Sequence record: PP261279.1
Reading direction: 5' to 3' (one strand)
Length of the DNA stretch: 64,000 nucleotides
Source: Escherichia phage ECP2303
Shown here: positions 1 through 64,000 of the stretch, in pieces
Layout of the letters: each line of letters opens with the position of its first letter
How positions within the stretch are numbered: the first letter of the stretch is position 1
Notes under the pieces: generated by a model
Databases searched by the model: none
Seen by the model: only the letters and a program-made list of their open reading frames with translations
Told to the model about the DNA's origin: nothing
Program-made: the position numbers and the translations under genes

Positions 1-110
1 TGACACTTTTGCCACTTTTGACACTTTTACCTTTGACACAATGTCACACAATATGCCATAATCTGACACCTTATACACTTTCGACACAATAACGACTGTT
101 ATTATTTCAT
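1..110. repeat. iteron-like cluster of (T)GACAC direct repeats
   Basis: Direct reading: tgacac/gacac recurs about six times in ~100 bp with one inverted copy (gtgtca); non-coding. Confidence 0.5.
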
Positions 111-189
111 GTTTCATTGTTCACGTATAGACTATTCCCGCATAGACTGTTTACGCCTGGATAGTTTACACCTTGACAGTTTACACAAA

Positions 190-440
190 GATGATAAGCC
201 ATGACATTCGTTTGCATGATAACAATTAACAAGTTAATAATATATGACATAATATAAAAGCAGGGCAACTATTAGCAGATCTATAGTTGCCTTGCTTGTT
301 ATGTCATGATTAACTAAATACAAGGCAACTATGATCTGATTAATAGATTGCAGACAAACTATCACGGGGGTGATTGTTACTGCTTTTATATTATGTCGCG
401 ACTCCGTCGCGCCATGCCATTCGTTTGCATAGTTGCCTTA
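190..440. repeat. nested inverted and direct repeats (candidate origin or operator region)
   Basis: catg(a/c)cattcgtttgcat occurs twice (~201 and ~415); inverted arms tatatgacataatataaaagcag / ctgcttttatattatgtcgcg; palindrome aaggcaactat...atagttgcctt; one copy of the GAGACAA-type motif at 351-370. Confidence 0.5.
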
Positions 441-1044
441 TTGTTACAGGTAAAACAATTACATTGTTAACTATTTCTTATCTTTCTCTTAGTCATCTAA
501 TGATTCCAGTCAGTATAGTTATGTGCAGTAAACATTAGACGACTAAAGATTTCTCTGATTATAGTAACCTATCGTGACAATTTAGGACTGTTTACGAAAA
601 ATGTTGACACTTGAGCTGATTTATGTTATGCAGTTTACACGAATAATTATTTTATGCAGGTATTGACTATTCCGTTATTCTGTGGTTGGAATAAATACTT
701 TGCAGGCTATAGAATGATGTGCGTACGTGAATTCTGAGATCTGGCGGCTATAGTTACACCCGATTTTTCACGTAGGACACGCTTTTGTGGTTGTGTAAGT
801 GTATGACTTATAAGGGTTTTTAATTGTTGACAGTATACTGAAGATGTGTATCAGGTTAAATTTTGTGCAATAGTTGCATTACGTGCATTTTTGGAAGGAA
901 AAACGTGTAAAAATGGCCCTGCTACCACACAATGAAAGATTATGCAATAGTTATTTTCCATGTATATTTGTACAGTATGTGGGATTGATGGCTAGTCAAT
1001 TATTCCACTTGCCAGGTAGGGCCGTTTATGGTAGGAGAAGAGCA

Positions 1045-1075
1045 GACAAAAAGAAAGGGGCCTTTAAGCCCCTTG
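1045..1075 (-). terminator. rho-independent terminator closing the leftward early operon
   Basis: Minus-sense hairpin aaggggcttaaaggcccctt followed by tttctttttgtc, immediately 3' of the CDS ending at 1093. Confidence 0.6.
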
Positions 1076-1092
1076 ATAATTCAGTTAAGAAA

Positions 1093-1512
1093 TTATAATG
1101 ATTCGTATATTTCAAAAATCCGATTTGCCAGGTCGTTACGGTAGCGGAATTTTTCCTCACGTTTGATCATAAGATCTTTATAGCCGTACTCTTTAAGCAC
1201 TTCATTAACTTTATGGCGGCATACTTTCATATTATCCTGCGCGTCACCAATAAATCTGTTGCTATGGTGCATGGCTTTAATTTCTTCTTCCAGGACCAGG
1301 GCAACTATGCGGACCGGATCAAGCTGATAGGCGGTAACATCCATGCGGCATTGTAAACGGCTTTTTACGTCTGCCACCGGATATACTGCAACCTCTTCCC
1401 CGTCAACATTGACAATAATTAGTTTACCATCGATTTCGAATCCTTTCGCCGCCGGACCGTGACAAAAAGCGTTATCAAAGCTATATGCCGGATTATTAGA
1501 TTTAATGTTCAT
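1093..1512 (-). CDS. hypothetical protein
   Basis: 139-aa ORF; AAGAGG RBS 7 nt upstream of ATG; last gene before the terminator. Confidence 0.7.
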   Translation of the reverse strand: MNIKSNNPAYSFDNAFCHGPAAKGFEIDGKLIIVNVDGEEVAVYPVADVKSRLQCRMDVTAYQLDPVRIVALVLEEEIKAMHHSNRFIGDAQDNMKVCRHKVNEVLKEYGYKDLMIKREEKFRYRNDLANRIFEIYESL

Positions 1513-1656
1513 GGTGTTTTTACCTCTTAGTTAATTTTCTTACAACTTCCCTTCAAAAAAGAATATAGCAAAACTGCCGATCCCTGTCAACCAGGGATAG
1601 CATAATTTTTATGTGATCAAGGGGCTTTATTGCCCCTGACCATGTAACTTGTTGTA

Positions 1657-1920
1657 TTATTTGTTGCTCATCCAGTTTTCCCAAGCTGCCTGATAATCTG
1701 CCTCACTACGGCGGATCTCTTCTTGCTCTTCAAGGCGGATCTCTTCTTCCAGGTACCCCAAGATGTCAGCCTTTTTAGTCTGGCGTAGCATCCAGTCATC
1801 TTTTTTGCGAGTGAAGATCTTATAAGCTTTCTCGCAAACCTCTTTTTTGCTACCTTTCTGGACTTCAAGAACACGATAAGCCATATATTGAACTAATTTG
1901 AGCTGATCAAGACGTTTCAT
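1657..1920 (-). CDS. hypothetical protein (charged, helical)
   Basis: 87-aa ORF; RBS aaagaggtaaacatc-ATG; preferred over the overlapping same-strand frame 1668..1874. Confidence 0.65.
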   Translation of the reverse strand: MKRLDQLKLVQYMAYRVLEVQKGSKKEVCEKAYKIFTRKKDDWMLRQTKKADILGYLEEEIRLEEQEEIRRSEADYQAAWENWMSNK

Positions 1921-1980
1921 GATGTTTACCTCTTTGTGCGGTTCTGATTAGTGGGCCTTTTGGCCCGTGTCATTATCTTA

Positions 1981-2253
1981 TTACTTATGGCGGCAGAATT
2001 CAAGCGTTTTTAATTGATAATCTTCCTCAGCCTGGAGTACGACCGCCTCGATCATTTCGTTGGCATTGTTAAAGCCATAACCTTTAGCGAACTCATCCGC
2101 GCCACCTTCGTGATCATGTTCTGCGTTCATCGCTTCCACAAAATGGAATTCCAAATTGTTGAGGTAGGGGCTTGATGTTCCGTCCTCTTTTTCGATGAGA
2201 TCCCAAATAGCATTAAAACGTGATTCGACTTCTTGATTAATCCAGCTTGACAT
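1981..2253 (-). CDS. hypothetical protein
   Basis: 90-aa ORF; RBS ggagagagg upstream of ATG. Confidence 0.7.
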   Translation of the reverse strand: MSSWINQEVESRFNAIWDLIEKEDGTSSPYLNNLEFHFVEAMNAEHDHEGGADEFAKGYGFNNANEMIEAVVLQAEEDYQLKTLEFCRHK

Positions 2254-2470
2254 AGTGTTTTCCTCTCTCCTGGTTGTTGTGTGGGCACTTTTGCCCCTTC
2301 AAGATAAATGTTACCTCACCCCATGGCAGATGTCAACGGTTTTTATAGTTCTTATATGACAGGCAGGCCCGGTGATTGTCTCCCCCTGTTCCCAAGTGCC
2401 GCCCGTTTAATAAGAATAGCAAAAGGGGCCGAACAAGTCAACCCCAAAATCAGTACCAAAACACTTTTAT

Positions 2471-2782
2471 TTATACGGTCCGATCATTGGCCTTTGTCCA
2501 GGACCTGGCGATCCGTTTCCCGGTCACCTGGAACGGAGGCTGCATTGTGTGTAATGAGTCCAGAGTAAGGGAGGACCGTTTACGGCGTATCTTCAGGATC
2601 GCTAACGTATTGTCCATCTCACGGCCAGGTCCTGGGCGGTATGGTGTGCCTCCAGCGTTAAGGTTGATGATCTCATGTATTGAGATCCGGCGTTGTTTTG
2701 CTTCCGCATCTTTGAAGATAGCCAGCGGAGGCGCTATGCGTTGCCGATACCAATCTAAAACGGTTGGCGTAATAGCGATCAT
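2471..2782 (-). CDS. hypothetical protein
   Basis: 103-aa ORF; weak RBS; start overlaps the next gene's stop; lies downstream of a promoter-like and motif-bearing intergenic region. Confidence 0.4.
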   Translation of the reverse strand: MIAITPTVLDWYRQRIAPPLAIFKDAEAKQRRISIHEIINLNAGGTPYRPGPGREMDNTLAILKIRRKRSSLTLDSLHTMQPPFQVTGKRIARSWTKANDRTV

Positions 2783-2970
2783 ATTTTACCCCCTATGTAG
2801 TCCGGTCGGTTTTTCTCTGTCATACGCTTAAGCAATTCTTGCATGTTGCTTATGGCTTGTAGTGTATCCTCTTCAAGGGATGAATCAAGATAATCAGGAT
2901 CATTCTTCACCTTGCAATGATTATGATAACGCAGTACCGCCAGTACTTTTTTAACTTCTTCCGCTGTCAT
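2779..2970 (-). CDS. hypothetical protein
   Basis: 63-aa ORF; 4-nt overlap with the downstream gene, typical translational coupling. Confidence 0.55.
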   Translation of the reverse strand: MTAEEVKKVLAVLRYHNHCKVKNDPDYLDSSLEEDTLQAISNMQELLKRMTEKNRPDYIGGKI

Positions 2971-2978
2971 TATCGCGC

Positions 2979-3113
2979 CTAAAACAATGAGTTAATATAT
3001 AACACCAGATCGCTGACTACCAGGACAACATTAATCAGCACATACCTAACCATAAAGGGAAAGATCGCCAACATTGCCGCCACGATCCCCATGGTAATAA
3101 TTATCTTTCTCAT
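2979..3113 (-). CDS. small hydrophobic membrane peptide (44 aa)
   Basis: Hand translation MRKIIITMGIVAAMLAIFPFMVRYVLINVVLVVSDLVLYINSLF; below the ORF-track size cut-off; fills the gap between flanking genes. Confidence 0.4.
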   Translation of the reverse strand: MRKIIITMGIVAAMLAIFPFMVRYVLINVVLVVSDLVLYINSLF

Positions 3114-3115
3114 GG

Positions 3116-3400
3116 TTAACGGTTCACGTAAGTTTTCCCGTTCACGGTTATGGGCAGATCCTCCAGGTCTGGATCTTCCTTAAGGTCGCGAGCAAGCTCA
3201 CCGCACCGGATACCCTCGAATCCGTAGTACTCTGTTGTGCCGTCCTTAAAAGTTTTAGCGGCAAGGCATAAGCGATAAGTAACCCCGATTTGATTGACGG
3301 CATGAATATCCGTTAGATTAACCTCTTTTGCCAGCTCTTTAGCCATTACAGGCGCATTAAGTCCAACAACCAGGGTAACCACTGCGATCATCTTTTTCAT
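3116..3400 (-). CDS. secreted/periplasmic small protein with N-terminal signal peptide
   Basis: MKKMIAVVTLVVGLNAPVMA signal-peptide-like N-terminus; RBS aagagg. Confidence 0.65.
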   Translation of the reverse strand: MKKMIAVVTLVVGLNAPVMAKELAKEVNLTDIHAVNQIGVTYRLCLAAKTFKDGTTEYYGFEGIRCGELARDLKEDPDLEDLPITVNGKTYVNR

Positions 3401-3491
3401 TGTGTCTATCCTCTTTCTGCTACGTTTAAGGCGGCGGTAACCGCCTGTTTATGCTTTGTTGGTTAATTTTCAGGTATCTGTATAAATTAAA

Positions 3492-3707
3492 CTATGCTGT
3501 ACGCTCAACTATAACAACGGTTTGGGGGATCTCCCCTTCCACCACTAGTAAGGCCTTTTTCTGCGTGATAGATATCTTTACCCGTTGCAGCGTGGCGGTG
3601 AAGTCTTTCATTTCGTCACGCGGTGTTTTAGTGCAGTACCAGATCTCAGGCTTGCCGATCTGTAAGTTGCGTAAAAATTCCGTTTTGCCTGTTTTGTTAG
3701 TGATCAT
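3492..3707 (-). CDS. hypothetical protein
   Basis: 71-aa ORF; RBS gtgagg upstream. Confidence 0.6.
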   Translation of the reverse strand: MITNKTGKTEFLRNLQIGKPEIWYCTKTPRDEMKDFTATLQRVKISITQKKALLVVEGEIPQTVVIVERTA

Positions 3708-3716
3708 TTGCCAACC

Positions 3717-3821
3717 TCACCCGATACCGTTGGAAGACAAGATCATATTAGACATGGTTGCAATCAGGCCAATACCCAGGGCAATAACCAAGATCACTGC
3801 ATCGATTAATTTCTGTTTCAT
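3717..3821 (-). CDS. small membrane peptide (34 aa)
   Basis: Hand translation MKQKLIDAVILVIALGIGLIATMSNMILSSNGIG; stop overlaps the RBS of the next gene. Confidence 0.35.
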   Translation of the reverse strand: MKQKLIDAVILVIALGIGLIATMSNMILSSNGIG

Positions 3822-3898
3822 GGTGTTTATTCTCTTCTGTTAGTAACCTTATTCATGGGGCCGCTACCACAGCCCCAGGGTAAGGCAGCTATGTGCTT

Positions 3899-4144
3899 TT
3901 AGTGTTTCATTCCAACCATCGCGGCACGGATCGCCGTAGTGCTGTACTTGAAGCCGTCCGGGGTCTTATCTTGTCCGGTTAGCTCCAGAAAAAGCATCAT
4001 ATCCCGCGCCGCATCATTACGATTAGCATTGGCGTTAATAAAGCCTTGGGCCAACCGGTACAATGACTCATCGTTATTAATCCAAAGGCTTACATTCCAA
4101 TGAGTTTTGTTTTTGTAACCGTTATAACCTTTATTGCTTTTCAT
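3899..4144 (-). CDS. hypothetical protein
   Basis: ORF-track frame 3899..4225; start moved to the internal ATG (MKSNKG...) preceded by aagaggtaaacacc, the RBS context shared by neighbouring genes. Confidence 0.6.
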   Translation of the reverse strand: MKSNKGYNGYKNKTHWNVSLWINNDESLYRLAQGFINANANRNDAARDMMLFLELTGQDKTPDGFKYSTTAIRAAMVGMKH

Positions 4145-4231
4145 GGTGTTTACCTCTTCTTTGTTCCAGGTGGCGGACCATTCCACCGCCTTATGTATTA
4201 TGCTTTGTAAGATGGCTGTTGTCAAACTATT

Positions 4232-4411
4232 TTAACGATAATCATCGTACGCTTTATTAACCTGGCGGATATAACATTCAAAAGCCAGATCAATAGATTT
4301 ATATTCACGGATATACTCACCATAGGAAACCACATACATTTCTATAGCTTCCTCATATGCGAGGAGAATAGAATCTAAGCCTACGATCTCAGTCTTTGCA
4401 ATAATAGCCAT
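4232..4411 (-). CDS. hypothetical small protein (59 aa)
   Basis: Hand translation MAIIAKTEIVGLDSILLAYEEAIEMYVV...; RBS aagaggataaaaatc-ATG. Confidence 0.45.
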   Translation of the reverse strand: MAIIAKTEIVGLDSILLAYEEAIEMYVVSYGEYIREYKSIDLAFECYIRQVNKAYDDYR

Positions 4412-4486
4412 GATTTTTATCCTCTTTGTAGTTGGTGGGGTTCGTTGCCCCCTTTGATTTATATATTACAGTCTTATATGGTCATG

Positions 4487-4720
4487 TCAACTATTTTCAA
4501 AAAATTTTTCTGCTGTGATATTCTTCCCGGTAGGGTTCGCTACTTTCAAAATTTTATCATGCACTGGACGCCCAAAAGAATAAGCGCCGTACACAGTAAA
4601 CCAATAATCGCCGTCAGGTTGTACTATTACTGCCGCATATGGTACGCCTTTTTCGTTTTTGCTGACAAAATAGATCACGTTGCCATTAATAGCCTCGGCG
4701 CGTTTAATTTGTTCCATCAT
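4487..4720 (-). CDS. hypothetical protein
   Basis: 77-aa ORF with RBS. Confidence 0.65.
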   Translation of the reverse strand: MMEQIKRAEAINGNVIYFVSKNEKGVPYAAVIVQPDGDYWFTVYGAYSFGRPVHDKILKVANPTGKNITAEKFFENS

Positions 4721-4775
4721 GATGATTTGCCTCTCTTTATTTTCATAATTGGGGGCCTTTTCGGCCCCGCCAGGT

Positions 4776-5060
4776 TTATTTATTGATAGCGTGCAGCGGG
4801 AAAGCTACGCCAGGTTGATAAATAACCTTTACAACCTCATCAGGACAAAAGAAGTTGCAGAACTCACCGCAATAGGCCTCATCCTCTTTCAACTCTTCAT
4901 CAACATACTCAAAAAAGTAGTCGATGCTTGGATAATCCTGGCCGTGATTATAGTCAACCATCGTTAATAATAACTCTTGATCATTCCGTAGGATGTGCAT
5001 ACCCGCTTTTAAGTATTTTGCTTCCATTTCTACTACATTGCCAGCGGTAACAATAGCCAT
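4776..5060 (-). CDS. hypothetical protein
   Basis: 94-aa ORF; RBS aggag. Confidence 0.65.
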   Translation of the reverse strand: MAIVTAGNVVEMEAKYLKAGMHILRNDQELLLTMVDYNHGQDYPSIDYFFEYVDEELKEDEAYCGEFCNFFCPDEVVKVIYQPGVAFPLHAINK

Positions 5061-5189
5061 GATTTTAACTCCTATCTATCTGGTCAACGATTGGGGGCCT
5101 CCCCCTCGACAACTCTTATTATCCATATTGTCGGGAATGATGCAAGTACTTCTTTAAAAATTTTTTAAGCGCCCCGTATGCCGTTGTAA

Positions 5190-5228
5190 CGCCAAAATAA
5201 TAAAGGCCATGCAACCGCATGGCCTTTA
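5190..5228 (-). terminator. rho-independent terminator
   Basis: Minus-sense hairpin aaaggccatgcggttgcatggccttt followed by attatttt, downstream of the CDS ending at 5263. Confidence 0.5.
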
Positions 5229-5262
5229 TGTGATTATATTGCTGTAGGCCCTGCCTGGGGCC

Positions 5263-5613
5263 TTATTTTGCATTCTTGCCTGTATTGCCGCCACGGTACC
5301 AGCGTTTGCGGTGAAAATGGTAATAATCACCCTCGGCATTAAACATCAGATGATTTTCAATAACCAGCTTACGAAGGTGGGCCGGATCTTGTTCCATTCT
5401 TGCCAGATTCCGGCGGCTGTTACGTAAGCGTATAAATTCCATATTCAGGCCGTTGATTGCAGCATGGATGTCAAAGTAACCACCTTTGAGACGTTCACGC
5501 ATGGCGTTAAGCTCAACACAATATACAGATTTCTCACAAATCAAGGTATTAGCTAGGGCGCGGACCTGGGCAAGGGGGTTAAGCTCATTAAGGTAATATA
5601 GTTTGACTTTCAT
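5263..5613 (-). CDS. hypothetical protein
   Basis: 116-aa ORF. Confidence 0.65.
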   Translation of the reverse strand: MKVKLYYLNELNPLAQVRALANTLICEKSVYCVELNAMRERLKGGYFDIHAAINGLNMEFIRLRNSRRNLARMEQDPAHLRKLVIENHLMFNAEGDYYHFHRKRWYRGGNTGKNAK

Positions 5614-5630
5614 AAAATCGCCTGCTGAAA

Positions 5631-5930
5631 TTAGTTTGAGAAAACATCGTTCACAATAGCGATCACAATGCCGCCCACCTTGTCACGGTCAGCAATGCAC
5701 AAATCACCATGGATCATGCGGTAGTCTGGATGATCTTTCACAGAATAGTCAATAAGTGTTTTCTTGTCGTCCAGCTTCGTAACTTCCATTCTCATAACGA
5801 TATGAGAATCATCAAAGGCATTATTCCGAAAAGTCATAGCCTGACCGCCAGGGCACCCGGTGATCTCAACTTCCACGCCGTCTACGATCTGACCATCAAA
5901 GAAATAGAGATTATTGGCGGGTATAAACAT
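5631..5930 (-). CDS. hypothetical protein
   Basis: ORF-track frame 5631..5951; start placed at the ATG (MFIPANN...) with 8-nt spacing from aaggag. Confidence 0.6.
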   Translation of the reverse strand: MFIPANNLYFFDGQIVDGVEVEITGCPGGQAMTFRNNAFDDSHIVMRMEVTKLDDKKTLIDYSVKDHPDYRMIHGDLCIADRDKVGGIVIAIVNDVFSN

Positions 5931-5974
5931 GATCATTGCTCCTTTTTGCACTGATTATTTTAACAGGGTTTAAA

Positions 5975-6020
5975 TTTACTTTATTGATGGCCCTGGAGTC
6001 AAGGCCATCTAAAAATAAAT
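5975..6020. repeat. 45-bp conserved intergenic repeat, copy 1
   Basis: tttactttattgatggccctggagtcaaggccatctaaaaataaa, near-identical at 9692 and 10313; contains hairpin gatggcc...ggccatc; directly 3' of a minus-strand stop. Confidence 0.7.
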
Positions 6021-6021
6021 T

Positions 6022-6222
6022 TTACAGATCTACAATCTCTTTAATTCGTTTTACTGCTGCCTCAGCGCCTTGAGGGTAGAAATTATGATAACCAATCACG
6101 CGGGTAATACTGATCGCCGCTTGGTGGTCCTCGTAGTCGCCTTTGAATATTTCTTGACCATCAACCAGCACAGCAATTTTTTCTTCTTTTTTGAAGTTAA
6201 TAACGCGGATATTGTTGCTCAT
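6022..6222 (-). CDS. hypothetical protein
   Basis: 66-aa ORF; RBS aaaaggagaaacaaa-ATG. Confidence 0.65.
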   Translation of the reverse strand: MSNNIRVINFKKEEKIAVLVDGQEIFKGDYEDHQAAISITRVIGYHNFYPQGAEAAVKRIKEIVDL

Positions 6223-6367
6223 TTTGTTTCTCCTTTTGGAACTTTGTCTGTGTGGTGGGGAGTGTCTCCCCGTTGATTGTTATTATCCATATTCTGGACC
6301 GGATTGCAACACTCAGGAAGAAAAATTTTTTGAAAAAAGTTAGGCCCCCAGGGATCGGGGGCCGTTA

Positions 6368-6487
6368 TCAGTTGCTTACAGCGATAAAATACATCCCTAC
6401 GCCTAACAATATTTCAAGGGCGATGATCTCAAGCCATACCATAACACGGCGCGCCTTATCGGTGCGGGGCTTATCCTTGGTTGTCAT
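6368..6487 (-). CDS. small membrane peptide (39 aa)
   Basis: Hand translation MTTKDKPRTDKARRVMVWLEIIALEILLGVGMYFIAVSN; RBS gggggag. Confidence 0.35.
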   Translation of the reverse strand: MTTKDKPRTDKARRVMVWLEIIALEILLGVGMYFIAVSN

Positions 6488-6596
6488 CGTCTCCCCCTTC
6501 CCTCCTGCTAGCAGTTACGTGGTTTGCAATGGCCCCCAGTAGTCCGATCACGACACACATCGCAAGAAAAATTATCTCTCCCGTTGTTCGATCCAT
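6471..6596 (-). CDS. small membrane peptide (41 aa), alternative to 6508..6729
   Basis: MDRTTGEIIFLAMCVVIGLLGAIANHV... with RBS gagagg; overlaps 6508..6729 in another frame, so only one is likely real. Confidence 0.3.
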   Translation of the reverse strand: MDRTTGEIIFLAMCVVIGLLGAIANHVTASRREGGDDDNQG

Positions 6597-6729
6597 TGTT
6601 ATAAAACCTCTCAAGATCAGGCCTAAAAGTAAATCTTTCGTTATTGAATCCGTCACGCCAGGCGGCTGGCTTCAAATCTTCACTAAATGGATTAATTAAC
6701 GTGGCATTATTTAAACGGTTGGCCCACAT
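6508..6729 (-). CDS. hypothetical protein, alternative to 6471..6596
   Basis: MWANRLNNATLINPF...; RBS gagagg; C-terminal part is low complexity. Confidence 0.25.
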   Translation of the reverse strand: MWANRLNNATLINPFSEDLKPAAWRDGFNNERFTFRPDLERFYNNGSNNGRDNFSCDVCRDRTTGGHCKPRNC

Positions 6730-7078
6730 ATTTTCTATTCCTCTCAAATAAGCGATCCGCCTCAGTTAAACAAATCTCATGGGCGTGATCTCTGGTTTTA
6801 GCTTCATCGAAAACCTGTTGTGCAAGGCTGCAACGTAGGGAGACTGGGAGATCACTATAATAGGCGTTGACAAACGTTTGAGCGTCGTACAGGTCTGAAA
6901 ATACTTTACCCTTTCTATTATTCCCCTTGTCAACAATTGCAAGGATAACCAATACAATAGTTGCAACCACCCCCAGGAAAATAGATATAATAAACCATAA
7001 AAAGGCGGATCTCCCCATCTTGCCAGCGATCCAGGCGTTAAACAAGGCAACCAATATAGCCAAAATAATAAATTCCAT
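6707..7078 (-). CDS. membrane protein (two predicted TM helices)
   Basis: ORF-track frame 6707..7111; start moved to MEFIILAILVALF... preceded by aaagagg; hydrophobic N-terminal half. Confidence 0.6.
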   Translation of the reverse strand: MEFIILAILVALFNAWIAGKMGRSAFLWFIISIFLGVVATIVLVILAIVDKGNNRKGKVFSDLYDAQTFVNAYYSDLPVSLRCSLAQQVFDEAKTRDHAHEICLTEADRLFERNRKYVGQPFK

Positions 7079-7142
7079 TCTATGTACCTCTTTTACAGTT
7101 CTGATCAACAATAAGGCGGCAAATATGCCGCCTGTTACCTGA

Positions 7143-7523
7143 TTAAAAATTATCGCCGTAAATCTTTCCGCTTTCTACCCATACCACCACGCGAGGCATA
7201 CTATCCCACACGTCTTGTTTTAGATTGAGCGCGTGCAATTCTTCGGTGGTGCTCATACCGGGCACGGGCTGATTGTATACTGCAAAACGACCACCCGCAT
7301 AATCATAGGCCAGGGTTAAATCACACTGGATCATCTTTTTGATCATGGCATTAAGCATGGCGTTAGCCGCATACTGATCACGTTTTAAAGGCAACTCTTT
7401 GATTAGTTTGCGATAGTTTTCGATATGGTCGCACACTGTTTCACGCGGAAGATCTTTCATATCTTCACGGAATGTAACCAGGTTAAACATAACGGTGTCA
7501 ATAGCCTTGGTAGTGGTTTTCAT
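7143..7523 (-). CDS. hypothetical protein
   Basis: 126-aa ORF; RBS aaagaggataaaatc-ATG. Confidence 0.65.
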   Translation of the reverse strand: MKTTTKAIDTVMFNLVTFREDMKDLPRETVCDHIENYRKLIKELPLKRDQYAANAMLNAMIKKMIQCDLTLAYDYAGGRFAVYNQPVPGMSTTEELHALNLKQDVWDSMPRVVVWVESGKIYGDNF

Positions 7524-7612
7524 GATTTTATCCTCTTTGTTTTGTGTGGGGCAAGACGTTTGCCCCTTGAGTTTTTAATATAGCAGGTTTTTAGATTATT
7601 GCAACACTTTAT

Positions 7613-8236
7613 TTATGAAAAACTCATCTCCCCATATTCATCCACATCAAACCGCCAATCATTGGCCTCGATAAGGCCGATCAAGTATTCTGCGGTGAAC
7701 TGTTCTAGATAGGCCTCCTCCAGGTCTACGTAAACCTTGCGGGATAGCTCCCGTACCGTCTCGGTGATCAGTTCTTCCAGGTCTTCCACTTTGTTTTCTT
7801 GTTTGGCGGTCAGATCTAGCCAAGTGGTATCAATGTACCCGCTTACAGTGTTTTCATGGCTGTAATGGCTGTACTTGTCGCGTTCAACACTGGCTGATAA
7901 CTCGCCATCGTGCATTGTGCCGAACAAGTGACGAATTGATCTGAACTTGGTCAGGGCCTTGACTTTACGCAAAAATTTTTCTAAATCCACGTTTTCAGCA
8001 CTGATTGACGCGCCGTCACCCTGGCACCAAAAGCCGGACCAATGTACTTCGGTATCTTCAAGGCCGTACTCTGGAAAAACTTGTTCTTTATAGTATTCAA
8101 TTACATTTTCTGCGAAAAAATCATCCCCGCTGCGTTCTTCTCTTTCGCGGACCATTTCAATGGCTTTTTCTTTTTGTTCGTCGGTTAGCACGTCGAAAGA
8201 TAAATTGTAACCTGTGGTAATGTTAACGGTGGTCAT
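7613..8236 (-). CDS. hypothetical acidic protein
   Basis: 207-aa ORF with RBS. Confidence 0.7.
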   Translation of the reverse strand: MTTVNITTGYNLSFDVLTDEQKEKAIEMVREREERSGDDFFAENVIEYYKEQVFPEYGLEDTEVHWSGFWCQGDGASISAENVDLEKFLRKVKALTKFRSIRHLFGTMHDGELSASVERDKYSHYSHENTVSGYIDTTWLDLTAKQENKVEDLEELITETVRELSRKVYVDLEEAYLEQFTAEYLIGLIEANDWRFDVDEYGEMSFS

Positions 8237-8310
8237 GATATTTTCTCCTGTTTTCTTTGTTAGTGGCGGGAAGTTTTCCCGCCTGTGTGTTTAATTATAC
8301 TTATTGAGAT

Positions 8311-8571
8311 TTACTTGTCAACACTATTTTTTAAATTATTGTGGCGCAAAATGTTTAAAATCTCCTCAACGTCATCAACACGGCGGCAATTTTTAAACGC
8401 TACCAATTGCCCCATGATTTTAATCACTGGGCGGCCTTGCCAGTGACCCTGGAGAAAGCGCGCCTTGACTTTATCGGTGGAACTATCACGCCACCAAATA
8501 GCCTTGTTGTTGCAGTAGTAAAAATTATTCAGGATAACATCAACTTTATCAAAATTTTTTAATTTACGCAT
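8311..8571 (-). CDS. hypothetical protein
   Basis: 86-aa ORF; first gene downstream of the promoter at 8604-8631. Confidence 0.65.
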   Translation of the reverse strand: MRKLKNFDKVDVILNNFYYCNNKAIWWRDSSTDKVKARFLQGHWQGRPVIKIMGQLVAFKNCRRVDDVEEILNILRHNNLKNSVDK

Positions 8572-8603
8572 GGCGTTTACTCCTTTCTCTCTTTGATGTG
8601 GTT

Positions 8604-8631
8604 AGTATAGCTAACCTGTTGACGATGTCAA
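8604..8631 (-). promoter_or_regulatory. sigma70-like promoter
   Basis: Minus-sense TTGACA-16 nt-TATACT; overlaps palindrome ttgacgatgtcaa. Confidence 0.55.
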
Positions 8632-8749
8632 TGATATTTTTAACGCCATAAAACGGCCCTGGGCGATGTTTTCAGGTTAAGGGGGGCGATTGCATAGGTG
8701 GGGGCCTTTTTGGCGCTTACAGGGCCAACCAGGGGCGCTATTAGTAGGA

Positions 8750-8782
8750 TAGAAATAAAAAGCCCCGCACAATGGCGGGGCG
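8750..8782 (-). terminator. rho-independent terminator
   Basis: Minus-sense hairpin gccccgccattgtgcggggc followed by tttttatttc. Confidence 0.6.
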
Positions 8783-8789
8783 TTGGTTG

Positions 8790-8987
8790 TTATTTGTCTT
8801 TATGGCGATATCGTTCTGCCTGTCGTTCACGTTCCAAAAGTAGGCCGGGCAATTTACGATCATAATGATTGCGCCAGATCTTCCCAAACCTTTTTGGCTT
8901 ATTCAGTTTATTGTTACGCTGGCGGCGTTCTGGCAGCTCTTCGGAATCATGAGGGCGCTTTACAATTTTCTCGAAATTAATTTTCAT
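8790..8987 (-). CDS. hypothetical basic protein
   Basis: ORF-track frame 8790..9011; start placed at MKINFEK... with RBS aagggggg; ends just before the terminator. Confidence 0.45.
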   Translation of the reverse strand: MKINFEKIVKRPHDSEELPERRQRNNKLNKPKRFGKIWRNHYDRKLPGLLLERERQAERYRHKDK

Positions 8988-9330
8988 ATCTTCCCCCCTT
9001 GCTAACTTCAATATTGGCCTGAATAGCCCGGATGCGGCGCTTTATAACTTCCTGATCTGTGTGGTCGTATCCCCAAAAGTCTACAATTTTTGCGCCACCC
9101 GCTTCCAGGCGGTATAGTGTTTCCTGCATTTTGTAAGCCGGGATCGGTCGCGGTGTTACTTGGTCGCCTTCTTTATTTTTATACTTTATAATATAATCTT
9201 CGTTATCGTTGAATGCCCAAAATGGATATTCTGCAAGGGCGGTACTTCCTCTTTCCTTTTTATCCTGGATCTTATTTACAATTAAAGCCGTAGCAATAGC
9301 GCCAATAATAAAACTAGCCCCGCTAATCAT
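8977..9330 (-). CDS. membrane-anchored protein (N-terminal TM segment)
   Basis: MISGASFIIGAIATALIV... hydrophobic N-terminus; RBS aaaggagaaag. Confidence 0.65.
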   Translation of the reverse strand: MISGASFIIGAIATALIVNKIQDKKERGSTALAEYPFWAFNDNEDYIIKYKNKEGDQVTPRPIPAYKMQETLYRLEAGGAKIVDFWGYDHTDQEVIKRRIRAIQANIEVSKGGRYEN

Positions 9331-9406
9331 GTGTACTTTCTCCTTTCATGGTGTTAATAAATTATCTTTATAGATGGCCCTGCAACCAGGACCACCGAAA
9401 AAATAA

Positions 9407-9652
9407 CTATTTCACAATGCCTACAAAACAGATCCCGCCTTCACCTATGTAAGCAATATCGGTAACTTTATAATTTGTCAAGATCTGTTTATTTAGTTCA
9501 TTAATAAAATCGGTCATTGCGTTGGTGTAGTTGTCTTCCATATCTAAGGCATAATCCCAGGCGTAAGCCTTTTTACGTCCGAAGCCTTTTACCATGATAC
9601 GGGCGCTTTTGGTGTTGGTGGGCGCATAATATTTGGTGATTAGTGCTGCCAT
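9407..9652 (-). CDS. hypothetical protein
   Basis: 81-aa ORF; RBS gaggag. Confidence 0.6.
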   Translation of the reverse strand: MAALITKYYAPTNTKSARIMVKGFGRKKAYAWDYALDMEDNYTNAMTDFINELNKQILTNYKVTDIAYIGEGGICFVGIVK

Positions 9653-9691
9653 GGTTTTAACTCCTCATTAGTTCAGTGTTAACAGTGTAAA

Positions 9692-9741
9692 GTTTACTTT
9701 ATTGATGGCCCTGGAGTCAAGGCCATCTAAAAATAAATTTA
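9692..9741. repeat. 45-bp conserved intergenic repeat, copy 2
   Basis: Same sequence as 5975-6020; directly 3' of the gene ending at 9739. Confidence 0.7.
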
Positions 9742-10080
9742 CTCGTTTTCTTCCAGCTCTGAAAGCTCTTCTTTCACTTCTTCGAGCTCTGTCTGCAATT
9801 CTTGGTACTCTTCATCGTCCTCAATATCCAGGCTGTCGATGTAGTCGCTAAATCCGCAGCGGTAAGCGATAGGATCTAGCTCCTTGAGGATACGCGACGG
9901 AAGAAAAGAAATGTTTCCGATCATAATTTCGCCGTAGATCTCGTCTAACCATTCATCATAGTTTTCGTCGTACTTGTCCTCGTCGATTTCAAAGTTATCG
10001 ATCTTGTTCTCAAGGTCTGCGATCTGTTTTTTCAGCGCGGCGATCTGCATAGCTTTTTCTGCGGCGGTCATAGTAGTCAT
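9739..10080 (-). CDS. highly acidic coiled-coil protein (DNA-mimic candidate)
   Basis: 113 aa, rich in D/E with heptad-like segments (ELEEVKEELSELEENE). Confidence 0.65.
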   Translation of the reverse strand: MTTMTAAEKAMQIAALKKQIADLENKIDNFEIDEDKYDENYDEWLDEIYGEIMIGNISFLPSRILKELDPIAYRCGFSDYIDSLDIEDDEEYQELQTELEEVKEELSELEENE

Positions 10081-10159
10081 GGTGTTTTCTCCTTTTGTGT
10101 GTTCTGGGAAGTTTTCCCGTTTACGTGTTTAAGTATACCGATTTGGGTTAGCTTGTCAA

Positions 10160-10279
10160 TTAAAAATTTAAGAAAAATTTTGCAAAACTGTTGGCGCTAC
10201 TCATTAACATTTGCGCCAGGATGTAACCGACAACGCAAACGATAATAGTTACCTTTGTGTATTGGCGTGTAGTGCTCAT
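10160..10279 (-). CDS. small membrane peptide (39 aa)
   Basis: Hand translation MSTTRQYTKVTIIVCVVGYILAQMLMSSANSFAKFFLNF; RBS aaggggg. Confidence 0.35.
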   Translation of the reverse strand: MSTTRQYTKVTIIVCVVGYILAQMLMSSANSFAKFFLNF

Positions 10280-10312
10280 CTTAAAGCCCCCTTTTTCGCT
10301 TAGTTGAGACTA

Positions 10313-10358
10313 GTTTACTTTATTGATGGCCCTGGAGTCAAGGCCATCTAAAAATAAA
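10313..10358. repeat. 45-bp conserved intergenic repeat, copy 3
   Basis: Same sequence as 5975-6020; directly 3' of the gene ending at 10360. Confidence 0.7.
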
Positions 10359-10359
10359 C

Positions 10360-10764
10360 TTAGTAAGTTTTCAGTACTTTACCGTCCAACCTGTCAAGCT
10401 GGATCTCGATAGCTGCAGAAAACCTATTGTACACCACGTCGCCCATAGAATCCAACCAATCTATGACGTTATACACCTGCTCTTTGTTCTTACAGGTCCG
10501 GATCCGTTTCATGATGTAAGCCGGATCAATATTGGTACTCTCGTCGGTGTTCCCCTGTACCTGGTTTGCCGTATTAGTTACATCTTTAATGGCCTTTACC
10601 ACCACCTGGAAGGGCTTTAAGGTACCTTTTGCGTTCATCTCACGCGCTTTTGCGGCGCGGTTGTTATATGTTACACAACGGCGGCAAATGTTGATCAAAT
10701 GCATGTCAATAATTTTTTCATCGTTTGCCAGTTCATTCATGATGCGGCGTACGTTCTTATTCAT
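10360..10764 (-). CDS. hypothetical protein
   Basis: ORF-track frame 10360..10863; start moved to MNKNVRR... with RBS aaaggaaaaaagatc-ATG. Confidence 0.6.
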   Translation of the reverse strand: MNKNVRRIMNELANDEKIIDMHLINICRRCVTYNNRAAKAREMNAKGTLKPFQVVVKAIKDVTNTANQVQGNTDESTNIDPAYIMKRIRTCKNKEQVYNVIDWLDSMGDVVYNRFSAAIEIQLDRLDGKVLKTY

Positions 10765-10847
10765 GATCTTTTTTCCTTTGTGTTGGCGGGAAACATTCCC
10801 GCCTTTTGTGCCCAGTTTACTTGAATTTTGCAGCGTGTCAACAATTT

Positions 10848-11246
10848 TTATTCGTGGGCGCATGTTACAATGTGCTTTTTATAGCCCAGGCGGTCAGCAA
10901 GTGCCGACAAAAACTCTTCTTCGTAGATCCAGCCGTCGGCAGTGATCCCCATAGCATTTAATGCGCTCTCAAGTGCTGCGTTGGCTTTATCATAACCGTG
11001 ACCGCTCGCCTTGCCTCCAGTATAGCCGTACTTATTGTTCTTGTTGTCGTGTATCCAAAAAACGCAGTAGTGAGTGTTCCCGCTGGCGGCGGCATAATAC
11101 CGGATCTCAGCTACTTCGTGCAAATTATTGTCATCGTCCAGGCCCACCAGATTATAAGCCTTGTAAAATCCACGATCACGGCGGCAGTTCTTGACATCAG
11201 AAAAAGAAAAGTCCGCATTATCAAAATTAAAGGTAGTGGTTTTCAT
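10848..11246 (-). CDS. hypothetical protein
   Basis: 132-aa ORF. Confidence 0.65.
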   Translation of the reverse strand: MKTTTFNFDNADFSFSDVKNCRRDRGFYKAYNLVGLDDDNNLHEVAEIRYYAAASGNTHYCVFWIHDNKNNKYGYTGGKASGHGYDKANAALESALNAMGITADGWIYEEEFLSALADRLGYKKHIVTCAHE

Positions 11247-11310
11247 GATTTTATCCTCTTAGTGTCTTTTGTGCTTTTAGTGTATTTGGTGTCGGACTGT
11301 ATGTCAATAC

Positions 11311-11508
11311 TTATTTTTTATTAAACCAGTGGTTGATCTGGCCTTTTGTCAGGGCGCAACGATTAAGCTGTTGCCGAGTATAGCTCTGACCGCGACGGAA
11401 TTTATAAAGGCCTTGCCCGTTGTTGATGGTTACATCCACCCGGCAAACCATTTGATCGGTGACCACCTGGCGAGTGTTGCGACGTACTTTGATTCCGTAG
11501 GCGTTCAT
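11311..11508 (-). CDS. hypothetical basic protein
   Basis: 65-aa ORF; RBS agagaggataaaaaatc-ATG. Confidence 0.6.
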   Translation of the reverse strand: MNAYGIKVRRNTRQVVTDQMVCRVDVTINNGQGLYKFRRGQSYTRQQLNRCALTKGQINHWFNKK

Positions 11509-11561
11509 GATTTTTTATCCTCTCTGTTAATTGGTGTGGTGTTGTTCACCTTGCGAGGATA

Positions 11562-11590
11562 AGAATAACAATAACTGTACGAGCTGTCAA
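11562..11590 (-). promoter_or_regulatory. sigma70-like promoter
   Basis: Minus-sense TTGACA-17 nt-TATTCT upstream of the gene starting at 11508. Confidence 0.35.
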
Positions 11591-11770
11591 CCATTAGTTA
11601 GAATTATTTTTTTTGGGCAGAATTCTCCAGCCGCCGCCCCTACCAGGTTAACCATCGTTTTTTCGTACTCTTCTTTATGTTCCAACGCTCCCGCCATAGC
11701 CTTTTCAACCAGGGCGATAGCCTCAGCGTCATTAATCGCTACATTTCCAGGGGATCAAATTACCTTTCAT
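11588..11770 (-). CDS. possible small gene with frameshift or non-ATG start
   Basis: Strong RBS gaggagg then ATG opens a 12-codon frame (MKGNLIPWKCSD); the +1 frame continues as protein-like ...NDAEAIALVEKAMAGALEHKEEYEKTMVNLVGAAAGEFCPKKIILTNG. Confidence 0.2.
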
Positions 11771-11960
11771 TTTTGTACCTCCTCTTCAATTGTTACCTGC
11801 CCTATAGCATAGGCCTACCAGGTTTGCAAGCTTTCACTCTCTCCTACCTGGTCAGTCAGGTCCTGCCAGGTTGGCCCCGCCAGGTTGCAACGGTTAGCGC
11901 ATCAGGTTAGAATTTTTTTGAAAAGTGTTGACAGCGGCCCCGCCAGGTGGCACAATATAC
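11640..11960. repeat. dispersed CCAGGTT iterons plus two AGGTTAGAATT-T-run elements
   Basis: ccaggtt at ~11643, 11818, 11866, 11880 (caggtt 11903, ccaggtg 11945); aggttagaatt with T-run at ~11596 and ~11905. Confidence 0.45.
11928..11958 (+). promoter_or_regulatory. candidate sigma70-like promoter, plus strand
   Basis: TTGACA-17 nt-CACAAT; followed by the GAGACAA-CACCGGGG motif. Confidence 0.35.
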
Positions 11961-11989
11961 CTATCGGAAGGACGGCAGGCACCGGTGAC

Positions 11990-12009
11990 GGGGGAGACAA
12001 CCACCGGGG
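11990..12009 (+). promoter_or_regulatory. conserved motif GGGGGAGACAACCACCGGGG
   Basis: Close copies at 12126-12144 (same strand), 2368-2386 (opposite strand) and 351-370 (degenerate). Confidence 0.45.
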
Positions 12010-12071
12010 ATGGGCGCTGCATAAAATGAGAACGGTTATCATTATCATTTAAAAATTTATGCAAAAAATCC

Positions 12072-12102
12072 TTGCTTTCTTTGTCCTGTGTGATACTATA
12101 AT
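12072..12102 (+). promoter_or_regulatory. candidate extended -10 sigma70 promoter, plus strand
   Basis: TTGCTT-16 nt-TACTAT(AAT) with TG one nucleotide upstream of the -10. Confidence 0.4.
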
Positions 12103-12125
12103 AACAAGCCGGGGCAACAGGGGCC

Positions 12126-12144
12126 GGGAGACAATCACCGGGGG
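12126..12144 (+). promoter_or_regulatory. conserved motif GGGAGACAATCACCGGGGG
   Basis: Second tandem copy, ~35 nt downstream of the 12072 promoter, followed by gagaatgattatcatt as in copy 1. Confidence 0.45.
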
Positions 12145-12217
12145 TGCCCGTTATTCTGCAAACGAGAATGATTATCATTCAAAATTCTAAATGAGAACTT
12201 TTCGCATTTCATAAATT

Positions 12218-12231
12218 TAGTTAGCATGCTA
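12218..12231. promoter_or_regulatory. perfect 12-bp palindrome TTAGCATGCTAA (operator-like)
   Basis: Read directly in non-coding DNA. Confidence 0.3.
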
Positions 12232-12304
12232 ATTACCTACCGTGACAATTCTATATAAAATAATACCTCCTTAAATATTTCCATATACAAATTTTAAAAA
12301 TCCA

Positions 12305-12480
12305 TTTCCGAAAACGAAAAATCGATTTCGTCCCCAAAAATTTCAGGTCGAGCTCCGGAACGATTTCCAGAAAATCTGATTCAGAAAACGAAAAACAGAT
12401 CGAGTACTAAGAAATTTATCGAGAAAAATTTTCAGAAAATTCAATCTTTGAAACGAAAAACAGATCGAGTACTGAGAGAG
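12305..12480. repeat. three degenerate ~66-74-bp tandem repeats
   Basis: Units begin gaaaacgaaaaa at ~12310, 12384, 12450; units 2 and 3 share cagatcgagtact(a/g)ag. Confidence 0.55.
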
Positions 12481-12631
12481 ATGTATCAAAACCTACTGAG
12501 AATAATGGGCTTATTGTTATAAAAGGTCAAAGGTAAGCTGGGAAAGTTCTGGTAGAAGGGTGAGGGTATGTGCGGAAAATCTGGAATAGTAACTTAAAGT
12601 ACGGTGCGAACGATAGAATGAGCAGCACATC

Positions 12632-12739
12632 TTATCGCGCCTGTCTTGAAAAATCCATTTTAGTTTTCGATCCATTTTCTGATTTTCTAAGAATTTTAAA
12701 ATATCCGGCCAGGTAAAATATCAAAAGGAGGAAATCCAT
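12632..12739 (-). CDS. small membrane peptide (35 aa) with stem-loop over its ribosome-binding site
   Basis: TAAGGAGG RBS 9 nt before ATG; MDFLLLIFYLAGYFKILRK...; the SD GGAGG can pair with CCTCC in codons 3-5. Confidence 0.35.
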   Translation of the reverse strand: MDFLLLIFYLAGYFKILRKSENGSKTKMDFSRQAR

Positions 12740-12784
12740 TTTAGAAATCCTCCTTATACTTGATGTGCCAGGGATTTTCAAGTA

Positions 12785-13114
12785 TCAACTGTCTTTGTTT
12801 TTAGGCTTGTGCATACGTAGAGGTATGGTCTTTATAACATTCCATCTACCCAACCCCTCCCAGTTCCAATTGTGAGCGTGATACCCGGTTATGCATGCAC
12901 TGCTGGCGTGATCATAAGCATAAGAGAACGCTATGCGAACCAAGTGGGGCCAGTCCCTCCACGGCTGTGGACCGTAAGCCTTCCTCCAACACCGACACAA
13001 ACTAATTGTCTCAAGAATAGGTAGAATAACAAATCCATATACCGCCACCAAAATGGTCAGAGCAATGATTGTCAGGAATACATACCCTGCAGTTGAAATA
13101 ATGATCTCTGTCAT
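12785..13114 (-). CDS. membrane protein
   Basis: 109 aa; hydrophobic N-terminal helix AGYVFLTIIALTILVAVYGFVILPIL. Confidence 0.6.
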   Translation of the reverse strand: MTEIIISTAGYVFLTIIALTILVAVYGFVILPILETISLCRCWRKAYGPQPWRDWPHLVRIAFSYAYDHASSACITGYHAHNWNWEGLGRWNVIKTIPLRMHKPKNKDS

Positions 13115-13314
13115 TTGTCATCCCCTTTCTTACGGATATAGATGTGAGAGCCTGCTTGTACATAAATTTCCAGACCATCTTCTGCAAAGATGTGGAATAC
13201 ACGGTCGCCTTCGTATTCAATACGGGATATCTTCATAACGGTCTTCCCACCCGGAATGCGGATCTCATCACCCACAGCAATGTTCCATGCAGATTTAAGC
13301 TTAAACATCTGCAC
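13111..13314 (-). CDS. hypothetical protein
   Basis: 67-aa ORF; 4-nt overlap with the downstream gene. Confidence 0.55.
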   Translation of the reverse strand: MQMFKLKSAWNIAVGDEIRIPGGKTVMKISRIEYEGDRVFHIFAEDGLEIYVQAGSHIYIRKKGDDK

Positions 13315-13546
13315 CCTCCTTTGGGAGCTCTAACTCTGGCATAGCCATATACGCCACAACAGGGTTGTAATCAAAGTAGAAATGACCGTTAATTATCCCA
13401 GTTTTGTGGGCATAGTCACCAGATCCTGCAAGAACAATCTCGCAAACTCCGAAATCCACCTTGCCATTCTCATCTGCCATGGCTACAATATACTTTCCTA
13501 GAGGCATGTTTTTAACGCCGTCTACAAATGTCCACCCTTTGTTCAT
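13301..13546 (-). CDS. hypothetical protein
   Basis: 81-aa ORF. Confidence 0.6.
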   Translation of the reverse strand: MNKGWTFVDGVKNMPLGKYIVAMADENGKVDFGVCEIVLAGSGDYAHKTGIINGHFYFDYNPVVAYMAMPELELPKEGADV

Positions 13547-13566
13547 ACTTTATCTCCTGCACTTTC

Positions 13567-13899
13567 TTAAGGTAACCAGTAAACAATTTCGCCTTTCAGT
13601 TCCATGTCGTTACCGACATAGATTTTCCAGCCATCCATTTTAGCCACTGCAGGAGTGAAGTCCGTAGAACCACTAACCTCTTTCCAAGTCCCGTAGTCAG
13701 GTTGCCAGATATAGAATCCACCTTCCTTGTCCCATGCTCCATATACCACATCGAGCAGGTTGCCCATTGCAACAATAGTAGGCCGTGGGAATAATACATC
13801 TACAGATGCGCCACAATTTCGGGTAGATTTTAAATTACAATCCCAAAAGATGTCTGCCAGTGTGGCGGCGATAGCTTTACGTCTTTCTAATGTTACCAT
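13567..13899 (-). CDS. hypothetical protein
   Basis: 110-aa ORF. Confidence 0.6.
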   Translation of the reverse strand: MVTLERRKAIAATLADIFWDCNLKSTRNCGASVDVLFPRPTIVAMGNLLDVVYGAWDKEGGFYIWQPDYGTWKEVSGSTDFTPAVAKMDGWKIYVGNDMELKGEIVYWLP

Positions 13900-13909
13900 G
13901 GTACGATAC

Positions 13910-14101
13910 TCACTTGTTGTTAAGAAGTTCTAAAACTTTCTGTTTTACTTTATCAAGGTCTGTTGATTCAAAAACTGTGCGATATCCCCAACTTTGCCCA
14001 TAGGAATGACTGCAATCCCCGTAACACCATTGCTCAACTTGATAGTATTCAAGGAATGGGTGCTGTCTAACTATGATGCCGTCTCGATTAAAAATTACCA
14101 T
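13910..14101 (-). CDS. hypothetical protein
   Basis: 63-aa ORF. Confidence 0.55.
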   Translation of the reverse strand: MVIFNRDGIIVRQHPFLEYYQVEQWCYGDCSHSYGQSWGYRTVFESTDLDKVKQKVLELLNNK

Positions 14102-14164
14102 AATTTATCCCTCTCTGCTAGTCTATGTTTGTATTATATACTGCAGTTTTCAGATGTCAACCTT

Positions 14165-14359
14165 TTACAGGTTACTCCAGTATAATCGGCATTTGCATTT
14201 TGGGCAATGAGGTTCTTTTATGTAGTAACCATCAGTCTTTGGAACACTTTTTGGTGCAGTTTTAAGATTGTACCGAGTAAAGCACCGGAAGCAGGTTACC
14301 TCTCCTACCTGTTGATCGTTTATCCACTCACCAGAGTAAAGCTCTTTCTTGTTTCTCAT
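14165..14359 (-). CDS. zinc-ribbon-like small protein
   Basis: ORF-track frame 14165..14416; start moved to MRNKKELY... with RBS agggag; CFRCF...CPKCKC cysteine pairs. Confidence 0.55.
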   Translation of the reverse strand: MRNKKELYSGEWINDQQVGEVTCFRCFTRYNLKTAPKSVPKTDGYYIKEPHCPKCKCRLYWSNL

Positions 14360-14361
14360 AA

Positions 14362-14556
14362 TTATCTCCCTAGTCCTCTGCAATCTTCTACCAGAATCTC
14401 CAGCCAGAAAGCACACGGGAACACTTTGAGGATTGAATCTTTACTCGGCTCGGAAGTTCTTTTTCCATAGGGCAGGTAGAAATACCCTCCTGCAGATTCA
14501 AACATGGCTCCTTCTGTTGTATCTATCACAGCTAGAATTAGGATTTTAGTCTCCAT
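14362..14556 (-). CDS. hypothetical protein
   Basis: 64-aa ORF. Confidence 0.5.
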   Translation of the reverse strand: METKILILAVIDTTEGAMFESAGGYFYLPYGKRTSEPSKDSILKVFPCAFWLEILVEDCRGLGR

Positions 14557-14610
14557 AGTGCTCCCCTGTCTTAATCGTTGTGGTGACTATACCACCTTAA
14601 AATATAGCTG

Positions 14611-15069
14611 TCAACACCCTTTGTACTCCACCACGATAATATCTATATCAAAAGTGGCAAGGTTAATAATGTCCTCTACATGTTCCCACTTCAAACCGCC
14701 TATGCCGCACCCGATCTTAGGGATGTAGAATGGTAAAATCGACCCCTCAAATACTTCATTGACTCGCTCAAATCCTTTCAGTATTGAGAAATATTCAGCA
14801 TTAGGTCCTGGATAGAACTGAGTATACAGATTTATTCCGTAGACAATACCTCTCGGAGATAAGTGCTCCCAACGGGAGAACGCGCCCAGTTTACTTAGGC
14901 AACCGTGCATAGTCATTTTATCAGCTTCCAATGCTTGAGGGAATTCACGAGCAATCTGCTTTGCTACACCCTTCCCCATTGTGTGGAAGCAGTTACAACC
15001 GTGGATCAGGTGACCAGCACCGCTCTTAAAAAGGGAGATTAAATCTCCCTCTACAGTATCAATAATCAC
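14611..15069 (-). CDS. macro-domain protein (ADP-ribose binding/processing family)
   Basis: Translation shows IVIIDTVEGDLI, HGCNCFHTMGKGVAKQI and IPKIGCGIGG, aligning with macro-domain blocks (GDIT, NAAN...GGGGVDGAI, P.ISTG.YG); likely GTG start overlapping the upstream stop. Confidence 0.6.
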   Translation of the reverse strand: MIIDTVEGDLISLFKSGAGHLIHGCNCFHTMGKGVAKQIAREFPQALEADKMTMHGCLSKLGAFSRWEHLSPRGIVYGINLYTQFYPGPNAEYFSILKGFERVNEVFEGSILPFYIPKIGCGIGGLKWEHVEDIINLATFDIDIIVVEYKGC

Positions 15070-15484
15070 GATATTCCAGCTCCTCTTCCACAATTTCAAA
15101 AAACTCAGTCCAGCACTGCGGCATATTGGAGTTACCGAAGTGGCTTTCATAGTAAAGGTTTTTACCGCTCGGAAGATAGAAATCTGTTACCTCATAAAAT
15201 CCACAATCGTCGCACTCTCCCTCTTCAAACTTGGCCTTAATCTTAATACCAAGGAAGGTGAAAAGTTTATGGATATCTTCGGTCTCGAACTCCCAACTAA
15301 TGTTGTTTTCCGCATCGGTGTAAAACTGGATCAGTAGGCCATCATCCATTTTTCCAAAATATTCTGTGAAGTAGCTCCCTTCCCAGAAGTCTTTGTGACA
15401 AATAATATCCATGCGCTTGCCCATAATAAAGGTGTGGGCGTTTCGTGCATCGTCACGAATCAGTTTTGGCATTTCATAAATCAT
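15059..15484 (-). CDS. hypothetical protein
   Basis: 141-aa ORF. Confidence 0.65.
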   Translation of the reverse strand: MIYEMPKLIRDDARNAHTFIMGKRMDIICHKDFWEGSYFTEYFGKMDDGLLIQFYTDAENNISWEFETEDIHKLFTFLGIKIKAKFEEGECDDCGFYEVTDFYLPSGKNLYYESHFGNSNMPQCWTEFFEIVEEELEYRDY

Positions 15485-15549
15485 CGTAGTTCTCCAGGAT
15501 CAATAGGTGGTGCTACAGGAAGATCATAAAACATGGCGATCACATTCTC

Positions 15550-15747
15550 TTACGCAGGAATTGCTTCAAACAGGCCGTTATCGATACCATCTTTCAAGTA
15601 AAGATTATACTCTATGTCGGTATCTGTGTAAAGGGCAGCATCCAGCATTCTATCTGTGAGTCCATCCATTGGGTGGAGAAACCACCACCCACGCCAGTCA
15701 AAGTAACAACCTGGTGCATCTTCTCTCACACGGATTCGATAAATCAT
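15550..15747 (-). CDS. hypothetical protein
   Basis: 65-aa ORF; RBS aggagg. Confidence 0.55.
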   Translation of the reverse strand: MIYRIRVREDAPGCYFDWRGWWFLHPMDGLTDRMLDAALYTDTDIEYNLYLKDGIDNGLFEAIPA

Positions 15748-15843
15748 GGGCAGTGGCCTCCTGTTAGTTACACATCCCAGTTTTCTTCGTTCATCACATC
15801 CTCCAGCTCTACAAGGTTATAATTGCACACCTTACAACCTGTG

Positions 15844-16260
15844 TCAACAGAAAACTTCAACAAATTCTTCCACAGTTTTAATGTCGTGGGAAAAAGGTTT
15901 ACGGCTATAACGAGCAATAGCACTGTCAACCACCGCCCGGTACTCCAAATCTTCAGAATATTTCATGAAGCATTGCAATGTCTCTGGACAGATAGCCAGA
16001 TAGCTCCACCACCCCTCTTCAGATTGGTAGTCAAATCCCATACTCTCTAGCCACGAAGCGTATACACCTGCACCTTCCAGCCAGTGAGTATTTTCATCAA
16101 GGAACTTGTTCACAGTCATGTGAGCTTCTAAGCATTTATCCAACTCTTTTCCGTTAACCAGCCACGCACTGACAGTGGCGCATCCAAGGTCCACAGATTG
16201 GGTTGATAGATTGTATTGGTCATAGTTCTCAGGTTTAACAATGATATCTTCTAATGTCAT
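15844..16260 (-). CDS. hypothetical protein
   Basis: 138-aa ORF; RBS agagagg. Confidence 0.65.
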   Translation of the reverse strand: MTLEDIIVKPENYDQYNLSTQSVDLGCATVSAWLVNGKELDKCLEAHMTVNKFLDENTHWLEGAGVYASWLESMGFDYQSEEGWWSYLAICPETLQCFMKYSEDLEYRAVVDSAIARYSRKPFSHDIKTVEEFVEVFC

Positions 16261-16279
16261 TTTTCAGTCCTCTCTATAC

Positions 16280-16308
16280 AAAAATGCCCCACCCTTTCGG
16301 GTAGGGCT
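16280..16308 (-). terminator. rho-independent terminator with GAAA tetraloop
   Basis: Minus-sense gccctacccGAAAgggtggggc followed by atttttgtat; near-identical copy at 26439-26467. Confidence 0.6.
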
Positions 16309-16322
16309 ATGTTAACTAGATG

Positions 16323-17549
16323 TTAAAAAGGTATGTCATCATCAAAGGCGTACTGTGCCGGATTCTGATCCATCGGGTCGTCTTCCGCATCATCTACAGG
16401 AGGAGCGTCTACAGTGTTTTGCTGTGGGGCGGCTTCCTGTTTGGCAGCTTGAGGCTCTTGATGGTCAGTGGCTCCAGCACCGTTCTTGATCCAATCATAC
16501 AACGGTTCAGCAAGATTAGTCAAGACATCTTTTGCCTCTGCAGTAATTGCTACTGCAAAATCATCAACTTTCGTTTTCTTGTCAATACGGCGACAAGCGT
16601 TCAATACCGCATTACCAACACTGGCACCTACTTCATCTTCAGTTCGGTTAGTGGCTTGAGCGTACTCTTTCTTAAGCTCGATGGTGACCACGTGCAGTGT
16701 TTTAGCCACATCTAAAGGGCTGTCAATCTTAAACCCGCGATCCAGGATGATCTGCAATGCATTGATACTGTGCCCTGTCTCTACACCGATGGGGTCGTAA
16801 GAGGATTTACGCTTACCACCAGAACCTTGTGTACCGTTCTCTGCTTTAGGCGGGTAGGCCTTGAAGCCGCTGATAATATTCCCGGTGTCTTTGTCAACAA
16901 TAGCTGCAACACGACCGCCAACCACCAGGTCTTTAAGCTGCTCATCAGAGACAACCATAGCACCTTCACCAATCTTGTGATCATTGACAGTAACCACGTT
17001 GCCAACAATCTGAGTCACATCACCATAGATGCGTAAAACGTCCTGATTGGCATTCTGCTGAGGTTTCTGCTTCTGGCCTTGTGATTGTGTGCCTTGTTGC
17101 TGTTTTTGTTGCTGTGGAGCTGCTGGAGCCTCTCCTGCCCCCAACTTAACCATTTTAGCCAGTGAGCCTTTGTAGTAGGTCTTGCCGTTATGCTCGTTTG
17201 CCTTCAAAGGGATATTTACGATCCATCCTGGCGTTACGGTTTCCCACTTGTCGTCAATTTTAACAGAGACGGAGTCTTGATGACCAGGCTTAAGCAGCTT
17301 ATCACCCATACTGATCCAAACTTCTTCACCACCTTGGAGCAGGTTATCAGAGGAGTCCAGTTCAGAAATCAGTAAAGAGATGGTGTGGCTGGATTCAATT
17401 TTCTTACCTTGCCACACAGTGGTTTTAATACCTGTTGTAGGATCAGCACCTTTAATGGGCTTGATGCTGACACGTTTAATCATACCGTGAGCCAGTAAAA
17501 CAGTTTCACGCGGATTCATCGGGTTGGCAAATTGTTGAATAACGCTCAT
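16323..17549 (-). CDS. single-stranded DNA-binding protein-like (acidic C-terminal DDDIPF tail, Q-rich linker)
   Basis: C-terminus ...AQYAFDDDIPF matches the bacterial SSB tail signature; start at MSVIQQ... with RBS aaggagacaaata-ATG rather than the upstream ORF-track start. Confidence 0.6.
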   Translation of the reverse strand: MSVIQQFANPMNPRETVLLAHGMIKRVSIKPIKGADPTTGIKTTVWQGKKIESSHTISLLISELDSSDNLLQGGEEVWISMGDKLLKPGHQDSVSVKIDDKWETVTPGWIVNIPLKANEHNGKTYYKGSLAKMVKLGAGEAPAAPQQQKQQQGTQSQGQKQKPQQNANQDVLRIYGDVTQIVGNVVTVNDHKIGEGAMVVSDEQLKDLVVGGRVAAIVDKDTGNIISGFKAYPPKAENGTQGSGGKRKSSYDPIGVETGHSINALQIILDRGFKIDSPLDVAKTLHVVTIELKKEYAQATNRTEDEVGASVGNAVLNACRRIDKKTKVDDFAVAITAEAKDVLTNLAEPLYDWIKNGAGATDHQEPQAAKQEAAPQQNTVDAPPVDDAEDDPMDQNPAQYAFDDDIPF

Positions 17550-17914
17550 TATTTGTCTCCTTGTTCTTCGTTGGTGTTTGCTGTGTGTGCAAACCCTGCT
17601 TGAATTAATTTGTCCTGCACTTGAGCCAACAGGCCCATTGCAAAACTTGTCGTCCCAGAAAGGGCCATTAGCATATCTCGTTGCTGAGCTACCCAACCTA
17701 AGGCATAATCTAAACGACGATATTTTTCTTCTTCGCGCAGAGCCTGAAATAACTGTTCAGCCTCTGGTTGTTGTGTGAGCTCCTGAAGTCTTCCCATAAA
17801 AGAAGAAAGTACCAGCAGAAGAGACACTTGATCTTTGCTTAACCCTAAGAAAAATTCTTGAGGTTGTTCTTGCTCGTTCATCGCAACCGACGCTTGATCG
17901 TTCATTTGTTCCAT
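17549..17914 (-). CDS. hypothetical protein
   Basis: ORF-track frame 17549..17959; start at MEQMNDQ... with RBS ggag; TAATG overlap with the SSB-like gene. Confidence 0.55.
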   Translation of the reverse strand: MEQMNDQASVAMNEQEQPQEFFLGLSKDQVSLLLVLSSFMGRLQELTQQPEAEQLFQALREEEKYRRLDYALGWVAQQRDMLMALSGTTSFAMGLLAQVQDKLIQAGFAHTANTNEEQGDK

Positions 17915-17996
17915 TGTGGAATCTCCGATTTTATTTGAACAACATAAAGGAGACACCATTTTAGCATCTCCTTCTGTAAATTACAACAGCTATTTA

Positions 17997-18242
17997 TTAG
18001 CCAATTACTTCGAAAGTGCCCCAACTCCCGTTCAGCAGGCAGGTGATCGGATCACCATCATCGTCAATTATTTCAAAGTTTTCAACATCCAGAATATGGT
18101 CATCGAACACAATACTTTCGTCACCACCACCAGAAACAACAGTGTATTCCTTACCTTGAGTCAAGTTTTGACACCCTTTGCCACCAAAACCTACTTCAAC
18201 ACAACGTACTTTCTGTCCTGCGCGAGCAACTACTTCAGCCAT
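17997..18242 (-). CDS. hypothetical small protein
   Basis: 81-aa ORF; RBS aggaga. Confidence 0.6.
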   Translation of the reverse strand: MAEVVARAGQKVRCVEVGFGGKGCQNLTQGKEYTVVSGGGDESIVFDDHILDVENFEIIDDDGDPITCLLNGSWGTFEVIG

Positions 18243-18259
18243 CTTAAGGTCTCCTGATA

Positions 18260-18562
18260 TTAATCGTCAAGTTCAAAATAGATTTTAACAGCTTCATCAA
18301 AGATTGGAATCCCGATGTTGTTGATAAGCTGCCAAACTACCATATCTTTTCCTGGATCTGGGAGAATGTCAACCTTTCTCCATGCGCTGTATATCCAGTT
18401 CGGACCGCCTTCTGCACTAACTGGTAGATTTTCACCAGCTTCCTGTAGATACTTATACAGCAAAAGGTATTCTGGATACTCTAGAACACTGTCCTCTGTA
18501 GTATACAGCAGTTCACGGTATACTTTCAAGAATCCTGTTGGGTTGATGTTTTCAGTCTTCAT
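18260..18562 (-). CDS. hypothetical protein
   Basis: Start placed at MKTENIN... with RBS aggaga. Confidence 0.6.
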   Translation of the reverse strand: MKTENINPTGFLKVYRELLYTTEDSVLEYPEYLLLYKYLQEAGENLPVSAEGGPNWIYSAWRKVDILPDPGKDMVVWQLINNIGIPIFDEAVKIYFELDD

Positions 18563-18956
18563 TTGCTGCTTCTCCTGCATTCATCAGATCTGCCATAGCG
18601 TCACCAACGAAGAGGACAACCACGTCGTTGACAGCGTCAGCATCATCTTTATTGATGTTGCTGAATTTGGGGCACACTGCAATGACCATATAGACCCCGT
18701 TGCCCAACTGAACAGTGCGTGTAGTGCACATCAGTGTGGTGCTTGTGCCTTCTTTAAAGGCAAATCCTTGCAGACGTTCTTCCAGAGAGCCACCTGTGGA
18801 TTTCAACAAGGCAAGATCTCCCAGTGCGTAGGTAGTGTCCTCATAGGTCAGTCCAGAGGTCAATGTTGCCTTTCCATCAGAGACTATAATAACTCCATCG
18901 GCACCGTCAAGCTCAGAGGCTTCAAAGATATTAATATCCCAAATGTTTTTCATCAC
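18552..18956 (-). CDS. hypothetical protein
   Basis: 134-aa ORF. Confidence 0.6.
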   Translation of the reverse strand: MMKNIWDINIFEASELDGADGVIIVSDGKATLTSGLTYEDTTYALGDLALLKSTGGSLEERLQGFAFKEGTSTTLMCTTRTVQLGNGVYMVIAVCPKFSNINKDDADAVNDVVVLFVGDAMADLMNAGEAANED

Positions 18957-19225
18957 GCTTCCTCGTCATCTAAGTAATCATCAAGAGAGGTGAAGATTTC
19001 ACCGAAGTATTCTAATACCTCCAGCTCTCTGGTGGTGCAACAAACATAATCTCCCTGGTCATCCTTGATAGTAGCCTCCTTACCTAGCACATCCACTTCA
19101 AATTCATCGTTTAGCAGGACGGCCCCTGTGTAAATTTTGTCTGCTGTGCAGTCCCGAAAAGCAGAGTCCTTCTCCAGATAGTCTGGCTTAACCTTGGCTT
19201 TAATTCGTTGATATTGTTTGGTCAT
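18953..19225 (-). CDS. small paralog-family protein
   Basis: Start at MTKQYQ... with RBS aaaggaga; shares (A/S)F(K/R)DCT...DD(E/Q)GD..(W/C)CT with 19289..19543. Confidence 0.6.
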   Translation of the reverse strand: MTKQYQRIKAKVKPDYLEKDSAFRDCTADKIYTGAVLLNDEFEVDVLGKEATIKDDQGDYVCCTTRELEVLEYFGEIFTSLDDYLDDEEA

Positions 19226-19288
19226 TGCTGTGGTCTCCTTTCGTTTTGATAGGGCCATTATATTAGACCCCATCTCTATTGTCAAGTA

Positions 19289-19543
19289 TTAATGCTCAGG
19301 TTTTACAAAAACTACTTCGTTAACAGTGCACCAGACAGAATCCCCTTCATCATCTTTAAAGGTAAGACACTGGGCCGAGTTTTCCAACTCATCAAGTTCT
19401 TCTTGTGATAAACAGGTTCCTTCTTCCAGAAGGGCTTTTACCAAAGGGTTCTCACAAAACTCTGCTTCATAAATTGCACCGAGTGTGCAATCTTTAAAAG
19501 CTCGGTCATTTGCAACGCATTCTGGCTTCAAAGTGATTTGCAT
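19289..19543 (-). CDS. small paralog-family protein
   Basis: 84 aa; RBS gaggag; paralogous to 18953..19225. Confidence 0.6.
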   Translation of the reverse strand: MQITLKPECVANDRAFKDCTLGAIYEAEFCENPLVKALLEEGTCLSQEELDELENSAQCLTFKDDEGDSVWCTVNEVVFVKPEH

Positions 19544-19619
19544 CTTAGCAGTCTCCTCAATTATTTAAAAATCAAATCTCTGTTTGTGTGAAGTATCTTA
19601 TATCCAATCTTACTTCTTG

Positions 19620-19991
19620 TCAATGGCTATTTTCAATCATCCACACAGGGTCGAGGTAAATTTGTTGGCGTTTTGCCCAATGACAAACTTCATTGTACAT
19701 CTGAATCTCTTTGTCTGTCAATTCACGAATAGGCTCATCTATACCCTCATTTTTGTGGTAATCCCAGTCGGCATCGATTTCCCACAACCATGACTTACGA
19801 TCTTCACGCTTACGCACACAGAAGTCCCCAGGACGGCCTGCCAGTGCATTTAAGAACTCGTTCTCCGCTCGCTCCTGAAGAATACTAAGGAGCAAAACGT
19901 TGGAGCATGACCGTAAAATATGCTTCAGCTCACAATCATCAATCTCAACTTCAATACGTTGCTTGACTGTGTGGGTACCTTTTACTAACAT
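19620..19991 (-). CDS. hypothetical protein
   Basis: Start at MLVKGTH... with RBS gaggagg. Confidence 0.6.
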   Translation of the reverse strand: MLVKGTHTVKQRIEVEIDDCELKHILRSCSNVLLLSILQERAENEFLNALAGRPGDFCVRKREDRKSWLWEIDADWDYHKNEGIDEPIRELTDKEIQMYNEVCHWAKRQQIYLDPVWMIENSH

Positions 19992-20001
19992 TCTACCTCC
20001 T

Positions 20002-20196
20002 CTATACAAACTCTGCAAGGGTTGTGTTGTTCACCGCACCGCAGTAGATGGAATATCCCAACCCATTAGGGTGCAGAAACCACGGCACACCTTGGTCATC
20101 CTTCACGTATACATCTCCATTTTTCGTGAAGGGCCAATACTCTTCCCCAAGGGTAAAATACCTACTCATACCTTCAGCCAGATACTTTACTTTCAT
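20002..20196 (-). CDS. small paralog-family protein (KDDxG..W(F/Y)(L/I) motif)
   Basis: 64 aa; shares the motif with 20193..20420 and 20417..20701. Confidence 0.55.
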   Translation of the reverse strand: MKVKYLAEGMSRYFTLGEEYWPFTKNGDVYVKDDQGVPWFLHPNGLGYSIYCGAVNNTTLAEFV

Positions 20197-20420
20197 AGAT
20201 CCTCTTCAACAGCTACAAACTTGGCAAGTAGGGTGGTTCCATAGATATGATACTCACCGTTTGCCAGATGGGAGATATACCAGGAGATACCGTCCTCGTC
20301 TTCGATCATATTGTTTCTGCGATCCTTATCGTAATAAACCTTGTAGACCTTACCTTCTTCAAAGAATGATAAATCTGTCATCTTCTCTTCTACAAACGTC
20401 GCTTTAACCAAAGTTGTCAT
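20193..20420 (-). CDS. small paralog-family protein
   Basis: 75 aa; motif EDEDGISWYI. Confidence 0.55.
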   Translation of the reverse strand: MTTLVKATFVEEKMTDLSFFEEGKVYKVYYDKDRRNNMIEDEDGISWYISHLANGEYHIYGTTLLAKFVAVEEDL

Positions 20421-20701
20421 TGATCTGCCTCCTTCTTGTTAAGCCGGAACACTGCAATAATAGCATTTCCAAGATGCAGTGTCAAATCATTTCCCAGATA
20501 CCACAGCATTCCACGGTCATCTTTAATGAAAGGGTAACAGTCTGGTGCCTTCCAGACATTATACACTTTGCCGACCTGAAAGAAATCAGGCCCTGTTGGA
20601 ATTTTAGTACCGGGCCACACTTGAGACACCTGAACGCACTCTACCTGCATAATAACAGGAATAGTCATGGAGGTAAATGTTTTTGTCGGTTCTACTACCA
20701 T
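20417..20701 (-). CDS. small paralog-family protein
   Basis: 94 aa; motif KDDRGMLWYL. Confidence 0.55.
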   Translation of the reverse strand: MVVEPTKTFTSMTIPVIMQVECVQVSQVWPGTKIPTGPDFFQVGKVYNVWKAPDCYPFIKDDRGMLWYLGNDLTLHLGNAIIAVFRLNKKEADQ

Positions 20702-20752
20702 AAAAGTCTCCTCTCTTTGTCTAGCAACACTTCCGTGTGTTGATAGTTTACA

Positions 20753-23530
20753 TTAGTGACAATCGCCCCAGTTACGACCGCACAAGTATTCACCTGTGAT
20801 CTGGAACGGAACGCCCATCATTTTAGAAGCCTGCCAGAAGCAATGCACCACCATTTCGCCCACAGGGCTCCAGATAAGTTCAAGCTTTCCGTCATCGTTC
20901 AAGATAGGATCGTATACCGTATTTCCGTCCTTGTCAACCATTTCGTTTCCATCCTCATCTTTGCGTGCCTTTTTGTACTTATGACCGTCGAACACATGAA
21001 GTTTAGCCTCCTGCTTGGCCTTAAATGTTTCCAGCTCTTCAATTGTGTCGAAGGTGTATACGGTTTTATACTTAGGTGTGTCAGGCACTTGAAGCTGATA
21101 TTCGTCATGGTAATAAATAATACGACGAACACCTTCATCATACCATCCACGCTTCACCATTTGGTGGTGCATGAGGATTCCGACCAAGTCGCACAACGAT
21201 GCACCGCCATTTTGCTGATATGCATTAAGCAAAGAGTGTTTAGAGCGGGTCCAAATGGCATGCCCGTCAAAAGAGTAGATAAATTTCTTACCTGTTGCTT
21301 CCCAGAATTTCTCCAGATCCTCTTTACGCCCCTTAAGGCCTGGGTTGGCATCCCAGAGAGCATCAATTACTCTCTGTCCAAGTTCTGGAGAGATATCTAG
21401 CATATCTGCAACTTTATCTTTTTGTGCCCCGTACATAACCCCATATGTGACAGGCTTACCATCGTTACGAGACACCTCTCTACCTGCTACTTTTGTATAT
21501 GCCTCAGCATTGTTTTGGTGCGCGTCCCCGTTACTTACAACATCATAATACAGACCGTTGTCAAACTCAAAGGCACCCCAGGCCCCGATGAGCTGCTCTA
21601 AGTTGGACCCGTCAATACCGATCTCAAAGTATCCCGGAGGAACACCCCACAGACTACGCATCTCTTTACCCATAACCACTTTAGGAGATGGTTTAGGCAT
21701 GTTTGCACAAATACTATGTTTCTGTCTGGAAGTGTTTGTTAATCCAGAACTTTTAGCAGGAAGCTTGTGGTCAATCTTCAAACGTGGATGATTAAGAAGA
21801 CCAGTATCAACCTTATCTTCCTTGATTGGATCAAGGACCGATCTGCGGTTTCGCAATGATAACCACAAAACGATATCTTTAGCCATCTCTCCGTTCAATT
21901 TTTCAAGATTCGGGCACAGGTGTCCAAACGTATCTTTCAGTTGCGGAGAAGTAATAAGCGCTCTGGCTTTTCTACGTATCTTCCCAAACACTTCCTTTTT
22001 AATCCTTTCTGAGTTAGGGAAGCTTCGGAACTTATGCACAGTTGTCTGGAACTTGGCATCAGTTTTGTTCCAGAAGTTGATAATTAGATCACAATACTCT
22101 GACTCTAAAAGCTCGTCCATATATGCATATACTCGTGCATCAACATCTGCATCAGGTAAAGCTTTCTTCTTACTATCCTTAGTTACATCCTTAGTTCTCC
22201 ACATTGTTGGGAGCCAACCAGCACTGATCAGGTATCGCTTGATGTCGTCCTGATTGCTGATTTTCATAGGTATCTTGCAGTCAGGCATTCGCTTCTGCTG
22301 TAGGTCACTTATCGCCTGATCCATCAGCTCTTTAGGTAAAGGGTGTGGTGTAGAAGTTCCTTTGATATACCCCCTCAAGAAATCAGCCATCTTATCGGGG
22401 TCTTTACAGCCCATCTCTTCACACCATTTTATCCCCATCTTACTTACATCCCCTGTGGAGGTAAATGCTCGCTTAGGAGGGGCTTTAAATTCTAAAGCAC
22501 TCATGTCTACAGGATAGCCAAGCTTGTCTTTTAACCATTTCCAACCATTATTGGAGATTGTCCCATCTTGGTTAAACGGCTTTTCAGGGAACTTAGGCCG
22601 TTGAGACATTGATAGCTCTTTTAAAGGAAGTTGTGGTTCAACACGATCAGCGATCTCTTTCATCCACGCATCGCAGCGGTCACGTAAAGCAATAGCCCCA
22701 TCTATGTCGAAATACACCCCCTGTCGAGCCTGCAGCTCCATCAGGAAGTGCTGTAACATGCCTCGGCGTAATGCGTTCTTCCAGGTGATCTTCTTGAAGC
22801 CTTTCGGCTTCTCTTTGGCAGGATCGTACATAAAGTTCTGCATGTCAGATTTGCCGTAGAATACACCTTTTGATTCAGCTACCAACTCCTTCCAGAGCAA
22901 CTCCTGAATGATAACGTCCTCGAACACACGATCCACATACTTCCACAGCGGAAGCTCACGCCAGTCATCGATTTGAACTTTCTGGTTACCAAGGGCATAG
23001 CCCCATGCCATAAGGCCATGAGGCCCAACAGGCTGCATTTTCTTGGTAACTGGATTGAATACTGCGTCCGGACAACCTTTTGGCAAAGGGCGGTCAGGCC
23101 ACAAGATTCGACTCATCGCTAACGTATCAAACAGATTAACCTGGTGGTCGTTGATAGTTCCCATGCATTTAGGATCACGGAACATATCAAAATGAATACC
23201 GGATAATCTTTCCATCAGCATAAAGTCGTAACTGTAGCAGTTATGGCAGTTCAAAGCCGTAGGTGACCAGTCTGAATTGCCTGTAAGCCAGCCTTCCAAC
23301 TCTGAAAAATCTGCTATGCGAGCCTCAAAATCTGTATAAAGGGTCTTCTTTGCCAGAATGAAGTTCTTAGCTTTCTCCACATCCTCTTCAGAGTAGTGTG
23401 TGCGGTCATTTAGGGGAAGGAACAGCATAAAACGGTTCTTATTCAGCTCTTTAAACAAACCGCAGTGATAATAAAGATCTGGGTCTTCCAGCAAGCCAGA
23501 GGCCTCAAAATCGAACGACCACATGCTCAT
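20753..23530 (-). CDS. DNA polymerase, family A, with N-terminal 3'-5' exonuclease domain
   Basis: 925 aa; Exo I-like FDFEASGL; motif A-like GIDGSNLEQL; motif B-like RNDGKPVTYGVMYG; motif C-like IIYYHDEYQL; RBS aaggaga. Confidence 0.9.
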   Translation of the reverse strand: MSMWSFDFEASGLLEDPDLYYHCGLFKELNKNRFMLFLPLNDRTHYSEEDVEKAKNFILAKKTLYTDFEARIADFSELEGWLTGNSDWSPTALNCHNCYSYDFMLMERLSGIHFDMFRDPKCMGTINDHQVNLFDTLAMSRILWPDRPLPKGCPDAVFNPVTKKMQPVGPHGLMAWGYALGNQKVQIDDWRELPLWKYVDRVFEDVIIQELLWKELVAESKGVFYGKSDMQNFMYDPAKEKPKGFKKITWKNALRRGMLQHFLMELQARQGVYFDIDGAIALRDRCDAWMKEIADRVEPQLPLKELSMSQRPKFPEKPFNQDGTISNNGWKWLKDKLGYPVDMSALEFKAPPKRAFTSTGDVSKMGIKWCEEMGCKDPDKMADFLRGYIKGTSTPHPLPKELMDQAISDLQQKRMPDCKIPMKISNQDDIKRYLISAGWLPTMWRTKDVTKDSKKKALPDADVDARVYAYMDELLESEYCDLIINFWNKTDAKFQTTVHKFRSFPNSERIKKEVFGKIRRKARALITSPQLKDTFGHLCPNLEKLNGEMAKDIVLWLSLRNRRSVLDPIKEDKVDTGLLNHPRLKIDHKLPAKSSGLTNTSRQKHSICANMPKPSPKVVMGKEMRSLWGVPPGYFEIGIDGSNLEQLIGAWGAFEFDNGLYYDVVSNGDAHQNNAEAYTKVAGREVSRNDGKPVTYGVMYGAQKDKVADMLDISPELGQRVIDALWDANPGLKGRKEDLEKFWEATGKKFIYSFDGHAIWTRSKHSLLNAYQQNGGASLCDLVGILMHHQMVKRGWYDEGVRRIIYYHDEYQLQVPDTPKYKTVYTFDTIEELETFKAKQEAKLHVFDGHKYKKARKDEDGNEMVDKDGNTVYDPILNDDGKLELIWSPVGEMVVHCFWQASKMMGVPFQITGEYLCGRNWGDCH

Positions 23531-23588
23531 ATACAGTTCTCCTTAAAGGGGAGGCGGTTGTACTACCCCTCCCACTCTTGGTTAAACA

Positions 23589-25667
23589 TTAAAAAGGTGT
23601 TTCGTCGTCTTCAAAACCAGGAACGTGGTTAGAGGACGGATCATCATACTGAAGATCTTCCTGTGTGTCAACAGGGTTAACAGCAGGAGTTATAACCTTA
23701 TCAGCCACAACCTTGCCCACAGGTGTTTCTACAACTGCATGCTCCTGATCCTCAAACATAGCTTGAGGTCTCCAAACAACCTCTCCACCTTCCCCGTCTG
23801 TAAACATCTGCATCTCTTTATCCCAATACCAATTGCTGGCATCGTGGAACTTGCCTGTGTGGGGATCCATAACTAGGGTGTCCGCAATACCTAAGGTTTT
23901 TGCTGGGCGGTTTTTAAGACCTACCAGCCGGACACGTCCACGGGAACGATCCACCATCTCCTCTGCCTCTACCCCGACAACCACCCAGCTAAGTTGCTCC
24001 AATCCGGCACTACCGCGAAGGTTCTCTTTTCGCACAGGGTACCAGAAAGGTAACGGATTTCCATCCTTATCCTTCGGAGGTACAATCTCTGTGCGCTTCA
24101 GGTGAGCAATCACCAAGATAAACACATTAAACTGCTTACAGAACGCGGCTAGTTGAGTCATAGCCATGTCAAGCTCTTTACGCTCATCCTTAACATTAAG
24201 CCCTGAAATCACCATAGACAAGTGATCCAGCACAATGTAACGGCAGTGATACAGGCACACCATTTGTTTAAGCTTAGTGATCAGCTCATCTACAGGGATG
24301 GAGCCGAAATGCTTGAACACTTTGATTTTTCCGGCCTTGGCCCAAGATTGATGAATCTCAGCGTGCTCCTGATCGGTCAGGAACTGACTGGGGTCTTCAA
24401 CAAACTCTTTAACATCAAACCCCAGCTGGTTAGCGTACAGAGAGTTGATTGCTTCCTCAGGATCCTCTTCAAGGTGAATCAGGCACAGGCGATCATCCTC
24501 TTCATAATCATCAGCTTTAGGGCATGTTGGGTCCATCAAGTATCTTGCAATGCAATGTTCCAGCTTCTTGGCTACAGTTGTTTTACCACCGCCAGACGGG
24601 CCTGTCAGCATCATCAAGGTGCCTTTGTGGAGTCCTTTCAGCATCTTCTGCAGTTTAGGGAACTCTGCACTAATATCCACGCCATTGGAAGTCTTCTTAC
24701 GAAGAGATTCAATGGAGAAGTCTTCTAAATCAGATACAGCATCAGGCACATATTTGACTGGGTGACGGAACATGTTGACAATATCTTCCAGCTTTTTAGC
24801 CTTCAGCATGTCACGAATATCTTTTACACCATCAGGGTCGTTTACCTCACCTGGGTATTCCACGTGGTAAACGTTGTCAGCCATCAAAAATGCTGCGATA
24901 TTATGCGTAGCTTCAACACCTTTGATAACGTGTTTTTGCTTCTCTACCTCGTTAGCTGCATCGTTGTCCATTGCAAGGACTACTGTTCCGTAGCTACGGA
25001 TAAATTTCTCATTGTTCGCAAAAGTGTCTACGGCGTTTGCACACCCGCAGTTAATTCCGACAAAAGGCAGGCATGGTTTTCCTGCCAGATCACCGCCGTT
25101 GATAACTGCATCAATCCCATCCTGGACTTCTTTAGCCCACTGCTTCACCTTCGCTGGGGCTTTAGCATTGGTGAGAATACCTTTTACTTGTACCTGATAT
25201 GCAGCCTGCCACGCTGCAATAACATCTCCTTCCCCCTCACAAACGTTAATCTGCTTGCGGTTGTTGGAGGATGCACACAGCTTTTGACCAAACATCTGGG
25301 AGTTGGCCTTTACTATGCCGACAACCGAGAAATGGCCCCTTTGCTCTTTAGGGATTGTCCAGTCACGCTTTTTAAAGCCAGATAGATTACCGTAGCGGTC
25401 ATAATACGGAAAGTAGGTGGCAGTAACAGTTACGCCATCCTCTTGGGATAGCGATGATCGTACACCAAAATATTGTGCAGCCATCAGTCCAATATTTTGT
25501 TGTGGAACAGGGACAATTTTAGTATTTTCTAAAACAGTCTCTACAGTTTCAACTTCTTTTTCATCACGATAGTCTCGTTTCACACTTCCCCCACTTTTAT
25601 ACTTAGTTGCTTTCGGGTTTGGCTCACCGAAACGGTTGTATGCAGATGCCATGAATTTACTGCCCAT
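23589..25667 (-). CDS. primase-helicase (TOPRIM primase + DnaB-family helicase, T7 gp4-like)
   Basis: 692 aa; TOPRIM-like VCEGEGD and LAMDNDAAN; Walker A LTGPSGGGKTT; VLDHLSMV; IAHLKR; LRGSAGLEQLS. Confidence 0.85.
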   Translation of the reverse strand: MGSKFMASAYNRFGEPNPKATKYKSGGSVKRDYRDEKEVETVETVLENTKIVPVPQQNIGLMAAQYFGVRSSLSQEDGVTVTATYFPYYDRYGNLSGFKKRDWTIPKEQRGHFSVVGIVKANSQMFGQKLCASSNNRKQINVCEGEGDVIAAWQAAYQVQVKGILTNAKAPAKVKQWAKEVQDGIDAVINGGDLAGKPCLPFVGINCGCANAVDTFANNEKFIRSYGTVVLAMDNDAANEVEKQKHVIKGVEATHNIAAFLMADNVYHVEYPGEVNDPDGVKDIRDMLKAKKLEDIVNMFRHPVKYVPDAVSDLEDFSIESLRKKTSNGVDISAEFPKLQKMLKGLHKGTLMMLTGPSGGGKTTVAKKLEHCIARYLMDPTCPKADDYEEDDRLCLIHLEEDPEEAINSLYANQLGFDVKEFVEDPSQFLTDQEHAEIHQSWAKAGKIKVFKHFGSIPVDELITKLKQMVCLYHCRYIVLDHLSMVISGLNVKDERKELDMAMTQLAAFCKQFNVFILVIAHLKRTEIVPPKDKDGNPLPFWYPVRKENLRGSAGLEQLSWVVVGVEAEEMVDRSRGRVRLVGLKNRPAKTLGIADTLVMDPHTGKFHDASNWYWDKEMQMFTDGEGGEVVWRPQAMFEDQEHAVVETPVGKVVADKVITPAVNPVDTQEDLQYDDPSSNHVPGFEDDETPF

Positions 25668-26421
25668 TAATTCTTCTCCTTACTGCAGGCTCGTTTGCTA
25701 AGAATACAGCTCTTGCCCAGCCACGTGGTGTAAGGCTTCGAATCATCTTCGTCCTTGCACTCTTTCCACCTAGCTTAGCGTGTTGCATGGAATAACCACT
25801 AACCACATCAACTATTTGCGGGACAGGTTTTGTGGCGGGGATTATAAATCCATTGCCTATCCAACCGCAAGTTATTTTTGGGTAGGCATCACGTGGAGCT
25901 ATAAATTCAGGAAACCATGGGTTTACATCATCCTCTGGTAGATACCCACCATAATCCGAAGGATGAAAACGGTAATCAGGTTTTCGCCACAGTGTTGACA
26001 TAACTCCTACAGGGTTCTCTACATGCCACGGGCAATCGTAAATCTCTCCCAACTCTTCTGCAACCCGAGCATCTTTCACAGCATCAATTTGGATCAGAGG
26101 ATCCTTAGCCAGCTTTTTCTTAAAGTGTGCAGCTCCGGATACTGCTAAATGCGTGCACGGAGGAAATGCAAGAATAAAGTCTGGAGCTGGGTACATGCAA
26201 AAAGTTTCTTGAGGGAACCACGGGTCAATCCAATAATCCACGTAGTGAATGTTGGAATGATCGGTTATCACCTCTGCATAACTGCCATGGTCAGCACCTT
26301 CTGCGTTAAAGCACAGGCACAGATATCCAGCTTTTGCCCAGTCAATAACTGCACCACCAGACCCGTCAAATAGACTCCACACAACACCTTTGTGGTAGTG
26401 TTCTTTGTAGATAAATTTCAA
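25657..26421 (-). CDS. C5-cytosine methyltransferase-like protein with atypical PPCT catalytic motif
   Basis: Motif order matches C5-MTases: I SLFDGSGG, IV AFPPCTHLAVSG (PCQ is canonical), VI HVENPVG; likely TTG start after RBS aggagg; ORF-track start lies upstream of the terminator hairpin. Confidence 0.55.
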   Translation of the reverse strand: MKFIYKEHYHKGVVWSLFDGSGGAVIDWAKAGYLCLCFNAEGADHGSYAEVITDHSNIHYVDYWIDPWFPQETFCMYPAPDFILAFPPCTHLAVSGAAHFKKKLAKDPLIQIDAVKDARVAEELGEIYDCPWHVENPVGVMSTLWRKPDYRFHPSDYGGYLPEDDVNPWFPEFIAPRDAYPKITCGWIGNGFIIPATKPVPQIVDVVSGYSMQHAKLGGKSARTKMIRSLTPRGWARAVFLANEPAVRRRINGQ

Positions 26422-26438
26422 TTTGCTGCCTCCTAATG

Positions 26439-26467
26439 CAAAAAGCCCCACCCTTTCGGGCAGGGCC
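26439..26467 (-). terminator. rho-independent terminator with GAAA tetraloop (copy 2)
   Basis: Minus-sense gccctgcccGAAAgggtggggc followed by tttttgcatt; near-identical to 16280-16308. Confidence 0.6.
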
Positions 26468-26472
26468 TAGTG

Positions 26473-26955
26473 TTAAACCCGGATACCTATTGTATACTCG
26501 GTGGATACCAATGTCAAATCTAAATTTAAAATTTCTTGCATCTCATAGTATGCATCCAGAGTGAGATACATTTCCCCATCCTCTTCTACATACTTGTCGA
26601 GATGTTTGAGGCACTTTGGATAACTATCAAGGGCAGCTTTTAAGCACTCAAACTCCGTGCTGTTGATGAATCCTTCCATCTTGGCTACCCGTTCTGGAGT
26701 AACAATAGCACTGTAGTGAGATTTAGCTTCCTGAATGCAATGGGTCCAAGCATCAACTTTCTCTTCAAAAAGCCCGAAGAATTTCTTTTTGGTAAGTTTC
26801 AGATTTTTTAAGTGCTTAAGCACTCGGTTGCCGATTACAGCCACATCACGAAACTTAAAGATAACTTTGTCGATATCCTCGCGGCCTATTTTCACAAAGC
26901 AGGCCTTGCACATCTCGGGAGCAGCGTAGCCTACCTTCCACATAAAATCTGACAT
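26473..26955 (-). CDS. hypothetical protein
   Basis: 160-aa ORF. Confidence 0.6.
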   Translation of the reverse strand: MSDFMWKVGYAAPEMCKACFVKIGREDIDKVIFKFRDVAVIGNRVLKHLKNLKLTKKKFFGLFEEKVDAWTHCIQEAKSHYSAIVTPERVAKMEGFINSTEFECLKAALDSYPKCLKHLDKYVEEDGEMYLTLDAYYEMQEILNLDLTLVSTEYTIGIRV

Positions 26956-26967
26956 AACACTCCCTCC

Positions 26968-27366
26968 TTATTCTTGAAAAGCAACGATATCGTATGAGCT
27001 TGCAGACGAGCCGGGTGAAGAGTGGCTCCAGTCTAGATCATCAGAATAGTCAGCATACTGTGCACCACTCCGCAGTTTATATTTTACCCACTTACCTGGT
27101 GCAGGGTTTTCACCACCTTCCCATACTTCCCAACCTTCTGGCAATCCGTCGTCCTGAGAGTTGTCGTCCACCTCACTAATAATCTTAGGGTTTGGAACCA
27201 AGATCCATGCAGGCTCTTCCTTCTTAGCAAGTGTCCACACAATGTATGTGTCTGAGCAGGAGCATGTCAGTAAAGTATACCCACTGTTCAGAGCTTCTGC
27301 AAGCTCTTTTTCAGCATCTTCTAATTTGGTTAGGTGGTATTGGATAATCTTCACATCTGTAATCAT
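26968..27366 (-). CDS. hypothetical protein
   Basis: 132-aa ORF. Confidence 0.6.
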   Translation of the reverse strand: MITDVKIIQYHLTKLEDAEKELAEALNSGYTLLTCSCSDTYIVWTLAKKEEPAWILVPNPKIISEVDDNSQDDGLPEGWEVWEGGENPAPGKWVKYKLRSGAQYADYSDDLDWSHSSPGSSASSYDIVAFQE

Positions 27367-27671
27367 CAGAAACCTCCTGTCTCTTCAGCAAATGCAGCCG
27401 CTGTTGTTGCTGCATCCAGATAGGACTCTAGTTCACGTGCTGCCCGTTTGTAAATCGAGTGGCGCATATCGTTCGGCAGTTGGTGAAAATCCACCTCTTC
27501 TCCGTTGTGGTAAACATGCACATCAGTAATCTGTCTAAATCCATAATAATCAACATCAGAATCACGGCACTCTGGATCTGGCAACTGGACAACTGCCTGA
27601 GCCTCTACAGTGAGCATATTGTCAAGTTCGAAATCGATTTCAAAAGTATATGGTTTATAACGCTTCATCAT
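27366..27671 (-). CDS. hypothetical protein
   Basis: 101-aa ORF. Confidence 0.6.
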   Translation of the reverse strand: MMKRYKPYTFEIDFELDNMLTVEAQAVVQLPDPECRDSDVDYYGFRQITDVHVYHNGEEVDFHQLPNDMRHSIYKRAARELESYLDAATTAAAFAEETGGF

Positions 27672-27727
27672 TCGGTGTTCTCCTTGTCTTGTGTGAAGAG
27701 TAGACCTCTCCTTCGATATTTTAAATA

Positions 27728-29071
27728 TTACTCTAAATCTTCTTCTGAGTCAAGCCTATCTTTCACAACTAAGTTCTGGGCAAGTTTGTAATAACGAAAG
27801 CCCCCACCACCTTGCCAGTTTACAGATTTAGAAATACCACTTTGATCTTCACCATCGATCACTTTTTGCAAGCGTGGAATAATATGGGTATGACAATGAT
27901 CTCCTAGCTCAACCGAGATCCAACGTCTTTTCATCTTGTGAGCTACAGCAGCAGTAGTTCCCGAACCGCCGAATGAATCCAATACTAAATCTCCTTCTCG
28001 CGTACACATTTCTAAAATCCGCTTCAAAAGCGCTTCAGGTTTTTTTCCATTTTTGAAACTAACGCCCCCTTCATTTGCTATTCCATTCCAACTAATGTCA
28101 GTCCAAACATCAGTTATTAGTTCAGCAGGCTGCATCTCACCGTCAATTTCCAAAAGCCTATTGGAATAAAAGACCATTTGCCTACCATTTGCGATATAAA
28201 AGCCTTCGACATCCTCATTTGGATGTACATAAACCTTATCCCTATCTTTCTTTGACTTCTCGATAGTTTCTTTTCTCTTTATTTTGGCACCACCGCCAAT
28301 TGCAACGGATTGAAATACACGTTCTGCATTATCAATTGCAAATTGTGCTAATTCATAATCAAATGTATCAGGCAGTTTTTTCTTGGCTTCTTTTGTATCT
28401 TTATAGCCATTGGCCTTTGCAAACGCATCGGCAATACCGCACCACGTCCAACTTTTATAATGGTCATCTGGGTTTAATAGATATTTGTTATATCCCGTAT
28501 CATACTCTTTAGGTATATAGATTTTGTTAAGTGGTTTCTTGGTACGATCTTTTGCATATACAAGCAAAAAGTTTGCTGTGGAGAAAACTGTAGTTCCTGT
28601 TGCTTTAAAGCCTGAAGGGCAATTTGTAGTCATCGATATGGTATTTAACTGATTTGCACGACCAAAAATCTCGTCCATCAAGACTTTTAAATAAGCCATT
28701 TCGCAGTCATCTAAGTGAACGAATATCACTCCATCATCGCTTAGCAGATTACGAATTATTTCTAATCTGTCCCGCATTAAGCCCAGCCAAATGGAGTGCT
28801 CCAGGCTATCATCGTAGTGCTCAAAATCCCTTCCGGTATTGAATGGCGGGTCTATGTAAACACACTTCACTTTGCCTGCATACTCTTGCTCTAGTGCCTT
28901 CAATGCCAGTAAGTTATCTCCAAAAATCAGTTTATTATCAAAAATATCGTTTTCGGTCACCTTTTTACTGGCGTGATAAGACTTGCTCGAATCTTCTAAC
29001 AAAATGTGAGGCTCTAGCTTTTTGCGCTCGTTCTTACCTATCCAGGTAAGTTCTAATTTGGTTTTACTCAT
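27728..29071 (-). CDS. DNA methyltransferase, beta-class (N6-adenine or N4-cytosine), Type III Mod-like orphan
   Basis: 447 aa; motif IV VYIDPPFNTG before motif I LVLDSFGGSGTTA (beta-class order); N-terminal LIFGDNLLALKAL. Confidence 0.85.
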   Translation of the reverse strand: MSKTKLELTWIGKNERKKLEPHILLEDSSKSYHASKKVTENDIFDNKLIFGDNLLALKALEQEYAGKVKCVYIDPPFNTGRDFEHYDDSLEHSIWLGLMRDRLEIIRNLLSDDGVIFVHLDDCEMAYLKVLMDEIFGRANQLNTISMTTNCPSGFKATGTTVFSTANFLLVYAKDRTKKPLNKIYIPKEYDTGYNKYLLNPDDHYKSWTWCGIADAFAKANGYKDTKEAKKKLPDTFDYELAQFAIDNAERVFQSVAIGGGAKIKRKETIEKSKKDRDKVYVHPNEDVEGFYIANGRQMVFYSNRLLEIDGEMQPAELITDVWTDISWNGIANEGGVSFKNGKKPEALLKRILEMCTREGDLVLDSFGGSGTTAAVAHKMKRRWISVELGDHCHTHIIPRLQKVIDGEDQSGISKSVNWQGGGGFRYYKLAQNLVVKDRLDSEEDLE

Positions 29072-29132
29072 CGTTTGGTGCTCTCCTTAATTTTTGTGGG
29101 GAGGAGTGCCTCCCCTTTATACTCACATCTTA

Positions 29133-29474
29133 CTACTCAAGGTCTTCAGAGTCAAGCTCAAAAAGAATCAAACTGTGCATGCCTGCAGAGAGATCAACAC
29201 ACCCTGCAACAATAAGGGTTTGATAGTAAGGTTCAGCACCCTCAATATCTTCGTTAAAATCCACAACAAGGTAGTCACCTTTGTTAAAGGTGTATTTGTC
29301 CGATGTAAACGCAAAACCTGCCCAGTCACCTACTGCAGGATCTTTATCAGTCACCTTTGTTAGCAGTAGATCTTTTTCACGAGATCTTTTAGTAAAATCG
29401 TGAATCACAACATCCTTCTCTTCAGGAGTCGGATTGCCACACACGTAGTTAACGATATTTCTCCACAAACTCAT
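29133..29474 (-). CDS. hypothetical protein
   Basis: 113-aa ORF; 4-nt overlap with the Dda-like gene. Confidence 0.6.
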   Translation of the reverse strand: MSLWRNIVNYVCGNPTPEEKDVVIHDFTKRSREKDLLLTKVTDKDPAVGDWAGFAFTSDKYTFNKGDYLVVDFNEDIEGAEPYYQTLIVAGCVDLSAGMHSLILFELDSEDLE

Positions 29475-30841
29475 ACGTCCCCCTTTTCTGCTCTAGTTTC
29501 AAAATCTTTCCTGACTTTCTCGTCTAAGCCAGGAAAAGTTGTATTATAAAACTCTACGACTCTCGGGTCAACAATAATATCCACCTCTCTTAATGGACGC
29601 AACAAGTTTATTCCTTGTATCGTCTTAACCCGACTCAAGGCAACATACGTCATTCCGGGAGAGAAAGCTCCGTTCTTTCCGAGGTCCAGGTTGTAACAAT
29701 CTAGCGTAAGTCCTTGACTTTTATGTGATGTTACTGCGTACCCTGATTTCAAAGGGAGTTGCTCATAAGACCCGATCACAACCCTCTCTATGAACTTCTC
29801 CATCTTCCTTTCGGCAATATTGTACCTCTGGGAAGGTTTGTACTCGTTATTCTCCCACAATCTCGGCTCAATTTCAACCTGTGCCCCGTCTTCCAGCTCA
29901 ACTACTACAGATTTGGTCTTGAATTTTACCACTGTGGCGCGTGTCCCGTTGACATAGTACGGAACTTTGTGGGTAGGGTCAACATCGTTTGAGGTTATCA
30001 TAACCTTCATCCCTATCTTCAGCCTCATTTCCTGCTCCACAGGCAGTGTGGAAGGGAACTTACCTTTCATTTTACCAATGTAGGTCTTCTCTGGGGCCTT
30101 GATGGCATCATAGAAACGTCTGTTCACCTCCTCTGCTTGCTTATTGGTGGCACAGATGGTCAAGGCATCTGTTGGGACACCACCATGATAGCAACGAGTG
30201 TTAAGCTCTGCTACAACCTCTTTTATGCGACGACCTTCACGAACACAGTTCAACATTGTGGCGAAGCGAACAGATTCCTGACGGAACTGGTCTACTAAGG
30301 CTATATTGTGAAGATTAAGATCCTCCCAAGATTTTGTATAGCAACACAGATCTGTGTGGTAGAAGTTGAAGTAGGCCTCCTTCTCCATAGAAGAGACAAC
30401 TGGAGGTGCTTGGTAGAAGTCTCCAAACAATAACACCTGAATGCCTCCGAAAGGCTTGTCATTTTTCCGAAGAAAGCGGAGTTTTCTATCCATCTCTATG
30501 AACTTGTCAGCACGGATCATGGAGATTTCATCGATAATTAGGATGGTAAATGCCTTGCTTTTCAGAGGCTTTGCTGTTTTTGCCCTTATTGCTGTCCAGT
30601 CTGACTCCATGCTCACACCTGCGGCAAGATCGAAAGTTCGGTGAGCTGTTGCTCCATTAACGTTTAAAGCGGCTACCCCTGTCGGGGCAACCGTTATGCA
30701 AGAGTCTCCATACATGGACTGGATTATGTTGATAAGATATGTCTTCCCTGTTCCACCAGGTCCACTTACGAAGACATTCTCACCGCTCATGATTGCAACA
30801 AGGGCAGCATCTGTGCCTACATCGTACTGCCCTTTTTCCAT
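29471..30841 (-). CDS. dda: SF1B DNA helicase, Dda/Pif1/RecD-like
   Basis: 456 aa; Walker A GPGGTGKTY; VAPTGVAA; Walker B DEISMI; VTSHKSQGLTLD. Confidence 0.8.
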   Translation of the reverse strand: MEKGQYDVGTDAALVAIMSGENVFVSGPGGTGKTYLINIIQSMYGDSCITVAPTGVAALNVNGATAHRTFDLAAGVSMESDWTAIRAKTAKPLKSKAFTILIIDEISMIRADKFIEMDRKLRFLRKNDKPFGGIQVLLFGDFYQAPPVVSSMEKEAYFNFYHTDLCCYTKSWEDLNLHNIALVDQFRQESVRFATMLNCVREGRRIKEVVAELNTRCYHGGVPTDALTICATNKQAEEVNRRFYDAIKAPEKTYIGKMKGKFPSTLPVEQEMRLKIGMKVMITSNDVDPTHKVPYYVNGTRATVVKFKTKSVVVELEDGAQVEIEPRLWENNEYKPSQRYNIAERKMEKFIERVVIGSYEQLPLKSGYAVTSHKSQGLTLDCYNLDLGKNGAFSPGMTYVALSRVKTIQGINLLRPLREVDIIVDPRVVEFYNTTFPGLDEKVRKDFETRAEKGDV

Positions 30842-32082
30842 TACGCCTCCTCGTAGATAATGTCGATAGTGTTACCGTCGCGGTCAACCACGTACTCAAT
30901 TGGGTCGCCATCTTTGCGTGATTCTGGAGCTACTACGATTTCGTAGCGGCATGCACGGCACTTGGCACTGTTGTGTTGGTAAGGCACACTAACTACATCA
31001 GCAGGGTCAACCATAACCGTCATCACAGTTCCATAGCTCTTTGCATACTCTTTGCTGGCACAGTGCAGGCCATAAGAGCATGCAGCTTCCGGATCATCCT
31101 CTACAAAGTTACGGGGCATGGATACAAAAGCCCCCTGGTATTGTGGGACTTTACCACTGTGCCAATCCACCCACTTGTCGCCGTTAAACTGAACCCCTTT
31201 GTAGCAAATGATTCGACCATCTTCTGCAATCTGAATGTCGTTTGCCTGCATAAAATCGTAGAGCATGTTTACAGATTTTGCAGAAGGATTGCGTAGCAGG
31301 CGAACGAGGAATTTCACATAGCGGTCATCCAGTGTTCCGTCTGCATAATCTTTCTCAATTTTCTTTGCAATGGTGGATCGCATCTCTACACCGTAGTAGT
31401 AGAGCTTACCATCTTTCATGATCAGGTTGTCTGCAAGTGTGGTGAACTCATTCTTGCGTTCCAGCCAGACAAGGATTTCACCAATTGCCTCGTCATATTC
31501 CTGAACAGAGATATGTTCGAAGACTTTCTGGTAAACTTCCTCGCTTTCACTGCGGCGAATTTCAAAAATACCTTCGTTGCAGGTGATCTGGAGGAGTTCC
31601 CCGCAAATAACCACCAAAGGCTCGATGCTTCGGGTCTGTTGCTGAGACACACTGCTCACCACCTCCAGCACCGGGTCTTTGACTTCTACTAAAGGTTCTT
31701 CTGACTTGATTGCTACCCCAGTGAACCCTACACCGTGAACAACACACAGCGGATATACCACGCCCCAACGTTTAACGGAACCTTCTCCTAAATCTAAGAT
31801 CATGGCGTACTTACCGTTATCTTCCAGCCCATATCGAAATAAACGGGCCTCTTCACGGGTTTCAAAATCCTCACGGGTGTAGCAGACGCTGTCACGGTCA
31901 GGATCGAACAACTCTGGGGCACCTACTGCCAGTGTCCAGGTTGTGTTACCTTTCTCAATAGCGCATGTGAAACCCTTCTTCTCAAGCTCTGCACGGCGGT
32001 CACGTGCTTCTTTACGAGTTTTGAAATGTTCGTAGATGAAAATCATCTTGGTCTCCTTATTTGATGTTATTCTTTGTATCAA
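30841..32082 (-). CDS. hypothetical protein (possible rIIB-like partner of the upstream GHKL protein)
   Basis: 413 aa; start overlaps the end of the GHKL gene by 26 nt; rIIB assignment rests on gene order only. Confidence 0.55.
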   Translation of the reverse strand: MIQRITSNKETKMIFIYEHFKTRKEARDRRAELEKKGFTCAIEKGNTTWTLAVGAPELFDPDRDSVCYTREDFETREEARLFRYGLEDNGKYAMILDLGEGSVKRWGVVYPLCVVHGVGFTGVAIKSEEPLVEVKDPVLEVVSSVSQQQTRSIEPLVVICGELLQITCNEGIFEIRRSESEEVYQKVFEHISVQEYDEAIGEILVWLERKNEFTTLADNLIMKDGKLYYYGVEMRSTIAKKIEKDYADGTLDDRYVKFLVRLLRNPSAKSVNMLYDFMQANDIQIAEDGRIICYKGVQFNGDKWVDWHSGKVPQYQGAFVSMPRNFVEDDPEAACSYGLHCASKEYAKSYGTVMTVMVDPADVVSVPYQHNSAKCRACRYEIVVAPESRKDGDPIEYVVDRDGNTIDIIYEEA

Positions 32083-34039
32083 TCAGTTCACGGTATTCAA
32101 TCATAGCAGGAGTGTCCCAATATTTCAAGCCTACATGCTTCAAAAGTGGATATTTCTTTTCCAATCTTGCAATATAGGCCTTCCCGCACTTAACCCGGTT
32201 GGCGATTAAGATTTTGGCACGATGATTTAGCTCACCGTACTTCCACGTGGTGCTACCTTCCCACTTGTGAAAATGTGGCCGATAACTTCCAAAATCCTGC
32301 ATGGGGATAATTTTACCTAACTGTCTGTACAGGCTGTCATATGAAGTTTCATTTGCTGCGCGAGTTAGTAAGAATTTCCAAGCATCCTCTTTCAACAAAT
32401 GTTCCACATTCTTCTCTGTAACATATTGGCAATCAGGATCAGTCCAAAGCAGACGAGATTCCGACACCAGGTACAGATCTTCCCCTTCAGGAATCTGGAG
32501 TGCCGCACGCACACGGTCATAATCTTGCTGGTAGATGTTGCTCATCTGCCCTAGCCAACAACTTCCGCGTTGGATATCCCCCTCATACGGTATGCAGTGC
32601 TTAATCTTCCTGAACTCTGCCTTAGTAATACGCTCACGCCGGAAGTAACCATCCTTCTCAAGTTTTTTAACCCAATAGCCTGGTTCGTAACGGGTTTTGG
32701 TTTCACCTTTCTTCGTAGGTCGGCGTGGAAGCTCCGATAACAATTTGACCGTATCTGCAAAAAACGGATGGTGTGCCGCCTCTTTAAACTCTTTCACCAG
32801 ATCCGTGTTACGGCAATAGAAAACGTTGCGTCCGGTAATCTCGCTTAAGTAGTTACACTTATTCCGGTTATATTTGCCGTCTCCGTCGTTAAATACTAAA
32901 TAAACTCCCCGTAAGAATTCTACCTTTCCGTAGCAGGCGTAACCTATGCGGCCTTTATTTAAGCCGCCAGCGAAGATCTCGCAGTCCCCCAAATTTCCTA
33001 GCCCTGTTTCTTCCCAGCGGTCATACATAAAATTCTTACCGAAGATGTGCCCGAACACTCCACTGTTCTTCATCATCTCGCGTGCTTCTGAGGATGTTTT
33101 TGCTGTCTCCAGTTCTGCAACAACTTCTGCTCCACGAAGGCGAATGCCTTCTTTGACAAAAGCTTCCAAACGCTCTTGGAATCCACCATCGTCGTGACCT
33201 TCTATGGTCCATTCACGCCCTGGGTTAATATTGCAATCTCCGATAGGGATCTCTACACAAATTGCAGGATAATCTATTAGTGTCTCCAGGAACTTAGAAC
33301 GGTAAGGTTGGTGACCCATTACCACACGACTCTCGTCAGAGCTGGTATAACCCTTCAGGATGGTCATTTTCCAACCATCCTTCTCGTAGTGATACTGCGC
33401 CTCAACCTTGTCACCTTCCAGCATCTTACTGGTCATAGGGTCGGTAACGGTAAACGGAAACTTTGCATAGCGTAGGCATGACGCAATAGCAGTGCGATAT
33501 TTCAGGACATGCTCTTTCTTAACATGGAACTGAACTTTTACCCCGTTGTGCTCTTCAGTCTTCCGCTCGCGGATCTTGGTAACGTTTGGGATACCCTGAT
33601 CCAAGAACAATAGATATGTGCTTTCAACACCATTGTGCACACTGATAACATCGAAAGTGTCCACCATGCTGAACGGAGCCTTTGAACCAACACCTTTATT
33701 ACCTACCAGAGCGTTGCTGTTGCGCTTGGTTGACTCCCCGAGGTTCATGAAAGTGTTGCGGACCATCTCTTCTGACATGCCCAATCCAACGTCCTGCACA
33801 AAGAAGTATGGTTCAAGGTCTGTAGGGGAGTGAATGATGATCGGTACATCACCCCGTCCAGACTCAACATGAGAGTCCACAGCATTGAAGATTGGTTCAC
33901 GGCAGCTTGCCAGCACCTTATCTTCGTAAATCCCTTTAATGATTAGCCCAAAAGTCTCTTTGTTCAGAGAAATTGAGCCCCTGGTGACCTCCATATTTCC
34001 GGTTAGTACTGCTTTAGTTTCATTACTGTTTACAATCAT
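32057..34039 (-). CDS. GHKL-type ATPase domain protein (Hsp90/MutL/histidine-kinase-like fold; rIIA-like)
   Basis: 660 aa; N-box REPIFNAVDS, G1 VQDVGLGMS, G2 GNKGVGSKAPF in GHKL order and spacing. Confidence 0.6.
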   Translation of the reverse strand: MIVNSNETKAVLTGNMEVTRGSISLNKETFGLIIKGIYEDKVLASCREPIFNAVDSHVESGRGDVPIIIHSPTDLEPYFFVQDVGLGMSEEMVRNTFMNLGESTKRNSNALVGNKGVGSKAPFSMVDTFDVISVHNGVESTYLLFLDQGIPNVTKIRERKTEEHNGVKVQFHVKKEHVLKYRTAIASCLRYAKFPFTVTDPMTSKMLEGDKVEAQYHYEKDGWKMTILKGYTSSDESRVVMGHQPYRSKFLETLIDYPAICVEIPIGDCNINPGREWTIEGHDDGGFQERLEAFVKEGIRLRGAEVVAELETAKTSSEAREMMKNSGVFGHIFGKNFMYDRWEETGLGNLGDCEIFAGGLNKGRIGYACYGKVEFLRGVYLVFNDGDGKYNRNKCNYLSEITGRNVFYCRNTDLVKEFKEAAHHPFFADTVKLLSELPRRPTKKGETKTRYEPGYWVKKLEKDGYFRRERITKAEFRKIKHCIPYEGDIQRGSCWLGQMSNIYQQDYDRVRAALQIPEGEDLYLVSESRLLWTDPDCQYVTEKNVEHLLKEDAWKFLLTRAANETSYDSLYRQLGKIIPMQDFGSYRPHFHKWEGSTTWKYGELNHRAKILIANRVKCGKAYIARLEKKYPLLKHVGLKYWDTPAMIEYRELIDTKNNIK

Positions 34040-34536
34040 TTATTGCGCTCCTTGTAGTAGATATGACTCCCGAACTGAGCTGTCCTCTGCATCTTTTTTG
34101 CCCATTTCGGTCGTACTTTGGTTGTATGGTAGTGTGTTGCTCCACCTGTTATGTCCATAGCCATGTATGCAACATGGTTGTTATTATAGACCTTTAGAAG
34201 CATCTTTGCAAGACTTTTAGCGTGATCCCATGAATCTTTTTCTGTCACCTTAAAAGTTTTGCCGTGGTTTGTCCACGAAAACTGGTTAGGTTGGTAGACA
34301 ATCTTTCTTATGGTGTCTGGGTATTTGGGGTGAGATTTCCTGTTTAGGGTGGCAAACCCAGATGCCAGCATACCCATCGTGCCATCCCCTCTAGCTTCCC
34401 TGTAGATATTGCATGCTAGAATGTTTTCCTTAGTATCTGATGGCTTGCAAGTATGGTATACTTTTTGTTTTGGTGCTGCAACAACAGGCAGCGATAAAAA
34501 TGCGCTCAAAATAATAGCAAAGATCTTAATTTTCAC
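34036..34536 (-). CDS. secreted cell-wall hydrolase, SleB/CwlJ-like
   Basis: 166 aa; signal peptide MKIKIFAIILSAFLSLPVVAA; NIYREARGDG...ATLNR...YQPNQFSW matches the SleB-type signature; probable GTG start. Confidence 0.65.
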   Translation of the reverse strand: MKIKIFAIILSAFLSLPVVAAPKQKVYHTCKPSDTKENILACNIYREARGDGTMGMLASGFATLNRKSHPKYPDTIRKIVYQPNQFSWTNHGKTFKVTEKDSWDHAKSLAKMLLKVYNNNHVAYMAMDITGGATHYHTTKVRPKWAKKMQRTAQFGSHIYYKERNK

Positions 34537-34554
34537 AATAACTCCAAATAGAAA

Positions 34555-34576
34555 ATCCCCGCCGAAGCGGGGGAGG
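34555..34576 (-). terminator. terminator/attenuator hairpin
   Basis: Minus-sense cccccgcttcggcgggg followed by attttctattt; same stem-loop as 60698-60713. Confidence 0.45.
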
Positions 34577-34585
34577 TCTTAGAAA

Positions 34586-34966
34586 TTAATCGTAGTGTGC
34601 CAAAATCTCTCCATCGTTGCAAGTTCCCTCTACAAAGTTATGAAGATTCATGCACTCATCTTGATAGAAGAATTTACCGCTTTTCAGCCGTAAGCCAAAC
34701 AACTCCGCATCTCCACGATGGCAAGCCTCTACAAGTTCATAGATTTCATACGGCAACTCTCCGTCGTCATGGAAGAACCCAGCCTTATCGTTGACATAGA
34801 TGAAGAAATAATCACTGCTGTCGCAAGCGTCCAATATTTTAAACCAGATTTCATCTACATCTTTTTCTCGGATATCGATCACGCAAGTGGAGCTGCATTC
34901 GTACTCCTTCTCCGGCTCCTCGGTCAATACCACCAGGTAGTTTCCCCGCTTACCTACTTTAGCCAT
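34586..34966 (-). CDS. hypothetical protein
   Basis: 126-aa ORF. Confidence 0.6.
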   Translation of the reverse strand: MAKVGKRGNYLVVLTEEPEKEYECSSTCVIDIREKDVDEIWFKILDACDSSDYFFIYVNDKAGFFHDDGELPYEIYELVEACHRGDAELFGLRLKSGKFFYQDECMNLHNFVEGTCNDGEILAHYD

Positions 34967-34975
34967 ACAACCTCC

Positions 34976-36160
34976 TTAAGCTTTAGCCAAAATGGCGCTA
35001 AACTCTTCACCAAACTCTTTTACAATCTTCATCAGGTTTGGGTATGCTTTGATCAGCTGAGCAACGATCTTGTCACGACCTTTACCGATAAGCAAGGCAT
35101 TTCCTAAGGCATTAGGTTTCATCATCGCCATAAAGACTGAAAATACAAAATCTCGGTTCTCGTCCTTGAAGTTTTCCCAAAGGAAATCGAGAAAGTTTGC
35201 CACACAGCTAACAAGATCTTCGTCGGAGATACTTGCATTTTCCATCATATTACGAATAGCGATGCAACCTTCAGATCCAAGAATCCACAAGATGTCTGGC
35301 TGTTTAGGACCTACGTATTCTTTGCAACCTCCTGCCATAATCCGACCGATTTCCGGTAAGTTGCGTTTCTTGGTGTGGTAAGTCCAGATCTCTACCGCTG
35401 CAGTGTGACCAATAGCACCTTGCAGAAGAACACGGGCCATAGCGTCAGAAATAATACCGCTGTCAAAATCGTGCAAGATATCAGATGCAGCAACCCAAGA
35501 TCGCGGTGTGGCAAAAGATGGACAATTAATCTCAGCCATGGCCTCATAATTATCGATAGCTGATGGAACTCTTTTCAGATATCCAATTACAGAGGAGTGC
35601 ACCCCATTAAGGAATGCGTAGTCCTCAATAAACACCTCTGCATTGCTTGTAACCTCTACAATGATAAAACGGTTAGCCAGAGGGGCTTCGAGCGCCGAAA
35701 GAACCGCACCATCTGTAGAACGGTTACCAGCAGCCACAAAAACAGACCCCTTAGGGAATGCATAAGTACCGCACTTGTGGTCAAGCATAATTTGCATTGC
35801 AACCTTTTGTAGGTAGTTATCTGCATGAGTGAGCTCATCCAGAAAGATAATTCCGCTCCAGTCAGGATCCGCAGGCCAAAATTCTGGAATTGCAAACACT
35901 GTACGTGTAGTTCCATCCGCTTCTACAGGGATAGGTAGCCCAGATAAGTCGGCAGGATCTTTATCTGACAGCCGCACGTCAACAAGGTTGTCATCTCGCT
36001 CACCGAACATATTATCAGCGATCTGCTTCATCACCTGGCTTTTACCTACACCCATTGGTCCCAAAATTAGGACAGATCGGCTATGACGTTGGGCAAACTG
36101 AATAATAGCTGGCAACTCACGGACAGTGATTTGACCACTTTCGAATACGTTTCTTGACAT
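34976..36160 (-). CDS. MoxR-like AAA+ ATPase (AAA_5-type)
   Basis: 394 aa; Walker A LILGPMGVGKSQ; Walker B IIFLDELTHA; AAGNRS. Confidence 0.75.
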   Translation of the reverse strand: MSRNVFESGQITVRELPAIIQFAQRHSRSVLILGPMGVGKSQVMKQIADNMFGERDDNLVDVRLSDKDPADLSGLPIPVEADGTTRTVFAIPEFWPADPDWSGIIFLDELTHADNYLQKVAMQIMLDHKCGTYAFPKGSVFVAAGNRSTDGAVLSALEAPLANRFIIVEVTSNAEVFIEDYAFLNGVHSSVIGYLKRVPSAIDNYEAMAEINCPSFATPRSWVAASDILHDFDSGIISDAMARVLLQGAIGHTAAVEIWTYHTKKRNLPEIGRIMAGGCKEYVGPKQPDILWILGSEGCIAIRNMMENASISDEDLVSCVANFLDFLWENFKDENRDFVFSVFMAMMKPNALGNALLIGKGRDKIVAQLIKAYPNLMKIVKEFGEEFSAILAKA

Positions 36161-36429
36161 TAGTAAAAGTCCTCTACTTGTGTGTAAGTGTTTTCAAAGT
36201 TTTCCAAAACAGATATCACATCGGATCTGTCAATATCATACGTGACTCTCCAGTTGTACGCAACCCTTTCTGCTGTTGCCTCTTCTGGCGCTAGTCGTCT
36301 GCTGGCATAAAAGAGTGTTGGAGTACACTTTCTTGCTTGCCCTCTAACTTTCCCATAATAATATCTGTGAATATCTTTGTCAAAATTTAACTCTTTTTCT
36401 GCACGAAGTTCATATTGCTGGTATAACAT
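36160..36429 (-). CDS. hypothetical protein
   Basis: 89-aa ORF; ATGA overlap with the MoxR-like gene. Confidence 0.55.
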   Translation of the reverse strand: MLYQQYELRAEKELNFDKDIHRYYYGKVRGQARKCTPTLFYASRRLAPEEATAERVAYNWRVTYDIDRSDVISVLENFENTYTQVEDFY

Positions 36430-36473
36430 CTCTACTACTCCTTAAGCAGCATCCTTGCCGCCATTCCTGCCCA

Positions 36474-36854
36474 CTAAAATGCAGTCCGAATCCAGACAAG
36501 GTTCTTATCTGCCCAATCATAGAGGCAAGTCATTGCACTATTGAATTGCTCACACGGAGGATAATCTTCTTCCATCTGACGCATAGCAGAGCCTTGTGGG
36601 TAAAGCTCCCGTGCTGCAAACCACGCGTCGTAGTCATCAACGGTGTCGAAGTAGTATACAACATCCTCCAACTCAGGATCGAACTTTGAACTATCAGGAT
36701 CCAGTTGTTCAGGGAACTTGGAGCGTAACTTGCCAGCCACAATACTTGCCAACTCGCTAACATGCTTATTGTCCCACTCCATTAGCTTCCCGTCTTCAGT
36801 GATGCGTCCTAACCACTGATCATGAAGGTCAACTGTTGTCTTCCACCGGGCCAT
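36474..36854 (-). CDS. hypothetical protein
   Basis: 126-aa ORF. Confidence 0.6.
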   Translation of the reverse strand: MARWKTTVDLHDQWLGRITEDGKLMEWDNKHVSELASIVAGKLRSKFPEQLDPDSSKFDPELEDVVYYFDTVDDYDAWFAARELYPQGSAMRQMEEDYPPCEQFNSAMTCLYDWADKNLVWIRTAF

Positions 36855-36856
36855 TA

Positions 36857-37114
36857 TCAGTCCACCTCTTCTTCTCGTTGTAGTTCAAGATACCCGTAGG
36901 TCTGGACATCTTCAAGGGTGTGGAACTCCCCATCTGCCGCTAATGCACGAACAACTTGGCACAAAACCTTATGAGGAACTTCATCCAGACCAAGATTCAG
37001 TGCAGGGAACACCTTATCTAAGTCAACAAAATAAATGAACTGTAGCTCACCAGCTTCAAAAGGTGTATCTTCAATAAACATCTTCTCGGCATTAGTCAAG
37101 ATCTGCACTTTCAT
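36857..37114 (-). CDS. hypothetical acidic protein
   Basis: 85-aa ORF. Confidence 0.55.
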   Translation of the reverse strand: MKVQILTNAEKMFIEDTPFEAGELQFIYFVDLDKVFPALNLGLDEVPHKVLCQVVRALAADGEFHTLEDVQTYGYLELQREEEVD

Positions 37115-37470
37115 TATTCTACCTCCTCTTCTTTTTCTTCGGCATTAGTTTCATGGCTACCCCACTCTGGAGTTTCCACCTCGATAGTAAACTCACGCAC
37201 TACACGGTAATTGCCCATGAAGCGCTCCACTTCGTCAAGGCTTATGGAGAGGCCATTGGCAACCAGGTCTGCAGCACCCTCTTCTACCAGGTAGTCCAGA
37301 TTGGCTTCCAGAGCTTCAGGTTCAAACCCTGTCAATGCAATCAGATAACCTTTCCCTTCATCAGGGAGGACAATACATCCCAACTGATTTTCTTTAAAAA
37401 GGCAGTGACCATCATTATTGATTGGGTGTTCATTGCAGTAAATAGCTGCACGATAAGTAACTTTAGACAT
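37114..37470 (-). CDS. hypothetical acidic protein
   Basis: Start at MSKVTYR... with RBS aaggag. Confidence 0.6.
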   Translation of the reverse strand: MSKVTYRAAIYCNEHPINNDGHCLFKENQLGCIVLPDEGKGYLIALTGFEPEALEANLDYLVEEGAADLVANGLSISLDEVERFMGNYRVVREFTIEVETPEWGSHETNAEEKEEEVE

Positions 37471-37483
37471 CGGCAAGGTCTCC

Positions 37484-37762
37484 TTAGGCAATTGTCATTT
37501 TACATTCTTGAAATTTTAACACAAGACGGTGATTGTGTCTAGTGTCTAAAAAGATTTTTTCAACCATCAGGCACACGGTATAACCGTCCATCTTGTTGAC
37601 AACAAAATCTCCAGGGTAAGGGAGAGTGTCCCCTGGGCTGGGAAAGCATAACCCGCTCAGAAAGGCATCATCGGTGGTGGACTTAATGGATTTCCACACA
37701 CTATCTGCCTGAACATTCTCACCAACATAATATACACTACCACATGACTTCATCATAGTCAA
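37484..37762 (-). CDS. hypothetical protein
   Basis: 92-aa ORF. Confidence 0.55.
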   Translation of the reverse strand: MTMMKSCGSVYYVGENVQADSVWKSIKSTTDDAFLSGLCFPSPGDTLPYPGDFVVNKMDGYTVCLMVEKIFLDTRHNHRLVLKFQECKMTIA

Positions 37763-38657
37763 TCTCCGCGTAAATTAAACTGGAATCAGTATACTTCTTT
37801 AATGGGTAAATATCCTGTCCATAGATGCAATCATTAAACACCTCATCTACCCAAAGGCTACGCTTATATCCCATCATTTCTAAAACACTCATCTCTTCTT
37901 CGGTAAACTTATCACCACTCTTGCAAGATGTCAATACCTCATTTTGAACTCTTGCTACCTCGAATCGGTTATTGGCAATATCGCTATTGGCGATCAAATA
38001 CTCACCTAGAGGGTGTGCGGCATTAAAGATGCACAGTGGACGGCTGACGTAATAGTCTCCGGGTGTATAAAAATTGTTGAGGTCTTTCACTAGAACATTC
38101 TTATCAGTCACTTCATTTATAACATCATGCATATCGCACATCTTTATATGTTTGAGGATTCCATCTCCCATCACAAAATAAAAACTTGCTGAGACACTTT
38201 CGGCATAGATCTTACTAGATCCGTTGTAGTTGTATTTTACTCGGATGCTAACGGGGGTTTTTCCTGTCGCGTTAGCCATCATCCAAAGAAATGGCAGCTC
38301 ATACTTCTCCTCTGAGGAAACAAAAGGTGAGGTAGCCAGAGATCGAAAACCTCCAGAGAAGTTGAAAGTTACAGAACCGCTCCGGCGGTATGATACCGCG
38401 TATTCTACTTTTATATCGACGTACCCATTGGAATAGGTGTGTCCTTCATTATCTAAATATGTCCACTTATCAGACCCAGATACCAATCTACGCTCAATAA
38501 CCTTCATCACTACAGGAATTAGTGGGTTGGTACAAACCGCTTTTGAAGTAGCTTTATCATCTAAAGCCTCGTAAATTGCAGAAAGGATGTCCCCAGCTGA
38601 AAGATTGGTTGTTATGTCCTGTTTCCACCGCGTACTAAAACTGTTAAGATTTGCCAT
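37737..38657 (-). CDS. hypothetical protein (first gene of the leftward operon)
   Basis: 306-aa ORF directly downstream of the minus-strand promoter at 38698-38726. Confidence 0.65.
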   Translation of the reverse strand: MANLNSFSTRWKQDITTNLSAGDILSAIYEALDDKATSKAVCTNPLIPVVMKVIERRLVSGSDKWTYLDNEGHTYSNGYVDIKVEYAVSYRRSGSVTFNFSGGFRSLATSPFVSSEEKYELPFLWMMANATGKTPVSIRVKYNYNGSSKIYAESVSASFYFVMGDGILKHIKMCDMHDVINEVTDKNVLVKDLNNFYTPGDYYVSRPLCIFNAAHPLGEYLIANSDIANNRFEVARVQNEVLTSCKSGDKFTEEEMSVLEMMGYKRSLWVDEVFNDCIYGQDIYPLKKYTDSSLIYAEIDYDEVMW

Positions 38658-38697
38658 AAGTAAGTGCTCCTATGTTAGTTTTCTTTCGAATGGGTGC

Positions 38698-38726
38698 ACT
38701 ATATTGTGGAGTTAGAGTAAAGTCAA
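38698..38726 (-). promoter_or_regulatory. sigma70-like promoter for the leftward operon
   Basis: Minus-sense TTGACT-17 nt-TATAGT. Confidence 0.6.
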
Positions 38727-38745
38727 CACGTTTTTGATGTTGACA
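38722..38745. promoter_or_regulatory. operator-like inverted repeat shared by the divergent promoters
   Basis: GTCAACAcgtttttgaTGTTGAC overlapping both -35 elements. Confidence 0.45.
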
Positions 38746-38768
38746 TCTGTTGAGACAATTGATACGAT
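38740..38768 (+). promoter_or_regulatory. sigma70-like promoter for the rightward operon
   Basis: TTGACA-17 nt-TACGAT. Confidence 0.55.
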
Positions 38769-38799
38769 TTCTTCACTTACAGAGCACGAGAGACGACGC

Positions 38800-39777
38800 A
38801 TGAATCTTGAAAAATATTATACACCAGAAGAGTTAGAGCGCTTGCTCAAAAAATATAGACGCAAACAGAATAACGCACGGAAACGAGATATAGAGTTCGA
38901 CCTGTCATGGGAAGAATACCTCCTATTTGGTAAAAAACTTTTAGGAGATGGAGTATGCGACTATACCCTTATACCTTTTGACATGCACACAGATGAAAAC
39001 GGGCTGGGGAATCCTTTCTACCCATCTTTGGAGCGTATAGATGATGAAGGTCCTTACGCAATTGACAATTGTTGTGTGGTAGGGTTGAGGTGCAATGCTC
39101 TGAAAGACTGTCTGGTAGATAAAAAGACTGCAATCCTGATTAAAGACAAAACTGATCGAAAAATTGTCCAGCAGATGATGCTCCACCTGAGTGAAGAGCG
39201 TATGGAGAAGTTGAAAGGTGATTATACTTTTGAAGATTTCATCTTGCAATACGGGACAGAAGAAGATAAACTAGCACTATTTGACGAAGAGGAAGAAGAT
39301 ATGTCACCGATGCAGGATTTTAAAAATTTCATGGCTGATCGTGCAGCCAACAAACACATTTCAGACATCGTAAACGAGACTGTGACAGAAGAAATTGAAG
39401 AACAGACATCTGAAGAGGAAAAAGAGCCTCAGGTGGTTGAAGAGGAGATTGCAGAAGAGGTTCCTGCACTGCCTGATGATGTTGAGATTGCTAAGGCTTA
39501 CACTTTCTATTGTCAAACGTTCTACGATGCAGGTATGAAAGTTGACCTGTCGTTCAGCCAATTTAAGAGTTCGTATATTCGCAAATGCTGTGCTTTAACT
39601 GGTGAACGTCTCGGAGCTGGACTTAAACCACTGTTGGTGACCGACTGGAATAAAGGTTTCACTAAAGGAAACTTTATGGTAGTATCTCCAATTATGGAGA
39701 AAGCTATGACAGATCTTATGAAGACCACCCGCATGACAATGACCGAGTTGGCAGGTATTTTCAAACACGTTAAATAA
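38800..39777 (+). CDS. HNH-endonuclease-like domain protein
   Basis: ORF-track frame from 38734; start moved to the ATG at 38800 because the first ATG overlaps the -35; CDY...SLERIDDEGPY..DNCCVVGLRCNALK resembles an HNH core. Confidence 0.45.
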   Translation: MNLEKYYTPEELERLLKKYRRKQNNARKRDIEFDLSWEEYLLFGKKLLGDGVCDYTLIPFDMHTDENGLGNPFYPSLERIDDEGPYAIDNCCVVGLRCNALKDCLVDKKTAILIKDKTDRKIVQQMMLHLSEERMEKLKGDYTFEDFILQYGTEEDKLALFDEEEEDMSPMQDFKNFMADRAANKHISDIVNETVTEEIEEQTSEEEKEPQVVEEEIAEEVPALPDDVEIAKAYTFYCQTFYDAGMKVDLSFSQFKSSYIRKCCALTGERLGAGLKPLLVTDWNKGFTKGNFMVVSPIMEKAMTDLMKTTRMTMTELAGIFKHVK

Positions 39778-39810
39778 TGACAGGGGCCATTGGCCCCTTC
39801 TGGAGTTTTA

Positions 39811-41271
39811 ATGGATAGCAGAAGTTCAGAAATCATTGCCTCACAGAAAGATGATGCCCTGAGAATGTTGCAGGCTGCACGTATGTATCTCCTTGAAAAG
39901 CTGCCGTTTTATGGCACACTGCTGTCAGGATTGCAGTTCGTAGAAAACCACACATGGTGCTCCACCATGGCAACCGACCATAAACGCATCTATTACAGCC
40001 CTGAGTTCATTATGGGATTGGCTGATGAACGCAAGGTTATTCTTAAGGCTTCTCTAACTGACGAACAGTTTGAGATGGCTGAGGTTTTCTATTCCCTCAA
40101 ATCTGTGAAAGAGGTGGCTTTTCTTCTGTCACACGAGGTGGGGCATATTATCTGTGATCACCTGGTCCGTGGTAAAAGCTTCGAGCCGGAACTGTTTAAT
40201 ATTGCTTGTGATCATGTTATCAACACAGGTCTTGTGGTTGACTTTAGCAAGCCTCCCTGTGTTTTCTTCCCGAAGGGGAAAAGCACTACGTTCGTGAAAG
40301 GTAAGCCTTTTGGTTTCTTAGCCAGCTGCTACTGCGACATGAGGTTTCATGGATGGATTGCTGAGAACGTCTATGCGGTTCTTGATAAGCAAAGAGATCA
40401 GAATAACGGTAAAAGTAAGAGCGGTAAAGGTGAGAACTCTCAAGGGGATAAGCGACAAACCGATGATCACATGAGTGGGAACGGTGGCACCAGCGATGAT
40501 CTTGGAAAGGCTATGGGGTATGATCAGCCACAACCTGTAATCAGCCAATCTGATAAAGATCAGGCCATGCAAGACTCTGGTGACATGCTGGAAGCAGCAA
40601 TGCAAGCTTCCGGAGGTCGTTGCCCCGAGGCGGTGCGTGAGTTTGTCAAGAACAGAGGTAAGCCTGTAATCAACTATATAGACATCATTAAGCAACGCAT
40701 GTTGTCTAAACGAAAGGCCGAACTGACCTACAGAAAACCTGGTCGCCGATCTGGGTCTTTGACCAGCACAATGCGAAAAGTTGGGGCTATAAACAAGAAC
40801 CAGCACGTTATTGTTCCTGGTCGTAATCCGGAAAACACCATAGATATTGTGGTAGCTTTAGACGTTTCTGGCTCGATATCTCAAAGAACTTTAAAGAAAA
40901 TGTTCAATGAAATCACCGGATTGTGCAATCTGTATAAAGAGTTTAAGGTTACAATGTTCTGTTGGTCAACTGAAGTCGGAGAGGTTAAAGTATATACTCG
41001 CGGCAACATAGACGAAATGATCAACTATGAGGTCCACTCAACATGGGGCACAACAGCTGCTTGCGTGTTCGAGTATCTGGATGCCAACATACCAAATGCA
41101 AAAGATGTCATCGTCCTGACCGACCTATACTTTGAGCATAACTTTGAACAAAAGGCTGTTGACAACAAGTGGAAAAAGTACGATACTTTATGGGTTCTCA
41201 CCGAAGGGTATAATAAAAATTATATCCCTAGCTTTGGTAAAACTGTGGAATTAATCGAGTACGCTAAGTAA
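39811..41271 (+). CDS. vWA-domain protein with N-terminal HExxH putative metallopeptidase domain
   Basis: HExxH in LLSHEVGHIICDH; MIDAS-like DxSxS in VVALDVSGSIS; ATG at 39811 after ggag. Confidence 0.7.
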   Translation: MDSRSSEIIASQKDDALRMLQAARMYLLEKLPFYGTLLSGLQFVENHTWCSTMATDHKRIYYSPEFIMGLADERKVILKASLTDEQFEMAEVFYSLKSVKEVAFLLSHEVGHIICDHLVRGKSFEPELFNIACDHVINTGLVVDFSKPPCVFFPKGKSTTFVKGKPFGFLASCYCDMRFHGWIAENVYAVLDKQRDQNNGKSKSGKGENSQGDKRQTDDHMSGNGGTSDDLGKAMGYDQPQPVISQSDKDQAMQDSGDMLEAAMQASGGRCPEAVREFVKNRGKPVINYIDIIKQRMLSKRKAELTYRKPGRRSGSLTSTMRKVGAINKNQHVIVPGRNPENTIDIVVALDVSGSISQRTLKKMFNEITGLCNLYKEFKVTMFCWSTEVGEVKVYTRGNIDEMINYEVHSTWGTTAACVFEYLDANIPNAKDVIVLTDLYFEHNFEQKAVDNKWKKYDTLWVLTEGYNKNYIPSFGKTVELIEYAK

Positions 41272-41286
41272 GAGAGGATGTTATTT

Positions 41287-41544
41287 ATGGCAACAGAGGT
41301 AGTAATTAAAGCTGAACGCCCAGTTAAAAAAGCTATCAACACGTTCCCTGTGGGGACCATTGTGAGCATGATCACAGAGTCAGGTCGTGTATCTACGCTG
41401 CTGATTGTGAAATCTGCATGTTCTTCTTGTGTGTGGGCTTACGATCTGGACGAGAAAGAACTAAAAGATTTTGTTGGGGAGCTGAAAGCAACCGAGCTCG
41501 ATGCTCGTATCGAAGTATTTGGTGAAACTATGGAGGAAGAGTAA
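41287..41544 (+). CDS. small paralog-family protein
   Basis: Start at MATEVV...; similar in outline to 41544..41807 and 41809..42042. Confidence 0.55.
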   Translation: MATEVVIKAERPVKKAINTFPVGTIVSMITESGRVSTLLIVKSACSSCVWAYDLDEKELKDFVGELKATELDARIEVFGETMEEE

Positions 41545-41807
41545 TGACCACGAAAATCACTATTGCAGAACCGAAAGCTAACACGCAACCTATCGAAAAG
41601 TTTAAATGCGGCGAGGTGGTAACATTCACACCAGATAATGAAGATGCTAAGATTTTCGCAATGGTCACAGCTGAGTGGATGTGTGACAACACCACACAGG
41701 TTCTGCGTTTTGACACCTATCTTACCGATGAAATCAGGAACGACAAGATTGTGACTGGTGTGGATACTGAGATTGTTTTCTACAAGAGCTTTTTAGAGGG
41801 TTTCTGA
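41544..41807 (+). CDS. small paralog-family protein
   Basis: 87-aa ORF. Confidence 0.6.
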   Translation: MTTKITIAEPKANTQPIEKFKCGEVVTFTPDNEDAKIFAMVTAEWMCDNTTQVLRFDTYLTDEIRNDKIVTGVDTEIVFYKSFLEGF

Positions 41808-41808
41808 T

Positions 41809-42042
41809 ATGGCAAAAATTCGAAAATTATCTAGCAATCAGGTTGTGAAAGACTTCGAATCTGGAGAGATTCTTTATGTTCGTGATGCAGATGACGAAGG
41901 TGAAGATCTCGTTATGTTGGTGGGGCACGCTGAGGACGGATGCATCCAAGCTGTTTTTCTTGAAACAGCTATGGTGCACTGGATAGAGCTGGACTTGAAA
42001 GCACGAAAACCTAAAGCAGAAATCCTGATTTACGAAGATTAA
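41809..42042 (+). CDS. small paralog-family protein
   Basis: 77-aa ORF. Confidence 0.6.
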   Translation: MAKIRKLSSNQVVKDFESGEILYVRDADDEGEDLVMLVGHAEDGCIQAVFLETAMVHWIELDLKARKPKAEILIYED

Positions 42043-42058
42043 CAAAAAGGAGATAGCC

Positions 42059-42508
42059 GTGTTGAGCAAGCGTGAATGCGACAGCATTAGCCTGAATTCT
42101 TATAAGAAACAATGGTTTGGGGTAGAAGTTTGCCGACTGCGGCTAGGCTCCTACCTGAACTTCGTTTATTATGAGAGCGATAGTCGTATCGTTTCTTATG
42201 AAGTGTTCTACACTAAGAACACCTTCGAACTGCGCCGTAAAGTGGATGGCGGGAGAACTACCGCTCAGAATAATTGGGAAACTATCCTACCTACAGATGT
42301 TATAGGAAGTCCCCTGAATGTATCTGAAGATGAAAATCTTATGGTTCATGCTATGATGGGACTTGACAGCTTAGAGCTGGCAATCTATGATATGTCCATC
42401 GAAGCAGTTAAGCTGGACTACATCGAAAACACTTTAGAGGAAGGTATCAAGAAGTTTCTCAGTGAGAAATTAAAAGACCACTTTCATAAGGAGCTATACC
42501 TGTTATGA
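42059..42508 (+). CDS. hypothetical protein
   Basis: 149 aa; GTG start after aaaggag. Confidence 0.55.
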   Translation: MLSKRECDSISLNSYKKQWFGVEVCRLRLGSYLNFVYYESDSRIVSYEVFYTKNTFELRRKVDGGRTTAQNNWETILPTDVIGSPLNVSEDENLMVHAMMGLDSLELAIYDMSIEAVKLDYIENTLEEGIKKFLSEKLKDHFHKELYLL

Positions 42509-42750
42509 AGACCCGTAAAGAACGTAACAAAATTTTACCTGGAGCTCTCGAACACCTGATGAAGTGCAGATCTATTTGGCACTCTGCCAAGGAAGGGCAG
42601 AAGGTGGTTGTGGTTAGTGACAATACCAACCCGTTTGGAGATTATACCACTATGATGGCCCCGTATGTCCGTGATGGTGTTGTGGAAGTGGTCCCTTACA
42701 ACGGTCTGCATGAACGGCACTTTGAAAGCACTTTGCTAGTGGAGCTATAG
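42505..42750 (+). CDS. hypothetical protein
   Basis: 81-aa ORF; ATGA overlap with the upstream gene. Confidence 0.6.
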   Translation: MKTRKERNKILPGALEHLMKCRSIWHSAKEGQKVVVVSDNTNPFGDYTTMMAPYVRDGVVEVVPYNGLHERHFESTLLVEL

Positions 42751-42752
42751 TC

Positions 42753-43319
42753 ATGGCGGTCAATGTGGCTTACAACACAGGAAAGCTTGACAGAGACATT
42801 GGGTGTCTTGTCCTTTCAGATACAGAAGAGTATTGGGGTTATGGGTTGCTGTCAGACCCACACCCGAGCAACCTTGTATCAACAGTGCTATACCGCTACG
42901 ACCCTGTGCCAACGGTACACGACAAAGACATTCACGACCTTCGGATCAAGTGTCTGGAAGATCTGCTGAACAATGGTTGCAATGATCTGAGGGTAGCCAA
43001 AGAGAAGCTTACAAACATTCACAAAGAGGAAGTGATGAGCACCCTCAGTAAGAGATCAGTGCACAAAAAGATGATGCTGAACTTTGCAATGGGTATCTAC
43101 ATGGACGGGTATAAGGGAGGTGATCCGATTCTCAAGCTTCGCTGCCCAACACTGTGGGAAAGGGTGGTTGACAGTAAGGACGGCACTGCCCTGCTTGAGC
43201 TTCACACTGCAGGTTGGATATGGCGGTATGTTGATGGATACCCTCTATGGGCATGTGGGCCTGGGGAATTTGTTGACAGGCCTAGTGCGGTGGTGGACCT
43301 GCTATTGCAGTTTGAATAA
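42753..43319 (+). CDS. hypothetical protein
   Basis: 188-aa ORF. Confidence 0.65.
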   Translation: MAVNVAYNTGKLDRDIGCLVLSDTEEYWGYGLLSDPHPSNLVSTVLYRYDPVPTVHDKDIHDLRIKCLEDLLNNGCNDLRVAKEKLTNIHKEEVMSTLSKRSVHKKMMLNFAMGIYMDGYKGGDPILKLRCPTLWERVVDSKDGTALLELHTAGWIWRYVDGYPLWACGPGEFVDRPSAVVDLLLQFE

Positions 43320-43374
43320 AAGTGAGATATAAGGTGTTCATGCACCTACTAACAATACAACAAGAGAGACTGAG

Positions 43375-43650
43375 ATGACGAAAGAAGAAGCTGACGTATT
43401 AGACTTTGCACTGGAGGCTACGCAAGAGGCTCTGGTGTTAGCTTGGAAAATGAACCAGCGTGCTGCAGAATGCAACCGCCGAATCAATGAGATCCTGGGC
43501 ATGTCTATGTATGATTTCACCATGCATGCTGGAGAGATTCCTGAATTAACTGCTGAGATGAATGATCTTGACGATAAAATTAATATCATTCTGAAGACAG
43601 CAGAAACAACTCACCAAACCGCCCGTAAATTTATCAACGAGAAGGTGTGA
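43375..43650 (+). CDS. hypothetical protein
   Basis: 91-aa ORF. Confidence 0.6.
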   Translation: MTKEEADVLDFALEATQEALVLAWKMNQRAAECNRRINEILGMSMYDFTMHAGEIPELTAEMNDLDDKINIILKTAETTHQTARKFINEKV

Positions 43651-44117
43651 ATATGGACTACAGCTACTGCGGGGAAGAGGTCCCTTTTAACTACAGCAAT
43701 CTTACCACAAGCAATCCATATGAGACACGCCACGGCACACACATCATTGCCATTGACTTTGATGGAACATTTAATGCGAGTCCTTTCATCTTCTCCCGCC
43801 TGATCAGGGACCTGAAGAAGGAGAGGTGGACAGTATACCTTGTGACTTTCCGATTCATTACTCAAGACAATGTGGACATTGAGTATTGGCGCAAGGAGCT
43901 TGATGTTGGTGTGTTTTATACTGGAGGTATTCAGAAGGCAGCCTATCTGGCGCAGTTTGATATCTACCCAGATATTTGGATTGATGATTCTCCGGCATGT
44001 ATTCCGGCTAAAAATCAGTTAGAGTTTGCAATGAAGGAGATCGAGTATAAGTCTGAGGCTAAGCGGAACGGATGGCCTTTTATTATTGAAGATTACCCAG
44101 ATCCTGAACCGGAGTAA
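43647..44117 (+). CDS. HAD-superfamily phosphatase-like protein (5'(3')-deoxyribonucleotidase-like)
   Basis: HAD motif I IIAIDFDGTF and motif IV-like IWIDDSP; 156 aa. Confidence 0.5.
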   Translation: MNMDYSYCGEEVPFNYSNLTTSNPYETRHGTHIIAIDFDGTFNASPFIFSRLIRDLKKERWTVYLVTFRFITQDNVDIEYWRKELDVGVFYTGGIQKAAYLAQFDIYPDIWIDDSPACIPAKNQLEFAMKEIEYKSEAKRNGWPFIIEDYPDPEPE

Positions 44118-44122
44118 GAGCC

Positions 44123-44293
44123 ATGAGGCGAAGATATCATTACCTGATGTGGAAGTTATATCATGGTGCTGCTAAAGCTTACCGCACCGTGTTTAGTAAT
44201 GACAATCACTGCATTATGTTACGCCTTGCCGCCATTGGACATCACAATGAGTGGATTCGTGCAATCGTAATAGGTGACAAAGATTTTAAGTAA
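44123..44293 (+). CDS. hypothetical small protein (56 aa)
   Basis: Hand-found ORF MRRRYHYLMWKLYHGAAKAY... with RBS ggag; below the ORF-track cut-off. Confidence 0.3.
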   Translation: MRRRYHYLMWKLYHGAAKAYRTVFSNDNHCIMLRLAAIGHHNEWIRAIVIGDKDFK

Positions 44294-44323
44294 AGTATTG
44301 CTTTCTAGATGGAGACTGATTAA

Positions 44324-44704
44324 ATGTGCAAGTGTAAATCCTATAATTGGAAAGTGAAAGGTGCCAAGCATCAAAATGTTATCGTTGATGTGCCTAAAAA
44401 GCTCCGTGACGGCAAAAAACGTGTGTGCCTTGATAAGTGCATGGCTAAGCCTATCATGAGTCTATGGGCGGCAGGATTGAAAACTCTAAACTGCTGCTGT
44501 GGTCATAACAAAGATGTTCCAAGTATCATTATCCCAGAAGATGCAGACCCTAAAGCTTATGCAAAAATACTGACCCGCTACCCCAGCACCTTCCTGATCG
44601 GAAAATGGTGTCACGATGAACTTCAATGGTGGGTAGCATACGGTAGTATAGGTACTGCTTTTGGCTTTCCAGCCCTGTCAGAGCGCTACGTAAAAGTGTC
44701 ATAA
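44324..44704 (+). CDS. cysteine-rich protein
   Basis: 126 aa; multiple Cys clusters (MCKCKS, LNCCCGHN). Confidence 0.6.
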   Translation: MCKCKSYNWKVKGAKHQNVIVDVPKKLRDGKKRVCLDKCMAKPIMSLWAAGLKTLNCCCGHNKDVPSIIIPEDADPKAYAKILTRYPSTFLIGKWCHDELQWWVAYGSIGTAFGFPALSERYVKVS

Positions 44705-44869
44705 TCGATTTTAAGGCCTCAAACGAGGCCTGTGCCTTCATAAATTGTCCTACCCTATGTGATTACCCACCCTGAACAAAATACCTCTCCAAAATCGTTT
44801 AAAATTAAGCTTGACCCCAACATCAGATCTATGTATGATTACCTCACCAACCAAACAGAGGAGATCGTC

Positions 44870-45277
44870 ATGAACAATCTTGCAGATGTAAATGTCGAAA
44901 TTGTTAAACTAAAGTTCTTGGGCTTTCGAGACCCTTATTCTTTAACAGCTATACTAATGGACACTCACTTCACACCAGGTAAAGAGTACACAGCCTTCCG
45001 TTATATTTGTGGAGATCACGAATCAGCTTATAGTGTGAATACAAACCTCGGCGAGGGATATTTCATCAGAGATATCACAGATCACTTATGGGGAATGTGG
45101 GAGTTGGTGGAAGAAGAGAATAAATCCCTTCCTAAAGAGATTTGGGTGCACACCTTCCACACAGGTAAGTTTGGAGGTACGGAACATAAGTCTATCCACT
45201 ATGATGAAGAAAGTGCCATCAAACAACAAGCTGTGCTTGGTGGATCTGTAGAAAAATTTTTTAAATGCGAGGACTGA
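44870..45277 (+). CDS. hypothetical protein
   Basis: Start at MNNLADV... with RBS gaggag. Confidence 0.55.
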   Translation: MNNLADVNVEIVKLKFLGFRDPYSLTAILMDTHFTPGKEYTAFRYICGDHESAYSVNTNLGEGYFIRDITDHLWGMWELVEEENKSLPKEIWVHTFHTGKFGGTEHKSIHYDEESAIKQQAVLGGSVEKFFKCED

Positions 45278-45280
45278 GAA

Positions 45281-45481
45281 ATGGCTGATTTTTGTAAAGA
45301 TTGCTCTGAAGAGTTGTTTGGCTTTGACTGCAAAGATTTGGAAGGTCTGATCACTGAGGATCAGTGGAAGGAAGGCTATGCAGCACCTGTTATTTGTGAA
45401 GGTTGTGGCTATACCTATGTTGACCATAAAGGTAAGCGCGTCAAGCCGTCTGAAGATGGGGCATGTTGGGAGTATTACTAA
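45281..45481 (+). CDS. zinc-ribbon-like small protein
   Basis: 66 aa; CKDC...CEGCG cysteine pairs. Confidence 0.55.
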   Translation: MADFCKDCSEELFGFDCKDLEGLITEDQWKEGYAAPVICEGCGYTYVDHKGKRVKPSEDGACWEYY

Positions 45482-45484
45482 CTA

Positions 45485-45520
45485 TAAAAAGAAAGGGGCC
45501 GTTTGGCCCCTTTTTATTTA
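45485..45520. terminator. bidirectional rho-independent terminator between convergent operons
   Basis: Hairpin aaaggggccgtttggcccctttt flanked by A-run on one side and T-run on the other. Confidence 0.7.
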
Positions 45521-45527
45521 CCCCTTG

Positions 45528-48500
45528 TTAACGAGAAAAGGTTGCGTAGGCTTCTAGACGATACTGCTGGTCACCAGGGAACATAACACCTATAGAGGCT
45601 GTCCCTAGAATCCTGCCTTCCCTTCCAGACTCCATTCTGAACCCTACCCATCCTGAACTCCTTGCAGCCTCGATGTTGTCGCTATACCCGAAAGTGGCAA
45701 GATCGTCAACACCAGCCCCAAACAGCAACTGAAGCTGACTTCTCGGAAGCCCTATAATTTCAGGAATATACGCACCAAAGTACACCATCTGCCCTACCTT
45801 AGGACCGCTGCCGTACTCCATCGGTTTGCTTGTAGAGAAAGTCTTCATACCAGAAGTACCTGCCGGATTAGGGTATGCCCCGTTTGTTGCTGTACCTATC
45901 CACATTCTCCACTGTGGTGCCATCTGTTTAACAGTAAAAGATGTTGAGGACGTTTTGCGGCCTGCATCATCTGTAACTACAAACTTTATGGTGACATTCC
46001 CAGTAGCTTTAAATGTTACCAGTCCTGTGGTAGCATCCACTGTTGCAATGTTGGTATTGCTACTTTCCCAAGTCTTTCTAATCCCAGATACGTTGGAAGG
46101 GGTAATAGAAGGTTCCTGCATCTGCAGTTTACCGCCCACAATCCCTATGCCGTTGCCAGGATTATACAGTGCACCAACCTCGTCTATAATGTTCCCTGCT
46201 TTGAGACTATACTTCCTTGAGAAATTGTAGGTTCCGTTATAAGTGTGTGTCCCTGAGAAGGTGACATCTGCCTTCCCGTAAGAGATGCAAACCAACGCAT
46301 ACTTCCTGTCAGGCAACGTTTCTCCAGTCTCTGGGTGAGTTTTACCTACCTGGAACACACTCGGGTCAGTAGAGTCGTGACTATCACTAACGGAGCTTGG
46401 ACCGCCCATCAACTGTGACAAACAATTCCTTACCCATGTCCAGTTATTATCGCTGGAGAAGTCCACAGTCAAATCAAACACAACCCACTCATTTGGCTTC
46501 CACACAGGTGTTGTAATGGACTTGCCTACACCACCTCCTTGGAGTGTTGCCGACTGTTCAGTGATCAGGGCCGCATAGGCCAGAGTTCCTAAACTCAGAG
46601 TCTGGCTTGCTGTCCTCACTACCTTAGAATCAGCATCTGTGAAGTTGTTGATGATTTGGAATGTGCCATAAGTGTTTTTACAGGTAATTCTGGCGTTCAG
46701 TGTGTCAATCTTCCTCACATCTGCCATAGCAGTGTTAGACACAGAGAAGTCAGAAGCTTTAGCTGAGTTTGCCGCAACAGCAGGATCAACGTTAAGAGTT
46801 GCGTTGAACTGACAAGCAGGAGTAACCAGTAGCTTGTTATCACCTATTTGCTTCCATGAAACACTTTGAACAGGGAGATTCCATTTAATACCTGAGAAAA
46901 CCTTAGCAACCCTTGGCCCCAAAGCTCCAGTCCTGTTGTCTTTACAGCACATAGACATGGTGATCGTTGACGGAGTGGCCTGACCAAATAATTGCTGTGC
47001 TTTTGCAGAGGACATAGTGTAGAAATTGTCCTTAACAAACTCATCAGCAGCTAAAGATCCATCAGCTCTCCACCACTGAACCTGATACCCTGTTTTGTCC
47101 CAACCACCGACCTGCTTCAAGTCCTCCCAGGAGATTTCCAGATCCCCGGTGGTAGGATTGATTGCAGCAGTTCCTGGTGTTCCAGATGACCATATTGGAA
47201 TATCGAACCACGCTGGTTTAACCGACTGCACTGCGCTGGGACCTATTGCGGCAGCAAGTTGCTGGCCCATCAATACGCGAGCATCTTTCACCAGACCCCA
47301 CTCAATCATAGACCCAGAGTAACCTTCTTTCTTGTAGGCTGAGGATCCGTTCAAATGGATGAGTCGGCTTGTGCCAAAGTTATGTGCTCCACCACCGTTG
47401 TCGTCTGCAAAATTGGTTATGATTCTGTCCCTGATATTTTTCCATGCCCTGCCTCCAATCTCGTAGTCATGGTCATAACATCTTTGCAGTGTTGTCCAGC
47501 AAATGATCGCCATCCTTCTACCATTGCTGAAGCCAAAGGCCTGATCGTTAAGCTCTCTCCACAAGTAGCAGTTGGTGGTCCACATGGCCCTATGAATGTT
47601 AAACCAGTTTATAGATTTGGCTGAGTTGTTCCACTGAGTCCCAGGTAATTCAGGCCATACTGCATTAACCAGCATGTCTTCTGTTCCTGCATCAACCAAG
47701 AACCCTCTCACCTTCTTACCCATGCCTACCCTATCTTTTGCAATCCAACTGCCAAACAATCTCAGTTTTGGACCGTAGACAACATCTTCCGGATGCTCAA
47801 AAGAAATATATTTTAGGTATATTGTAGGGTCACCATAGGTGCCATCACAAACAGCTTTGTGCATGTTCTCACCAAGGTCTAGACGAAGTCCTGTTACAAC
47901 TCTAGACGTGTCGGTGAATTTGTCTGTTAAATCAAACTCATACCACCACCAACCTGCACCCAACAATACTTTCTTACAACGCTGTGCATCTGTATCAGAT
48001 ATTCTCTTATCGCCTGCAAAAGGTGAGTCAGCAAACTGATAGTGCAGAGCAACCTCAAAAGGATGTGTGGATGTCCCGTTTTCTGCAAGAACTTGTTTAC
48101 CTATCAGGTCGCACTTAATGATCATCACAACACGTTTGTATCCGTTTGTTACCGGAATTTGCATGGACATGGATGTCCCATCCATGTTTGATCTCAGTGC
48201 AGTCATGATGATATAAGGGTCAACGGCATTGCCCAAAGTCTCAGGACCGGGGATTATCTTATACTTCTTGACCTGCCCCATGATGTAGTCACTTGCGTAA
48301 GTTGCCTCATTCAAGCAAGATCCTCCACCAGGTAACTCACCAGGTCCCCAGAAAAATGCGCCGTAACAGTTGTAGAACCACTTGTTAGGATCGTATTTAT
48401 TCTTGAAGGTCTGAACCTCGTTGGCCTGTTTTGTCAAGAAAACCTGCGTGTCTGTGAAGATTGCAGGGTTTACTCTCGCCTGTCTTGGAGGGTAACCTGT

Positions 48501-51164
48501 AGTTTGGTTAAACCACAAATTACAAGAGTAATCCCTCATATAGTCATAATCAGAGTATTTGTTTACATCTTCGTTCCAACACATGTTTAGGTTGGTACCG
48601 CCCATGCATACAATATATTCTGCGACATACTTATCACTTCTGGTAGGAATACCTATGAACCATCTGTTAACAGGCTCATCCCAAGCTGTGCGCTCATCTT
48701 TAACGCAGATAGCAATCCAGTCATGTGTTCCTGTTTTCTTGCACACATCTCGCTTCATACCATAGTAGAACTCTTTAGTATTCGGCTCAGGTGCATTTAT
48801 CAGGTAACTCCATGCCTGATTTGCATAAGTTCCATTGGTGCGTGGATCATGATCAAAGGCATACATGATGATCCTTTCCCCACCAAGATGTTCGCCAAGA
48901 GTAACTTTGACATTCACATCGCCGTAACCATTGCGAACAACATCCATATTGTCAATAGAGATGCCTCTGGGAGTGTAGGCAATCTTCAGCGAGTTATCCT
49001 CACTAGTGCCACCAAGTGTAATCCCTATGTTGTTTGTTGTCCCGTCGGCATATCTTACTGTGGCTTCCCAGCGTATTCCGAAATATCCTGCATCATGGCT
49101 AACAATTTTCAGTGTACGAGCACCAGAGTTAGGTTTTCCAGGATCAGGCCAAGGATTTGGATGTTCATGGACAGTCAACGATGTCCCGTTTTGCTCGTTG
49201 ACCTGCAACATTTTACCGCCTCTGCCGTTAGGGTTGAACTCCCACAAGGCTTGTGTTTTCACAATATTGTCATACGTGGTACGTCTCTGATCGTAGATCT
49301 CCTGAGTCACATCGTAGGTTACAGACCCGGCATCCATTCTATGGAGTCGTACTATATACGATGTATCGCCTTCTACAGCAGGTTGAGCTGCGTTAAGCCC
49401 GAAGTATACAGTATCGTTGACATGGAACTGTTTGTTTCTACCGACAGTATGCCACTTGCCGTTGGACGGGTACGCTGGGACGATAGTGTTCCAGTTCAAA
49501 GTCCTTGTTGTGTGGGTTCTGCCTGTGCCATGTTTGTCATGATAGGTTATTTTTACAGAGTACAGTCCACGTCTGTTAACATTTCTGTTATATTGGGTAA
49601 CAACAACTTCGTTGGCCCCGCCGTGGTTCCAGTTGGTGGAGAATTGGTAATTTGCATCTGTAACAACCGTGCCTGCAGCATTTACCAGTTCAATCTTGTC
49701 AATAATGAACGTAGCCCCCTCTGGCTGAGGCTTCAATTTCATCTTGACCGTGTCACCAATGTAAATATTGCTAACGCTGCTAACACCGTTAACTTCGAAA
49801 ATATCATCAACACCCCAACTGTCTACTGGGACATTTTTATACCAATTCTCAGGAACCTCTGTGAACCCCTGGCTATTAAGTCTGCCGCCAAACAGGTTGT
49901 TAGATCCTGCAAAACTTCCCCTTGGGATGCCTGACCACCAAAGTTTACCATTAACAACAGTAAAGGTTCCTAAGAAACCTTCTCTGTGGATGCCTTGGAA
50001 ATAAACACTCTCTGTCCAGCTAACTGGCAGGCGTTGCTCAACATATTTAGCTGTAGCAAGAGCTTGATAGTGGATAAAATTAGCCCTAGGGCTATTGTTT
50101 GCAGATTGTGCACCAATATCATTACACAAGTTGCGAGAGAATCCACGATACTGTTTAGTGCCATTATTGAAGAAAATGCCACTTGTGCCATATCCACGAG
50201 CCATTATCACCTCATGGGTGTAGGTGATATTTAAGGAACGCCATGTGTCATCTCCCCAGACGTCTTGCCCGTAGAATACGTTAACAAGCTGCTGGTCATT
50301 GGGTTTGTGCATCCTCTGTGTGGCAATTATTGCCCCGTTAGGGCCACACATAAACCCTTTCCACTCCTCATCTGCAGGAATGCCCCTCAAATCGTTACGA
50401 GTAATCTGCACAGGGGGCCAAACAAGGTCGTTTCTACTGTTATTTCTCAGAAAGTCGTATCCAGCAATCCAGAAACCCCTAGGACCACCGAAAATAACAG
50501 AATTGTCATGCACCTCGCAGTTGATGCTTGGGTTTTTCCAAGGTCCTGTTTCAGGATTTTCCGATGTCTCACCAATCTTCACAGGGGTTGCATGCTGATT
50601 TTTATCTACATGTAAAGATCCGTAGGTGTTGTTACCAGATCCATACAGGTTAAGTATGCCAGTACCTTCTGCCTCTGCAATAACCCAGACAGTGTTGTTA
50701 ATACCGCCCATCACCTCAATAAGGCGTTCTGGGTGGGTGTCAAGGTGCAATCCTTTAACAATCTGCTCTGGGAGTGGTGTCCACTCGTTTACGCAAACAT
50801 CATTACCGCCTGCAGCAGTGGATCCGATAAGACCTGCAGTGCAGCCGATGTAGAAAAACTGGTTATCAAAAGTCCGGATCACAAACGCGCGGTCTGCTCT
50901 CCACACATGATCAACATTCCAGGCTGTTTCGCTCGGATAGTTTATAGGGCTACGATCCCCAGTGCGGCACTCTCCGAACTTGTTATAGCCGGTAATATTA
51001 AGCTGACCATCATCAAAAAGTATAGCTAAGCTATTTACATAGGATACTGTGTTGCTTGTACCATCACTGTTGTCTATTGGGTATGACAGAACAGCAAGTT
51101 CCTTAATTCCACCCCTCTTATCGAGGAAATGACGACCAAGTTTTAGCAAAGGGATTGGAAGCAT
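45528..51164 (-). CDS. giant structural protein (1878 aa) with RCC1-like repeats and Big_2-like Ig domain; putative tail fibre/adhesin
   Basis: Uninterrupted 5.6-kb ORF; N-terminal Gly-rich repeats of beta-propeller type; C-terminal TWESSNTNIATVDATTGLVTFKATGNVTIKFVVTDDAGR resembles Big_2. Confidence 0.8.
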   Translation of the reverse strand: MLPIPLLKLGRHFLDKRGGIKELAVLSYPIDNSDGTSNTVSYVNSLAILFDDGQLNITGYNKFGECRTGDRSPINYPSETAWNVDHVWRADRAFVIRTFDNQFFYIGCTAGLIGSTAAGGNDVCVNEWTPLPEQIVKGLHLDTHPERLIEVMGGINNTVWVIAEAEGTGILNLYGSGNNTYGSLHVDKNQHATPVKIGETSENPETGPWKNPSINCEVHDNSVIFGGPRGFWIAGYDFLRNNSRNDLVWPPVQITRNDLRGIPADEEWKGFMCGPNGAIIATQRMHKPNDQQLVNVFYGQDVWGDDTWRSLNITYTHEVIMARGYGTSGIFFNNGTKQYRGFSRNLCNDIGAQSANNSPRANFIHYQALATAKYVEQRLPVSWTESVYFQGIHREGFLGTFTVVNGKLWWSGIPRGSFAGSNNLFGGRLNSQGFTEVPENWYKNVPVDSWGVDDIFEVNGVSSVSNIYIGDTVKMKLKPQPEGATFIIDKIELVNAAGTVVTDANYQFSTNWNHGGANEVVVTQYNRNVNRRGLYSVKITYHDKHGTGRTHTTRTLNWNTIVPAYPSNGKWHTVGRNKQFHVNDTVYFGLNAAQPAVEGDTSYIVRLHRMDAGSVTYDVTQEIYDQRRTTYDNIVKTQALWEFNPNGRGGKMLQVNEQNGTSLTVHEHPNPWPDPGKPNSGARTLKIVSHDAGYFGIRWEATVRYADGTTNNIGITLGGTSEDNSLKIAYTPRGISIDNMDVVRNGYGDVNVKVTLGEHLGGERIIMYAFDHDPRTNGTYANQAWSYLINAPEPNTKEFYYGMKRDVCKKTGTHDWIAICVKDERTAWDEPVNRWFIGIPTRSDKYVAEYIVCMGGTNLNMCWNEDVNKYSDYDYMRDYSCNLWFNQTTGYPPRQARVNPAIFTDTQVFLTKQANEVQTFKNKYDPNKWFYNCYGAFFWGPGELPGGGSCLNEATYASDYIMGQVKKYKIIPGPETLGNAVDPYIIMTALRSNMDGTSMSMQIPVTNGYKRVVMIIKCDLIGKQVLAENGTSTHPFEVALHYQFADSPFAGDKRISDTDAQRCKKVLLGAGWWWYEFDLTDKFTDTSRVVTGLRLDLGENMHKAVCDGTYGDPTIYLKYISFEHPEDVVYGPKLRLFGSWIAKDRVGMGKKVRGFLVDAGTEDMLVNAVWPELPGTQWNNSAKSINWFNIHRAMWTTNCYLWRELNDQAFGFSNGRRMAIICWTTLQRCYDHDYEIGGRAWKNIRDRIITNFADDNGGGAHNFGTSRLIHLNGSSAYKKEGYSGSMIEWGLVKDARVLMGQQLAAAIGPSAVQSVKPAWFDIPIWSSGTPGTAAINPTTGDLEISWEDLKQVGGWDKTGYQVQWWRADGSLAADEFVKDNFYTMSSAKAQQLFGQATPSTITMSMCCKDNRTGALGPRVAKVFSGIKWNLPVQSVSWKQIGDNKLLVTPACQFNATLNVDPAVAANSAKASDFSVSNTAMADVRKIDTLNARITCKNTYGTFQIINNFTDADSKVVRTASQTLSLGTLAYAALITEQSATLQGGGVGKSITTPVWKPNEWVVFDLTVDFSSDNNWTWVRNCLSQLMGGPSSVSDSHDSTDPSVFQVGKTHPETGETLPDRKYALVCISYGKADVTFSGTHTYNGTYNFSRKYSLKAGNIIDEVGALYNPGNGIGIVGGKLQMQEPSITPSNVSGIRKTWESSNTNIATVDATTGLVTFKATGNVTIKFVVTDDAGRKTSSTSFTVKQMAPQWRMWIGTATNGAYPNPAGTSGMKTFSTSKPMEYGSGPKVGQMVYFGAYIPEIIGLPRSQLQLLFGAGVDDLATFGYSDNIEAARSSGWVGFRMESGREGRILGTASIGVMFPGDQQYRLEAYATFSR

Positions 51165-51212
51165 TGTGTTCTCCAGATAAGAAAACCGCCCCGTCAGGAG
51201 CGGTTAGATATA

Positions 51213-52958
51213 TTAACGTTGTGCAATTACTACGTCTACGATATCACCAACACCACAATACGTTAATTGCAGCAAGGTAACACTGTTAGCCTTGTTGTTA
51301 ATAACAGGTGTTGCCGACAGGATAGCATACTTATCGTGCAAAGTCACGTTGTGACCTACAGCATCCTGAATTACATAGATAACCGCAGTGAATGGATAAG
51401 GTTTATCTTCCGCTGATGTCCCAGGCCACTGTCCTATTGTAAAATCCCCTTTCGCGTGAACAACATACATACTGGCCTGCCCGTTAGGTGTCCATGTCCC
51501 ACTGGACGCGTCAACCTCCTCTAAATCAAAATCTACCTTTCCTGCGTGGAAAGTAGGGGCAGTAATGGTTTTACCCGCCTCAATTTCTTGAGAGGTGGTT
51601 ATCTTGCCACTGGAGTTAATGCCATTACAGACAAAGTTGACATTAGAGAAGTCAGGCAACCACCCAGTCACCGTGCCGGATATTTCAAGGTTGTGAACAG
51701 AGGTGGTGCCAGTCCCTGCTGCGTTTAAACTGACATCTCCATTTACCTGCAAGTTGCGGGTAACGTTGCAGTTTTCAGAGTTTGCAGTTGTTGCAGTTAA
51801 AGTGGTTGTTGTCAGCTCGGTAATTACACCTTTGTTGGCTGTAAGCCCTTCTCCTTCAAAAGTTGCACGCTCATTGACTCTTAAGGTATTCAGAGCTATG
51901 TTTTGGATAGAGGCCGTACCTCGAATAACTACAGACCCGCCAATCTCCAAATCGCCATTTATCAATGCATCACCAGTGCTTTCAATATAGCTAGGATAGA
52001 TCATGGTGCCATCGACAGAGTATGTTATCCCTGTAACGGTACCTGTCACCTCAAGGTTCTTAACCCTGGTGGTCCCATCGACCTGCAATGTCGGTTCGGT
52101 TGCTGCCTTCATGGCATTACCACGAATGTACACGTAGTCAAAAAAGTTATTACCCAGACCATCAAAATGCACATCGTTATTATTAGCCACTGGTTTCCCA
52201 GAAGTTATAGTGTCAGCTATAACCCTGTGGGTGGACACTTCATGAGGTTGCAGCTCTGTACTTCTCCAGTCTGCATGCTTAGGATCGCTCCACGCAAAAG
52301 TAAGTGTAGAAGTATTTGCCGTGAGGATTAGATTCCTAAAGCGTGCAGTAGAATCTGCCCCATTAACAGGTCCATGTAAGGTAAGGGTGCCACCAACTAT
52401 AGTGTTAGCGAGTTCTGTAAGACCTTTTACCACCAAAGATCCTACAGTAACTTTCATCCCCTCCATGGCTTTAAATATGCTATCAACATAGTCAACAACA
52501 AACTCTGTGTTTGCTATGGACTCTGACTTATCGTCCATTGGAGGTGTAGGTACTCGCGGGTCACCTTCGAACCTTGGGCTGTTAAGTTTTGCGTAGTATT
52601 TTGCCATTACTGCAGAGTCGGTGTATAATCTCCAGTTTGGAGATTGTGAAGGATCTGCTGGCATTCTAACCGGGTTAGATTTTGATGCTGCTGGGGCGTA
52701 CCACCACTGAGTGCCTGTATCCCCTTTAAACTCATACAACTGGTTAAAAACTGTTGTGGATGCACCATACGCCCAAGGGATTGGTGGCGTTTTAAAATAA
52801 AGGGTGTCAAGCATGGCTTTTCGTACCGTAGGGATAGTGGTCCCATCCTCTACGACAACTTCATCCACAGCGTTACCGTTGACAATCAAGTGCAAACGTT
52901 CAGAATCAACAATTACTTGATCTACCGCCTGCTCGAAGCTTGTCATGTCTTGCGCCAT
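51213..52958 (-). CDS. tail fibre/tailspike-like protein
   Basis: 581 aa; Thr/Gly/Asn-rich beta-helix-like repeats. Confidence 0.65.
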   Translation of the reverse strand: MAQDMTSFEQAVDQVIVDSERLHLIVNGNAVDEVVVEDGTTIPTVRKAMLDTLYFKTPPIPWAYGASTTVFNQLYEFKGDTGTQWWYAPAASKSNPVRMPADPSQSPNWRLYTDSAVMAKYYAKLNSPRFEGDPRVPTPPMDDKSESIANTEFVVDYVDSIFKAMEGMKVTVGSLVVKGLTELANTIVGGTLTLHGPVNGADSTARFRNLILTANTSTLTFAWSDPKHADWRSTELQPHEVSTHRVIADTITSGKPVANNNDVHFDGLGNNFFDYVYIRGNAMKAATEPTLQVDGTTRVKNLEVTGTVTGITYSVDGTMIYPSYIESTGDALINGDLEIGGSVVIRGTASIQNIALNTLRVNERATFEGEGLTANKGVITELTTTTLTATTANSENCNVTRNLQVNGDVSLNAAGTGTTSVHNLEISGTVTGWLPDFSNVNFVCNGINSSGKITTSQEIEAGKTITAPTFHAGKVDFDLEEVDASSGTWTPNGQASMYVVHAKGDFTIGQWPGTSAEDKPYPFTAVIYVIQDAVGHNVTLHDKYAILSATPVINNKANSVTLLQLTYCGVGDIVDVVIAQR

Positions 52959-52967
52959 GATTTCTCC

Positions 52968-53234
52968 TTAAGCTTTTTGCTCTTCGTTTTTAACGTGGTC
53001 AGGGTGCTGGCAACCCCACCGGAGCGAGATGAATTTGCTAATAAGCTGGGGGCAGGCTACTGAAGGTGCATATATCCACGCATACCATTCAGGAAGCGTA
53101 TCATTATACCCCATATGAATAAACACCCCAGTCATCACCGCCATGCCTATGTTCGACCATAGCTTAGATTGGGATACTTTCGTAGGGTCATCAGATGCCG
53201 CAACCAGTCCCCATAAAAACTGAGTTAGTTTCAT
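52968..53234 (-). CDS. small membrane-associated protein
   Basis: 88-aa ORF with a hydrophobic segment. Confidence 0.5.
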   Translation of the reverse strand: MKLTQFLWGLVAASDDPTKVSQSKLWSNIGMAVMTGVFIHMGYNDTLPEWYAWIYAPSVACPQLISKFISLRWGCQHPDHVKNEEQKA

Positions 53235-53245
53235 TTACCCTCTTT

Positions 53246-54292
53246 TTAAGCATAAGATATAGTGATCCATTGACCGTTTACAAGTTTTTGGATAGCACCT
53301 GTCCAGTAATCACCTTGATAAGGGTGTTTATAAGCGTAGTTACCAGAGCACATCACATGTCCAGGGTAGACTCTTGACTCTCTGTAGGTGGTTTTGAAAC
53401 GGTTTGCTATCCTTACATCGTCAACCCCTCTACTGGGCATAGGGACAGTAAGGTTACCACTACCGTCTGCGCTGTTACCGTTTACCCTGCGGACCACGTT
53501 TCTTCCACCAACGGTTGCATATTGGCCTCTAACGGTTTCATCGTTACAATCAACTCTTCCACCTATTTGAGCGCTTCCGCAGGATTGTTGTCCGTTAACA
53601 GTGGCTCTTGGTATCGTGACCGCATTGGCATTTGCAGAGGAACTTTTTGCATCGTTGCATTCAAGATTTCCTTGGATAGCCAGTCTTGCACGGTTGGCAG
53701 TTATAGCATTGAGCTTCATAGCCGAAAACACAGGCTGCCCACCAGAAGGTTGAAATCTCCAACGGAACCCGTCTATTTGGTGAGAAGGATCATCAAGGTC
53801 TGTGCCGTCAGCACCACCGATGTTGTCCATAATCCAGAAATCCATCGTCGTCTTGTCTGGCGTTATGGTGGTATATATTGCCGCACTGTCTGTTGACGCA
53901 GATGCAAACTCGATTCTTTGGAGACCTAAAGTTTGAGTCTGAGTCATTATGTCTCCAGACTTGTCAACATATAGATCGTCCATTTCTTCAGGTGAGTATA
54001 CATTGAGAACTTGACGTGCAGCAGCTTTGTCTGGAACGTCTGCTAGATTATTAGTGACCCTTAAGAATCTATTATCCCATCCTGGGACAACATCTTCTGT
54101 TAAATGCTTCAACCACGCAGAAAGCATGTGAAGTTCAAAGTTAACAACTTCACATGCCATTCTTTGTGTCATATCCCAACCTTTCAATCTCTCTTCTTTT
54201 TTTGGTTGAGACTTATTCAACTCTCCCGTATTTTCAAGCACAACATCCTGATTGGCCCAAATATCAAGAGGGATAACTGGTTTAGTCATCAC
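53246..54292 (-). CDS. tail fibre protein, paralog 2
   Basis: 348 aa; shares PL(D/E)IWA N-terminus and LQKLVNGQWIT(I/V)(S/N)YA C-terminus with 55304..56344. Confidence 0.7.
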   Translation of the reverse strand: MMTKPVIPLDIWANQDVVLENTGELNKSQPKKEERLKGWDMTQRMACEVVNFELHMLSAWLKHLTEDVVPGWDNRFLRVTNNLADVPDKAAARQVLNVYSPEEMDDLYVDKSGDIMTQTQTLGLQRIEFASASTDSAAIYTTITPDKTTMDFWIMDNIGGADGTDLDDPSHQIDGFRWRFQPSGGQPVFSAMKLNAITANRARLAIQGNLECNDAKSSSANANAVTIPRATVNGQQSCGSAQIGGRVDCNDETVRGQYATVGGRNVVRRVNGNSADGSGNLTVPMPSRGVDDVRIANRFKTTYRESRVYPGHVMCSGNYAYKHPYQGDYWTGAIQKLVNGQWITISYA

Positions 54293-54340
54293 GTTCTCCT
54301 GAGAAAATTCCTTAGGACTATTTTAACACTTTAGAGAACA

Positions 54341-54363
54341 AAATGCAAGAACGGAGTCCTTTC
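54341..54363 (-). terminator. candidate terminator/attenuator hairpin
   Basis: Minus-sense gaacggaaaggactccgttc followed by T-rich tract. Confidence 0.35.
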
Positions 54364-54378
54364 CGTTCTGACCTTTGT

Positions 54379-54693
54379 TTACCTTTTACTATGCTCTACG
54401 AGCATGTGCAAAATCTTTTGTACATCAGCTCGGATGCCGGAGACATCTGTCCTGACATCCTGCTTAAGGTCGTTAATATCGGCCTCTAGCTTGCTTAACC
54501 GGGTCTCGATAACGGAATCAAGTCTATCTTTTGTAACCATACTGTTTTTCACTAAGATGAGGTCTTTCTCCAGTTCATCCAACCTCTGGGAAATGCCTTT
54601 CCATTTGGTGTGCCACTGGTTGAAAGCCCATACACAGATCGGGACAACGGTACCCATACAGATACCGTACAATGCCGCCAAATCCAACTCCAC
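54379..54693 (-). CDS. membrane protein with coiled-coil region
   Basis: 104 aa; N-terminal hydrophobic helix then heptad-like charged region. Confidence 0.55.
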   Translation of the reverse strand: MELDLAALYGICMGTVVPICVWAFNQWHTKWKGISQRLDELEKDLILVKNSMVTKDRLDSVIETRLSKLEADINDLKQDVRTDVSGIRADVQKILHMLVEHSKR

Positions 54694-54704
54694 AACACCT
54701 CCTC

Positions 54705-55289
54705 TTAGAGGGTAGGTCGCTCCGGGAAGAAAATGTCAGGGGCTTTAGATGTATCTATTTCAAGAAGTTTTACCCTGTACATTTTCAAATCTCTGATGTT
54801 ACGTTTCTGGTCATCAGTAAGATCATATTCAAGGTCAATCATGTCTTGATAGGCACCAATTCTAGCAGTAGCCCAAGCAAGTTCTGTCTCTATGACACCC
54901 TCTGCCTGTTGAACAAAGAATTCATTGTCTGTGACAAATTCATCACCAACTAAACGCAAAGCGTCGTGGTGAAGCATAATGTTTTCTGGTACCTCTTCTT
55001 TTTTGGCGATAACCACACGAAGACCTGGAGCAGGCCATAAGGCATCAGGTTCTTCTGTAGATGTCTTAAGAATTCCCTTCTCGTCAACAAGTAGGAAGAT
55101 ACAACCTGGATTTTCTTGTCGCAATGTTCGTGACTGCACATACCAATCGCCATCATCATTACGTAAAAAATACCCAGTGTATGCGGTGTAATCCTCAACC
55201 TCTTGAGGGGTCAGCTCCTTGGTTTCCTTGTTGGCGTGGTATTCGCCAGATCCCGGTTGGTAAAGTTTAAACTCTTGAAGTATTTTCAT
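54705..55289 (-). CDS. tfa: tail fibre assembly chaperone (lambda Tfa-like)
   Basis: C-terminus RDLKMYRVKLLEIDTSKAPDIFFPERP matches the recalled lambda Tfa C-terminus [27 protein letters not shown]; follows a tail-fibre gene. Confidence 0.8.
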   Translation of the reverse strand: MKILQEFKLYQPGSGEYHANKETKELTPQEVEDYTAYTGYFLRNDDGDWYVQSRTLRQENPGCIFLLVDEKGILKTSTEEPDALWPAPGLRVVIAKKEEVPENIMLHHDALRLVGDEFVTDNEFFVQQAEGVIETELAWATARIGAYQDMIDLEYDLTDDQKRNIRDLKMYRVKLLEIDTSKAPDIFFPERPTL

Positions 55290-55303
55290 GCTAGTCCTCC
55301 GAT

Positions 55304-56344
55304 CTATGCATAATTAACAGTGATCCATTGACCGTTTACAAGTTTTTGTAAAGGTCCTGCCCAGTAAGTTGAACCACGCATCTCTTTTTTGTCACCGAAA
55401 TGCCAGCCTGTGACAACGTAGCCGTTGCGGATTGGAGATTCAGAAACGCCGTCCACAAGTCTTGCACCGATTCTGATGTCTTGCACACCTGTCTGCGGGA
55501 TAGTGATCGTTACATCACCGTTACCGTTAGCCGTCACTCCGTTCACAGAGCGAACCACATTTCTGTTACCGACAACACAGTGCTGGCTTCTTACAACCAT
55601 ACTGTCACAACTTGCACCACCATTAACATATACTGACCCAGCCGTCAATTGACTAGCCACATTGCAGTTGGTGAATGTTGCTGTATTACTGATAGTAAGG
55701 TTATTACACCTCATGTTATCGACAACTTCAACATTGCCTACCACTTTCAACAGCGCACGGTTAGCCGTGATCGCGTTAAGGTACATCAAAGTGAACTCTG
55801 GATTAATATCCGGCTGAGTTGGCTGGAATCTCCAACGAAACGCATCTACTGTAGATGTACCGCCATCATCAAACGACCCGGTATTATCACTTAACCCAAA
55901 GTCGAGAGTTGTCTTATCTGGGCCAATAGTCGTCTCTATCCAAGCCTTATCTGTCTCGGCAGCTTTAAAGTTGATACGTTGCAAACCCAAGGGGCCTGTC
56001 ATTGTATCACCTGTAACTTTTACATACCTGGCGTCTGCCTCTTCCTTGGTAATAATCCCAAGGTTTCTACGGGCAACAGGGATGTTCAAAAGATCACTCA
56101 AGTTATTATCACGTACCAGATAACGGCCTTCTTGAGCGGGGATCTGCTCGTCAGCAATATATTTTGCCCAAGTTCCGAGCATATTGAAAATATAGTTAAG
56201 TTCTTCACATGAGGGCTTTTGACCAAGATCCCAACCTTTTCTCCACAAATCATCAATCGGGCGTAGCCTGTTCTGTCTGTGGGTGTTAGGCAGAACCTGA
56301 TCCTCCTCTGCCCAAATCTCTAATGGAAAACTAGGTTTTGACAT
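55304..56344 (-). CDS. tail fibre protein, paralog 1
   Basis: 346 aa; conserved termini shared with 53246..54292; followed by tfa. Confidence 0.7.
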   Translation of the reverse strand: MSKPSFPLEIWAEEDQVLPNTHRQNRLRPIDDLWRKGWDLGQKPSCEELNYIFNMLGTWAKYIADEQIPAQEGRYLVRDNNLSDLLNIPVARRNLGIITKEEADARYVKVTGDTMTGPLGLQRINFKAAETDKAWIETTIGPDKTTLDFGLSDNTGSFDDGGTSTVDAFRWRFQPTQPDINPEFTLMYLNAITANRALLKVVGNVEVVDNMRCNNLTISNTATFTNCNVASQLTAGSVYVNGGASCDSMVVRSQHCVVGNRNVVRSVNGVTANGNGDVTITIPQTGVQDIRIGARLVDGVSESPIRNGYVVTGWHFGDKKEMRGSTYWAGPLQKLVNGQWITVNYA

Positions 56345-56356
56345 TTTATCTCCTGA

Positions 56357-58429
56357 TTATGAGAAGTCTGGCGGGACAACATCTTCTACATACCCTTTCA
56401 GAGCAACCTGCCCCATATGAAGCACGGTAGAATCTCTAGCGGTAACAGTGATGCTGTCAGACATTACTTGCGGGTATGCCCACACATACTGTTTTACCTC
56501 AGGGTATCTATACTCTATAGTTGCCATGTTTCCGCAAATACATCTCCATAAAAATTCTTGGTAATTCCTAGTTGGGTCATAGCCATATACCGGAGCAAGC
56601 TCTTTACTAGGAACGAACCCTGCAAGGTATTGTATTTCAGACGGTTGCCAACCTAACCTAACGATAGGTATGTTTACAGACTCTTTTGCCTTTTCAATAC
56701 CTCCCTGCATCACCCAATCGTAGCACTCGGTGCAGAAGAAATCAAGAGCACCTGCTTCCTTTTTATATTGGTCAGCAAGGTTCAGCTTTTGTGTAAGCTC
56801 GGTTTCCATAATGGTTGGGAAAAACAGCAAAGCTGTCATCTGAGCTGATGCAGCGTGTGCCTTTACTGCCTTTGAAATAGCCGCAATACGAGCGCCAAGC
56901 TTACCACGACAAAATGCCACATACTTGTCGTAAACACCGCCAGTTTTAGGATCGTCAATAGTCCCAATATCTAATGCATACTCACCTGTCTCATCATAAA
57001 ACGCCTGCTTTGTAGGGTAATCATAAATACAAGGCCTACGAGTATCGGTATTGTACCACCACCACGGTTCACCAACCTGCATAATCACTGGCAGGTTGTT
57101 TCTCATAGCGGCTGATGCAAAATTCTTAAATACTGCAGTAAGGAAATTCATACCCTCTTCAATGGTTGGAGATAGGAGGTAGCTACAAGGTGTATACCCT
57201 GTTTTAGCGTAGTTATCGTTCCAGTCTCTTTGGGTCCATTCCAACGGGCAGGCATCGCTGAAAAGCTCAAAACTTACAGATTGCATAACGTCGAAGTTAT
57301 GTCGTTTGGCATTGTACATAAAATCATCATGCCATTTATAAGCTGCAGCGTTTAGCGCTCCTGTTCTGTTTATAGACCATTGGGTTCCGGACCATGTGTA
57401 GTCATAATAATGACTCATACCAACATAATGGTTTATGGTTCCGGTATATCCCAGACGCTTGATATTGTTCAACACCCTTAAAGGAGAGACGTTCCACATA
57501 TCGTCATATGCGGTGCAGATCCCAACGTCGTGCTCTCTCACCTGAATATTATTAAGTTGCATCATTTTCCAGCCTGTGTCTGGCTGAAGCAAATCTAGGC
57601 GCAACTCACACTCTACATTTTCCGTTCTCGGGTCTGTGCTATTACTTACCCAGTCTTTAGGCATGAGTGGTATTAAAATCCTTCTCACCTGCCGAGGATC
57701 AACACCCATCATGTTGTTGTTCTGGTCCATCCCGACGCAGTCCTCGAAATCAATATGAATTTCTGCAACATTCTTATCCTCTGAGATGCTGACAGCATAT
57801 TGAGCTAAAGGAACATAGATGATTGTGCCATCAACAAGGTCTACAGTCATAATCATCTTTTCAGGAGTGGAGAAGTTGCTGGCGTTGGTTATTGACATTC
57901 TGAACCAAAGTTTGGTGTTTCTCATCTCATAGTGATCATCAAACCCAATACCGAAATGGTCATACTTGTCAACTGTTTCCCAAATGCATCCAGCCATACC
58001 CCCATATGTTCTTGACACTAAACGGTTAATACAACAGTTGTTATCTGCAACAATACAGGTACTTTCAGTCTGCTGAGTAGTTGTAACCCAATATCTTGGG
58101 TGGAACATTCTCTCCTCGACAGTATCCCAAGATATCCTGTCAAGATTCTCATCTGAAACTATTGTACATTTCGCCCTTTGTGTCCCGATCATCACCCCTT
58201 GAGATTTTGATGAAAACTCCATAAAGAAGCTTCTTGGCAACCTGTTGGGTAATTTGTCAACAATTTCCACCGGAATCTCAATACTGGTTGCCCCGACTGG
58301 GATAGTTACATCGCCCTCAACATGATCATAATCCCTACCAGGAACGGCAGTATCCTGAACTGTGCGGTAATGAAACTGCGCAGCCATTGTAGAGTAATCA
58401 CGGTAAGGTTTAAAAACAGCTGTTGCCAT
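56357..58429 (-). CDS. tail/baseplate-associated protein (690 aa)
   Basis: Long ORF within the tail module; no catalytic motif recognised. Confidence 0.65.
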   Translation of the reverse strand: MATAVFKPYRDYSTMAAQFHYRTVQDTAVPGRDYDHVEGDVTIPVGATSIEIPVEIVDKLPNRLPRSFFMEFSSKSQGVMIGTQRAKCTIVSDENLDRISWDTVEERMFHPRYWVTTTQQTESTCIVADNNCCINRLVSRTYGGMAGCIWETVDKYDHFGIGFDDHYEMRNTKLWFRMSITNASNFSTPEKMIMTVDLVDGTIIYVPLAQYAVSISEDKNVAEIHIDFEDCVGMDQNNNMMGVDPRQVRRILIPLMPKDWVSNSTDPRTENVECELRLDLLQPDTGWKMMQLNNIQVREHDVGICTAYDDMWNVSPLRVLNNIKRLGYTGTINHYVGMSHYYDYTWSGTQWSINRTGALNAAAYKWHDDFMYNAKRHNFDVMQSVSFELFSDACPLEWTQRDWNDNYAKTGYTPCSYLLSPTIEEGMNFLTAVFKNFASAAMRNNLPVIMQVGEPWWWYNTDTRRPCIYDYPTKQAFYDETGEYALDIGTIDDPKTGGVYDKYVAFCRGKLGARIAAISKAVKAHAASAQMTALLFFPTIMETELTQKLNLADQYKKEAGALDFFCTECYDWVMQGGIEKAKESVNIPIVRLGWQPSEIQYLAGFVPSKELAPVYGYDPTRNYQEFLWRCICGNMATIEYRYPEVKQYVWAYPQVMSDSITVTARDSTVLHMGQVALKGYVEDVVPPDFS

Positions 58430-59115
58430 TAACCCTCCTGTCTAGTTGCGTTTACTGTAATACTTTCACAATAAATGGTTGTGGTGTCCCAATCAGGTCT
58501 TACGTCAGGAACATACAGCAAAGTAGCCAGCCCACCAACTCCGAATTGGTTTTCTTCCCACACTGATCCGAAGCCAAGAGCTGTATGGTCCCCTTCAAAA
58601 CCAAAAGCTTGCCCTTGCGATTCTGTAAGACGCAAATGACAAGGCAATGGTAGCATGTCTAAGATCTGATCGATAGACTGCAATATGTCAAAGCAAGTTT
58701 TTCTAATATTTATGTCAAATCTGAAGTTGTCTCCTTTCCACGTATCGAAATTGTCCCTTCCGAACAATTGTCGCAAGGTGGAGATGACATCTTCGCGAGT
58801 CCCACCCCTTGATGCTGCGGCCTGCTGAATAATCAGCGTGGCACGAAAATCAGCATCTGAAAGTCCATTCCTAAGAATACCAAGTTGATTACCAACTTCG
58901 TCAAGGTATCTTCCGCTAGCATTGTTAAGCAATCTTCCTTCAGCCAAACCTACCAGCATCTTATCAACATCCTCCAACCTTTTAAGGTACACGGTTAAGA
59001 ATGTGACCAAATTAACCTTCTCAGCCAGAAAATCTCCAGGCAGGTAGTCAAGACCTCCCTGAACAAAATCTGGCAGAGTGTGGATGTGGTTAACATCCGA
59101 CTTAATCTCTGCCAT
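58429..59115 (-). CDS. baseplate/tail protein
   Basis: 228 aa; ATGA overlap with the downstream gene. Confidence 0.6.
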   Translation of the reverse strand: MAEIKSDVNHIHTLPDFVQGGLDYLPGDFLAEKVNLVTFLTVYLKRLEDVDKMLVGLAEGRLLNNASGRYLDEVGNQLGILRNGLSDADFRATLIIQQAAASRGGTREDVISTLRQLFGRDNFDTWKGDNFRFDINIRKTCFDILQSIDQILDMLPLPCHLRLTESQGQAFGFEGDHTALGFGSVWEENQFGVGGLATLLYVPDVRPDWDTTTIYCESITVNATRQEG

Positions 59116-59126
59116 ATCTCGCCGCC

Positions 59127-60617
59127 TTAAATAGTTTGTTGGAAAGTTATATTACTTTCGTCGAGGTCAAACACCTCGGTCATGTTCGCAACAATATCGT
59201 TTGTAGTGTAAGCTTCATCAGAAGCTCCTACTGGTTTAACTTGAATTACCAGTCTATTAAATCTGCCTATTGACACAGCAGCAGATGCAGCACCGACCAA
59301 TTGGATATTATACAACGTATCTGCAACATCCAGTCCGTTAACAACCTGTAAAAGAGCCTCTACAATGGCATCTTTTTCGGTTGTGGAAAGCGCAGCACCA
59401 GAGTAGGTAATTCTTACATCCAGGCGGTAGGTATTTGCCTTGGAGTAATAAATTCTTTCAGTTTGACCGTCAGATGTAGTGACATCGTAGAAAATATTAC
59501 CATAAGTCCTGTTCGTACAGGCTATAGTTTGGTAAAGTGCTTGGCAAATGTCCTCCGTTGCACCACCAAACACAACCACTTGGAACTTGTAAGGAGGTAT
59601 ACCTTTAGCATCAGTTTTATCGGTGTTGTTGGAGAACACTCTCACTTTCTCAACACCTTTCACCTCGCTTACAGCGCTAAGGATTGCAGGACGGGTAGCC
59701 TTAGATGTTAACTGTTTTGTGCTGGAAGCTCTTAAGCGATACTCTGAGTCTTTCTCAACATCTCTGCCCTCATTGAATCTTTCTCGGTTGGTAAGTTTGA
59801 TAAATCCACTAGGGGTAGGTGACATTGTTGTCACGGTTTCTGCCTCTCTTGACAGCTCACCAGCCTCGTTAGCGATAACATCCAGGGTGATAGTTCTTTC
59901 TCCTACAATCGGGGATACTCTGAAATCTACCCTGCTATTAAGTCCAACTTGATCAAGATTCGAATTGTACCCTATCCACAACGTTCCTGTCAACATATCG
60001 ATCTGAATCAAATCGTCGTTCAACAGGGTTGTATTATCGACAATGAACTGCTTAATCTCTCCGTAAAAGCTTGGCAGATCAGAGGAGTCCAGAGCCTTAT
60101 CTGTTAAAACCAGACTTTTTGTTTTGATACTTCCGTCTGTCTGGTTGGTAATTTGAAAGTTGTATTTCCCAATTCTTAGGTCTGGAGCGTTTATTCTGTG
60201 AGCAATAAGATTTCCAGCCACCTGCACATCGTTGCTAAGAACAAAGTTGCCACTGTCCAGCGTATAAGTTTTGGAATCATAAATCATATTGTACGGCACA
60301 GTTGTGTTGATTGTCAACTGGCAGGTACCTGATGATTTAGAACGGCCTCTTCGGTAAATACCCTGCCTTCCAAGAAGCTCATCCAGGTAAATACCTTCTG
60401 CCCCATACAGCGTCTGTGATGCGTATACAGATGCTGCCATAAGAATAAGTTGATATTCTCGCTCGTTGAAAATAGTGGTCAGCTTATCTGCAACTGAGTT
60501 ACTCTGTACGTTGAAGTTTTCGCCAAAAGCACGGATCAGGCTTTGCTTAGTTTCAACGATTAGGTCATTTAGGGTTGGTATAACGAAACCAGCCTCTGTC
60601 AATCCATACTTAGCCAC
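59127..60617 (-). CDS. baseplate protein (Baseplate-J-like N-terminal pattern)
   Basis: 496 aa; N-terminal region resembles the pattern of gpJ/gp47-type baseplate proteins, from memory only. Confidence 0.55.
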   Translation of the reverse strand: MAKYGLTEAGFVIPTLNDLIVETKQSLIRAFGENFNVQSNSVADKLTTIFNEREYQLILMAASVYASQTLYGAEGIYLDELLGRQGIYRRGRSKSSGTCQLTINTTVPYNMIYDSKTYTLDSGNFVLSNDVQVAGNLIAHRINAPDLRIGKYNFQITNQTDGSIKTKSLVLTDKALDSSDLPSFYGEIKQFIVDNTTLLNDDLIQIDMLTGTLWIGYNSNLDQVGLNSRVDFRVSPIVGERTITLDVIANEAGELSREAETVTTMSPTPSGFIKLTNRERFNEGRDVEKDSEYRLRASSTKQLTSKATRPAILSAVSEVKGVEKVRVFSNNTDKTDAKGIPPYKFQVVVFGGATEDICQALYQTIACTNRTYGNIFYDVTTSDGQTERIYYSKANTYRLDVRITYSGAALSTTEKDAIVEALLQVVNGLDVADTLYNIQLVGAASAAVSIGRFNRLVIQVKPVGASDEAYTTNDIVANMTEVFDLDESNITFQQTI

Positions 60618-60685
60618 GTCACTCCTCCGGTATGAAAATCTCTACAAGGTATTTTACCAAATTTTGTAACAATAGTCAATCTGAG

Positions 60686-60714
60686 CATAAAAATAAACCC
60701 CGCCGAAGCGGGGC
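60686..60714 (-). terminator. intra-operon terminator/attenuator
   Basis: Minus-sense ccccgcttcggcgggg followed by tttatttttat, 3' of the J-like gene. Confidence 0.55.
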
Positions 60715-60722
60715 TTTAAAGG

Positions 60723-63700
60723 TTAGTCGTGAGACTCGTTCCAAGGTCCTTGGAAACTAGAGTTAGAACGGCTTACCACAACAGTAGGACAGGATATTGC
60801 GACCCCTGTTACAGAAGACGTTGACCATGGTGTGTAGATTTCAACAACAATATCTATGGTTTGTTCACCAAGACCCGTTATCCCTACTGCACACATACCG
60901 TTGTTGTCGTTTCCGTACTTCTTACCTGCAAGGATTTGATGTCCGGCTATCCAAACGTTAAGCTGGGAGCCAGACAAGGTTCCGTTTAGTTTAAAGAAGA
61001 ATGTTACGTTCTTACCTTGTCCTGAAACGTTGTCCACATATCTCCACCTCCAACGGCAAACCCTCTGCTGTGAGTTATATACTGGAGGACAGTCACCGTA
61101 GGTTCTGTGTGCAACTATTGCACCTTCGAACTGGTTAGCACGGATAACAGAAGCTTCTACACGCCCACGAAAGGTACCTCCGGTTGCATCTATGGTGCCC
61201 CTAAAGCTACCATTATTGGCATAAACATCCCCACGGAAGGTACCACTAGTGGCGTTAACTGCCCCTGTGAAGTTACCAGAACTGGCGTTGATGTTGCCTT
61301 TCACCCACACATCCATAAATTGGGCGTGCCCGTTCTTGTTAATATACCAACCGTATTTATGGTACCCGTTGCCATCGTAGTTGTTTGACGAAATTTCTTG
61401 TGCGATCTTGGCAGATGAAATCGTCCCGTTCTCTATAAAAGCATCTTTCAAGAACGCTTGGTTGTTCTTGATTGCGAAAGCAAGGGTTGCTGTTCCATTT
61501 CCAGGGTTGTATACCGCAAAATTGTTTGCACTAACCATGAAGTAGGATTGAACTTGGCCTCCAGACCCTTCCATCCCCAACTGGATACCTGCAACATATT
61601 TATTCCCTGCGGAGTCTACCTGTATTTTTGTGCCCCATTGAGCATTTACTTTACCCTCTAAGTCGGTTACAGCCTTAGATGTTGTAGCTACTGCAGCCCT
61701 GATCTCGGACACATCCCCAACATCATCAATGATCTCCTGCTTAGCAACAGCAAGTTCTTGACGAATAGCTGACGCTGTGCCGTTGATAAGGTCCACAGTA
61801 GCTTTGTTGGTATCGGAAATTGTAGCATCCAGCGCTGTTTTTGTGGAAGTCAGTTTTCCATCCAAAGCATCAATCGCCTGCTTGTTGGTAGAAATCTCCC
61901 CACGTGCAGAAGTTATCTGCTCTGACAGTGCAGATGTTTTCTGATTCAACAAGTCAGTGGTGGCCTTGTTGGTATTGGCAATCAAGGTGTTGAGGTCAGT
62001 TTTTGCGGTGGTTATCTTGCCATCCAGGGTGGTATAGTTTTTAGATACCGTCGCGTTTGTCTGACTGATCTTTTGATCCAGAGTTTCAGATGTCCTGTTC
62101 AAAAGATCCACAGTTGCCTGGTTAGTGCTCAAGATGCTTGCGTCAAGTTCTGTTCTCTGAGTATTGATCTTACCATCCAGAGTTTTATCTCCGGCTAAAT
62201 ACCCGCTCTCAACTCCCTCTATCTGCTCTACCAGCTCACCTTTGGCGGCAACCAATTTCTCATCTAAAGCCTCTGTCTTTTTGTTCAGAAGATCAGTAGT
62301 TGCTTTATTGGTTGTCTCGATCAGAGATGCCAGTCTGCCACTTTCAGTGTTCAGATCGTTGGTGAATTTGTTCTGTGCAGCAACAAGTTTCCTATCCAGC
62401 GCTGTAATGTTACCATTGACATCTTCAAACTTCTGAGTTGTTTCTGTAACTACCGCACCTATTCTGTCCCCAAGTTGTTGGAACGCTTCATCTACCCTAC
62501 CATCCATGTACCTGTTAAGTTCTGTGACACGATTTTCAACCTCTTCAATAGAGGAATCCAAAGTGCTCATCAACTCTTTATAAGTTTCTGTCTTTTTGAA
62601 TTCAGCATCTATCTGAGGCATCAAATCCTCAATAGAGGTATAGCAGCGTGCAGCGCATTCTACAAACTGAGAGCTACCAAAAGCGTTTGTGGTTCGAATA
62701 TACCAATAATAAACCTTATCGTTCTGCAGACCTTCAGATGTCCAAGTCGAACCAACACCCATACGGGTGGCTTCTGAAGTAACGGTTGCATCACTAGTGT
62801 CTGGCAACCTTGTCATACCAGATGTCCAAAAGTCATACTGGGTGCTTACACTTGCTAAATCCCTGCTGTGTGGAATCAAGGTGATAGCAAAGTATCCTTG
62901 CTTAACCTCTACAGAAACAGGAGCTTCAGGTGCCTGAATGTTAAACTCGCAGTACGCTTCTGGAGATACACCACCTTTATAAGATGTTGCAACCACGGTT
63001 GCTGTGTATGACCCTTTGGTCAAGCCTTCTACTCTGACAAACTGCTCAACTGTCTGTGCTGTCCAAACAATCTCTCCGTTCTTTCTTACCTGCACAATAT
63101 TTTGAGCGTAAGTTCCAACGTTGTCCCAAGCCAAAACACCGTGAGTTACTTCCCCAGCTTGGAGAACGGAGTATCTGAAGTTTTGCGGTTGAGCTACACC
63201 GGATGGGGATATCGGAATATCTACATCGCCGGAATCCGGAAGTTGCCCTGTGGCATCATTCCACTCTTTAGCATCTTGACGAAGTTTTACCTTGACACCG
63301 CCCTTTTTGGTGAACTCCCATTCAAGAACCCTCATTTCTTGGCCCACTATACCAATACTTGGGAGATTCATTGTAACGTAACGGCCAGGTTTAAATTTAA
63401 AACCTCGCATATTGCAGGTGACTTCAATAATCCTGCCAGCTCTAGCACGTCTTAAAAATATTGCAGAAACACGCTGAGCTTGATAAGGGCTGGTAACAAA
63501 GCGGTAGTCTATATCGATTATCTTTCTTTCTCCATCCTTCTCTATCCACTCTGGGACAAACACTGATGGAAAATCTGTTTCAGAATACCCTTTGGTCGGA
63601 CTGGTGAATCTGCCAGTTATTGTGTTGGATCTTTTGTCAAACGAGGCTTCCGGATAGATCTTAACCTCACCACAGACACAGTCCTCACTCAGTGTCATTG

Positions 63701-64000
63701 TTGCCGGACCATAATATGCACCTACCAGCAGTCCATACTTACCAGCTACATAGCTGAGATCTGCACCACAAGCTTTCAGCATTTCTGCCATAATACTTGC
63801 TGGGGCCTCATCCATATCGAACTCGCCATTAATGGTGTAACGGCGCTCACTAGTTCCGTCCGCGTTTCTTACCGCCTCATCGCATATGTTAGCAGCCTCC
63901 TTGAAGGACTCCCAGTTGATGGTTTCGTCAGGACATTTAAGGTACGTTCTTAAATAGTCTAGAATCACCAAGGCCGCGTTATTGGTATACACCTCTTTAC
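60723..64000 (-). CDS. host-specificity/tail-tip protein, lambda J-like, 5'-truncated by the window edge
   Basis: Segments KYVAGIQLGMEGS, FMVSANNFAVYNPGNG, GYFAITLIPH and YYWYIRTTNAFGSS parallel recalled lambda gpJ (KHYVAGIGLSMED, FLVAANRIAFIDPANG, GYFQITATPH, YYFYIRSVNTVGKS); no upstream stop within the window. Confidence 0.75.
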   Translation of the reverse strand, partial: KEVYTNNAALVILDYLRTYLKCPDETINWESFKEAANICDEAVRNADGTSERRYTINGEFDMDEAPASIMAEMLKACGADLSYVAGKYGLLVGAYYGPATMTLSEDCVCGEVKIYPEASFDKRSNTITGRFTSPTKGYSETDFPSVFVPEWIEKDGERKIIDIDYRFVTSPYQAQRVSAIFLRRARAGRIIEVTCNMRGFKFKPGRYVTMNLPSIGIVGQEMRVLEWEFTKKGGVKVKLRQDAKEWNDATGQLPDSGDVDIPISPSGVAQPQNFRYSVLQAGEVTHGVLAWDNVGTYAQNIVQVRKNGEIVWTAQTVEQFVRVEGLTKGSYTATVVATSYKGGVSPEAYCEFNIQAPEAPVSVEVKQGYFAITLIPHSRDLASVSTQYDFWTSGMTRLPDTSDATVTSEATRMGVGSTWTSEGLQNDKVYYWYIRTTNAFGSSQFVECAARCYTSIEDLMPQIDAEFKKTETYKELMSTLDSSIEEVENRVTELNRYMDGRVDEAFQQLGDRIGAVVTETTQKFEDVNGNITALDRKLVAAQNKFTNDLNTESGRLASLIETTNKATTDLLNKKTEALDEKLVAAKGELVEQIEGVESGYLAGDKTLDGKINTQRTELDASILSTNQATVDLLNRTSETLDQKISQTNATVSKNYTTLDGKITTAKTDLNTLIANTNKATTDLLNQKTSALSEQITSARGEISTNKQAIDALDGKLTSTKTALDATISDTNKATVDLINGTASAIRQELAVAKQEIIDDVGDVSEIRAAVATTSKAVTDLEGKVNAQWGTKIQVDSAGNKYVAGIQLGMEGSGGQVQSYFMVSANNFAVYNPGNGTATLAFAIKNNQAFLKDAFIENGTISSAKIAQEISSNNYDGNGYHKYGWYINKNGHAQFMDVWVKGNINASSGNFTGAVNATSGTFRGDVYANNGSFRGTIDATGGTFRGRVEASVIRANQFEGAIVAHRTYGDCPPVYNSQQRVCRWRWRYVDNVSGQGKNVTFFFKLNGTLSGSQLNVWIAGHQILAGKKYGNDNNGMCAVGITGLGEQTIDIVVEIYTPWSTSSVTGVAISCPTVVVSRSNSSFQGPWNESHD

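Follow-up and report, generated by a model that had tools for sequence, protein, structure and literature searches.

Hypervariable repeat arrays and a conserved Y-shaped palindrome just inside the direct terminal repeat of rV5-like coliphages

The closest described arrangement to the locus studied here is the left end of phage T7, whose sequence, checked for this work, holds a direct terminal repeat (DTR) at 1-160, arrays of CCTAAAG units with a 13-bp period at 174-245 and 282-340, and the promoter phiOL at 405, followed by the early promoters. To our knowledge, the function of the T7 short-repeat arrays (SRL) is unsettled (Dunn and Studier 1983; Chung and Hinkle 1990). Among rV5-like coliphages, the rV5 genome paper draws the corresponding region as a grey "non-coding" box, in which a bidirectional terminator was expected and not found (PMC3606486). 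The region is already known as "non-coding" in rV5, and its fine structure appears to be undescribed so far. In LL12, the terminal repeat sits in a non-coding region with convergent transcripts on either side (PMC6658697). Terminal repeats of 459 bp have been given for Gotham (PMC7471380) and of 458 bp for EdH4 and HdK5 (PMC6563267), and headful packaging was inferred with PhageTerm for another vequintavirus (PMC13211470), which is treated here as a minority report.

Position of the locus at the left genome end

The window, i.e., the whole 64,000-nt stretch of DNA analysed here, corresponds to positions 460-64459 of the linear, 136,863-bp ECP2309 record PP464953.1 (Vequintavirus), its first 1100 bases being 100% identical to positions 460-1559. 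Bases 1-459 of this record are identical to bases 136405-136863 and thus form a 459-bp DTR at both record ends, so window base 1 is the first base internal to the left DTR. The junctions read CTGCCA/GGCGGACG and AACTTGTC/TGACAC in ECP2309 (the slash marks the DTR boundary). Both are the same in the repeat located with PhageTerm at 104966-105424 of LL12 (PMC6658697), and the records of Gotham, EdH4, HdK5, and YN3 terminate at the same base as the ECP2309 repeat. An earlier note, made from the letters of the window, had offered a genome terminus among its candidates for the repeat-dense first 470 bp, and this claim is borne out: to the left of the window lies the 459-bp DTR and then the physical left genome end, as seen from the repeat in the record and from the termini of LL12, Gotham, EdH4, and HdK5. 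In ECP2309, a vequintavirus (rV5-like coliphage), the unique DNA that follows the left 459-bp DTR begins with window positions 1-470, which form the left part of a gene-free concatemer-junction region of ~2.5 to 3 kb between two convergent operons.

The same note had seen no credible open reading frame (ORF) in this region, which holds for 1-540: the five ORFs of at least 30 aa found there lie in hypervariable arrays, are frameshifted by 1-nt indels (Murica or YP-6), or use a TTG start lost in all relatives. The gene-free stretch does not end near base 470, as first described, and reaches base 1092. The operon terminator mentioned in the note does exist, at 1055-1074 on the - strand (Table 1). 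A + strand CDS annotated in ECP2309 at 913-1098 was rejected as not conserved, relatives showing lost starts, internal stops, and frameshifts. Pfam gave no match for the six nearest left-end proteins or for the last right-end protein, and the PHROGs to which all of them belong have no known function. The PHROG matched by another right-end protein, ~1.4 kb upstream, is that of a transcriptional regulator and not of an initiator.

Approximately 119 other rV5-like records match the first 1100 bases at 90 to 95%. BLAST similarity of the region was limited to 119 vequintavirus-like records, 18 of them labelled Campylobacter phage; blastn in its distant mode returned nothing outside Vequintavirus, and the E. 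coli genomes searched showed no similarity to the region. No functional statement was found in the annotations of the relatives isim and Murica.

Table 1. Features at the left end of the window (positions are those of the window)
Feature	Position	Strand	Remarks
Array A	1-91	+	About nine tandem TGACAY-type units, period 9-10 bp, one unit 15 bp; unit 1 at the first post-DTR base
Sigma-70-like promoter match	33-62	+	TTGACA-18-TGnCATAAT, 11/12, within array A
Array B	115-186	+	CTGTTTAC type; five units, 15-bp period, core (A/C)TnTT(T/C)AC(A/G)
Conserved block with direct-repeat copy 1 (198-217)	187-219	+	AAAGATGATAAGCCATGACATTCGTTTGCATGA; kept in 17/17 genomes, scattered substitutions
AT-rich spacer and array C	220-244	+	AACAATTRACAAGnT, ~1.5 units here, up to 4 in relatives
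Extended -10 promoter-like element	245-253	+	TGaCATAAT; conserved in both clades, TG on + strand only
Y-shaped palindrome, 152 nt	246-397	+	Helices P1, P2, P3
P1	246-263/380-397	+	18 bp
P2	265-294/321-351	+	29 pairs; two GGCAACTAT-N10-ATAGTTGCC-type palindromes 60 bp apart
P3	357-365/370-378	+	GGGG loop
GC-rich hairpin/GTCGC direct repeat	398-410	+	GCGACTCCGTCGC; clade 2 has GTCGC-N8-GTCGC
Direct-repeat copy 2	411-430	+	GCCATGCCATTCGTTTGCAT
Fourth exact GGCAACTAT copy	429-437	-	Sequence scan
Small palindrome	454-468	+	AACAATtacATTGTT, then T-rich tract
Remaining gene-free DNA	471-1054		More B-type units (587-596, 632-639), TTGACA motifs (604, 827)
Intrinsic terminator of the leftward operon	1055-1074	-	AAGGGGCTTAAAGGCCCCTT, then T-run; annotated terminator in Gotham, EdH4, HdK5, Murica
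First gene	1093-1512	-	ORF list

Hypervariable arrays and a conserved structured module

The junction was aligned from 16 to 17 phages, and identities are given relative to ECP2309. Identity is 95 to 97% across the DTR and 96 to 100% in most of the right-hand unique non-coding DNA; a fall from 96% to 33% coincides exactly with the DTR boundary, and identity amounts to 33 to 62% for window positions 1-198 and reaches 97 to 99% for positions 249-448 versus ~80% for the first gene. The comparison with relatives, suggested in the earlier note as a check on its proposal, gave a divided answer: conservation is found for 249-448, but not for the arrays within 1-198. The region is thus made of two kinds of sequence, namely, hypervariable arrays and a conserved structured module.

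The GACAC iterons first noticed in the sequence are present as five + strand copies within 2-87 (positions 2, 20, 35, 65, and 83), compared to 0.11 expected per 87 bp from the window-wide rate (Poisson P(>=5) = 1.5e-7). The units of array A read TGACACTTT, TGCCACTTT, TGACACTTTTACCTT, TGACACAATG, TCACACAATA, TGCCATAATC, TGACACCTTA, TACACTTTC, and GACACAATA; Tandem Repeats Finder reported two arrays, one of period 9 at 1-39 and one of period 15 at 145-186. The AACTTGTC/TGACAY junction, with TGACAY at base +1, occurs in 17/17 genomes. The identity of array A to the relatives is only 33 to 51%, and its strict GACAY matches range from 2 to 7 per genome (TGACAYnnnn unit; 17 genomes). The sigma-70-like promoter match within array A is not conserved, being found only in ECP2309, in YP-6, and partly in YN3.

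The direct repeats ATAGACT (127, 142) and AGTTTACA (163, 178) of the earlier note are real and proved to be parts of one array of 15-bp period (~115-186). This array B comprises the units ATTGTTCACG, ACTATTCCCG, ACTGTTTACG, TAGTTTACAC, and CAGTTTACAC. Its core reads ACTnTTYACR in the clade-1 relatives, with 1 to 10 TTYAC core matches per genome, and the core CTGTTT(A/C)C is also found in the divergent clade 2 described below. Further inward, positions 218-262 have an A+T content of 82%, compared to 56% for the window, and between 219 and 245, array C and GC-rich hairpin cassettes of 33 to 48 nt come and go among relatives, seven of them carrying a 48-nt cassette of this kind inserted in the spacer at 220-244. 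The annotators of phage isim had labelled arrays B and C as repeat_region.

From the DTR to the conserved block with GCCATGMCATTCGTTTGCAT, the variable segment measures 107 to 229 bp. Array copy number differs between otherwise near-identical phages, and the arrays could therefore serve as a strain marker. The additional units are DTR-proximal (+33 nt in ECP2309 versus YP-6 and +10 nt in DrSchubert versus EdH4).

In the conserved module, what had been taken for a duplicated 18-mer is a 20-nt direct repeat, GCCATG(A/C)CATTCGTTTGCAT, at 198-217 and 411-430, the 13-nt core of which has no other occurrence in the 64 kb. This repeat brackets the AT-rich spacer and a 152-nt three-helix palindrome. 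The nested inverted repeats that had been proposed were found again at 246-263/380-397 (18 nt, 100%), 258-272/283-297, and 283-294/321-332. With fold z-scores of -8 to -10 (246-397), the palindrome is the most stable 160-nt fold of the whole 64 kb, though AT-rich, and it is 97 to 99% identical among 16 phages. The + strand RNA is 2.7 to 15.5 kcal/mol more stable than the - strand RNA in 7/7 elements. The 3' arm of the palindrome reads CUGC and then UUUUAUAUUAU; the U-tract at this 3' side is interrupted, and no -35 element is conserved for the -10 element at 245-253. In the Murica record, a terminator is annotated over part of the palindrome.

Four of the six exact copies of GGCAACTAT in the 64 kb fall in 264-437. 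A role of GGCAACTAT, TGACAYAAT, and ACTGTTTACR as a general promoter motif was rejected, since they are not enriched elsewhere in the 64 kb. A transposon or MITE was likewise rejected, as the 18-bp inverted repeats do not abut the 20-bp direct repeats, the window holds no other copy, and E. coli genomes hold none. The small AACAATtacATTGTT palindrome of the earlier note is also present where expected (454-468): among clade-1 phages, C-G and T-A pairs are found along with a T.G intermediate, and compensated AATAAT/ATTATT arms occur in PDX and L047. A search of Rfam with both genome ends (E <= 1) gave no relevant match, and the right-hand non-coding region showed no significant structured RNA (fold z-score of -1.0).

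The same layout in a divergent clade

Clade 2 consists of five contigs (L005, L034, L052, L080, and L098) obtained from a flanking-gene search, the loci of which led to three contigs, and from a metagenome pattern scan, which yielded 67 loci, only eight of them related; in IMG/VR, the palindromic-operator pattern matched mostly unrelated hairpins. The junction DNA of these contigs is too diverged for BLAST detection at 1e-10. Despite the different sequences, the layout is the same as in clade 1. A DTR-end-like TTGACAAAAAGAGCG(A/T)AATTTGT is followed directly by a hypervariable array of the unit (T)AGGCATAC, and the B-type units read CTGTTTCC and CAGTTTAC. Both copies of the bracketing direct repeat read GCCATGTTATCGTTGCAT, identical in 4/5 contigs and with one mismatch in L098. 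Since this sequence differs from that of clade 1 in both copies, the comparison indicates that the two copies have changed in concert between the clades.

The clade-2 palindrome has the same P1/P2/P3 topology (z = -10.9). The P1 pairs were counted from each sequence's own fold, because MAFFT failed to align the 5' arm of this helix correctly between the clades; the count gave 10 identical pairs, 7 pairs with both partners altered, and no disrupted pair. The changes in P3 are compensated, and P2 is entirely different in sequence and still a long hairpin; this covariation is drawn from essentially two lineages. Moreover, the insertions of GC-rich cassettes within the element all lie in predicted loops, either the apical loop of P2 (L034, L080, and phita32) or the loop of P3 (L034).

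At the outer left boundary, the sequence resembles the first array unit, i.e., CTGCCA/DTR/TGACAY in clade 1 and TTAGGCA/DTR/TAGGCATAC in clade 2, and in contig L034, AATTTGTTAGGCATAC is duplicated across the inferred boundary. The array unit may thus co-vary with the sequence outside the other DTR boundary, which is only a lead, as it was noticed post hoc and with clade-2 boundaries inferred by homology.

Possible functions and comparison with known systems

We propose that the locus is a cis-acting subterminal region that would serve terminus processing and encode a structured + strand RNA or terminator, a function inferred from the architecture described above and to which we give about an even chance. 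The arrays would be a phased platform for, or duplicate copies of, a sequence read by the terminus-generating machinery (terminase or a partner), and this reading would accompany the cut at the inner DTR boundary of the concatemer. The palindrome would be transcribed from TGaCATAAT into a Y-shaped + strand RNA of ~125 nt, the closing stem and U-tract of which could make it a bidirectional terminator too. Such a terminator would keep convergent transcription out of the terminal repeat.

A packaging-related role is plausible from the position and from the likeness to T7. Repeated motifs adjoin the cleavage position, unit 1 standing at base +1 in 17/17 genomes. A strict sequence requirement is unlikely, because phages with ~95% identical DTRs differ in the sequence and copy number of their arrays, and the units could be tolerated slippage products. 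The most conserved candidate for a cut-site signal, TTGACAAAGAG...TTGT, is located inside the DTR and not in the arrays.

A more specific version, which we consider doubtful though worth stating, is that the Y element and its 20-bp repeats could be a so far undescribed, vequintavirus-specific structured RNA or hairpin-forming DNA signal coupling host-polymerase transcription to terminus processing or to replication priming at the genome end, and that the arrays could have arisen by tandem duplication, at the boundary, of the sequence around the terminase cut site. If so, the way in which the terminal-repeat boundary is made would be recorded in the arrays.

Among the alternatives, a replication origin (transcription-primed or iteron-type) comes first, although it appears rather unlikely. 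Arrays A and B would then be iterons for an initiator and positions 218-262 the unwinding element, and the orphan + strand promoter would provide a T7-like replisome with a transcript serving as primer or R-loop, as at phiOL and phiOR, the secondary origins on either side of the T7 terminal repeat, or at T4 oriF/oriG. Direct repeats, an AT-rich stretch beside them (218-262), and a palindrome do follow each other in the order of lambda ori and of the iteron origins of the P1, F, and R6K plasmids. The promoter has no gene downstream, phiOL of T7 sits just inside its short-repeat arrays, and rV5-type phages have genes for a Pol A polymerase and for a primase-helicase similar to T7 gp4 (PMC3606486). 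Moreover, all five clade-2 contigs carry 2 to 3 perfect DnaA boxes 280 to 343 bp upstream of the inferred boundary, inside the putative terminal repeat. However, 1-470 of ECP2309 holds no DnaA box (strict or relaxed) and no IHF site, the whole ECP2309 junction containing one relaxed DnaA-box match and one IHF-type match, both ~850 bp to the left of base 1. The array periods of 9 to 10 and 15 bp and the shortness of the units do not resemble 17- to 22-bp iterons, iteron number and sequence vary freely among close relatives, and no initiator gene is adjacent (Pfam and PHROGs of the neighbours). GC skew is uninformative on an origin, since it tracks only the direction of transcription (PMC3606486).

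As the second alternative, the palindrome could act as DNA and not as RNA, as a cruciform, a snap-back hairpin, or nested dyad sites for a protein, in concatemer resolution or terminal-repeat duplication. A related option would be a single-strand promoter of the Frpo/ssoA type. Hairpin-primed synthesis is a proposal for concatemer processing in T7. In both clades, the perfect 18-bp outer inverted repeat extends across the -10 region, which would not be transcribed. The outer half of P1, in which this -10 lies, is nonetheless perfectly complementary to the 3' tail, a better fit to a DNA-level dyad than to an RNA. The element lies 246 bp from the DTR boundary, its flanking 20-bp direct repeats probably changed in concert between clades, and GGCAACTAT-N10-ATAGTTGCC occurs twice, 60 bp apart, like paired operators, in the very segment where most exact copies of GGCAACTAT are gathered. 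Nevertheless, we regard this explanation as unlikely. A duplex protein-binding site would not be expected to fold better on one strand, as the + strand does with its G.U pairs in 7/7 elements, no known step makes the region single-stranded, and P2 is wholly replaced between clades with its hairpin shape retained, which favours structure over a conserved binding sequence.

Finally, that the whole would be functionless, slippage-prone intergenic filler beside a genome end active in recombination is most improbable: the low identity of bases 1-198, the changing length of the segment between DTR and conserved block, and the gain and loss of small GC-rich cassettes agree with it, but 249-448 is far better conserved than the adjacent gene, the three-helix architecture, flanking repeats, and array position persist in a clade undetected by BLAST, stem changes are compensated, and the array core is kept within each clade, every genome starting with it at base +1. 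Filler DNA is unlikely for 246-448 and possible for the arrays.

Both phage therapy and O157 biocontrol make wide use of rV5-like coliphages. Placing the region relative to the physical genome end provides the correct start point for annotation and engineering, and telling the variable part, which looks dispensable, from the structured part, which is under strong constraint, gives targets for a packaging signal, an origin, or a new phage RNA.

Compared to bidirectional intrinsic terminators, the module likewise has a strong hairpin with complementary A-rich and T-rich flanks between convergent units. It differs from them by a 152-nt three-way structure instead of a 5- to 15-bp stem, by its location ~650 bp beyond the operon's own terminator, by the conserved 20-bp repeats that bracket the hairpin, and by carrying its own promoter-like element. 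The ssoA of rolling-circle plasmids and Frpo of the F plasmid are likewise long imperfect palindromes (~150 nt) whose stem contains a -10-like sequence and which depend on the strand; our element has no sequence similarity to them, and no single-stranded stage is known for this region.

As in lambda cosB (R sites), P1 pac (hexamers), and SPP1 (pacL/pacR), short phased repeats adjoin a position of sequence-specific cleavage, the repeats of the present case being candidate recognition sites. Those systems serve cohesive-end or headful packaging, not exact terminal repeats, and the arrays described here vary much more than known terminase sites. A scan of 1-470 found no Chi and no clustered GATC, GATC being depleted to two copies, and unlike in P1 pac, there are no hexamers with Dam sites.

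With the left end of T7, there is no sequence similarity, and the units differ (TGACAY and CTGTTTAC types of 9 to 10 and 15 bp versus CCTAAAG of 13 bp). The arrays start at base +1 here versus ~14 bp in for T7, and T7 genes read away from the end, whereas the vequintavirus genes here read toward it. Unlike T7, vequintaviruses lack an RNA polymerase of their own, and T7 is without the 152-nt Y-shaped palindrome and its bracketing 20-bp repeats. On the right-hand unique side, where a counterpart of the T7 SRR was sought, CCTGAAGAG occurs four times, dispersed over 540 bp and not in tandem. What the two left ends share is the arrangement itself: non-coding DNA just internal to a short, non-permuted DTR, with tandem arrays of short units and then a promoter without a nearby gene of its own.

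Right-end non-coding DNA and the window start

The start of the window, at record base 460, coincides exactly with the terminal repeat's inner boundary, so the terminus is invisible in the window sequence alone and one copy of the repeat may have been trimmed from the source sequence. Outside the window, the unique non-coding DNA at the right end is conserved at 96 to 100% among 10 phages and contains a T12 run, two copies of CCCCTGCCCCGCCGG spaced by 145 bp, and four plus-strand copies of CCTGAAGAG (positions 3932, 4344, 4379, and 4466 of L003, the ECP2309 junction locus), compared to only one in the whole 64-kb window. Some of these CCTGAAGAG copies are preceded by CCACACA, and the motif is also carried by the divergent clade. 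The strong sigma-70-like promoter at this end is followed, at most 25 nt downstream, by a small hairpin and a T-run. Next comes a stretch of ~250 nt rich in purines, for which we found a fold z-score of only -1.0 and no Rfam match.

Features of the ECP2309 termini and of divergent relatives
Feature	Coordinates	Strand	Remarks
Right-end unique non-coding DNA	L003 3581-4542 (ECP2309 record 135443-136404)		Outside window
Sigma-70-like promoter, strong	L003 3708-3780		TTGACA-16-TGnTAAAAT, 11/12 match; directly past last right-end gene
DnaA boxes of L005 (divergent contig)	L005 6843-6885 (as fetched)
Additional core copies of array B (15-bp-period tandem repeats)	Window 586-673		ACTGTTTACG at 587, AGTTTACA at 632, ACTATTCC at 664; second half of gene-free region
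TTGACA motifs	Window 604, 827 (827-832)		Second half of gene-free region
Annotated CDS WXX18241.1, 61 aa	Window 913-1098	+	Overlaps operon terminator
GC-rich cassettes	Window 219/220, 240/241, 298/299 (insertion points, relative to the window); palindrome loops of contigs L034 and L080

A doubtful CDS and doubtful host names

In relatives, the counterparts of the ECP2309 CDS WXX18241.1 lack start codons, contain stops within the frame, and are frameshifted, so this CDS is probably not a gene. Further along, window positions 2481 to 2640 form the fold ranking second in stability among 160-nt folds across the window (-65.7 kcal/mol), in a GC-rich stretch where a 151-aa plus-strand ORF overlaps an annotated 103-aa minus-strand gene. 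Beside these annotations, 18 to 19 GenBank records titled "Campylobacter phage" (MG0656xx) are 93 to 96% identical to E. coli vequintaviruses in the subterminal region, suggesting that hosts were mislabelled or lysates mixed.

DnaA boxes and GC-rich cassettes among relatives

Perfect tandem DnaA boxes (GTTATCCACA), two to three in each, are present in all five divergent metagenomic relatives (L005, L034, L052, L080, and L098), 280 to 343 bp upstream of the inferred boundary of a putative terminal repeat of ~666 to 699 bp; ECP2309-type phages lack such perfect tandem boxes. GC-rich multi-hairpin cassettes, 33 to 48 nt long and belonging to one family (e.g., CACTGGCTATGCCAGGTGACCTTTGGTCACCCCTTCGGGTG), also occur in the subterminal non-coding region, and their presence and site differ from phage to phage. 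By this presence/absence pattern, the cassettes resemble a small module that moves or recombines.

Follow-up and report, generated by a model that had tools for sequence, protein, structure and literature searches.

The 64,000-nt stretch analysed here (the window), which is part of an rV5-like Vequintavirus, contains a short sequence, GAGACAA-N-CACC, that is probably an undescribed signal acting on transcription from within the first ~30 transcribed bases. The motif comprises 12-17 bases, mostly with G runs on its flanks, and its core occupies the same promoter-proximal place in other Vequintavirinae and in phi92-like phages. The rV5, phi92 and PAK_P1 groups consist of virulent myoviruses in wide phage-therapy use and, to our knowledge, hardly anything is known of how they control transcription beyond 'sigma70-like early promoters'. 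A short signal that is conserved across host genera and marks selected transcript starts would offer a direct experimental handle on the way these phages program the host polymerase. Moreover, the motif would help to locate and dissect the probable replication origin of these phages.

Copies of the motif in the phage genome

Three copies of the motif, denoted c1, c2 and c3, were found in the 136,863-bp genome (Table 1). The initial annotation had listed four intergenic loci and a further occurrence within a divergent promoter. The copies it placed at 11990-12009 and 12126-12144 on the plus strand and at 2368-2386 on the minus strand are real and correspond to GGAGACAACCACCGGGG (11993-12009, plus), GGAGACAATCACCGGGG (12127-12143, plus) and GGAGACAATCACCGGGC (2383-2367, minus), respectively. 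The degenerate fourth copy at 351-370 (plus) was rejected: it fits only with a 3-nt insertion, was retrieved neither at up to four mismatches nor by the profile HMM, and the stretch is part of a local hairpin, ATCACGGGGGTGAT. Nor is there support for the gagacaat near 38753 as an occurrence of the motif; GAGACAAT at that position is a bare 7-8-mer, and GAGACAA is found 19 times in the genome versus 18.5 times expected.

The recurrence of the three remaining copies is clearly above chance. They are the sole matches to GGAGACAANCACCGGGG in the genome at three or fewer mismatches and have 0, 0 and 1 mismatches, whereas none of 100 block shuffles reached one mismatch or fewer (0.05 matches were expected at two mismatches and 0.56 at three). 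A separate count at three mismatches (3 found versus 1.09 expected) understates the signal because the three matches are near-perfect. A profile HMM trained on 54 motif instances likewise retrieved c1-c3 only (E = 3e-10, 2e-9 and 4e-6), the next match having E = 1.8. All three copies lie in annotated intergenic DNA and each follows a sigma70-like promoter that is on the same strand, in agreement with the non-coding, promoter-proximal location that had been proposed.

Table 1. Motif copies, promoters and repeats in the window
Feature	Position	Strand	Description and source
Copy c1 with flanks	11975..12020	+	Core GAGACAACCACC at 11994-12005; genome scan and profile HMM
Copy c2 with flanks	12108..12155	+	Core GAGACAATCACC at 12128-12139; genome scan and profile HMM
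Copy c3 with flanks	2358..2406	-	Core GAGACAATCACC at 2382-2371; genome scan and profile HMM
Promoter of c1, sigma70-like	11928..11956	+	TTGACA-17-CACAAT, TG-extended; kept in rV5-like contigs
Promoter of c2	12072..12101	+	TTGCTT-18-TATAAT; read from sequence
Promoter of c3	2413..2441	-	TTGACT-17-TATTCT
Second promoter, between c3 and gene 2253-1981	2308..2336	-	TTGACA-17-TAACAT; annotated P168 in the rV5 reference
Fur-box-like palindrome 3' of c1	12024..12047		Repeat families D4 and D6
Fur-box-like palindrome 3' of c2	12160..12183		GAGAATGATTATCATTCAA; repeat analysis and relatives
Three imperfect 65-74-nt direct repeats, iteron-like	12297..12480		Core GAAAACGAAAAACAGATCGAGTACT; repeat analysis

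Position in the transcript

A sigma70-type -10 box precedes each of c1-c3 by 26-37 nt, the copies being in sense orientation. All 54 distinct low-GC instances have a TATAAT-like box 19-39 nt upstream on the same strand; the motif invariably follows the -10 box in the sense direction, at roughly +17 to +35 in the predicted transcript. Within an uncultured ~45-kb phage family the distance between -10 box and core is 22-24 nt in nearly all copies. The promoter of c2 in CR3, SSE121, KpS8, Kashira and Mt1B1_P17 has kept its -35 and -10 boxes, with a diverged spacer. The -35 box of the c3 promoter sits within a terminator-like hairpin (2445-2425); c3 itself stands at the head of the final three genes in the leftward early cluster. 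Only three among the dozens of early promoters of this genome bear the motif.

Distribution among phages and bacteria

The core was also recovered from Aeromonas phage PhAER-3, from Pseudomonas phages (Pakpunavirus C11, ventosus) and from the uncultured family, the latter having at least five copies per contig. Its sequence is essentially invariant, with diverging flanks, over 53 instances that represent five or more phage groups: the rV5-like and the phi92-like phages, Aeromonas PhAER-3, Pakpunavirus/ventosus and the uncultured family. The N is A in 25, T in 23 and C in 5 of them. A second, semi-conserved block, W-G-S-N-Y-G-Y, is located 5 nt 3' of CACC. A scan of viral contigs with the Fur-box-like sequence as anchor gave one useful locus of 120. 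Considering this conservation across unrelated groups of phages, together with the non-coding and promoter-proximal site, the motif must be functional. The initial proposal of a regulator site or an RNA element thus holds as far as location and conservation are concerned.

A BLASTP comparison of the window phage with 134 kb of loci from the other families revealed no shared protein, a result that tells against a regulator encoded by the phages for this purpose and favours either a host component or an intrinsic signal. An exact-match scan of 596 Gb of bacterial genomes, which is blind to degenerate sites, yielded only 13 matches, all coding-like chance matches and none in Enterobacteria, and a host chromosomal counterpart was therefore dropped. 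The lack of a shared protein and of a bacterial copy beyond chance speaks for a universal reader, e.g. RNA polymerase. In case the polymerase itself is the reader, the motif would also be a compact and portable regulatory part.

Comparison with Rfam 15 gave no match for the whole window at the gathering score, only noise for 11900-12300 in an E-value scan (E >= 2.7), and nothing at E <= 0.5 for nine related loci. A string search of the searchable literature returned no paper with the motif, and it is not described in the papers on Certrevirus, PeSL, PAK_P3/PAK_P4 and ONT-cappable-seq.

The locus of c1 and c2

The conserved non-coding locus headed by c1 and c2 is reminiscent of a replication origin. 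The promoters of c1 and c2 point towards the iteron-like direct repeats, analogues of which are present in relatives and in Pseudomonas phages, and the Fur-box-like palindromes behind both copies are kept across genera. The predicted transcripts run antisense to the genes around them; no ORF follows downstream, and there is no obvious gene to control. Small plus-strand ORFs beside the c2-type unit are not conserved between the phage groups and are absent from the window.

A proposed leader element read during transcription

Our preferred reading, put forward tentatively and on the basis of sequence comparison, is that the motif is a cis-acting leader element at phage promoters for the host RNA polymerase (sigma70-type) that would be read during transcription. 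The invariant part, 5'-GAGACAA-N-CACC-3', mostly has a G on its 3' side and a G-rich or complementary segment on its 5' side, and the latter could form a small hairpin that ends exactly at the core. The core would be read as nascent RNA and/or as exposed non-template strand while the polymerase transcribes it, and the effect might be a promoter-proximal pause or a decision between elongation and termination, a job akin to that of the nut, put and ops elements and of hairpin-stabilised leader pauses.

The elemental pause consensus is G-10/Y-1/G+1. With the last C of CACC as pause register, G-10 and C-1 are each found in 53/53 instances and G+1 in 48/53, so that the motif sequence agrees with this consensus, the pause itself being a prediction. 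A pause needs far less conservation than is seen, and something must therefore read the other ~nine invariant bases. We infer that transcripts start as predicted, that the polymerase pauses at CACC^G and that the pause alters transcription downstream. The fixed orientation and some compensatory changes would favour a transcription-coupled or RNA reading; against the leader element count the antisense direction of the c1 and c2 transcripts, the absence of a U-run from the window copies and the lack of statistical support for structure. A far-reaching version, which we regard as rather unlikely, holds that GAGACAA-N-CACC(G) is an ops- or put-like signal, widely distributed but so far unrecognised, with a direct reader that is either RNA polymerase of the bacterium or an elongation factor of universal conservation. 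Various virulent phages that infect Gammaproteobacteria would then use it to mark a subset of transcripts, including one that enters the origin-like locus, for pausing, antitermination or replication priming.

RNA structure

Candidate hairpins can be drawn around the core by eye. Upstream of c1 this is CACCG-GUGA-CGGGG, with a possible outer pairing GCAGGC/GCGCUGC (the 51-nt fold has z = -3.18), the flanks of c2 (CCGG...CCGG) are able to pair, and c3 has CUUG-GGAA-CAGG with outer pairing ACGGGCGG/CCUGCCUGU. The candidate hairpin stops 12 nt short of the last C in CACC, and GNRA loops are frequent (GUGA, GCGA, GGAA). Compensatory changes were seen by eye both between close relatives (CCGG/CCGG versus CCAG/CUGG) and in other genera (GCGA/UCGC, CGCA/UGCG, CGGG/CCCG).

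The RNAalifold consensus contained three invariant G-C pairs (-0.6 kcal/mol) or none, and the candidate hairpin, at 60-64% pairing, did not exceed the shuffled or slid controls. Mean folding z-scores of only -0.6 to -0.7 were not significant, and neither was the stem length (3.44 versus 2.93 in shuffles). The upstream hairpin is attractive by eye but not significant versus controls, and is a candidate only. A nested model of an outer helix and a CCGG/CCGG helix was rejected, as its register shifts between lineages and its pairs are not recovered by RNAalifold. Given that the structure tests were not significant, a DNA operator and a short trans-acting RNA stay live rivals (see below). An intrinsic terminator or attenuator, i.e. 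a GC-rich hairpin followed by a U-run, is not formed by the window copies, since no U-run follows c1, c2 or c3. A U5-6 run is present 8-12 nt behind many, not all, of the uncultured-family copies; the terminator scan does not call it.

Comparison with known systems

The put elements of HK022 (putL/putR) are, like the motif, cis elements right after an early sigma70 promoter, and the motif cores begin 19-39 nt past the -10 box. putL is a 5'-terminal leader element that acts on the polymerase without any protein, starts at +3 of the transcript and carries a weak -10-like NANNAT at +23 to +28 (PMC9378689). The GACAAT of the T-variants shares the NANNAT pattern at a similar position, whereas about half of the motif copies have A or C where NANNAT needs T, and there is no sequence similarity otherwise. 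In addition, put is an antiterminator RNA of ~70 nt that works through the beta' zinc-binding domain and folds into two long stem-loops plus an RNA triplex. The motif, by comparison, is invariant over a core of 12 nt, could form one or two short helices at the most and shows no covariation of significance. A search for a put-type covarying fold of ~70 nt with two stem-loops gave no consensus structure, and pair counts were not above controls.

The ops consensus is GGCGGTAGCGTG. The ops element, the loading site of RfaH, is comparable in that it is a strongly conserved, orientation-specific sequence of 12-13 nt in operon leaders, and its readout, as summarised in PMC9378689, takes place on the non-template strand while the polymerase is paused. 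However, the core GAGACAANCACC is unrelated to GGCGGTAGCGTG and does not fit the ops consensus, and the hosts of motif-bearing phages differ as widely as Escherichia and Pseudomonas.

The pentaloop of P22 boxB is GACAA. The motif resembles this lambdoid nut boxB in having GACAA in its core, a few tens of nt past early promoters; it differs in that the pair A-N, which would have to close the loop, varies (N is A in 25, T in 23, C in 5) and in that conservation reaches well past a pentaloop. A lambda/P22 boxB stem with a Watson-Crick closing pair around a GNRA-like pentaloop was not found, the RNAalifold consensus keeping three G-C pairs at -0.6 kcal/mol. As compared to a his-type pause, with a hairpin ~11 nt upstream of the pause 3' end, the candidates stop 12 nt ahead of the predicted pause site; some compensatory changes are present in them, and they are not significant versus shuffled or slid controls.

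The PeSL cassettes of T4-type phages are described as a stem-loop combined with a promoter and a Shine-Dalgarno sequence (PMC4122927). As in these cassettes, a terminator stem-loop abuts or overlaps an early sigma70 promoter bordering small early genes in c3 and the uncultured-family copies (PMC4122927): the hairpin at 2445-2425 overlaps the c3 promoter (2441-2413), a likeness of context only, and at locus L195 terminators overlap the -35 boxes. This context is absent from c1 and c2, and PeSLs, as described in PMC4122927, have no conserved element in the transcribed leader, unlike the motif loci.

Several other elements were dropped on comparison by eye: CsrA GGA sites, T4 RegB GGAG sites (SSE121 and Mt1B1_P17 carry GCGAG instead), a G-quadruplex (for lack of four conserved G-runs), a sigma54 promoter in the upstream module (wrong spacing), CRISPR-repeat mimicry (the motif is unlike type I-E or I-F repeats), the integron attC core, and IHF, DnaA and CRP sites.

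Alternative explanations

The motif could be a double-stranded DNA operator, in which case a host or phage protein would bind the 12-17-bp site past the start and block or activate these promoters, e.g. for early shut-off. We consider this improbable, although sequence is conserved rather than demonstrable structure, the W-G-S-N-Y-G-Y block gives the whole the appearance of a bipartite site, and protein-site-like sequences are found directly 3' of the motif (the Fur-box-like palindromes in the window phage, a sigma54-like TGGCAC-N5-TTGCA in Pseudomonas phages). Against an operator, the site lacks symmetry, is single and occurs in one orientation only, and the paired changes in the flanks would be needless for a DNA site. 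Moreover, BLASTP detected no shared phage protein, and no host regulon sites were seen in the exact-match scan, blind as it is to degenerate ones.

It is similarly unlikely that promoter and motif together form a tiny gene for a non-coding RNA of ~45-60 nt, the single-stranded GAGACAANCACC of which would act in trans as a seed on a target RNA or as a host-protein decoy or sponge. The U5-6 run within 8-12 nt of many uncultured-family copies would suit such an RNA, as would the c1 and c2 transcripts, antisense to all neighbours and without downstream ORF; the Fur-box-like site ~20 nt past the core could truncate the transcript in the Enterobacterial phages. Short RNAs that stem from 5'UTRs are frequent in Pseudomonas phages, as ONT-cappable-seq has shown (bioRxiv 10.1101/2023.10.13.562163). 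However, the U-run is missing in several uncultured-family and all window copies and is not called as a terminator, and c3 and the uncultured-family copies precede genes in the same orientation, as leaders do. A trans-acting seed was discarded, as its complement TTGTCTC is found in the phage genome about as often as expected (19 versus 18.5 times).

Much less probable is a cassette-boundary sequence kept by recombination, which would travel with mobile promoter modules as a patch of homology and have no regulatory role of its own. The PeSL-like terminator-promoter composites of c3 and the uncultured family, bordering small early genes (PMC4122927), are in line with this idea, and the similarity between one uncultured-family copy and the rV5/KpS8 copies spans ~25-45 nt, as expected of a transferred module. 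Recombination would, however, not hold 12 nt invariant between diverged neighbours across phages of Escherichia, Aeromonas and Pseudomonas, nor does it fit with the motif being confined to 3 of the dozens of early promoters.

Finally, conservation of c1 and c2 as part of a real minus-strand gene (ORF 11894-12178, gp193/ORF198 in the rV5 reference) is hardly conceivable: although 77-98 codons run over the motif in the window phage, rV5, KaOmega, SSE121, KpS8, CR3 and L128 and the ORF is annotated in NC_011041, it is short or absent in Mt1B1_P17, Kashira and PhAER-3 and not annotated in the window phage's own record, c3 and all other-family copies are intergenic, frame and start vary between genera, and the two motif copies are in different frames (GDCL versus PVVVS), an inconsistency on which the coding explanation was rejected.

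Motif copies and their promoters

The motif, with the core GAGACAA-N-CACC, occurs three times in the genome, and a sigma70-type promoter precedes each copy (c1, c2 and c3) on the same strand, which agrees with the initial description of the motif as promoter-proximal. The distance from the -10 box to the start of the core is 37 nt for c1, 26 nt for c2 and 30 nt for c3. The count covers the full genome, pieced together from the window plus three further stretches of Escherichia phage ECP2309 (PP464953.1; 136.9 kb), an rV5-like Vequintavirus to which the window is 100% identical (record coordinates minus 459 give window coordinates). A pattern search returned c1, c2 and c3 (with 0, 0 and 1 mismatches) as the sole matches at up to 3 mismatches, and 100 block shuffles of the genome gave no hit at up to 1 mismatch. 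Moreover, a profile HMM of 54 instances recovered the same three only (E = 3e-10, 2e-9 and 4e-6; next best E = 1.8). Thus the three strong copies claimed in the initial annotation were confirmed in place, as near-perfect matches that shuffling does not reproduce. A fourth, degenerate copy proposed at 351-370 was recovered by neither the mismatch search nor the HMM, and the 8-mer GAGACAAT pointed out near 38753 has a frequency at chance level. The rejected copy belongs to a set of dense short repeats at 1-700 (TGACACTTTT, GACAGTTTAC, GGCAACTAT...ATAGTTGCC), which stands where leftward and rightward transcription converge, close to the record ends, and might mark a terminus or packaging region.

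Motif copies, promoters and neighbouring elements in the window
Feature	Position	Strand	Sequence or remark
Copy c1	11993-12009	+	GGAGACAACCACCGGGG
Copy c2	12127-12143	+	GGAGACAATCACCGGGG
Copy c3	2383-2367	-	GGAGACAATCACCGGGC
c1 promoter, sigma70-type	11928-11956	+	TTGACA-17-CACAAT
c2 promoter, sigma70-type	12072-12101	+	TTGCTT-18-TATAAT
c3 promoter, sigma70-type	2441-2413	-	TTGACT-17-TATTCT
Second promoter, after c3	2336-2308	-	annotated P168 in rV5 reference
Fur-box-like palindrome, directly after c1	12024-12047		
Fur-box-like palindrome, directly after c2	12160-12183		
Weaker Fur-box-like palindrome	12189-12208		
TTAGTTAGCATGCTAA palindrome, after the Fur-box-like palindromes	within 12216-12235		
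Three imperfect iteron-like direct repeats (65-74 nt), end of layout	12297-12480		core GAAAACGAAAAACAGATCGAGTACT, contains GATC

Copies c1 and c2 form a tandem duplication, 134-136 nt apart, in which the downstream palindrome is duplicated too. They sit within a 930-bp gene-free gap (11698-12631) and are oriented against the flanking genes; all annotated genes in 1-24000 are on the minus strand. At 11859-11952 the sequence GGCCCCGCCAGGT(T/G)GCA (repeat family D5) occurs three times, the last time in the spacer of the c1 promoter; a factor that controls c1 might bind to this repeat. The intergenic space of c3 measures 217 bp, and on the minus strand c3 is followed by the P168-type promoter and then by the gene 2253-1981. 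A terminator-like hairpin at 2425-2445 (minus strand; GGGGTTGACTTGTTCGGCCCC, then a T-run) encloses the -35 box of the c3 promoter, the same composite terminator/promoter layout that has been named PeSL in T4-type phages (PMC4122927). A composite like that of c3 stands at nearly every small gene of an uncultured family of phage contigs.

Sequence conservation and distribution

The core is essentially invariant among 53 distinct promoter-associated instances. Position N is A (25 instances), T (23) or C (5), the base after CACC is G in 48, the four bases 5' of the core are mostly G, and a second semi-conserved block, W-G-S-N-Y-G-Y, lies 5 nt past the core. Rare variants are AAGACAAACACC (Kashira), AAGATAATCACC (ukendt), GAGTACAAAACACC (KpS8), GAGGCAAACACC and ...CACT (uncultured family) and ...CACG (C11).

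Pattern scans and BLAST showed that the promoter and motif copy of the c2 kind are kept as a unit through the Vequintavirinae (CR3, KaOmega, SSE121, KpS8, Kashira) and beyond, in the phi92-like Mt1B1_P17 and Aeromonas phage PhAER-3. The c3 unit is kept in rV5, phi92-like phages (ukendt) and CR8. In addition, the motif is present in two metagenomic contigs (L023, L028) and in the Pseudomonas phages C11 (Pakpunavirus) and ventosus, where, as for c1 and c2, it is antisense inside a gene-free gap (630-700 bp). The uncultured family (contigs of ~42-47 kb, e.g. IMGVR_UViG_3300027123_000194) and one 215-kb contig carry at least 4-5 copies per contig; in the family, a terminator hairpin and then a TATAAT box precede the copies, the box at a distance of 22-24 nt, and a second promoter and a small gene follow. 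The second promoter class of this family has a conserved leader, TATAATGATCACATCAAGAC (locus L021, 370-400 and 880-910 in minus-strand reading; L195), and TGTAAC-N5-6-TGTAA boxes lie between motif and second-class promoter. Each small gene thus seems to have in front of it a tandem of promoters that belong to two temporal classes.

Rfam has no family for the motif, our literature search found no paper describing it, and published accounts of these phages give sigma70-like promoters only. We tentatively class it with the leader-region transcription control elements.

Possible RNA structure

By eye, a candidate small hairpin can be drawn whose 3' strand is formed by the bases immediately 5' of the core. 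The type I hairpins are CACCG-GUGA-CGGGG (c1), CACCUG-GCGA-CGGGUG, CUUG-GGAA-CAGG (c3) and CACUA-GAGAA-UGGUG, and those of the c2 type are CCGG...CCGG, CCAG...CUGG, CGGG...CCCG, GCGA...UCGC and CGCA...UGCG. Alternatively, the segment 5' of the core can pair with the downstream CACC(GG), and the 5' end can pair with the 3' block. A structured leader is possible but unproven, since formal tests support none of these folds. More specifically, RNAalifold gave three invariant consensus pairs in one alignment and none in the other, hairpin pair counts (60-64% paired) were not above shuffled or slid controls, the GGKG:CACC helix showed no variation in any instance, shuffling the upstream sequence shortened the stems only slightly (from 3.44 to 2.93), and mean folding z-scores were only -0.6 to -0.7.

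A possible signal for the transcription complex

The orientation of the motif is strictly sense, its distance from promoters is short and fixed, and a linear 12-13-mer is invariant in phages whether their hosts are Escherichia, Aeromonas, Pseudomonas or unidentified. No phage protein common to the phage groups was detected (BLASTP of ECP2309 against 134 kb of other-family loci). Across 596 Gb of bacterial genomes, the scan found no host copy beyond 13 hits in unrelated taxa, which look like chance coding matches, as do the high-GC metagenome hits. Taken together, these properties are therefore most simply explained by a signal that is read by the transcription complex itself.

We tentatively favour a promoter-proximal element that would control elongation. 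The elemental pause has the consensus G-10/Y-1/G+1; if the growing RNA ended on the final C of CACC, G-10, C-1 and G+1 would all be supplied by the core, and the candidate hairpin would terminate 12 nt upstream, as in hairpin-stabilised leader pauses. Besides this consensus fit and geometry, the preference rests on the precedent of putL of HK022, a 5'-terminal leader element that reprogrammes polymerase without proteins (PMC9378689). The weak points of this reading are that a pause alone needs fewer than 12 invariant bases and that no gene lies downstream of c1 and c2. A DNA operator and a short trans-acting RNA are realistic rivals, each of them rather doubtful, and a pure recombination patch is distinctly unlikely. 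Least credible by far is conservation of c1 and c2 as part of a protein gene: a minus-strand ORF (11894-12178, 94 codons; gp193/ORF198 in the rV5 reference) does span both, but it reads them in different frames, its frame and start vary among genera, and it is short or absent in three relatives, so that it is probably no gene.

The non-coding locus around c1 and c2

The gap is built of modules in a conserved arrangement, which starts with promoter and motif. The Fur-box-like palindromes that follow (GAGAATGATTATCATTCAA agrees with GATAATGATAATCATTATC at about 14 of 19 positions, by eye) are kept in phages of Cronobacter, Salmonella, Klebsiella, Serratia, E. coli (phi92-like) and Aeromonas, and in Aeromonas phage 2L372X the palindrome is present and the motif missing. 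This suggests that the locus may be under iron/Fur control. In relatives the order of the modules is constant and the modules themselves are exchanged. For instance, CGATCGAGAAC-type repeats take the position of the iteron-like repeats; in the Pseudomonas phages the iterons differ (CTGTCCAGTTCC-type) and a sigma54-like TGGCAC-N5-TTGCA replaces the Fur boxes. The repeats together with the promoters resemble an origin of replication. From the layout as a whole we infer that the gap may be a master regulatory locus or a replication origin activated by transcription.

The sequence after the motif in C11 (CTGGCACGCTAATTGCA) and ventosus (TTGGCATAGGAATTGCA) is a near-perfect match to a sigma54-type promoter (L265 ~1535-1551, L266 ~1524-1540). 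Palindromic TTAGTTAG-N4-GCTAA(C) boxes are common to this E. coli phage (12216-12235) and both Pseudomonas phages (L265 ~1747-1800, L266 ~1790-1830), at the same place in the locus. A second conserved GC-rich non-coding element (L042 ~545-640; also L043, L044, L045 and L046), GCCACCCCACGGCGAAAAGGCGGGGCUAAC...AUCGCCGGUAGCUCG, is equipped with a promoter of its own; it is probably structured and has no Rfam match. In phages of Serratia, Klebsiella, Cronobacter and Salmonella it stands directly before the c2-type unit, the position that c1 holds in rV5-like phages.

Follow-up and report, generated by a model that had tools for sequence, protein, structure and literature searches.

Promoter-linked stem-loops ahead of early genes in an rV5-like Escherichia phage

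We were interested in what the short GC-rich hairpins ahead of the early genes of Escherichia phage ECP2303, an rV5-like Vequintavirus, might do. The window analyzed here is a 64,000-nt stretch of its genome (PP261279.1). Promoters of the early region were previously predicted for rV5, and a literature search found no published description of the hairpin layout in the rV5-like lineage. A first-pass annotation had proposed that the hairpins are RNase processing sites or translational-coupling elements within an early operon, an interpretation that our results support in part.

Hairpin inventory and enrichment

The hairpins are real and far more frequent than expected by chance. Among 32 leaders, taken as at most 70 nt before the minus-strand ATGs in region 1000–20750, 15 had a hairpin of −8 kcal/mol or lower, compared with 1.41 ± 1.25 (maximum 5) expected from 100 dinucleotide shuffles. 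The density of perfect GC hairpins was eight times higher in intergenic DNA than in coding DNA. The early-gene hairpins of the first-pass annotation exist, with several coordinates off by 1–7 nt (Table 1 gives corrected plus-strand positions). To these we added five of the same kind (starting at 3429, 3856, 4168, 4437, and 5093) and one outside the range originally reported (29098).

Hairpins within the window are 13–24 nt long and end 20–35 nt before the ATG. Stem sequence and length vary and the loops are unrelated; most stems have 5–8 bp, with up to ∼10 bp including mismatches in two units. The G-rich arm comes first in 14/14. The plus-strand hairpin at 39783, originally taken for the same architecture, is a different arrangement, adjoining the SD (GGAG) with neither A-rich leader nor promoter. 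A second cassette class (family D1) is a 51-nt repeat in which the hairpin overlaps the −35 box.

Table 1. Hairpin-bearing units in the window (distances in nt; z, leader fold z-score)
Gene or element	Span	Strand	−35	Spacer	−10	−10 to hairpin	Hairpin	Leader	Remarks
1657–1920	1918–2003	−	TTGAAT (1998–2003)	17	TAAGAT (1975–1980)	8	GGGCCAAAAGGCCC (1953–1966)	32	weak promoter; AAAGAGG SD; ATG 1920
1981–2253	2251–2336	−	TTGACA (2331–2336)	17	TAACAT (2308–2313)	10	GGGGCAAAAGTGCCC (2283–2297)	29	rV5 P168; ATG 2253; U-tract terminator 2425–2445 upstream of promoter, same intergenic region
3116–3400	3398–3446	−				 	AGGCGGTTACCGCCGCCT (3429–3446)	28	
3717–3821	3819–3877	−				 	TGGGGCTGTGGTAGCGGCCCCA (3856–3877)	34	
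3899–4144	4142–4225	−	TTGACA (4220–4225)	17	CATAAT (4197–4202)	5	AGGCGGTGGAATGGTCCGCCACCT (4168–4191)	23	z −2.2
4232–4411	4409–4490	−	TTGACA (4485–4490)	16	TAATAT (4463–4468)	10	GGGGGCAACGAACCCC (4437–4452)	25	rV5 P174
4487–4720	4718–4768	−				 	GGGGCCGAAAAGGCCCC (4752–4768)	31	starts 12 nt past upstream stop codon
4776–5060	5058–5145	−	TTGCAT (5140–5145)		GATAAT/TAATAA (5116–5123)	10–12	GGGGGAGGCCCCC (5093–5105)	32	
6022–6222	6220–6309	−	TTGCAA (6304–6309)		GATAAT/TAATAA (6280–6287)	8–10	GGGGAGACACTCCCC (6257–6271)	34	z −3.1; terminator 6343–6363 upstream, same intergenic region
7143–7523	7521–7604	−	TTGCAA (7599–7604)	16	TATATT (7577–7582)	10	GGGGCAAACGTCTTGCCCC (7548–7566)	24	leader ACACAAAACAAAGAGGATAAAATC; z −2.8
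7613–8236	8234–8321	−	TTGACA (8316–8321)	16	TATAAT (8294–8299)	10	GGCGGGAAAACTTCCCGCC (8265–8283)	28	12/12 consensus; rV5 P185; z −3.9
9739–10080	10078–10159	−	TTGACA (10154–10159)	16	TATACT (10132–10137)	13	GGGAAAACTTCCC (10106–10118)	25	rV5 P192
10360–10764	10762–10841	−	TTGACA (10836–10841)	16	TAAACT (10814–10819)	10	GGCGGGAATGTTTCCCGCC (10785–10803)	20	rV5 P194; z −3.4
27728–29071	29069–29155	−	TTGACT (29150–29155)	17	TAAGAT (29127–29132)	11	GGGGAGGCACTCCTCCCC (29098–29115)	26	outside reported range
D1 repeat	5972–6022	−	TTGACT	18	TAAACT		GATGGCCTTGACTCCAGGGCCATC		promoter type given; other copies 9359–9409 (73% identical), 9690–9740, 10311–10361
Intercistronic hairpin	39783–39797	+				 	GGGGCCATTGGCCCC (39783–39797)		between Srd-like gene and next gene

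Promoters and leaders

Ten of the 14 hairpins start 5–13 nt (mode 10) past a sigma-70 −10 box; eight of these promoters score 9–12 of 12 against consensus and two score 8/12. Five cassette promoters match independent rV5 predictions (Table 1). The hairpins at 3429, 3856, and 4752 lack a recognizable promoter and one further promoter is weak, while several strong promoters in the early region (11246, 14101, 1512) lack a hairpin. The sequence between −10 box and hairpin varies among cassettes, but the 10-nt distance is kept. Because most units own a sigma-70 promoter, the early region is not one operon, contrary to the original description; from the predicted transcription starts, most hairpins would sit at the start of separate transcripts, each driven by the gene's own promoter of host type.

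The hairpin is followed by an A-rich unstructured leader, the SD, and the ATG. What had been called a CACA-rich spacer is A-rich in general (A 54%, C 21%, G 13%, T 12%), with ACA mildly over-represented (29 observed vs. 20 ± 3.8 expected, P = 0.016). No U-tract was found after the hairpins (zero to three Ts in the next 8 nt), and three intergenic regions have a true U-tract terminator, then a promoter, and a hairpin nonetheless. In six of nine units the predicted fold is a 5′ hairpin with the RNA open across SD and AUG, and the other three have a partly paired SD region; leader fold z-scores reach −3.9 and are weak (−0.3 to −1.5) in four of nine.

Variation, recombination, and spread

Comparison of orthologous hairpins in 12 related phages revealed strong variation in sequence and loop with folding retained. 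Natural variants averaged −11.1 kcal/mol, against −6.8 in random mutants with equal numbers of edits (P = 5 × 10⁻¹⁰), so the fold is kept better than random mutation would permit, and the early-gene hairpins are selected. This bears out the first-pass observation that stems differ between copies and phages yet stay complementary. Loops are about three times more variable than stems (61% vs. 19% variable columns), although G/C-run sequencing errors (poly-G in V18, an N-run in typing phage 14) inflate the apparent variability. Strict column-by-column covariation, the check that had been suggested, is weak (51 one-sided broken cells, no double compensatory cells), partly because indels and inversions disturb the alignment. 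An appearance of selection on pairing could also arise from template-switch repair of palindromes.

Individual hairpins illustrate these patterns. At 1953–1966, L001/L007 have a GGGA loop in place of AAAA with the stem unchanged; at 5093–5105 one pair runs from G-C to G·U (L006, L008) to A-U (L013). Three hairpins are inverted as a whole between strains (3429–3446 in L004, 10785–10803 in L008/L009, and 7548–7566 in most relatives, where the arms also lengthen jointly from 7 to 9 bp), and therefore the loop sequence is not read. L014/L015 homologues of gene 7143–7523 have a different hairpin at the equivalent position. In Gotham (L003), hairpin 4437–4452 is missing and a 4144-type promoter–hairpin cassette serves gene 3717–3821.

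Where relatives differ by gain or loss of genes, the joints fall within cassettes: L011, for example, carries a chimeric D1 copy together with loss of gene 9407–9652. The cassettes of genes 7613–8236 and 9739–10080 are 74% paralogues (family D3). Being alike, cassettes serve as recombination joints at which small genes are added, deleted, and swapped.

The promoter–hairpin layout also occurs in phi92, Phapecoctavirus-like contigs, and PVP-SE1. An automated scan for promoters scoring at least 9/12 with a G-first hairpin at cassette spacing found 12/26 in phi92 (1.65 expected from shuffles; two look like chance matches, leaving 10 cassette-type hairpins), 6/13 in PVP-SE1 (1.25 expected), 9/16 in L014 (1.1), and 9/17 in L015 (1.25). 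The window phage was weaker, with 8/57 on the gene strand (3.55 expected) and 3/15 on the antisense control strand (1.05 expected). Many copies in phi92-like phages are near-identical, GGCGGGAAATGGTTTCCCGCC. Blastn detected no sequence shared between cassettes of different genera, yet the layout persists.

Possible roles and known systems

We give about an even chance to the reading that these units are early expression cassettes like the PeSLs (promoter-early stem-loops) of the T4-type phages RB49/phi1, PST/T4, and nt-1/KVP40 (Arbiol et al. 2010, PMC2839356; Comeau et al. 2014, PMC4122927), with a hairpin whose main role is to protect and insulate the 5′ end of the mRNA. Each cassette begins with an upstream A/T-rich tract and a near-consensus sigma-70 promoter; a stem-loop stands ∼10 nt past the −10 box, and an unstructured, A-rich leader of 10–20 nt then leads to a strong SD and the ATG. 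Host RNA polymerase is expected to start 6–9 nt past the −10 box, which would make the hairpin the first structure of each early mRNA, preceded by ∼0–4 unpaired nucleotides (up to seven in one unit). We infer a cap-like stem-loop that would retard 5′-end-dependent decay (RppH, then RNase E) and prevent base pairing between the 5′ end and the leader, leaving the ribosome site open whatever gene is joined. In read-through transcripts and at the three promoter-less copies, it could shield the downstream segment after upstream cleavage. That 5′ stem-loops protect E. coli mRNAs is established (Emory 1992; Bouvet & Belasco 1992; Arnold 1998; all listed in review PMC3997798).

In the original PeSL proposal, the hairpin is instead an attenuator or terminator that damps upstream transcription, each gene being mainly self-promoted. 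One RB49/phi1 PeSL stem-loop reduced lacZ expression as much as rrnB T1, the G-run–loop–C-run stems resemble RB49-type PeSLs, and three window hairpins are intergenic without a promoter. We nevertheless consider this role unlikely: the hairpins have an A-rich 3′ flank where the region's real terminators have U-tracts, most stems are merely 5–8 bp, and attenuation has no need for constant 10-nt spacing from the −10 box; where a terminator already precedes the promoter, as in three intergenic regions, the hairpin would be redundant as an attenuator. Termination of antisense transcription is the least credible role. T-rich runs follow the hairpins on the opposite strand and six look terminator-like there (plus-strand 8265, 10785, 7548, 6253, 3429, 4437), but this T-richness is the mere complement of the A-rich stretch between −10 box and hairpin, neither a promoter nor a gene is evident on the plus strand within 1100–38700, and a bidirectional terminator is already present at 1055–1074. 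The first-pass roles are very doubtful as well, despite the intercistronic location and the three promoter-less copies. RNase E could enter the A-rich single strand beside the stem (direct entry via single-stranded regions is reportedly the topic of PMC4191395), but the leader is U-poor (12% T) and no conserved cleavage motif exists; RNase III requires about two helical turns, for which stems of 5–8 bp, up to ∼10, are far too short. Most units would begin their own transcript, and coupling does not suit gaps of 55–90 nt, gene-owned promoters, and an SD left free by the hairpin.

A binding site for a phage or host protein, whether in RNA (boxB/N-like antitermination, selective protection of phage mRNA) or as a DNA operator centered near +10 silencing early promoters, seems improbable. 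The predicted position of the hairpins, +1 to +20, is one typical of operators, G-first polarity is strict (all 14 in the window and all cassette-type hairpins found by the scan in phi92 and PVP-SE1), phi92-like copies are near-identical, and some loops are A-rich (GAAAA, AAAA), as is that of lambda boxB. On the other hand, window stems differ in sequence and length, variability is highest in the unrelated loops, which inversion flips without loss, and gene conversion between cassettes can explain the phi92 near-identity. Equally improbable to us is a purely DNA-level origin without any function in RNA, with hairpins as exchange hot spots or template-switch palindromes of mobile or recombining cassettes and their position due to common descent. 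Chimeric cassettes at gene indels, paralogous cassettes (D1, D3), and whole-hairpin inversion with symmetric arm expansion, both typical palindrome mutations, agree with it; against it, the 10-nt distance is kept while the sequence it spans differs, and the layout persists across genera without blastn-detectable shared sequence. G-first polarity relative to the gene also argues for a strand-specific (RNA- or transcription-level) constraint, and is itself unexplained by a pure stability role.

The likeness to other phage hairpins is partial. Lambda nut boxB and phage antitermination hairpins are also small (5–8 bp) and promoter-proximal, some with A-rich loops, but in boxB the loop is conserved and recognized by N, with boxA adjacent, whereas window loops are unrelated, hypervariable, and invertible. 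The RNase III sites of the phage T7 early region likewise place structured RNA between early genes; there, one long transcript contains hairpins of at least ∼20 bp that have internal loops, unlike the short, perfect or near-perfect stems beside individual promoters seen here.

Two known systems bear on the reading as PeSL-like cassettes with a protective 5′ hairpin. As in PeSLs, an A/T-rich tract, near-consensus sigma-70 promoter, G-run–loop–C-run stem-loop, SD, and ATG, all intergenic, are repeated ahead of small, functionally unassigned genes within an early region that is plastic, fall into several positional classes (including downstream of −10 and overlapping −35), and form chimeras at gene indels between close relatives. 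The lineage, however, is Vequintavirinae/Stephanstirmvirinae and not T4-type, blastn finds no homology between PeSLs and window cassettes, and the dominant window class has its hairpin at a fixed ∼10 nt past the −10 box, within the transcript, whereas RB49 PeSLs mostly have theirs between the boxes or over the −10; lacking a U-tract, window hairpins fit the terminator role proposed for PeSLs poorly. A short GC stem within a few nucleotides of the 5′ end, an open leader, and a strong SD are shared with the 5′ UTRs of ompA and papA. The leader hairpin of phage T7 gene 10, which pET vectors carry, is a further stabilizing stem-loop with these features. The ompA and papA stem-loops protect from 5′-end-dependent RNase E/RppH decay, according to references in PMC3997798. 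These three are single proven cases; the window presents a repeated, family-wide, sequence-predicted design that covers a dozen sigma-70-driven early genes.

Separately promoted units in the early region

Over bases 1000-11000 the window matches Escherichia phage ECP2309 (PP464953.1, Vequintavirus, rV5-like) at 100% identity and ~120 other Vequintavirus records at 91%–96%. About 20 records named "Campylobacter phage" are 93%–100% identical to E. coli rV5-like phages; these are probably mislabelled or contaminant isolates, and at least one (MG065662) is flagged UNVERIFIED. The minus strand holds every gene in 1093-38658. Genes in the first 11 kb (1–11 kb) are short and all annotated as hypothetical, and gene content between 1.9 and 10.8 kb varies among close relatives. 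A first-pass annotation had listed hairpins upstream of ribosome-binding sites in this region. All of them exist, with several coordinates off by 1–7 nt, and we found five more of the same kind within the same range and one at 29098-29115. A plus-strand example at 39783 is likewise a real hairpin but of the plain intercistronic type, abutting the Shine–Dalgarno sequence (SD). We defined 14 units, named by the position of their ATG, of which 13 are clustered within 1.9–10.8 kb among hypothetical genes. In support of the annotation, hairpins were enriched over shuffled sequence: a hairpin of −8 kcal/mol or lower was present in 15 of the 32 leaders in 1000-20750 (each taken as up to 70 nt before a minus-strand start codon), compared with 1.41 ± 1.25 expected from dinucleotide shuffles (maximum of five in 100 shuffles). 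The density of perfect GC hairpins was eight times higher in intergenic than in coding sequence.

In ten of the 14 units, read in mRNA sense, a sigma-70 promoter (score 8–12 of 12) has its −10 hexamer 5–13 nt (mode 10) before the start of the hairpin. The promoter before hairpin 1953 is weak, and no recognizable promoter was found before hairpins 3429, 3856, and 4752. Since these 10 hairpins each follow a promoter of their own, the region is a string of separately promoted units and not the single early operon originally proposed. The rV5 genome paper had independently predicted five of the cassette promoters (P168, P174, P185, P192, and P194); its printed promoters stop 7 nt past the −10 box, and its table of 20 terminators contains none of the cassette hairpins. 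An A/T-rich tract precedes the −35 box, as read directly from the sequences (e.g., AATAATTTAAAAAATAGTG before TTGACA at 8321). Downstream, the hairpin ends 20–35 nt from the ATG, with an AAAGAGG or AGGAG SD 6–9 nt before the start codon. The intervening spacer, initially called CACA-rich, is more accurately called A-rich, with little G or U (A 54%, C 21%, G 13%, T 12%, vs. 31/20/24/26 in the region), with ACA only mildly over-represented.

All 14 hairpins have a G-rich 5′ arm and a C-rich 3′ arm, with folding energies of −4 to −16 kcal/mol. If transcription starts at the usual 6–9 nt past the −10 box, zero to four unpaired nucleotides would precede the hairpin (seven in the 10080 unit), making it the first structured element of the mRNA in each case. 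The predicted leaders fold as a 5′ hairpin, with the RNA open through the SD and AUG in six out of nine units and the SD region partly paired in the other three; leader-fold z-scores were between −2.2 and −3.9 in five out of nine and weak (−0.3 to −1.5) in four. Among the cassettes of this genome, the sequence linking the −10 box to the hairpin varies but the 10-nt spacing is retained, which speaks for a constraint connected with the start of transcription and not mere common descent. The 8236 and 10080 cassettes are paralogues (74% identical), and two SD-to-ATG modules are each repeated nearly verbatim, so the ribosome-site part of the cassette is also a shared module. Coordinates are collected in the table, together with further features observed in the window.

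Features of the window, with positions and strand where assigned
Feature	Position	Strand	Description
8236 cassette, promoter to hairpin	8321-8265	minus	TTGACA-16-TATAAT-TAAACACACA-GGCGGGAAAACTTCCCGCC
Class-II repeat (51 nt)	5972-6022, 9359-9409, 9690-9740, 10311-10361		Four copies; hairpin GATGGCCTTGACTCCAGGGCCATC contains the −35 box
SD-to-ATG module	4409-4432, 7521-7544, 11244-11266		Three near-verbatim copies of ACAAAGAGGATAAAATCATG
SD-to-ATG module	1918-1940, 4142-4164, 10078-10100		Three near-verbatim copies, AAGAGGTAAACACCATG-like
Hairpins of the 7523, 3400, and 10764 units	7548-7566, 3429-3446, 10785-10803		Inverted between strains
Leader of gene 6022-6222	6222-6245		SD GGAG predicted to pair with upstream UUCC; small second hairpin, in contrast to the open leaders of other units
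Left end	1-900		Gene-poor; just inside the ~459-bp terminal repeat annotated in Gotham; runs of TGACAC/TTGACA-like words
Promoter-like sites at left end	33-62, 226-253	plus	
Paired repeats at left end	~240-400		
Gene-free segment	11698-12631		~930 bp; "non-coding" box on the rV5 map; may be an origin or regulatory region
Direct repeats	12297-12477		GAAAACGAAAAACAGATCGAGTACT-like unit
Long imperfect hairpin	12304-12341		
Insertion point in relatives	~16325		Endonuclease VII gene inserted in relatives
DNA polymerase gene	20753-23530		Uninterrupted here; two to three pieces in several relatives (FV3, SophiaRose, Mangalyan, YP-6)
Srd-like gene	38734-39777	plus	PHROG "decoy of host sigma70" E=4e-15, "Srd anti-sigma factor" E=5e-9

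Variation and shuffling among relatives

We compared the units across 12 related loci of the genus (L001 and L003–L013). Changes cluster in the hairpin segment, which nonetheless refolds nearly always. Of loop columns, 61% were variable, compared with 19% of stem columns and 23%–29% of flanking columns. The 5060 hairpin passes through the series G-C, G.U, A-U, and both arms of the 7523 hairpin expand jointly through lengths of 7, 8, and 9 bp. Three hairpins are inverted as a whole between strains, with an identical stem and a reverse-complemented loop (e.g., ACGTC vs. GACGT), which suggests frequent template-switch inversion at these palindromes. A strict column-wise count in the orthologue alignments gave zero double compensatory cells and 51 one-sided breaks. 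Indels in G/C runs and whole-hairpin inversions made this measure unreliable in our judgment, and refolding was compared with that of random mutants instead. The 49 distinct natural variants, which are phylogenetically non-independent, had a mean of −11.1 kcal/mol, compared with −6.8 kcal/mol for random mutants with equal edits (Wilcoxon p=5e-10). Covariation, the check proposed by the first-pass annotation, is weak when counted strictly by column, but the fold is kept relative to random mutants, in support of its proposal of a selected RNA structure.

Some of the apparent variation calls for care. V18 has a run of 17 G in place of the 5060 hairpin, and in typing phage 14 an assembly gap (a run of N) upstream of the 8236 orthologue ends exactly inside the cassette hairpin; a candidate breakpoint inside hairpin 8265-8283 in that phage was rejected, being this gap. 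Sequencing and assembly are evidently disturbed by these GC hairpins; public variants at such sites need caution, and sequencing error probably accounts for part of the variation in G/C runs.

Automatic chaining of BLAST pieces was too coarse for locating recombination joints, and we used hand-checked joints only. Phage 241Ecol014PP is without gene 9407-9652 and has a single chimeric class-II repeat (the 51-nt type with its hairpin over the −35 box), with the crossover just past the hairpin. In Gotham, a 4144-type promoter–hairpin cassette is fused straight to the 3821 gene, the gene between them being missing, and an extra gene sits inside the 1920 leader, with a leader segment left duplicated. 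Gene structure varies elsewhere as well: in three relatives an HNH endonuclease is annotated at the split in the DNA polymerase gene, and the split genes suggest mobile introns or inteins.

The same layout beyond the genus

The cassette design recurs in four further loci: phi92, PVP-SE1, and two contigs, L014 (Phapecoctavirus-like) and L015. The phi92 genome has ~14 units of TTGACA-N16/17-TAnnnT followed after ~11 nt by GGCGGGAAnnnTTCCCGCC. In a loose scan for promoters followed by a hairpin, matches numbered 12 out of 26 in phi92 (shuffle expectation 1.65; two not cassette-type), six out of 13 in PVP-SE1 (1.25), and nine out of 16 in L014 (1.1) and nine out of 17 in L015 (1.25), a few in these two contigs not being cassette-type. 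The window gave eight out of 57 on the gene strand (3.55) and three out of 15 on the antisense control (1.05). With the scan loose and the window only about twofold over expectation, the window's own case rests more on the leader enrichment and the promoter anatomy.

In both L014 and L015, the homologue of gene 7143-7523, for which IMG/VR yielded only five relatives, has a different hairpin at the corresponding position; its counterpart in Av-05 has a promoter but no hairpin. The small-gene region of PVP-SE1 does not lie around the polymerase, and its synteny differs. A blastn search with the 8236 cassette, the only one tested, gave matches limited to Vequintavirus records, with none in T4-type or other phages.

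Role of the hairpin and relation to known systems

We propose that the units form an early expression cassette akin to the promoter-early stem-loops (PeSLs) of T4-type phages, in which the hairpin would cap and insulate the 5′ end of early mRNA and repetition of the cassette would drive gene shuffling, and we give this reading an even chance. Termination is one rival. A U-tract marks the genuine terminators of the region; on the gene strand, the 8 nt following each cassette hairpin contain only zero to three T, and a terminator scan of the minus strand flagged no cassette hairpin. True terminators of the window have mixed arm polarity, as read from the sequences, and in cassette-type hairpins the G-rich arm leads. 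A U-tract terminator precedes the promoter in three intergenic regions, those before 2253, 5060, and 6222, and the hairpin is nonetheless present downstream. Lacking a U-tract, the sequence argues against efficient intrinsic termination, and attenuation at the hairpins is in our estimate unlikely; termination of antisense transcription we hold to be extremely improbable. In the annotation of phage Murica, two class-II copies are labelled "terminator," though a U-tract is absent downstream.

The first-pass annotation suggested RNase processing or translational coupling, neither of which is supported. An RNase III site needs a double-stranded stem of ~20 bp or more; most units here have stems of 5–8 bp, and two others reach no more than ~10 pairs, with mismatches, too short for such a site, and we consider processing or coupling very unlikely. 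A covariance-model scan of the whole window with Rfam found no family at the gathering score. A boxB/N-like antitermination hairpin was rejected because the loops are unrelated and invertible, and recognition of the hairpins as a protein-binding site seems to us improbable. Template switching at palindromes could mimic selection for the fold. We find it improbable that the hairpins are a DNA-level by-product.

A speculative extension of the capping hypothesis involves the Srd-like gene (38734-39777). By far the strongest PHROG match of its product (E=1e-110) is to a family labelled "HNH endonuclease," and a Pfam search of the product gave no match. It is annotated as "anti-termination protein" in ECP2309 and as "HNH endonuclease" in PVP-SE1; the "anti-termination" label is unsupported. 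The gene corresponds to rV5 gp11, a probable Srd homologue according to the rV5 paper. T4 Srd is described as stimulating the action of RNase E on host mRNA (Qi et al. 2015, as cited in PMC4980113), so capped phage messages might be spared. The 5′ hairpin could then be a lineage-wide "self" mark by which G-first capped phage messages escape an Srd-induced decay that would destroy host messages, an improbable reading that, if true, would amount to a simple cis-acting discrimination of phage from host RNA during takeover.

Our literature search found no paper describing the hairpin layout in rV5-like phages and no start-site or transcriptome data for them; the rV5 genome paper gives promoters and terminators only. 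In the literature found, the layout is undescribed for these phages, while its parts and logic are already known. Therapy and biocontrol make wide use of phages like rV5, phi92, and PVP-SE1, whose early regions are made up almost wholly of genes without a known function. Recognizing the cassettes allows the transcript starts of dozens of early genes to be predicted exactly and accounts for small-gene swapping among relatives, and the cassettes would offer E. coli expression modules that are compact, portable, and strong. If the hairpin is a general shield against 5′-end-dependent decay, it would offer a simple cis-acting route favoring phage messages.

The closest functional analogues of the cassette hairpins are the 5′-terminal stem-loops of T7 gene 10, ompA, and papA. 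The T7 gene 10 mRNA is protected from 5′-end-dependent decay by its stem-loop. Those of ompA and papA protect the mRNA from the same decay, according to references in PMC3997798. In layout, the counterpart is the PeSL, a sigma-70 promoter with a G-run–loop–C-run stem-loop and an SD/ATG, found around small unknown genes in plastic regions, sorted by the position of the stem-loop into five classes ("downstream of −10" and "overlapping −35" among them), and mediating modular shuffling (Arbiol et al. 2010, PMC2839356; Comeau et al. 2014, PMC4122927). The window cassettes fit this definition: a promoter near TTGACA-N17-TATAAT (10 of 14 units), an upstream A/T tract, the stem-loop, a 3′ SD and start codon, clustering in a plastic region, and, in a few cases only, indel joints in elements or chimeric elements; class II overlaps the −35 box. 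Unlike in PeSLs, the dominant hairpin position here is fixed, inside the predicted transcript, and with the U-tract missing, the terminator role proposed for PeSLs fits poorly. Given a Vequintavirus genome, not that of a T4-type phage, and blastn matches (8236 cassette) within Vequintavirus only, with no detectable homology to PeSLs, we regard the cassettes as a PeSL analogue in another lineage and not a homologue, which takes the PeSL concept beyond T4-type phages.
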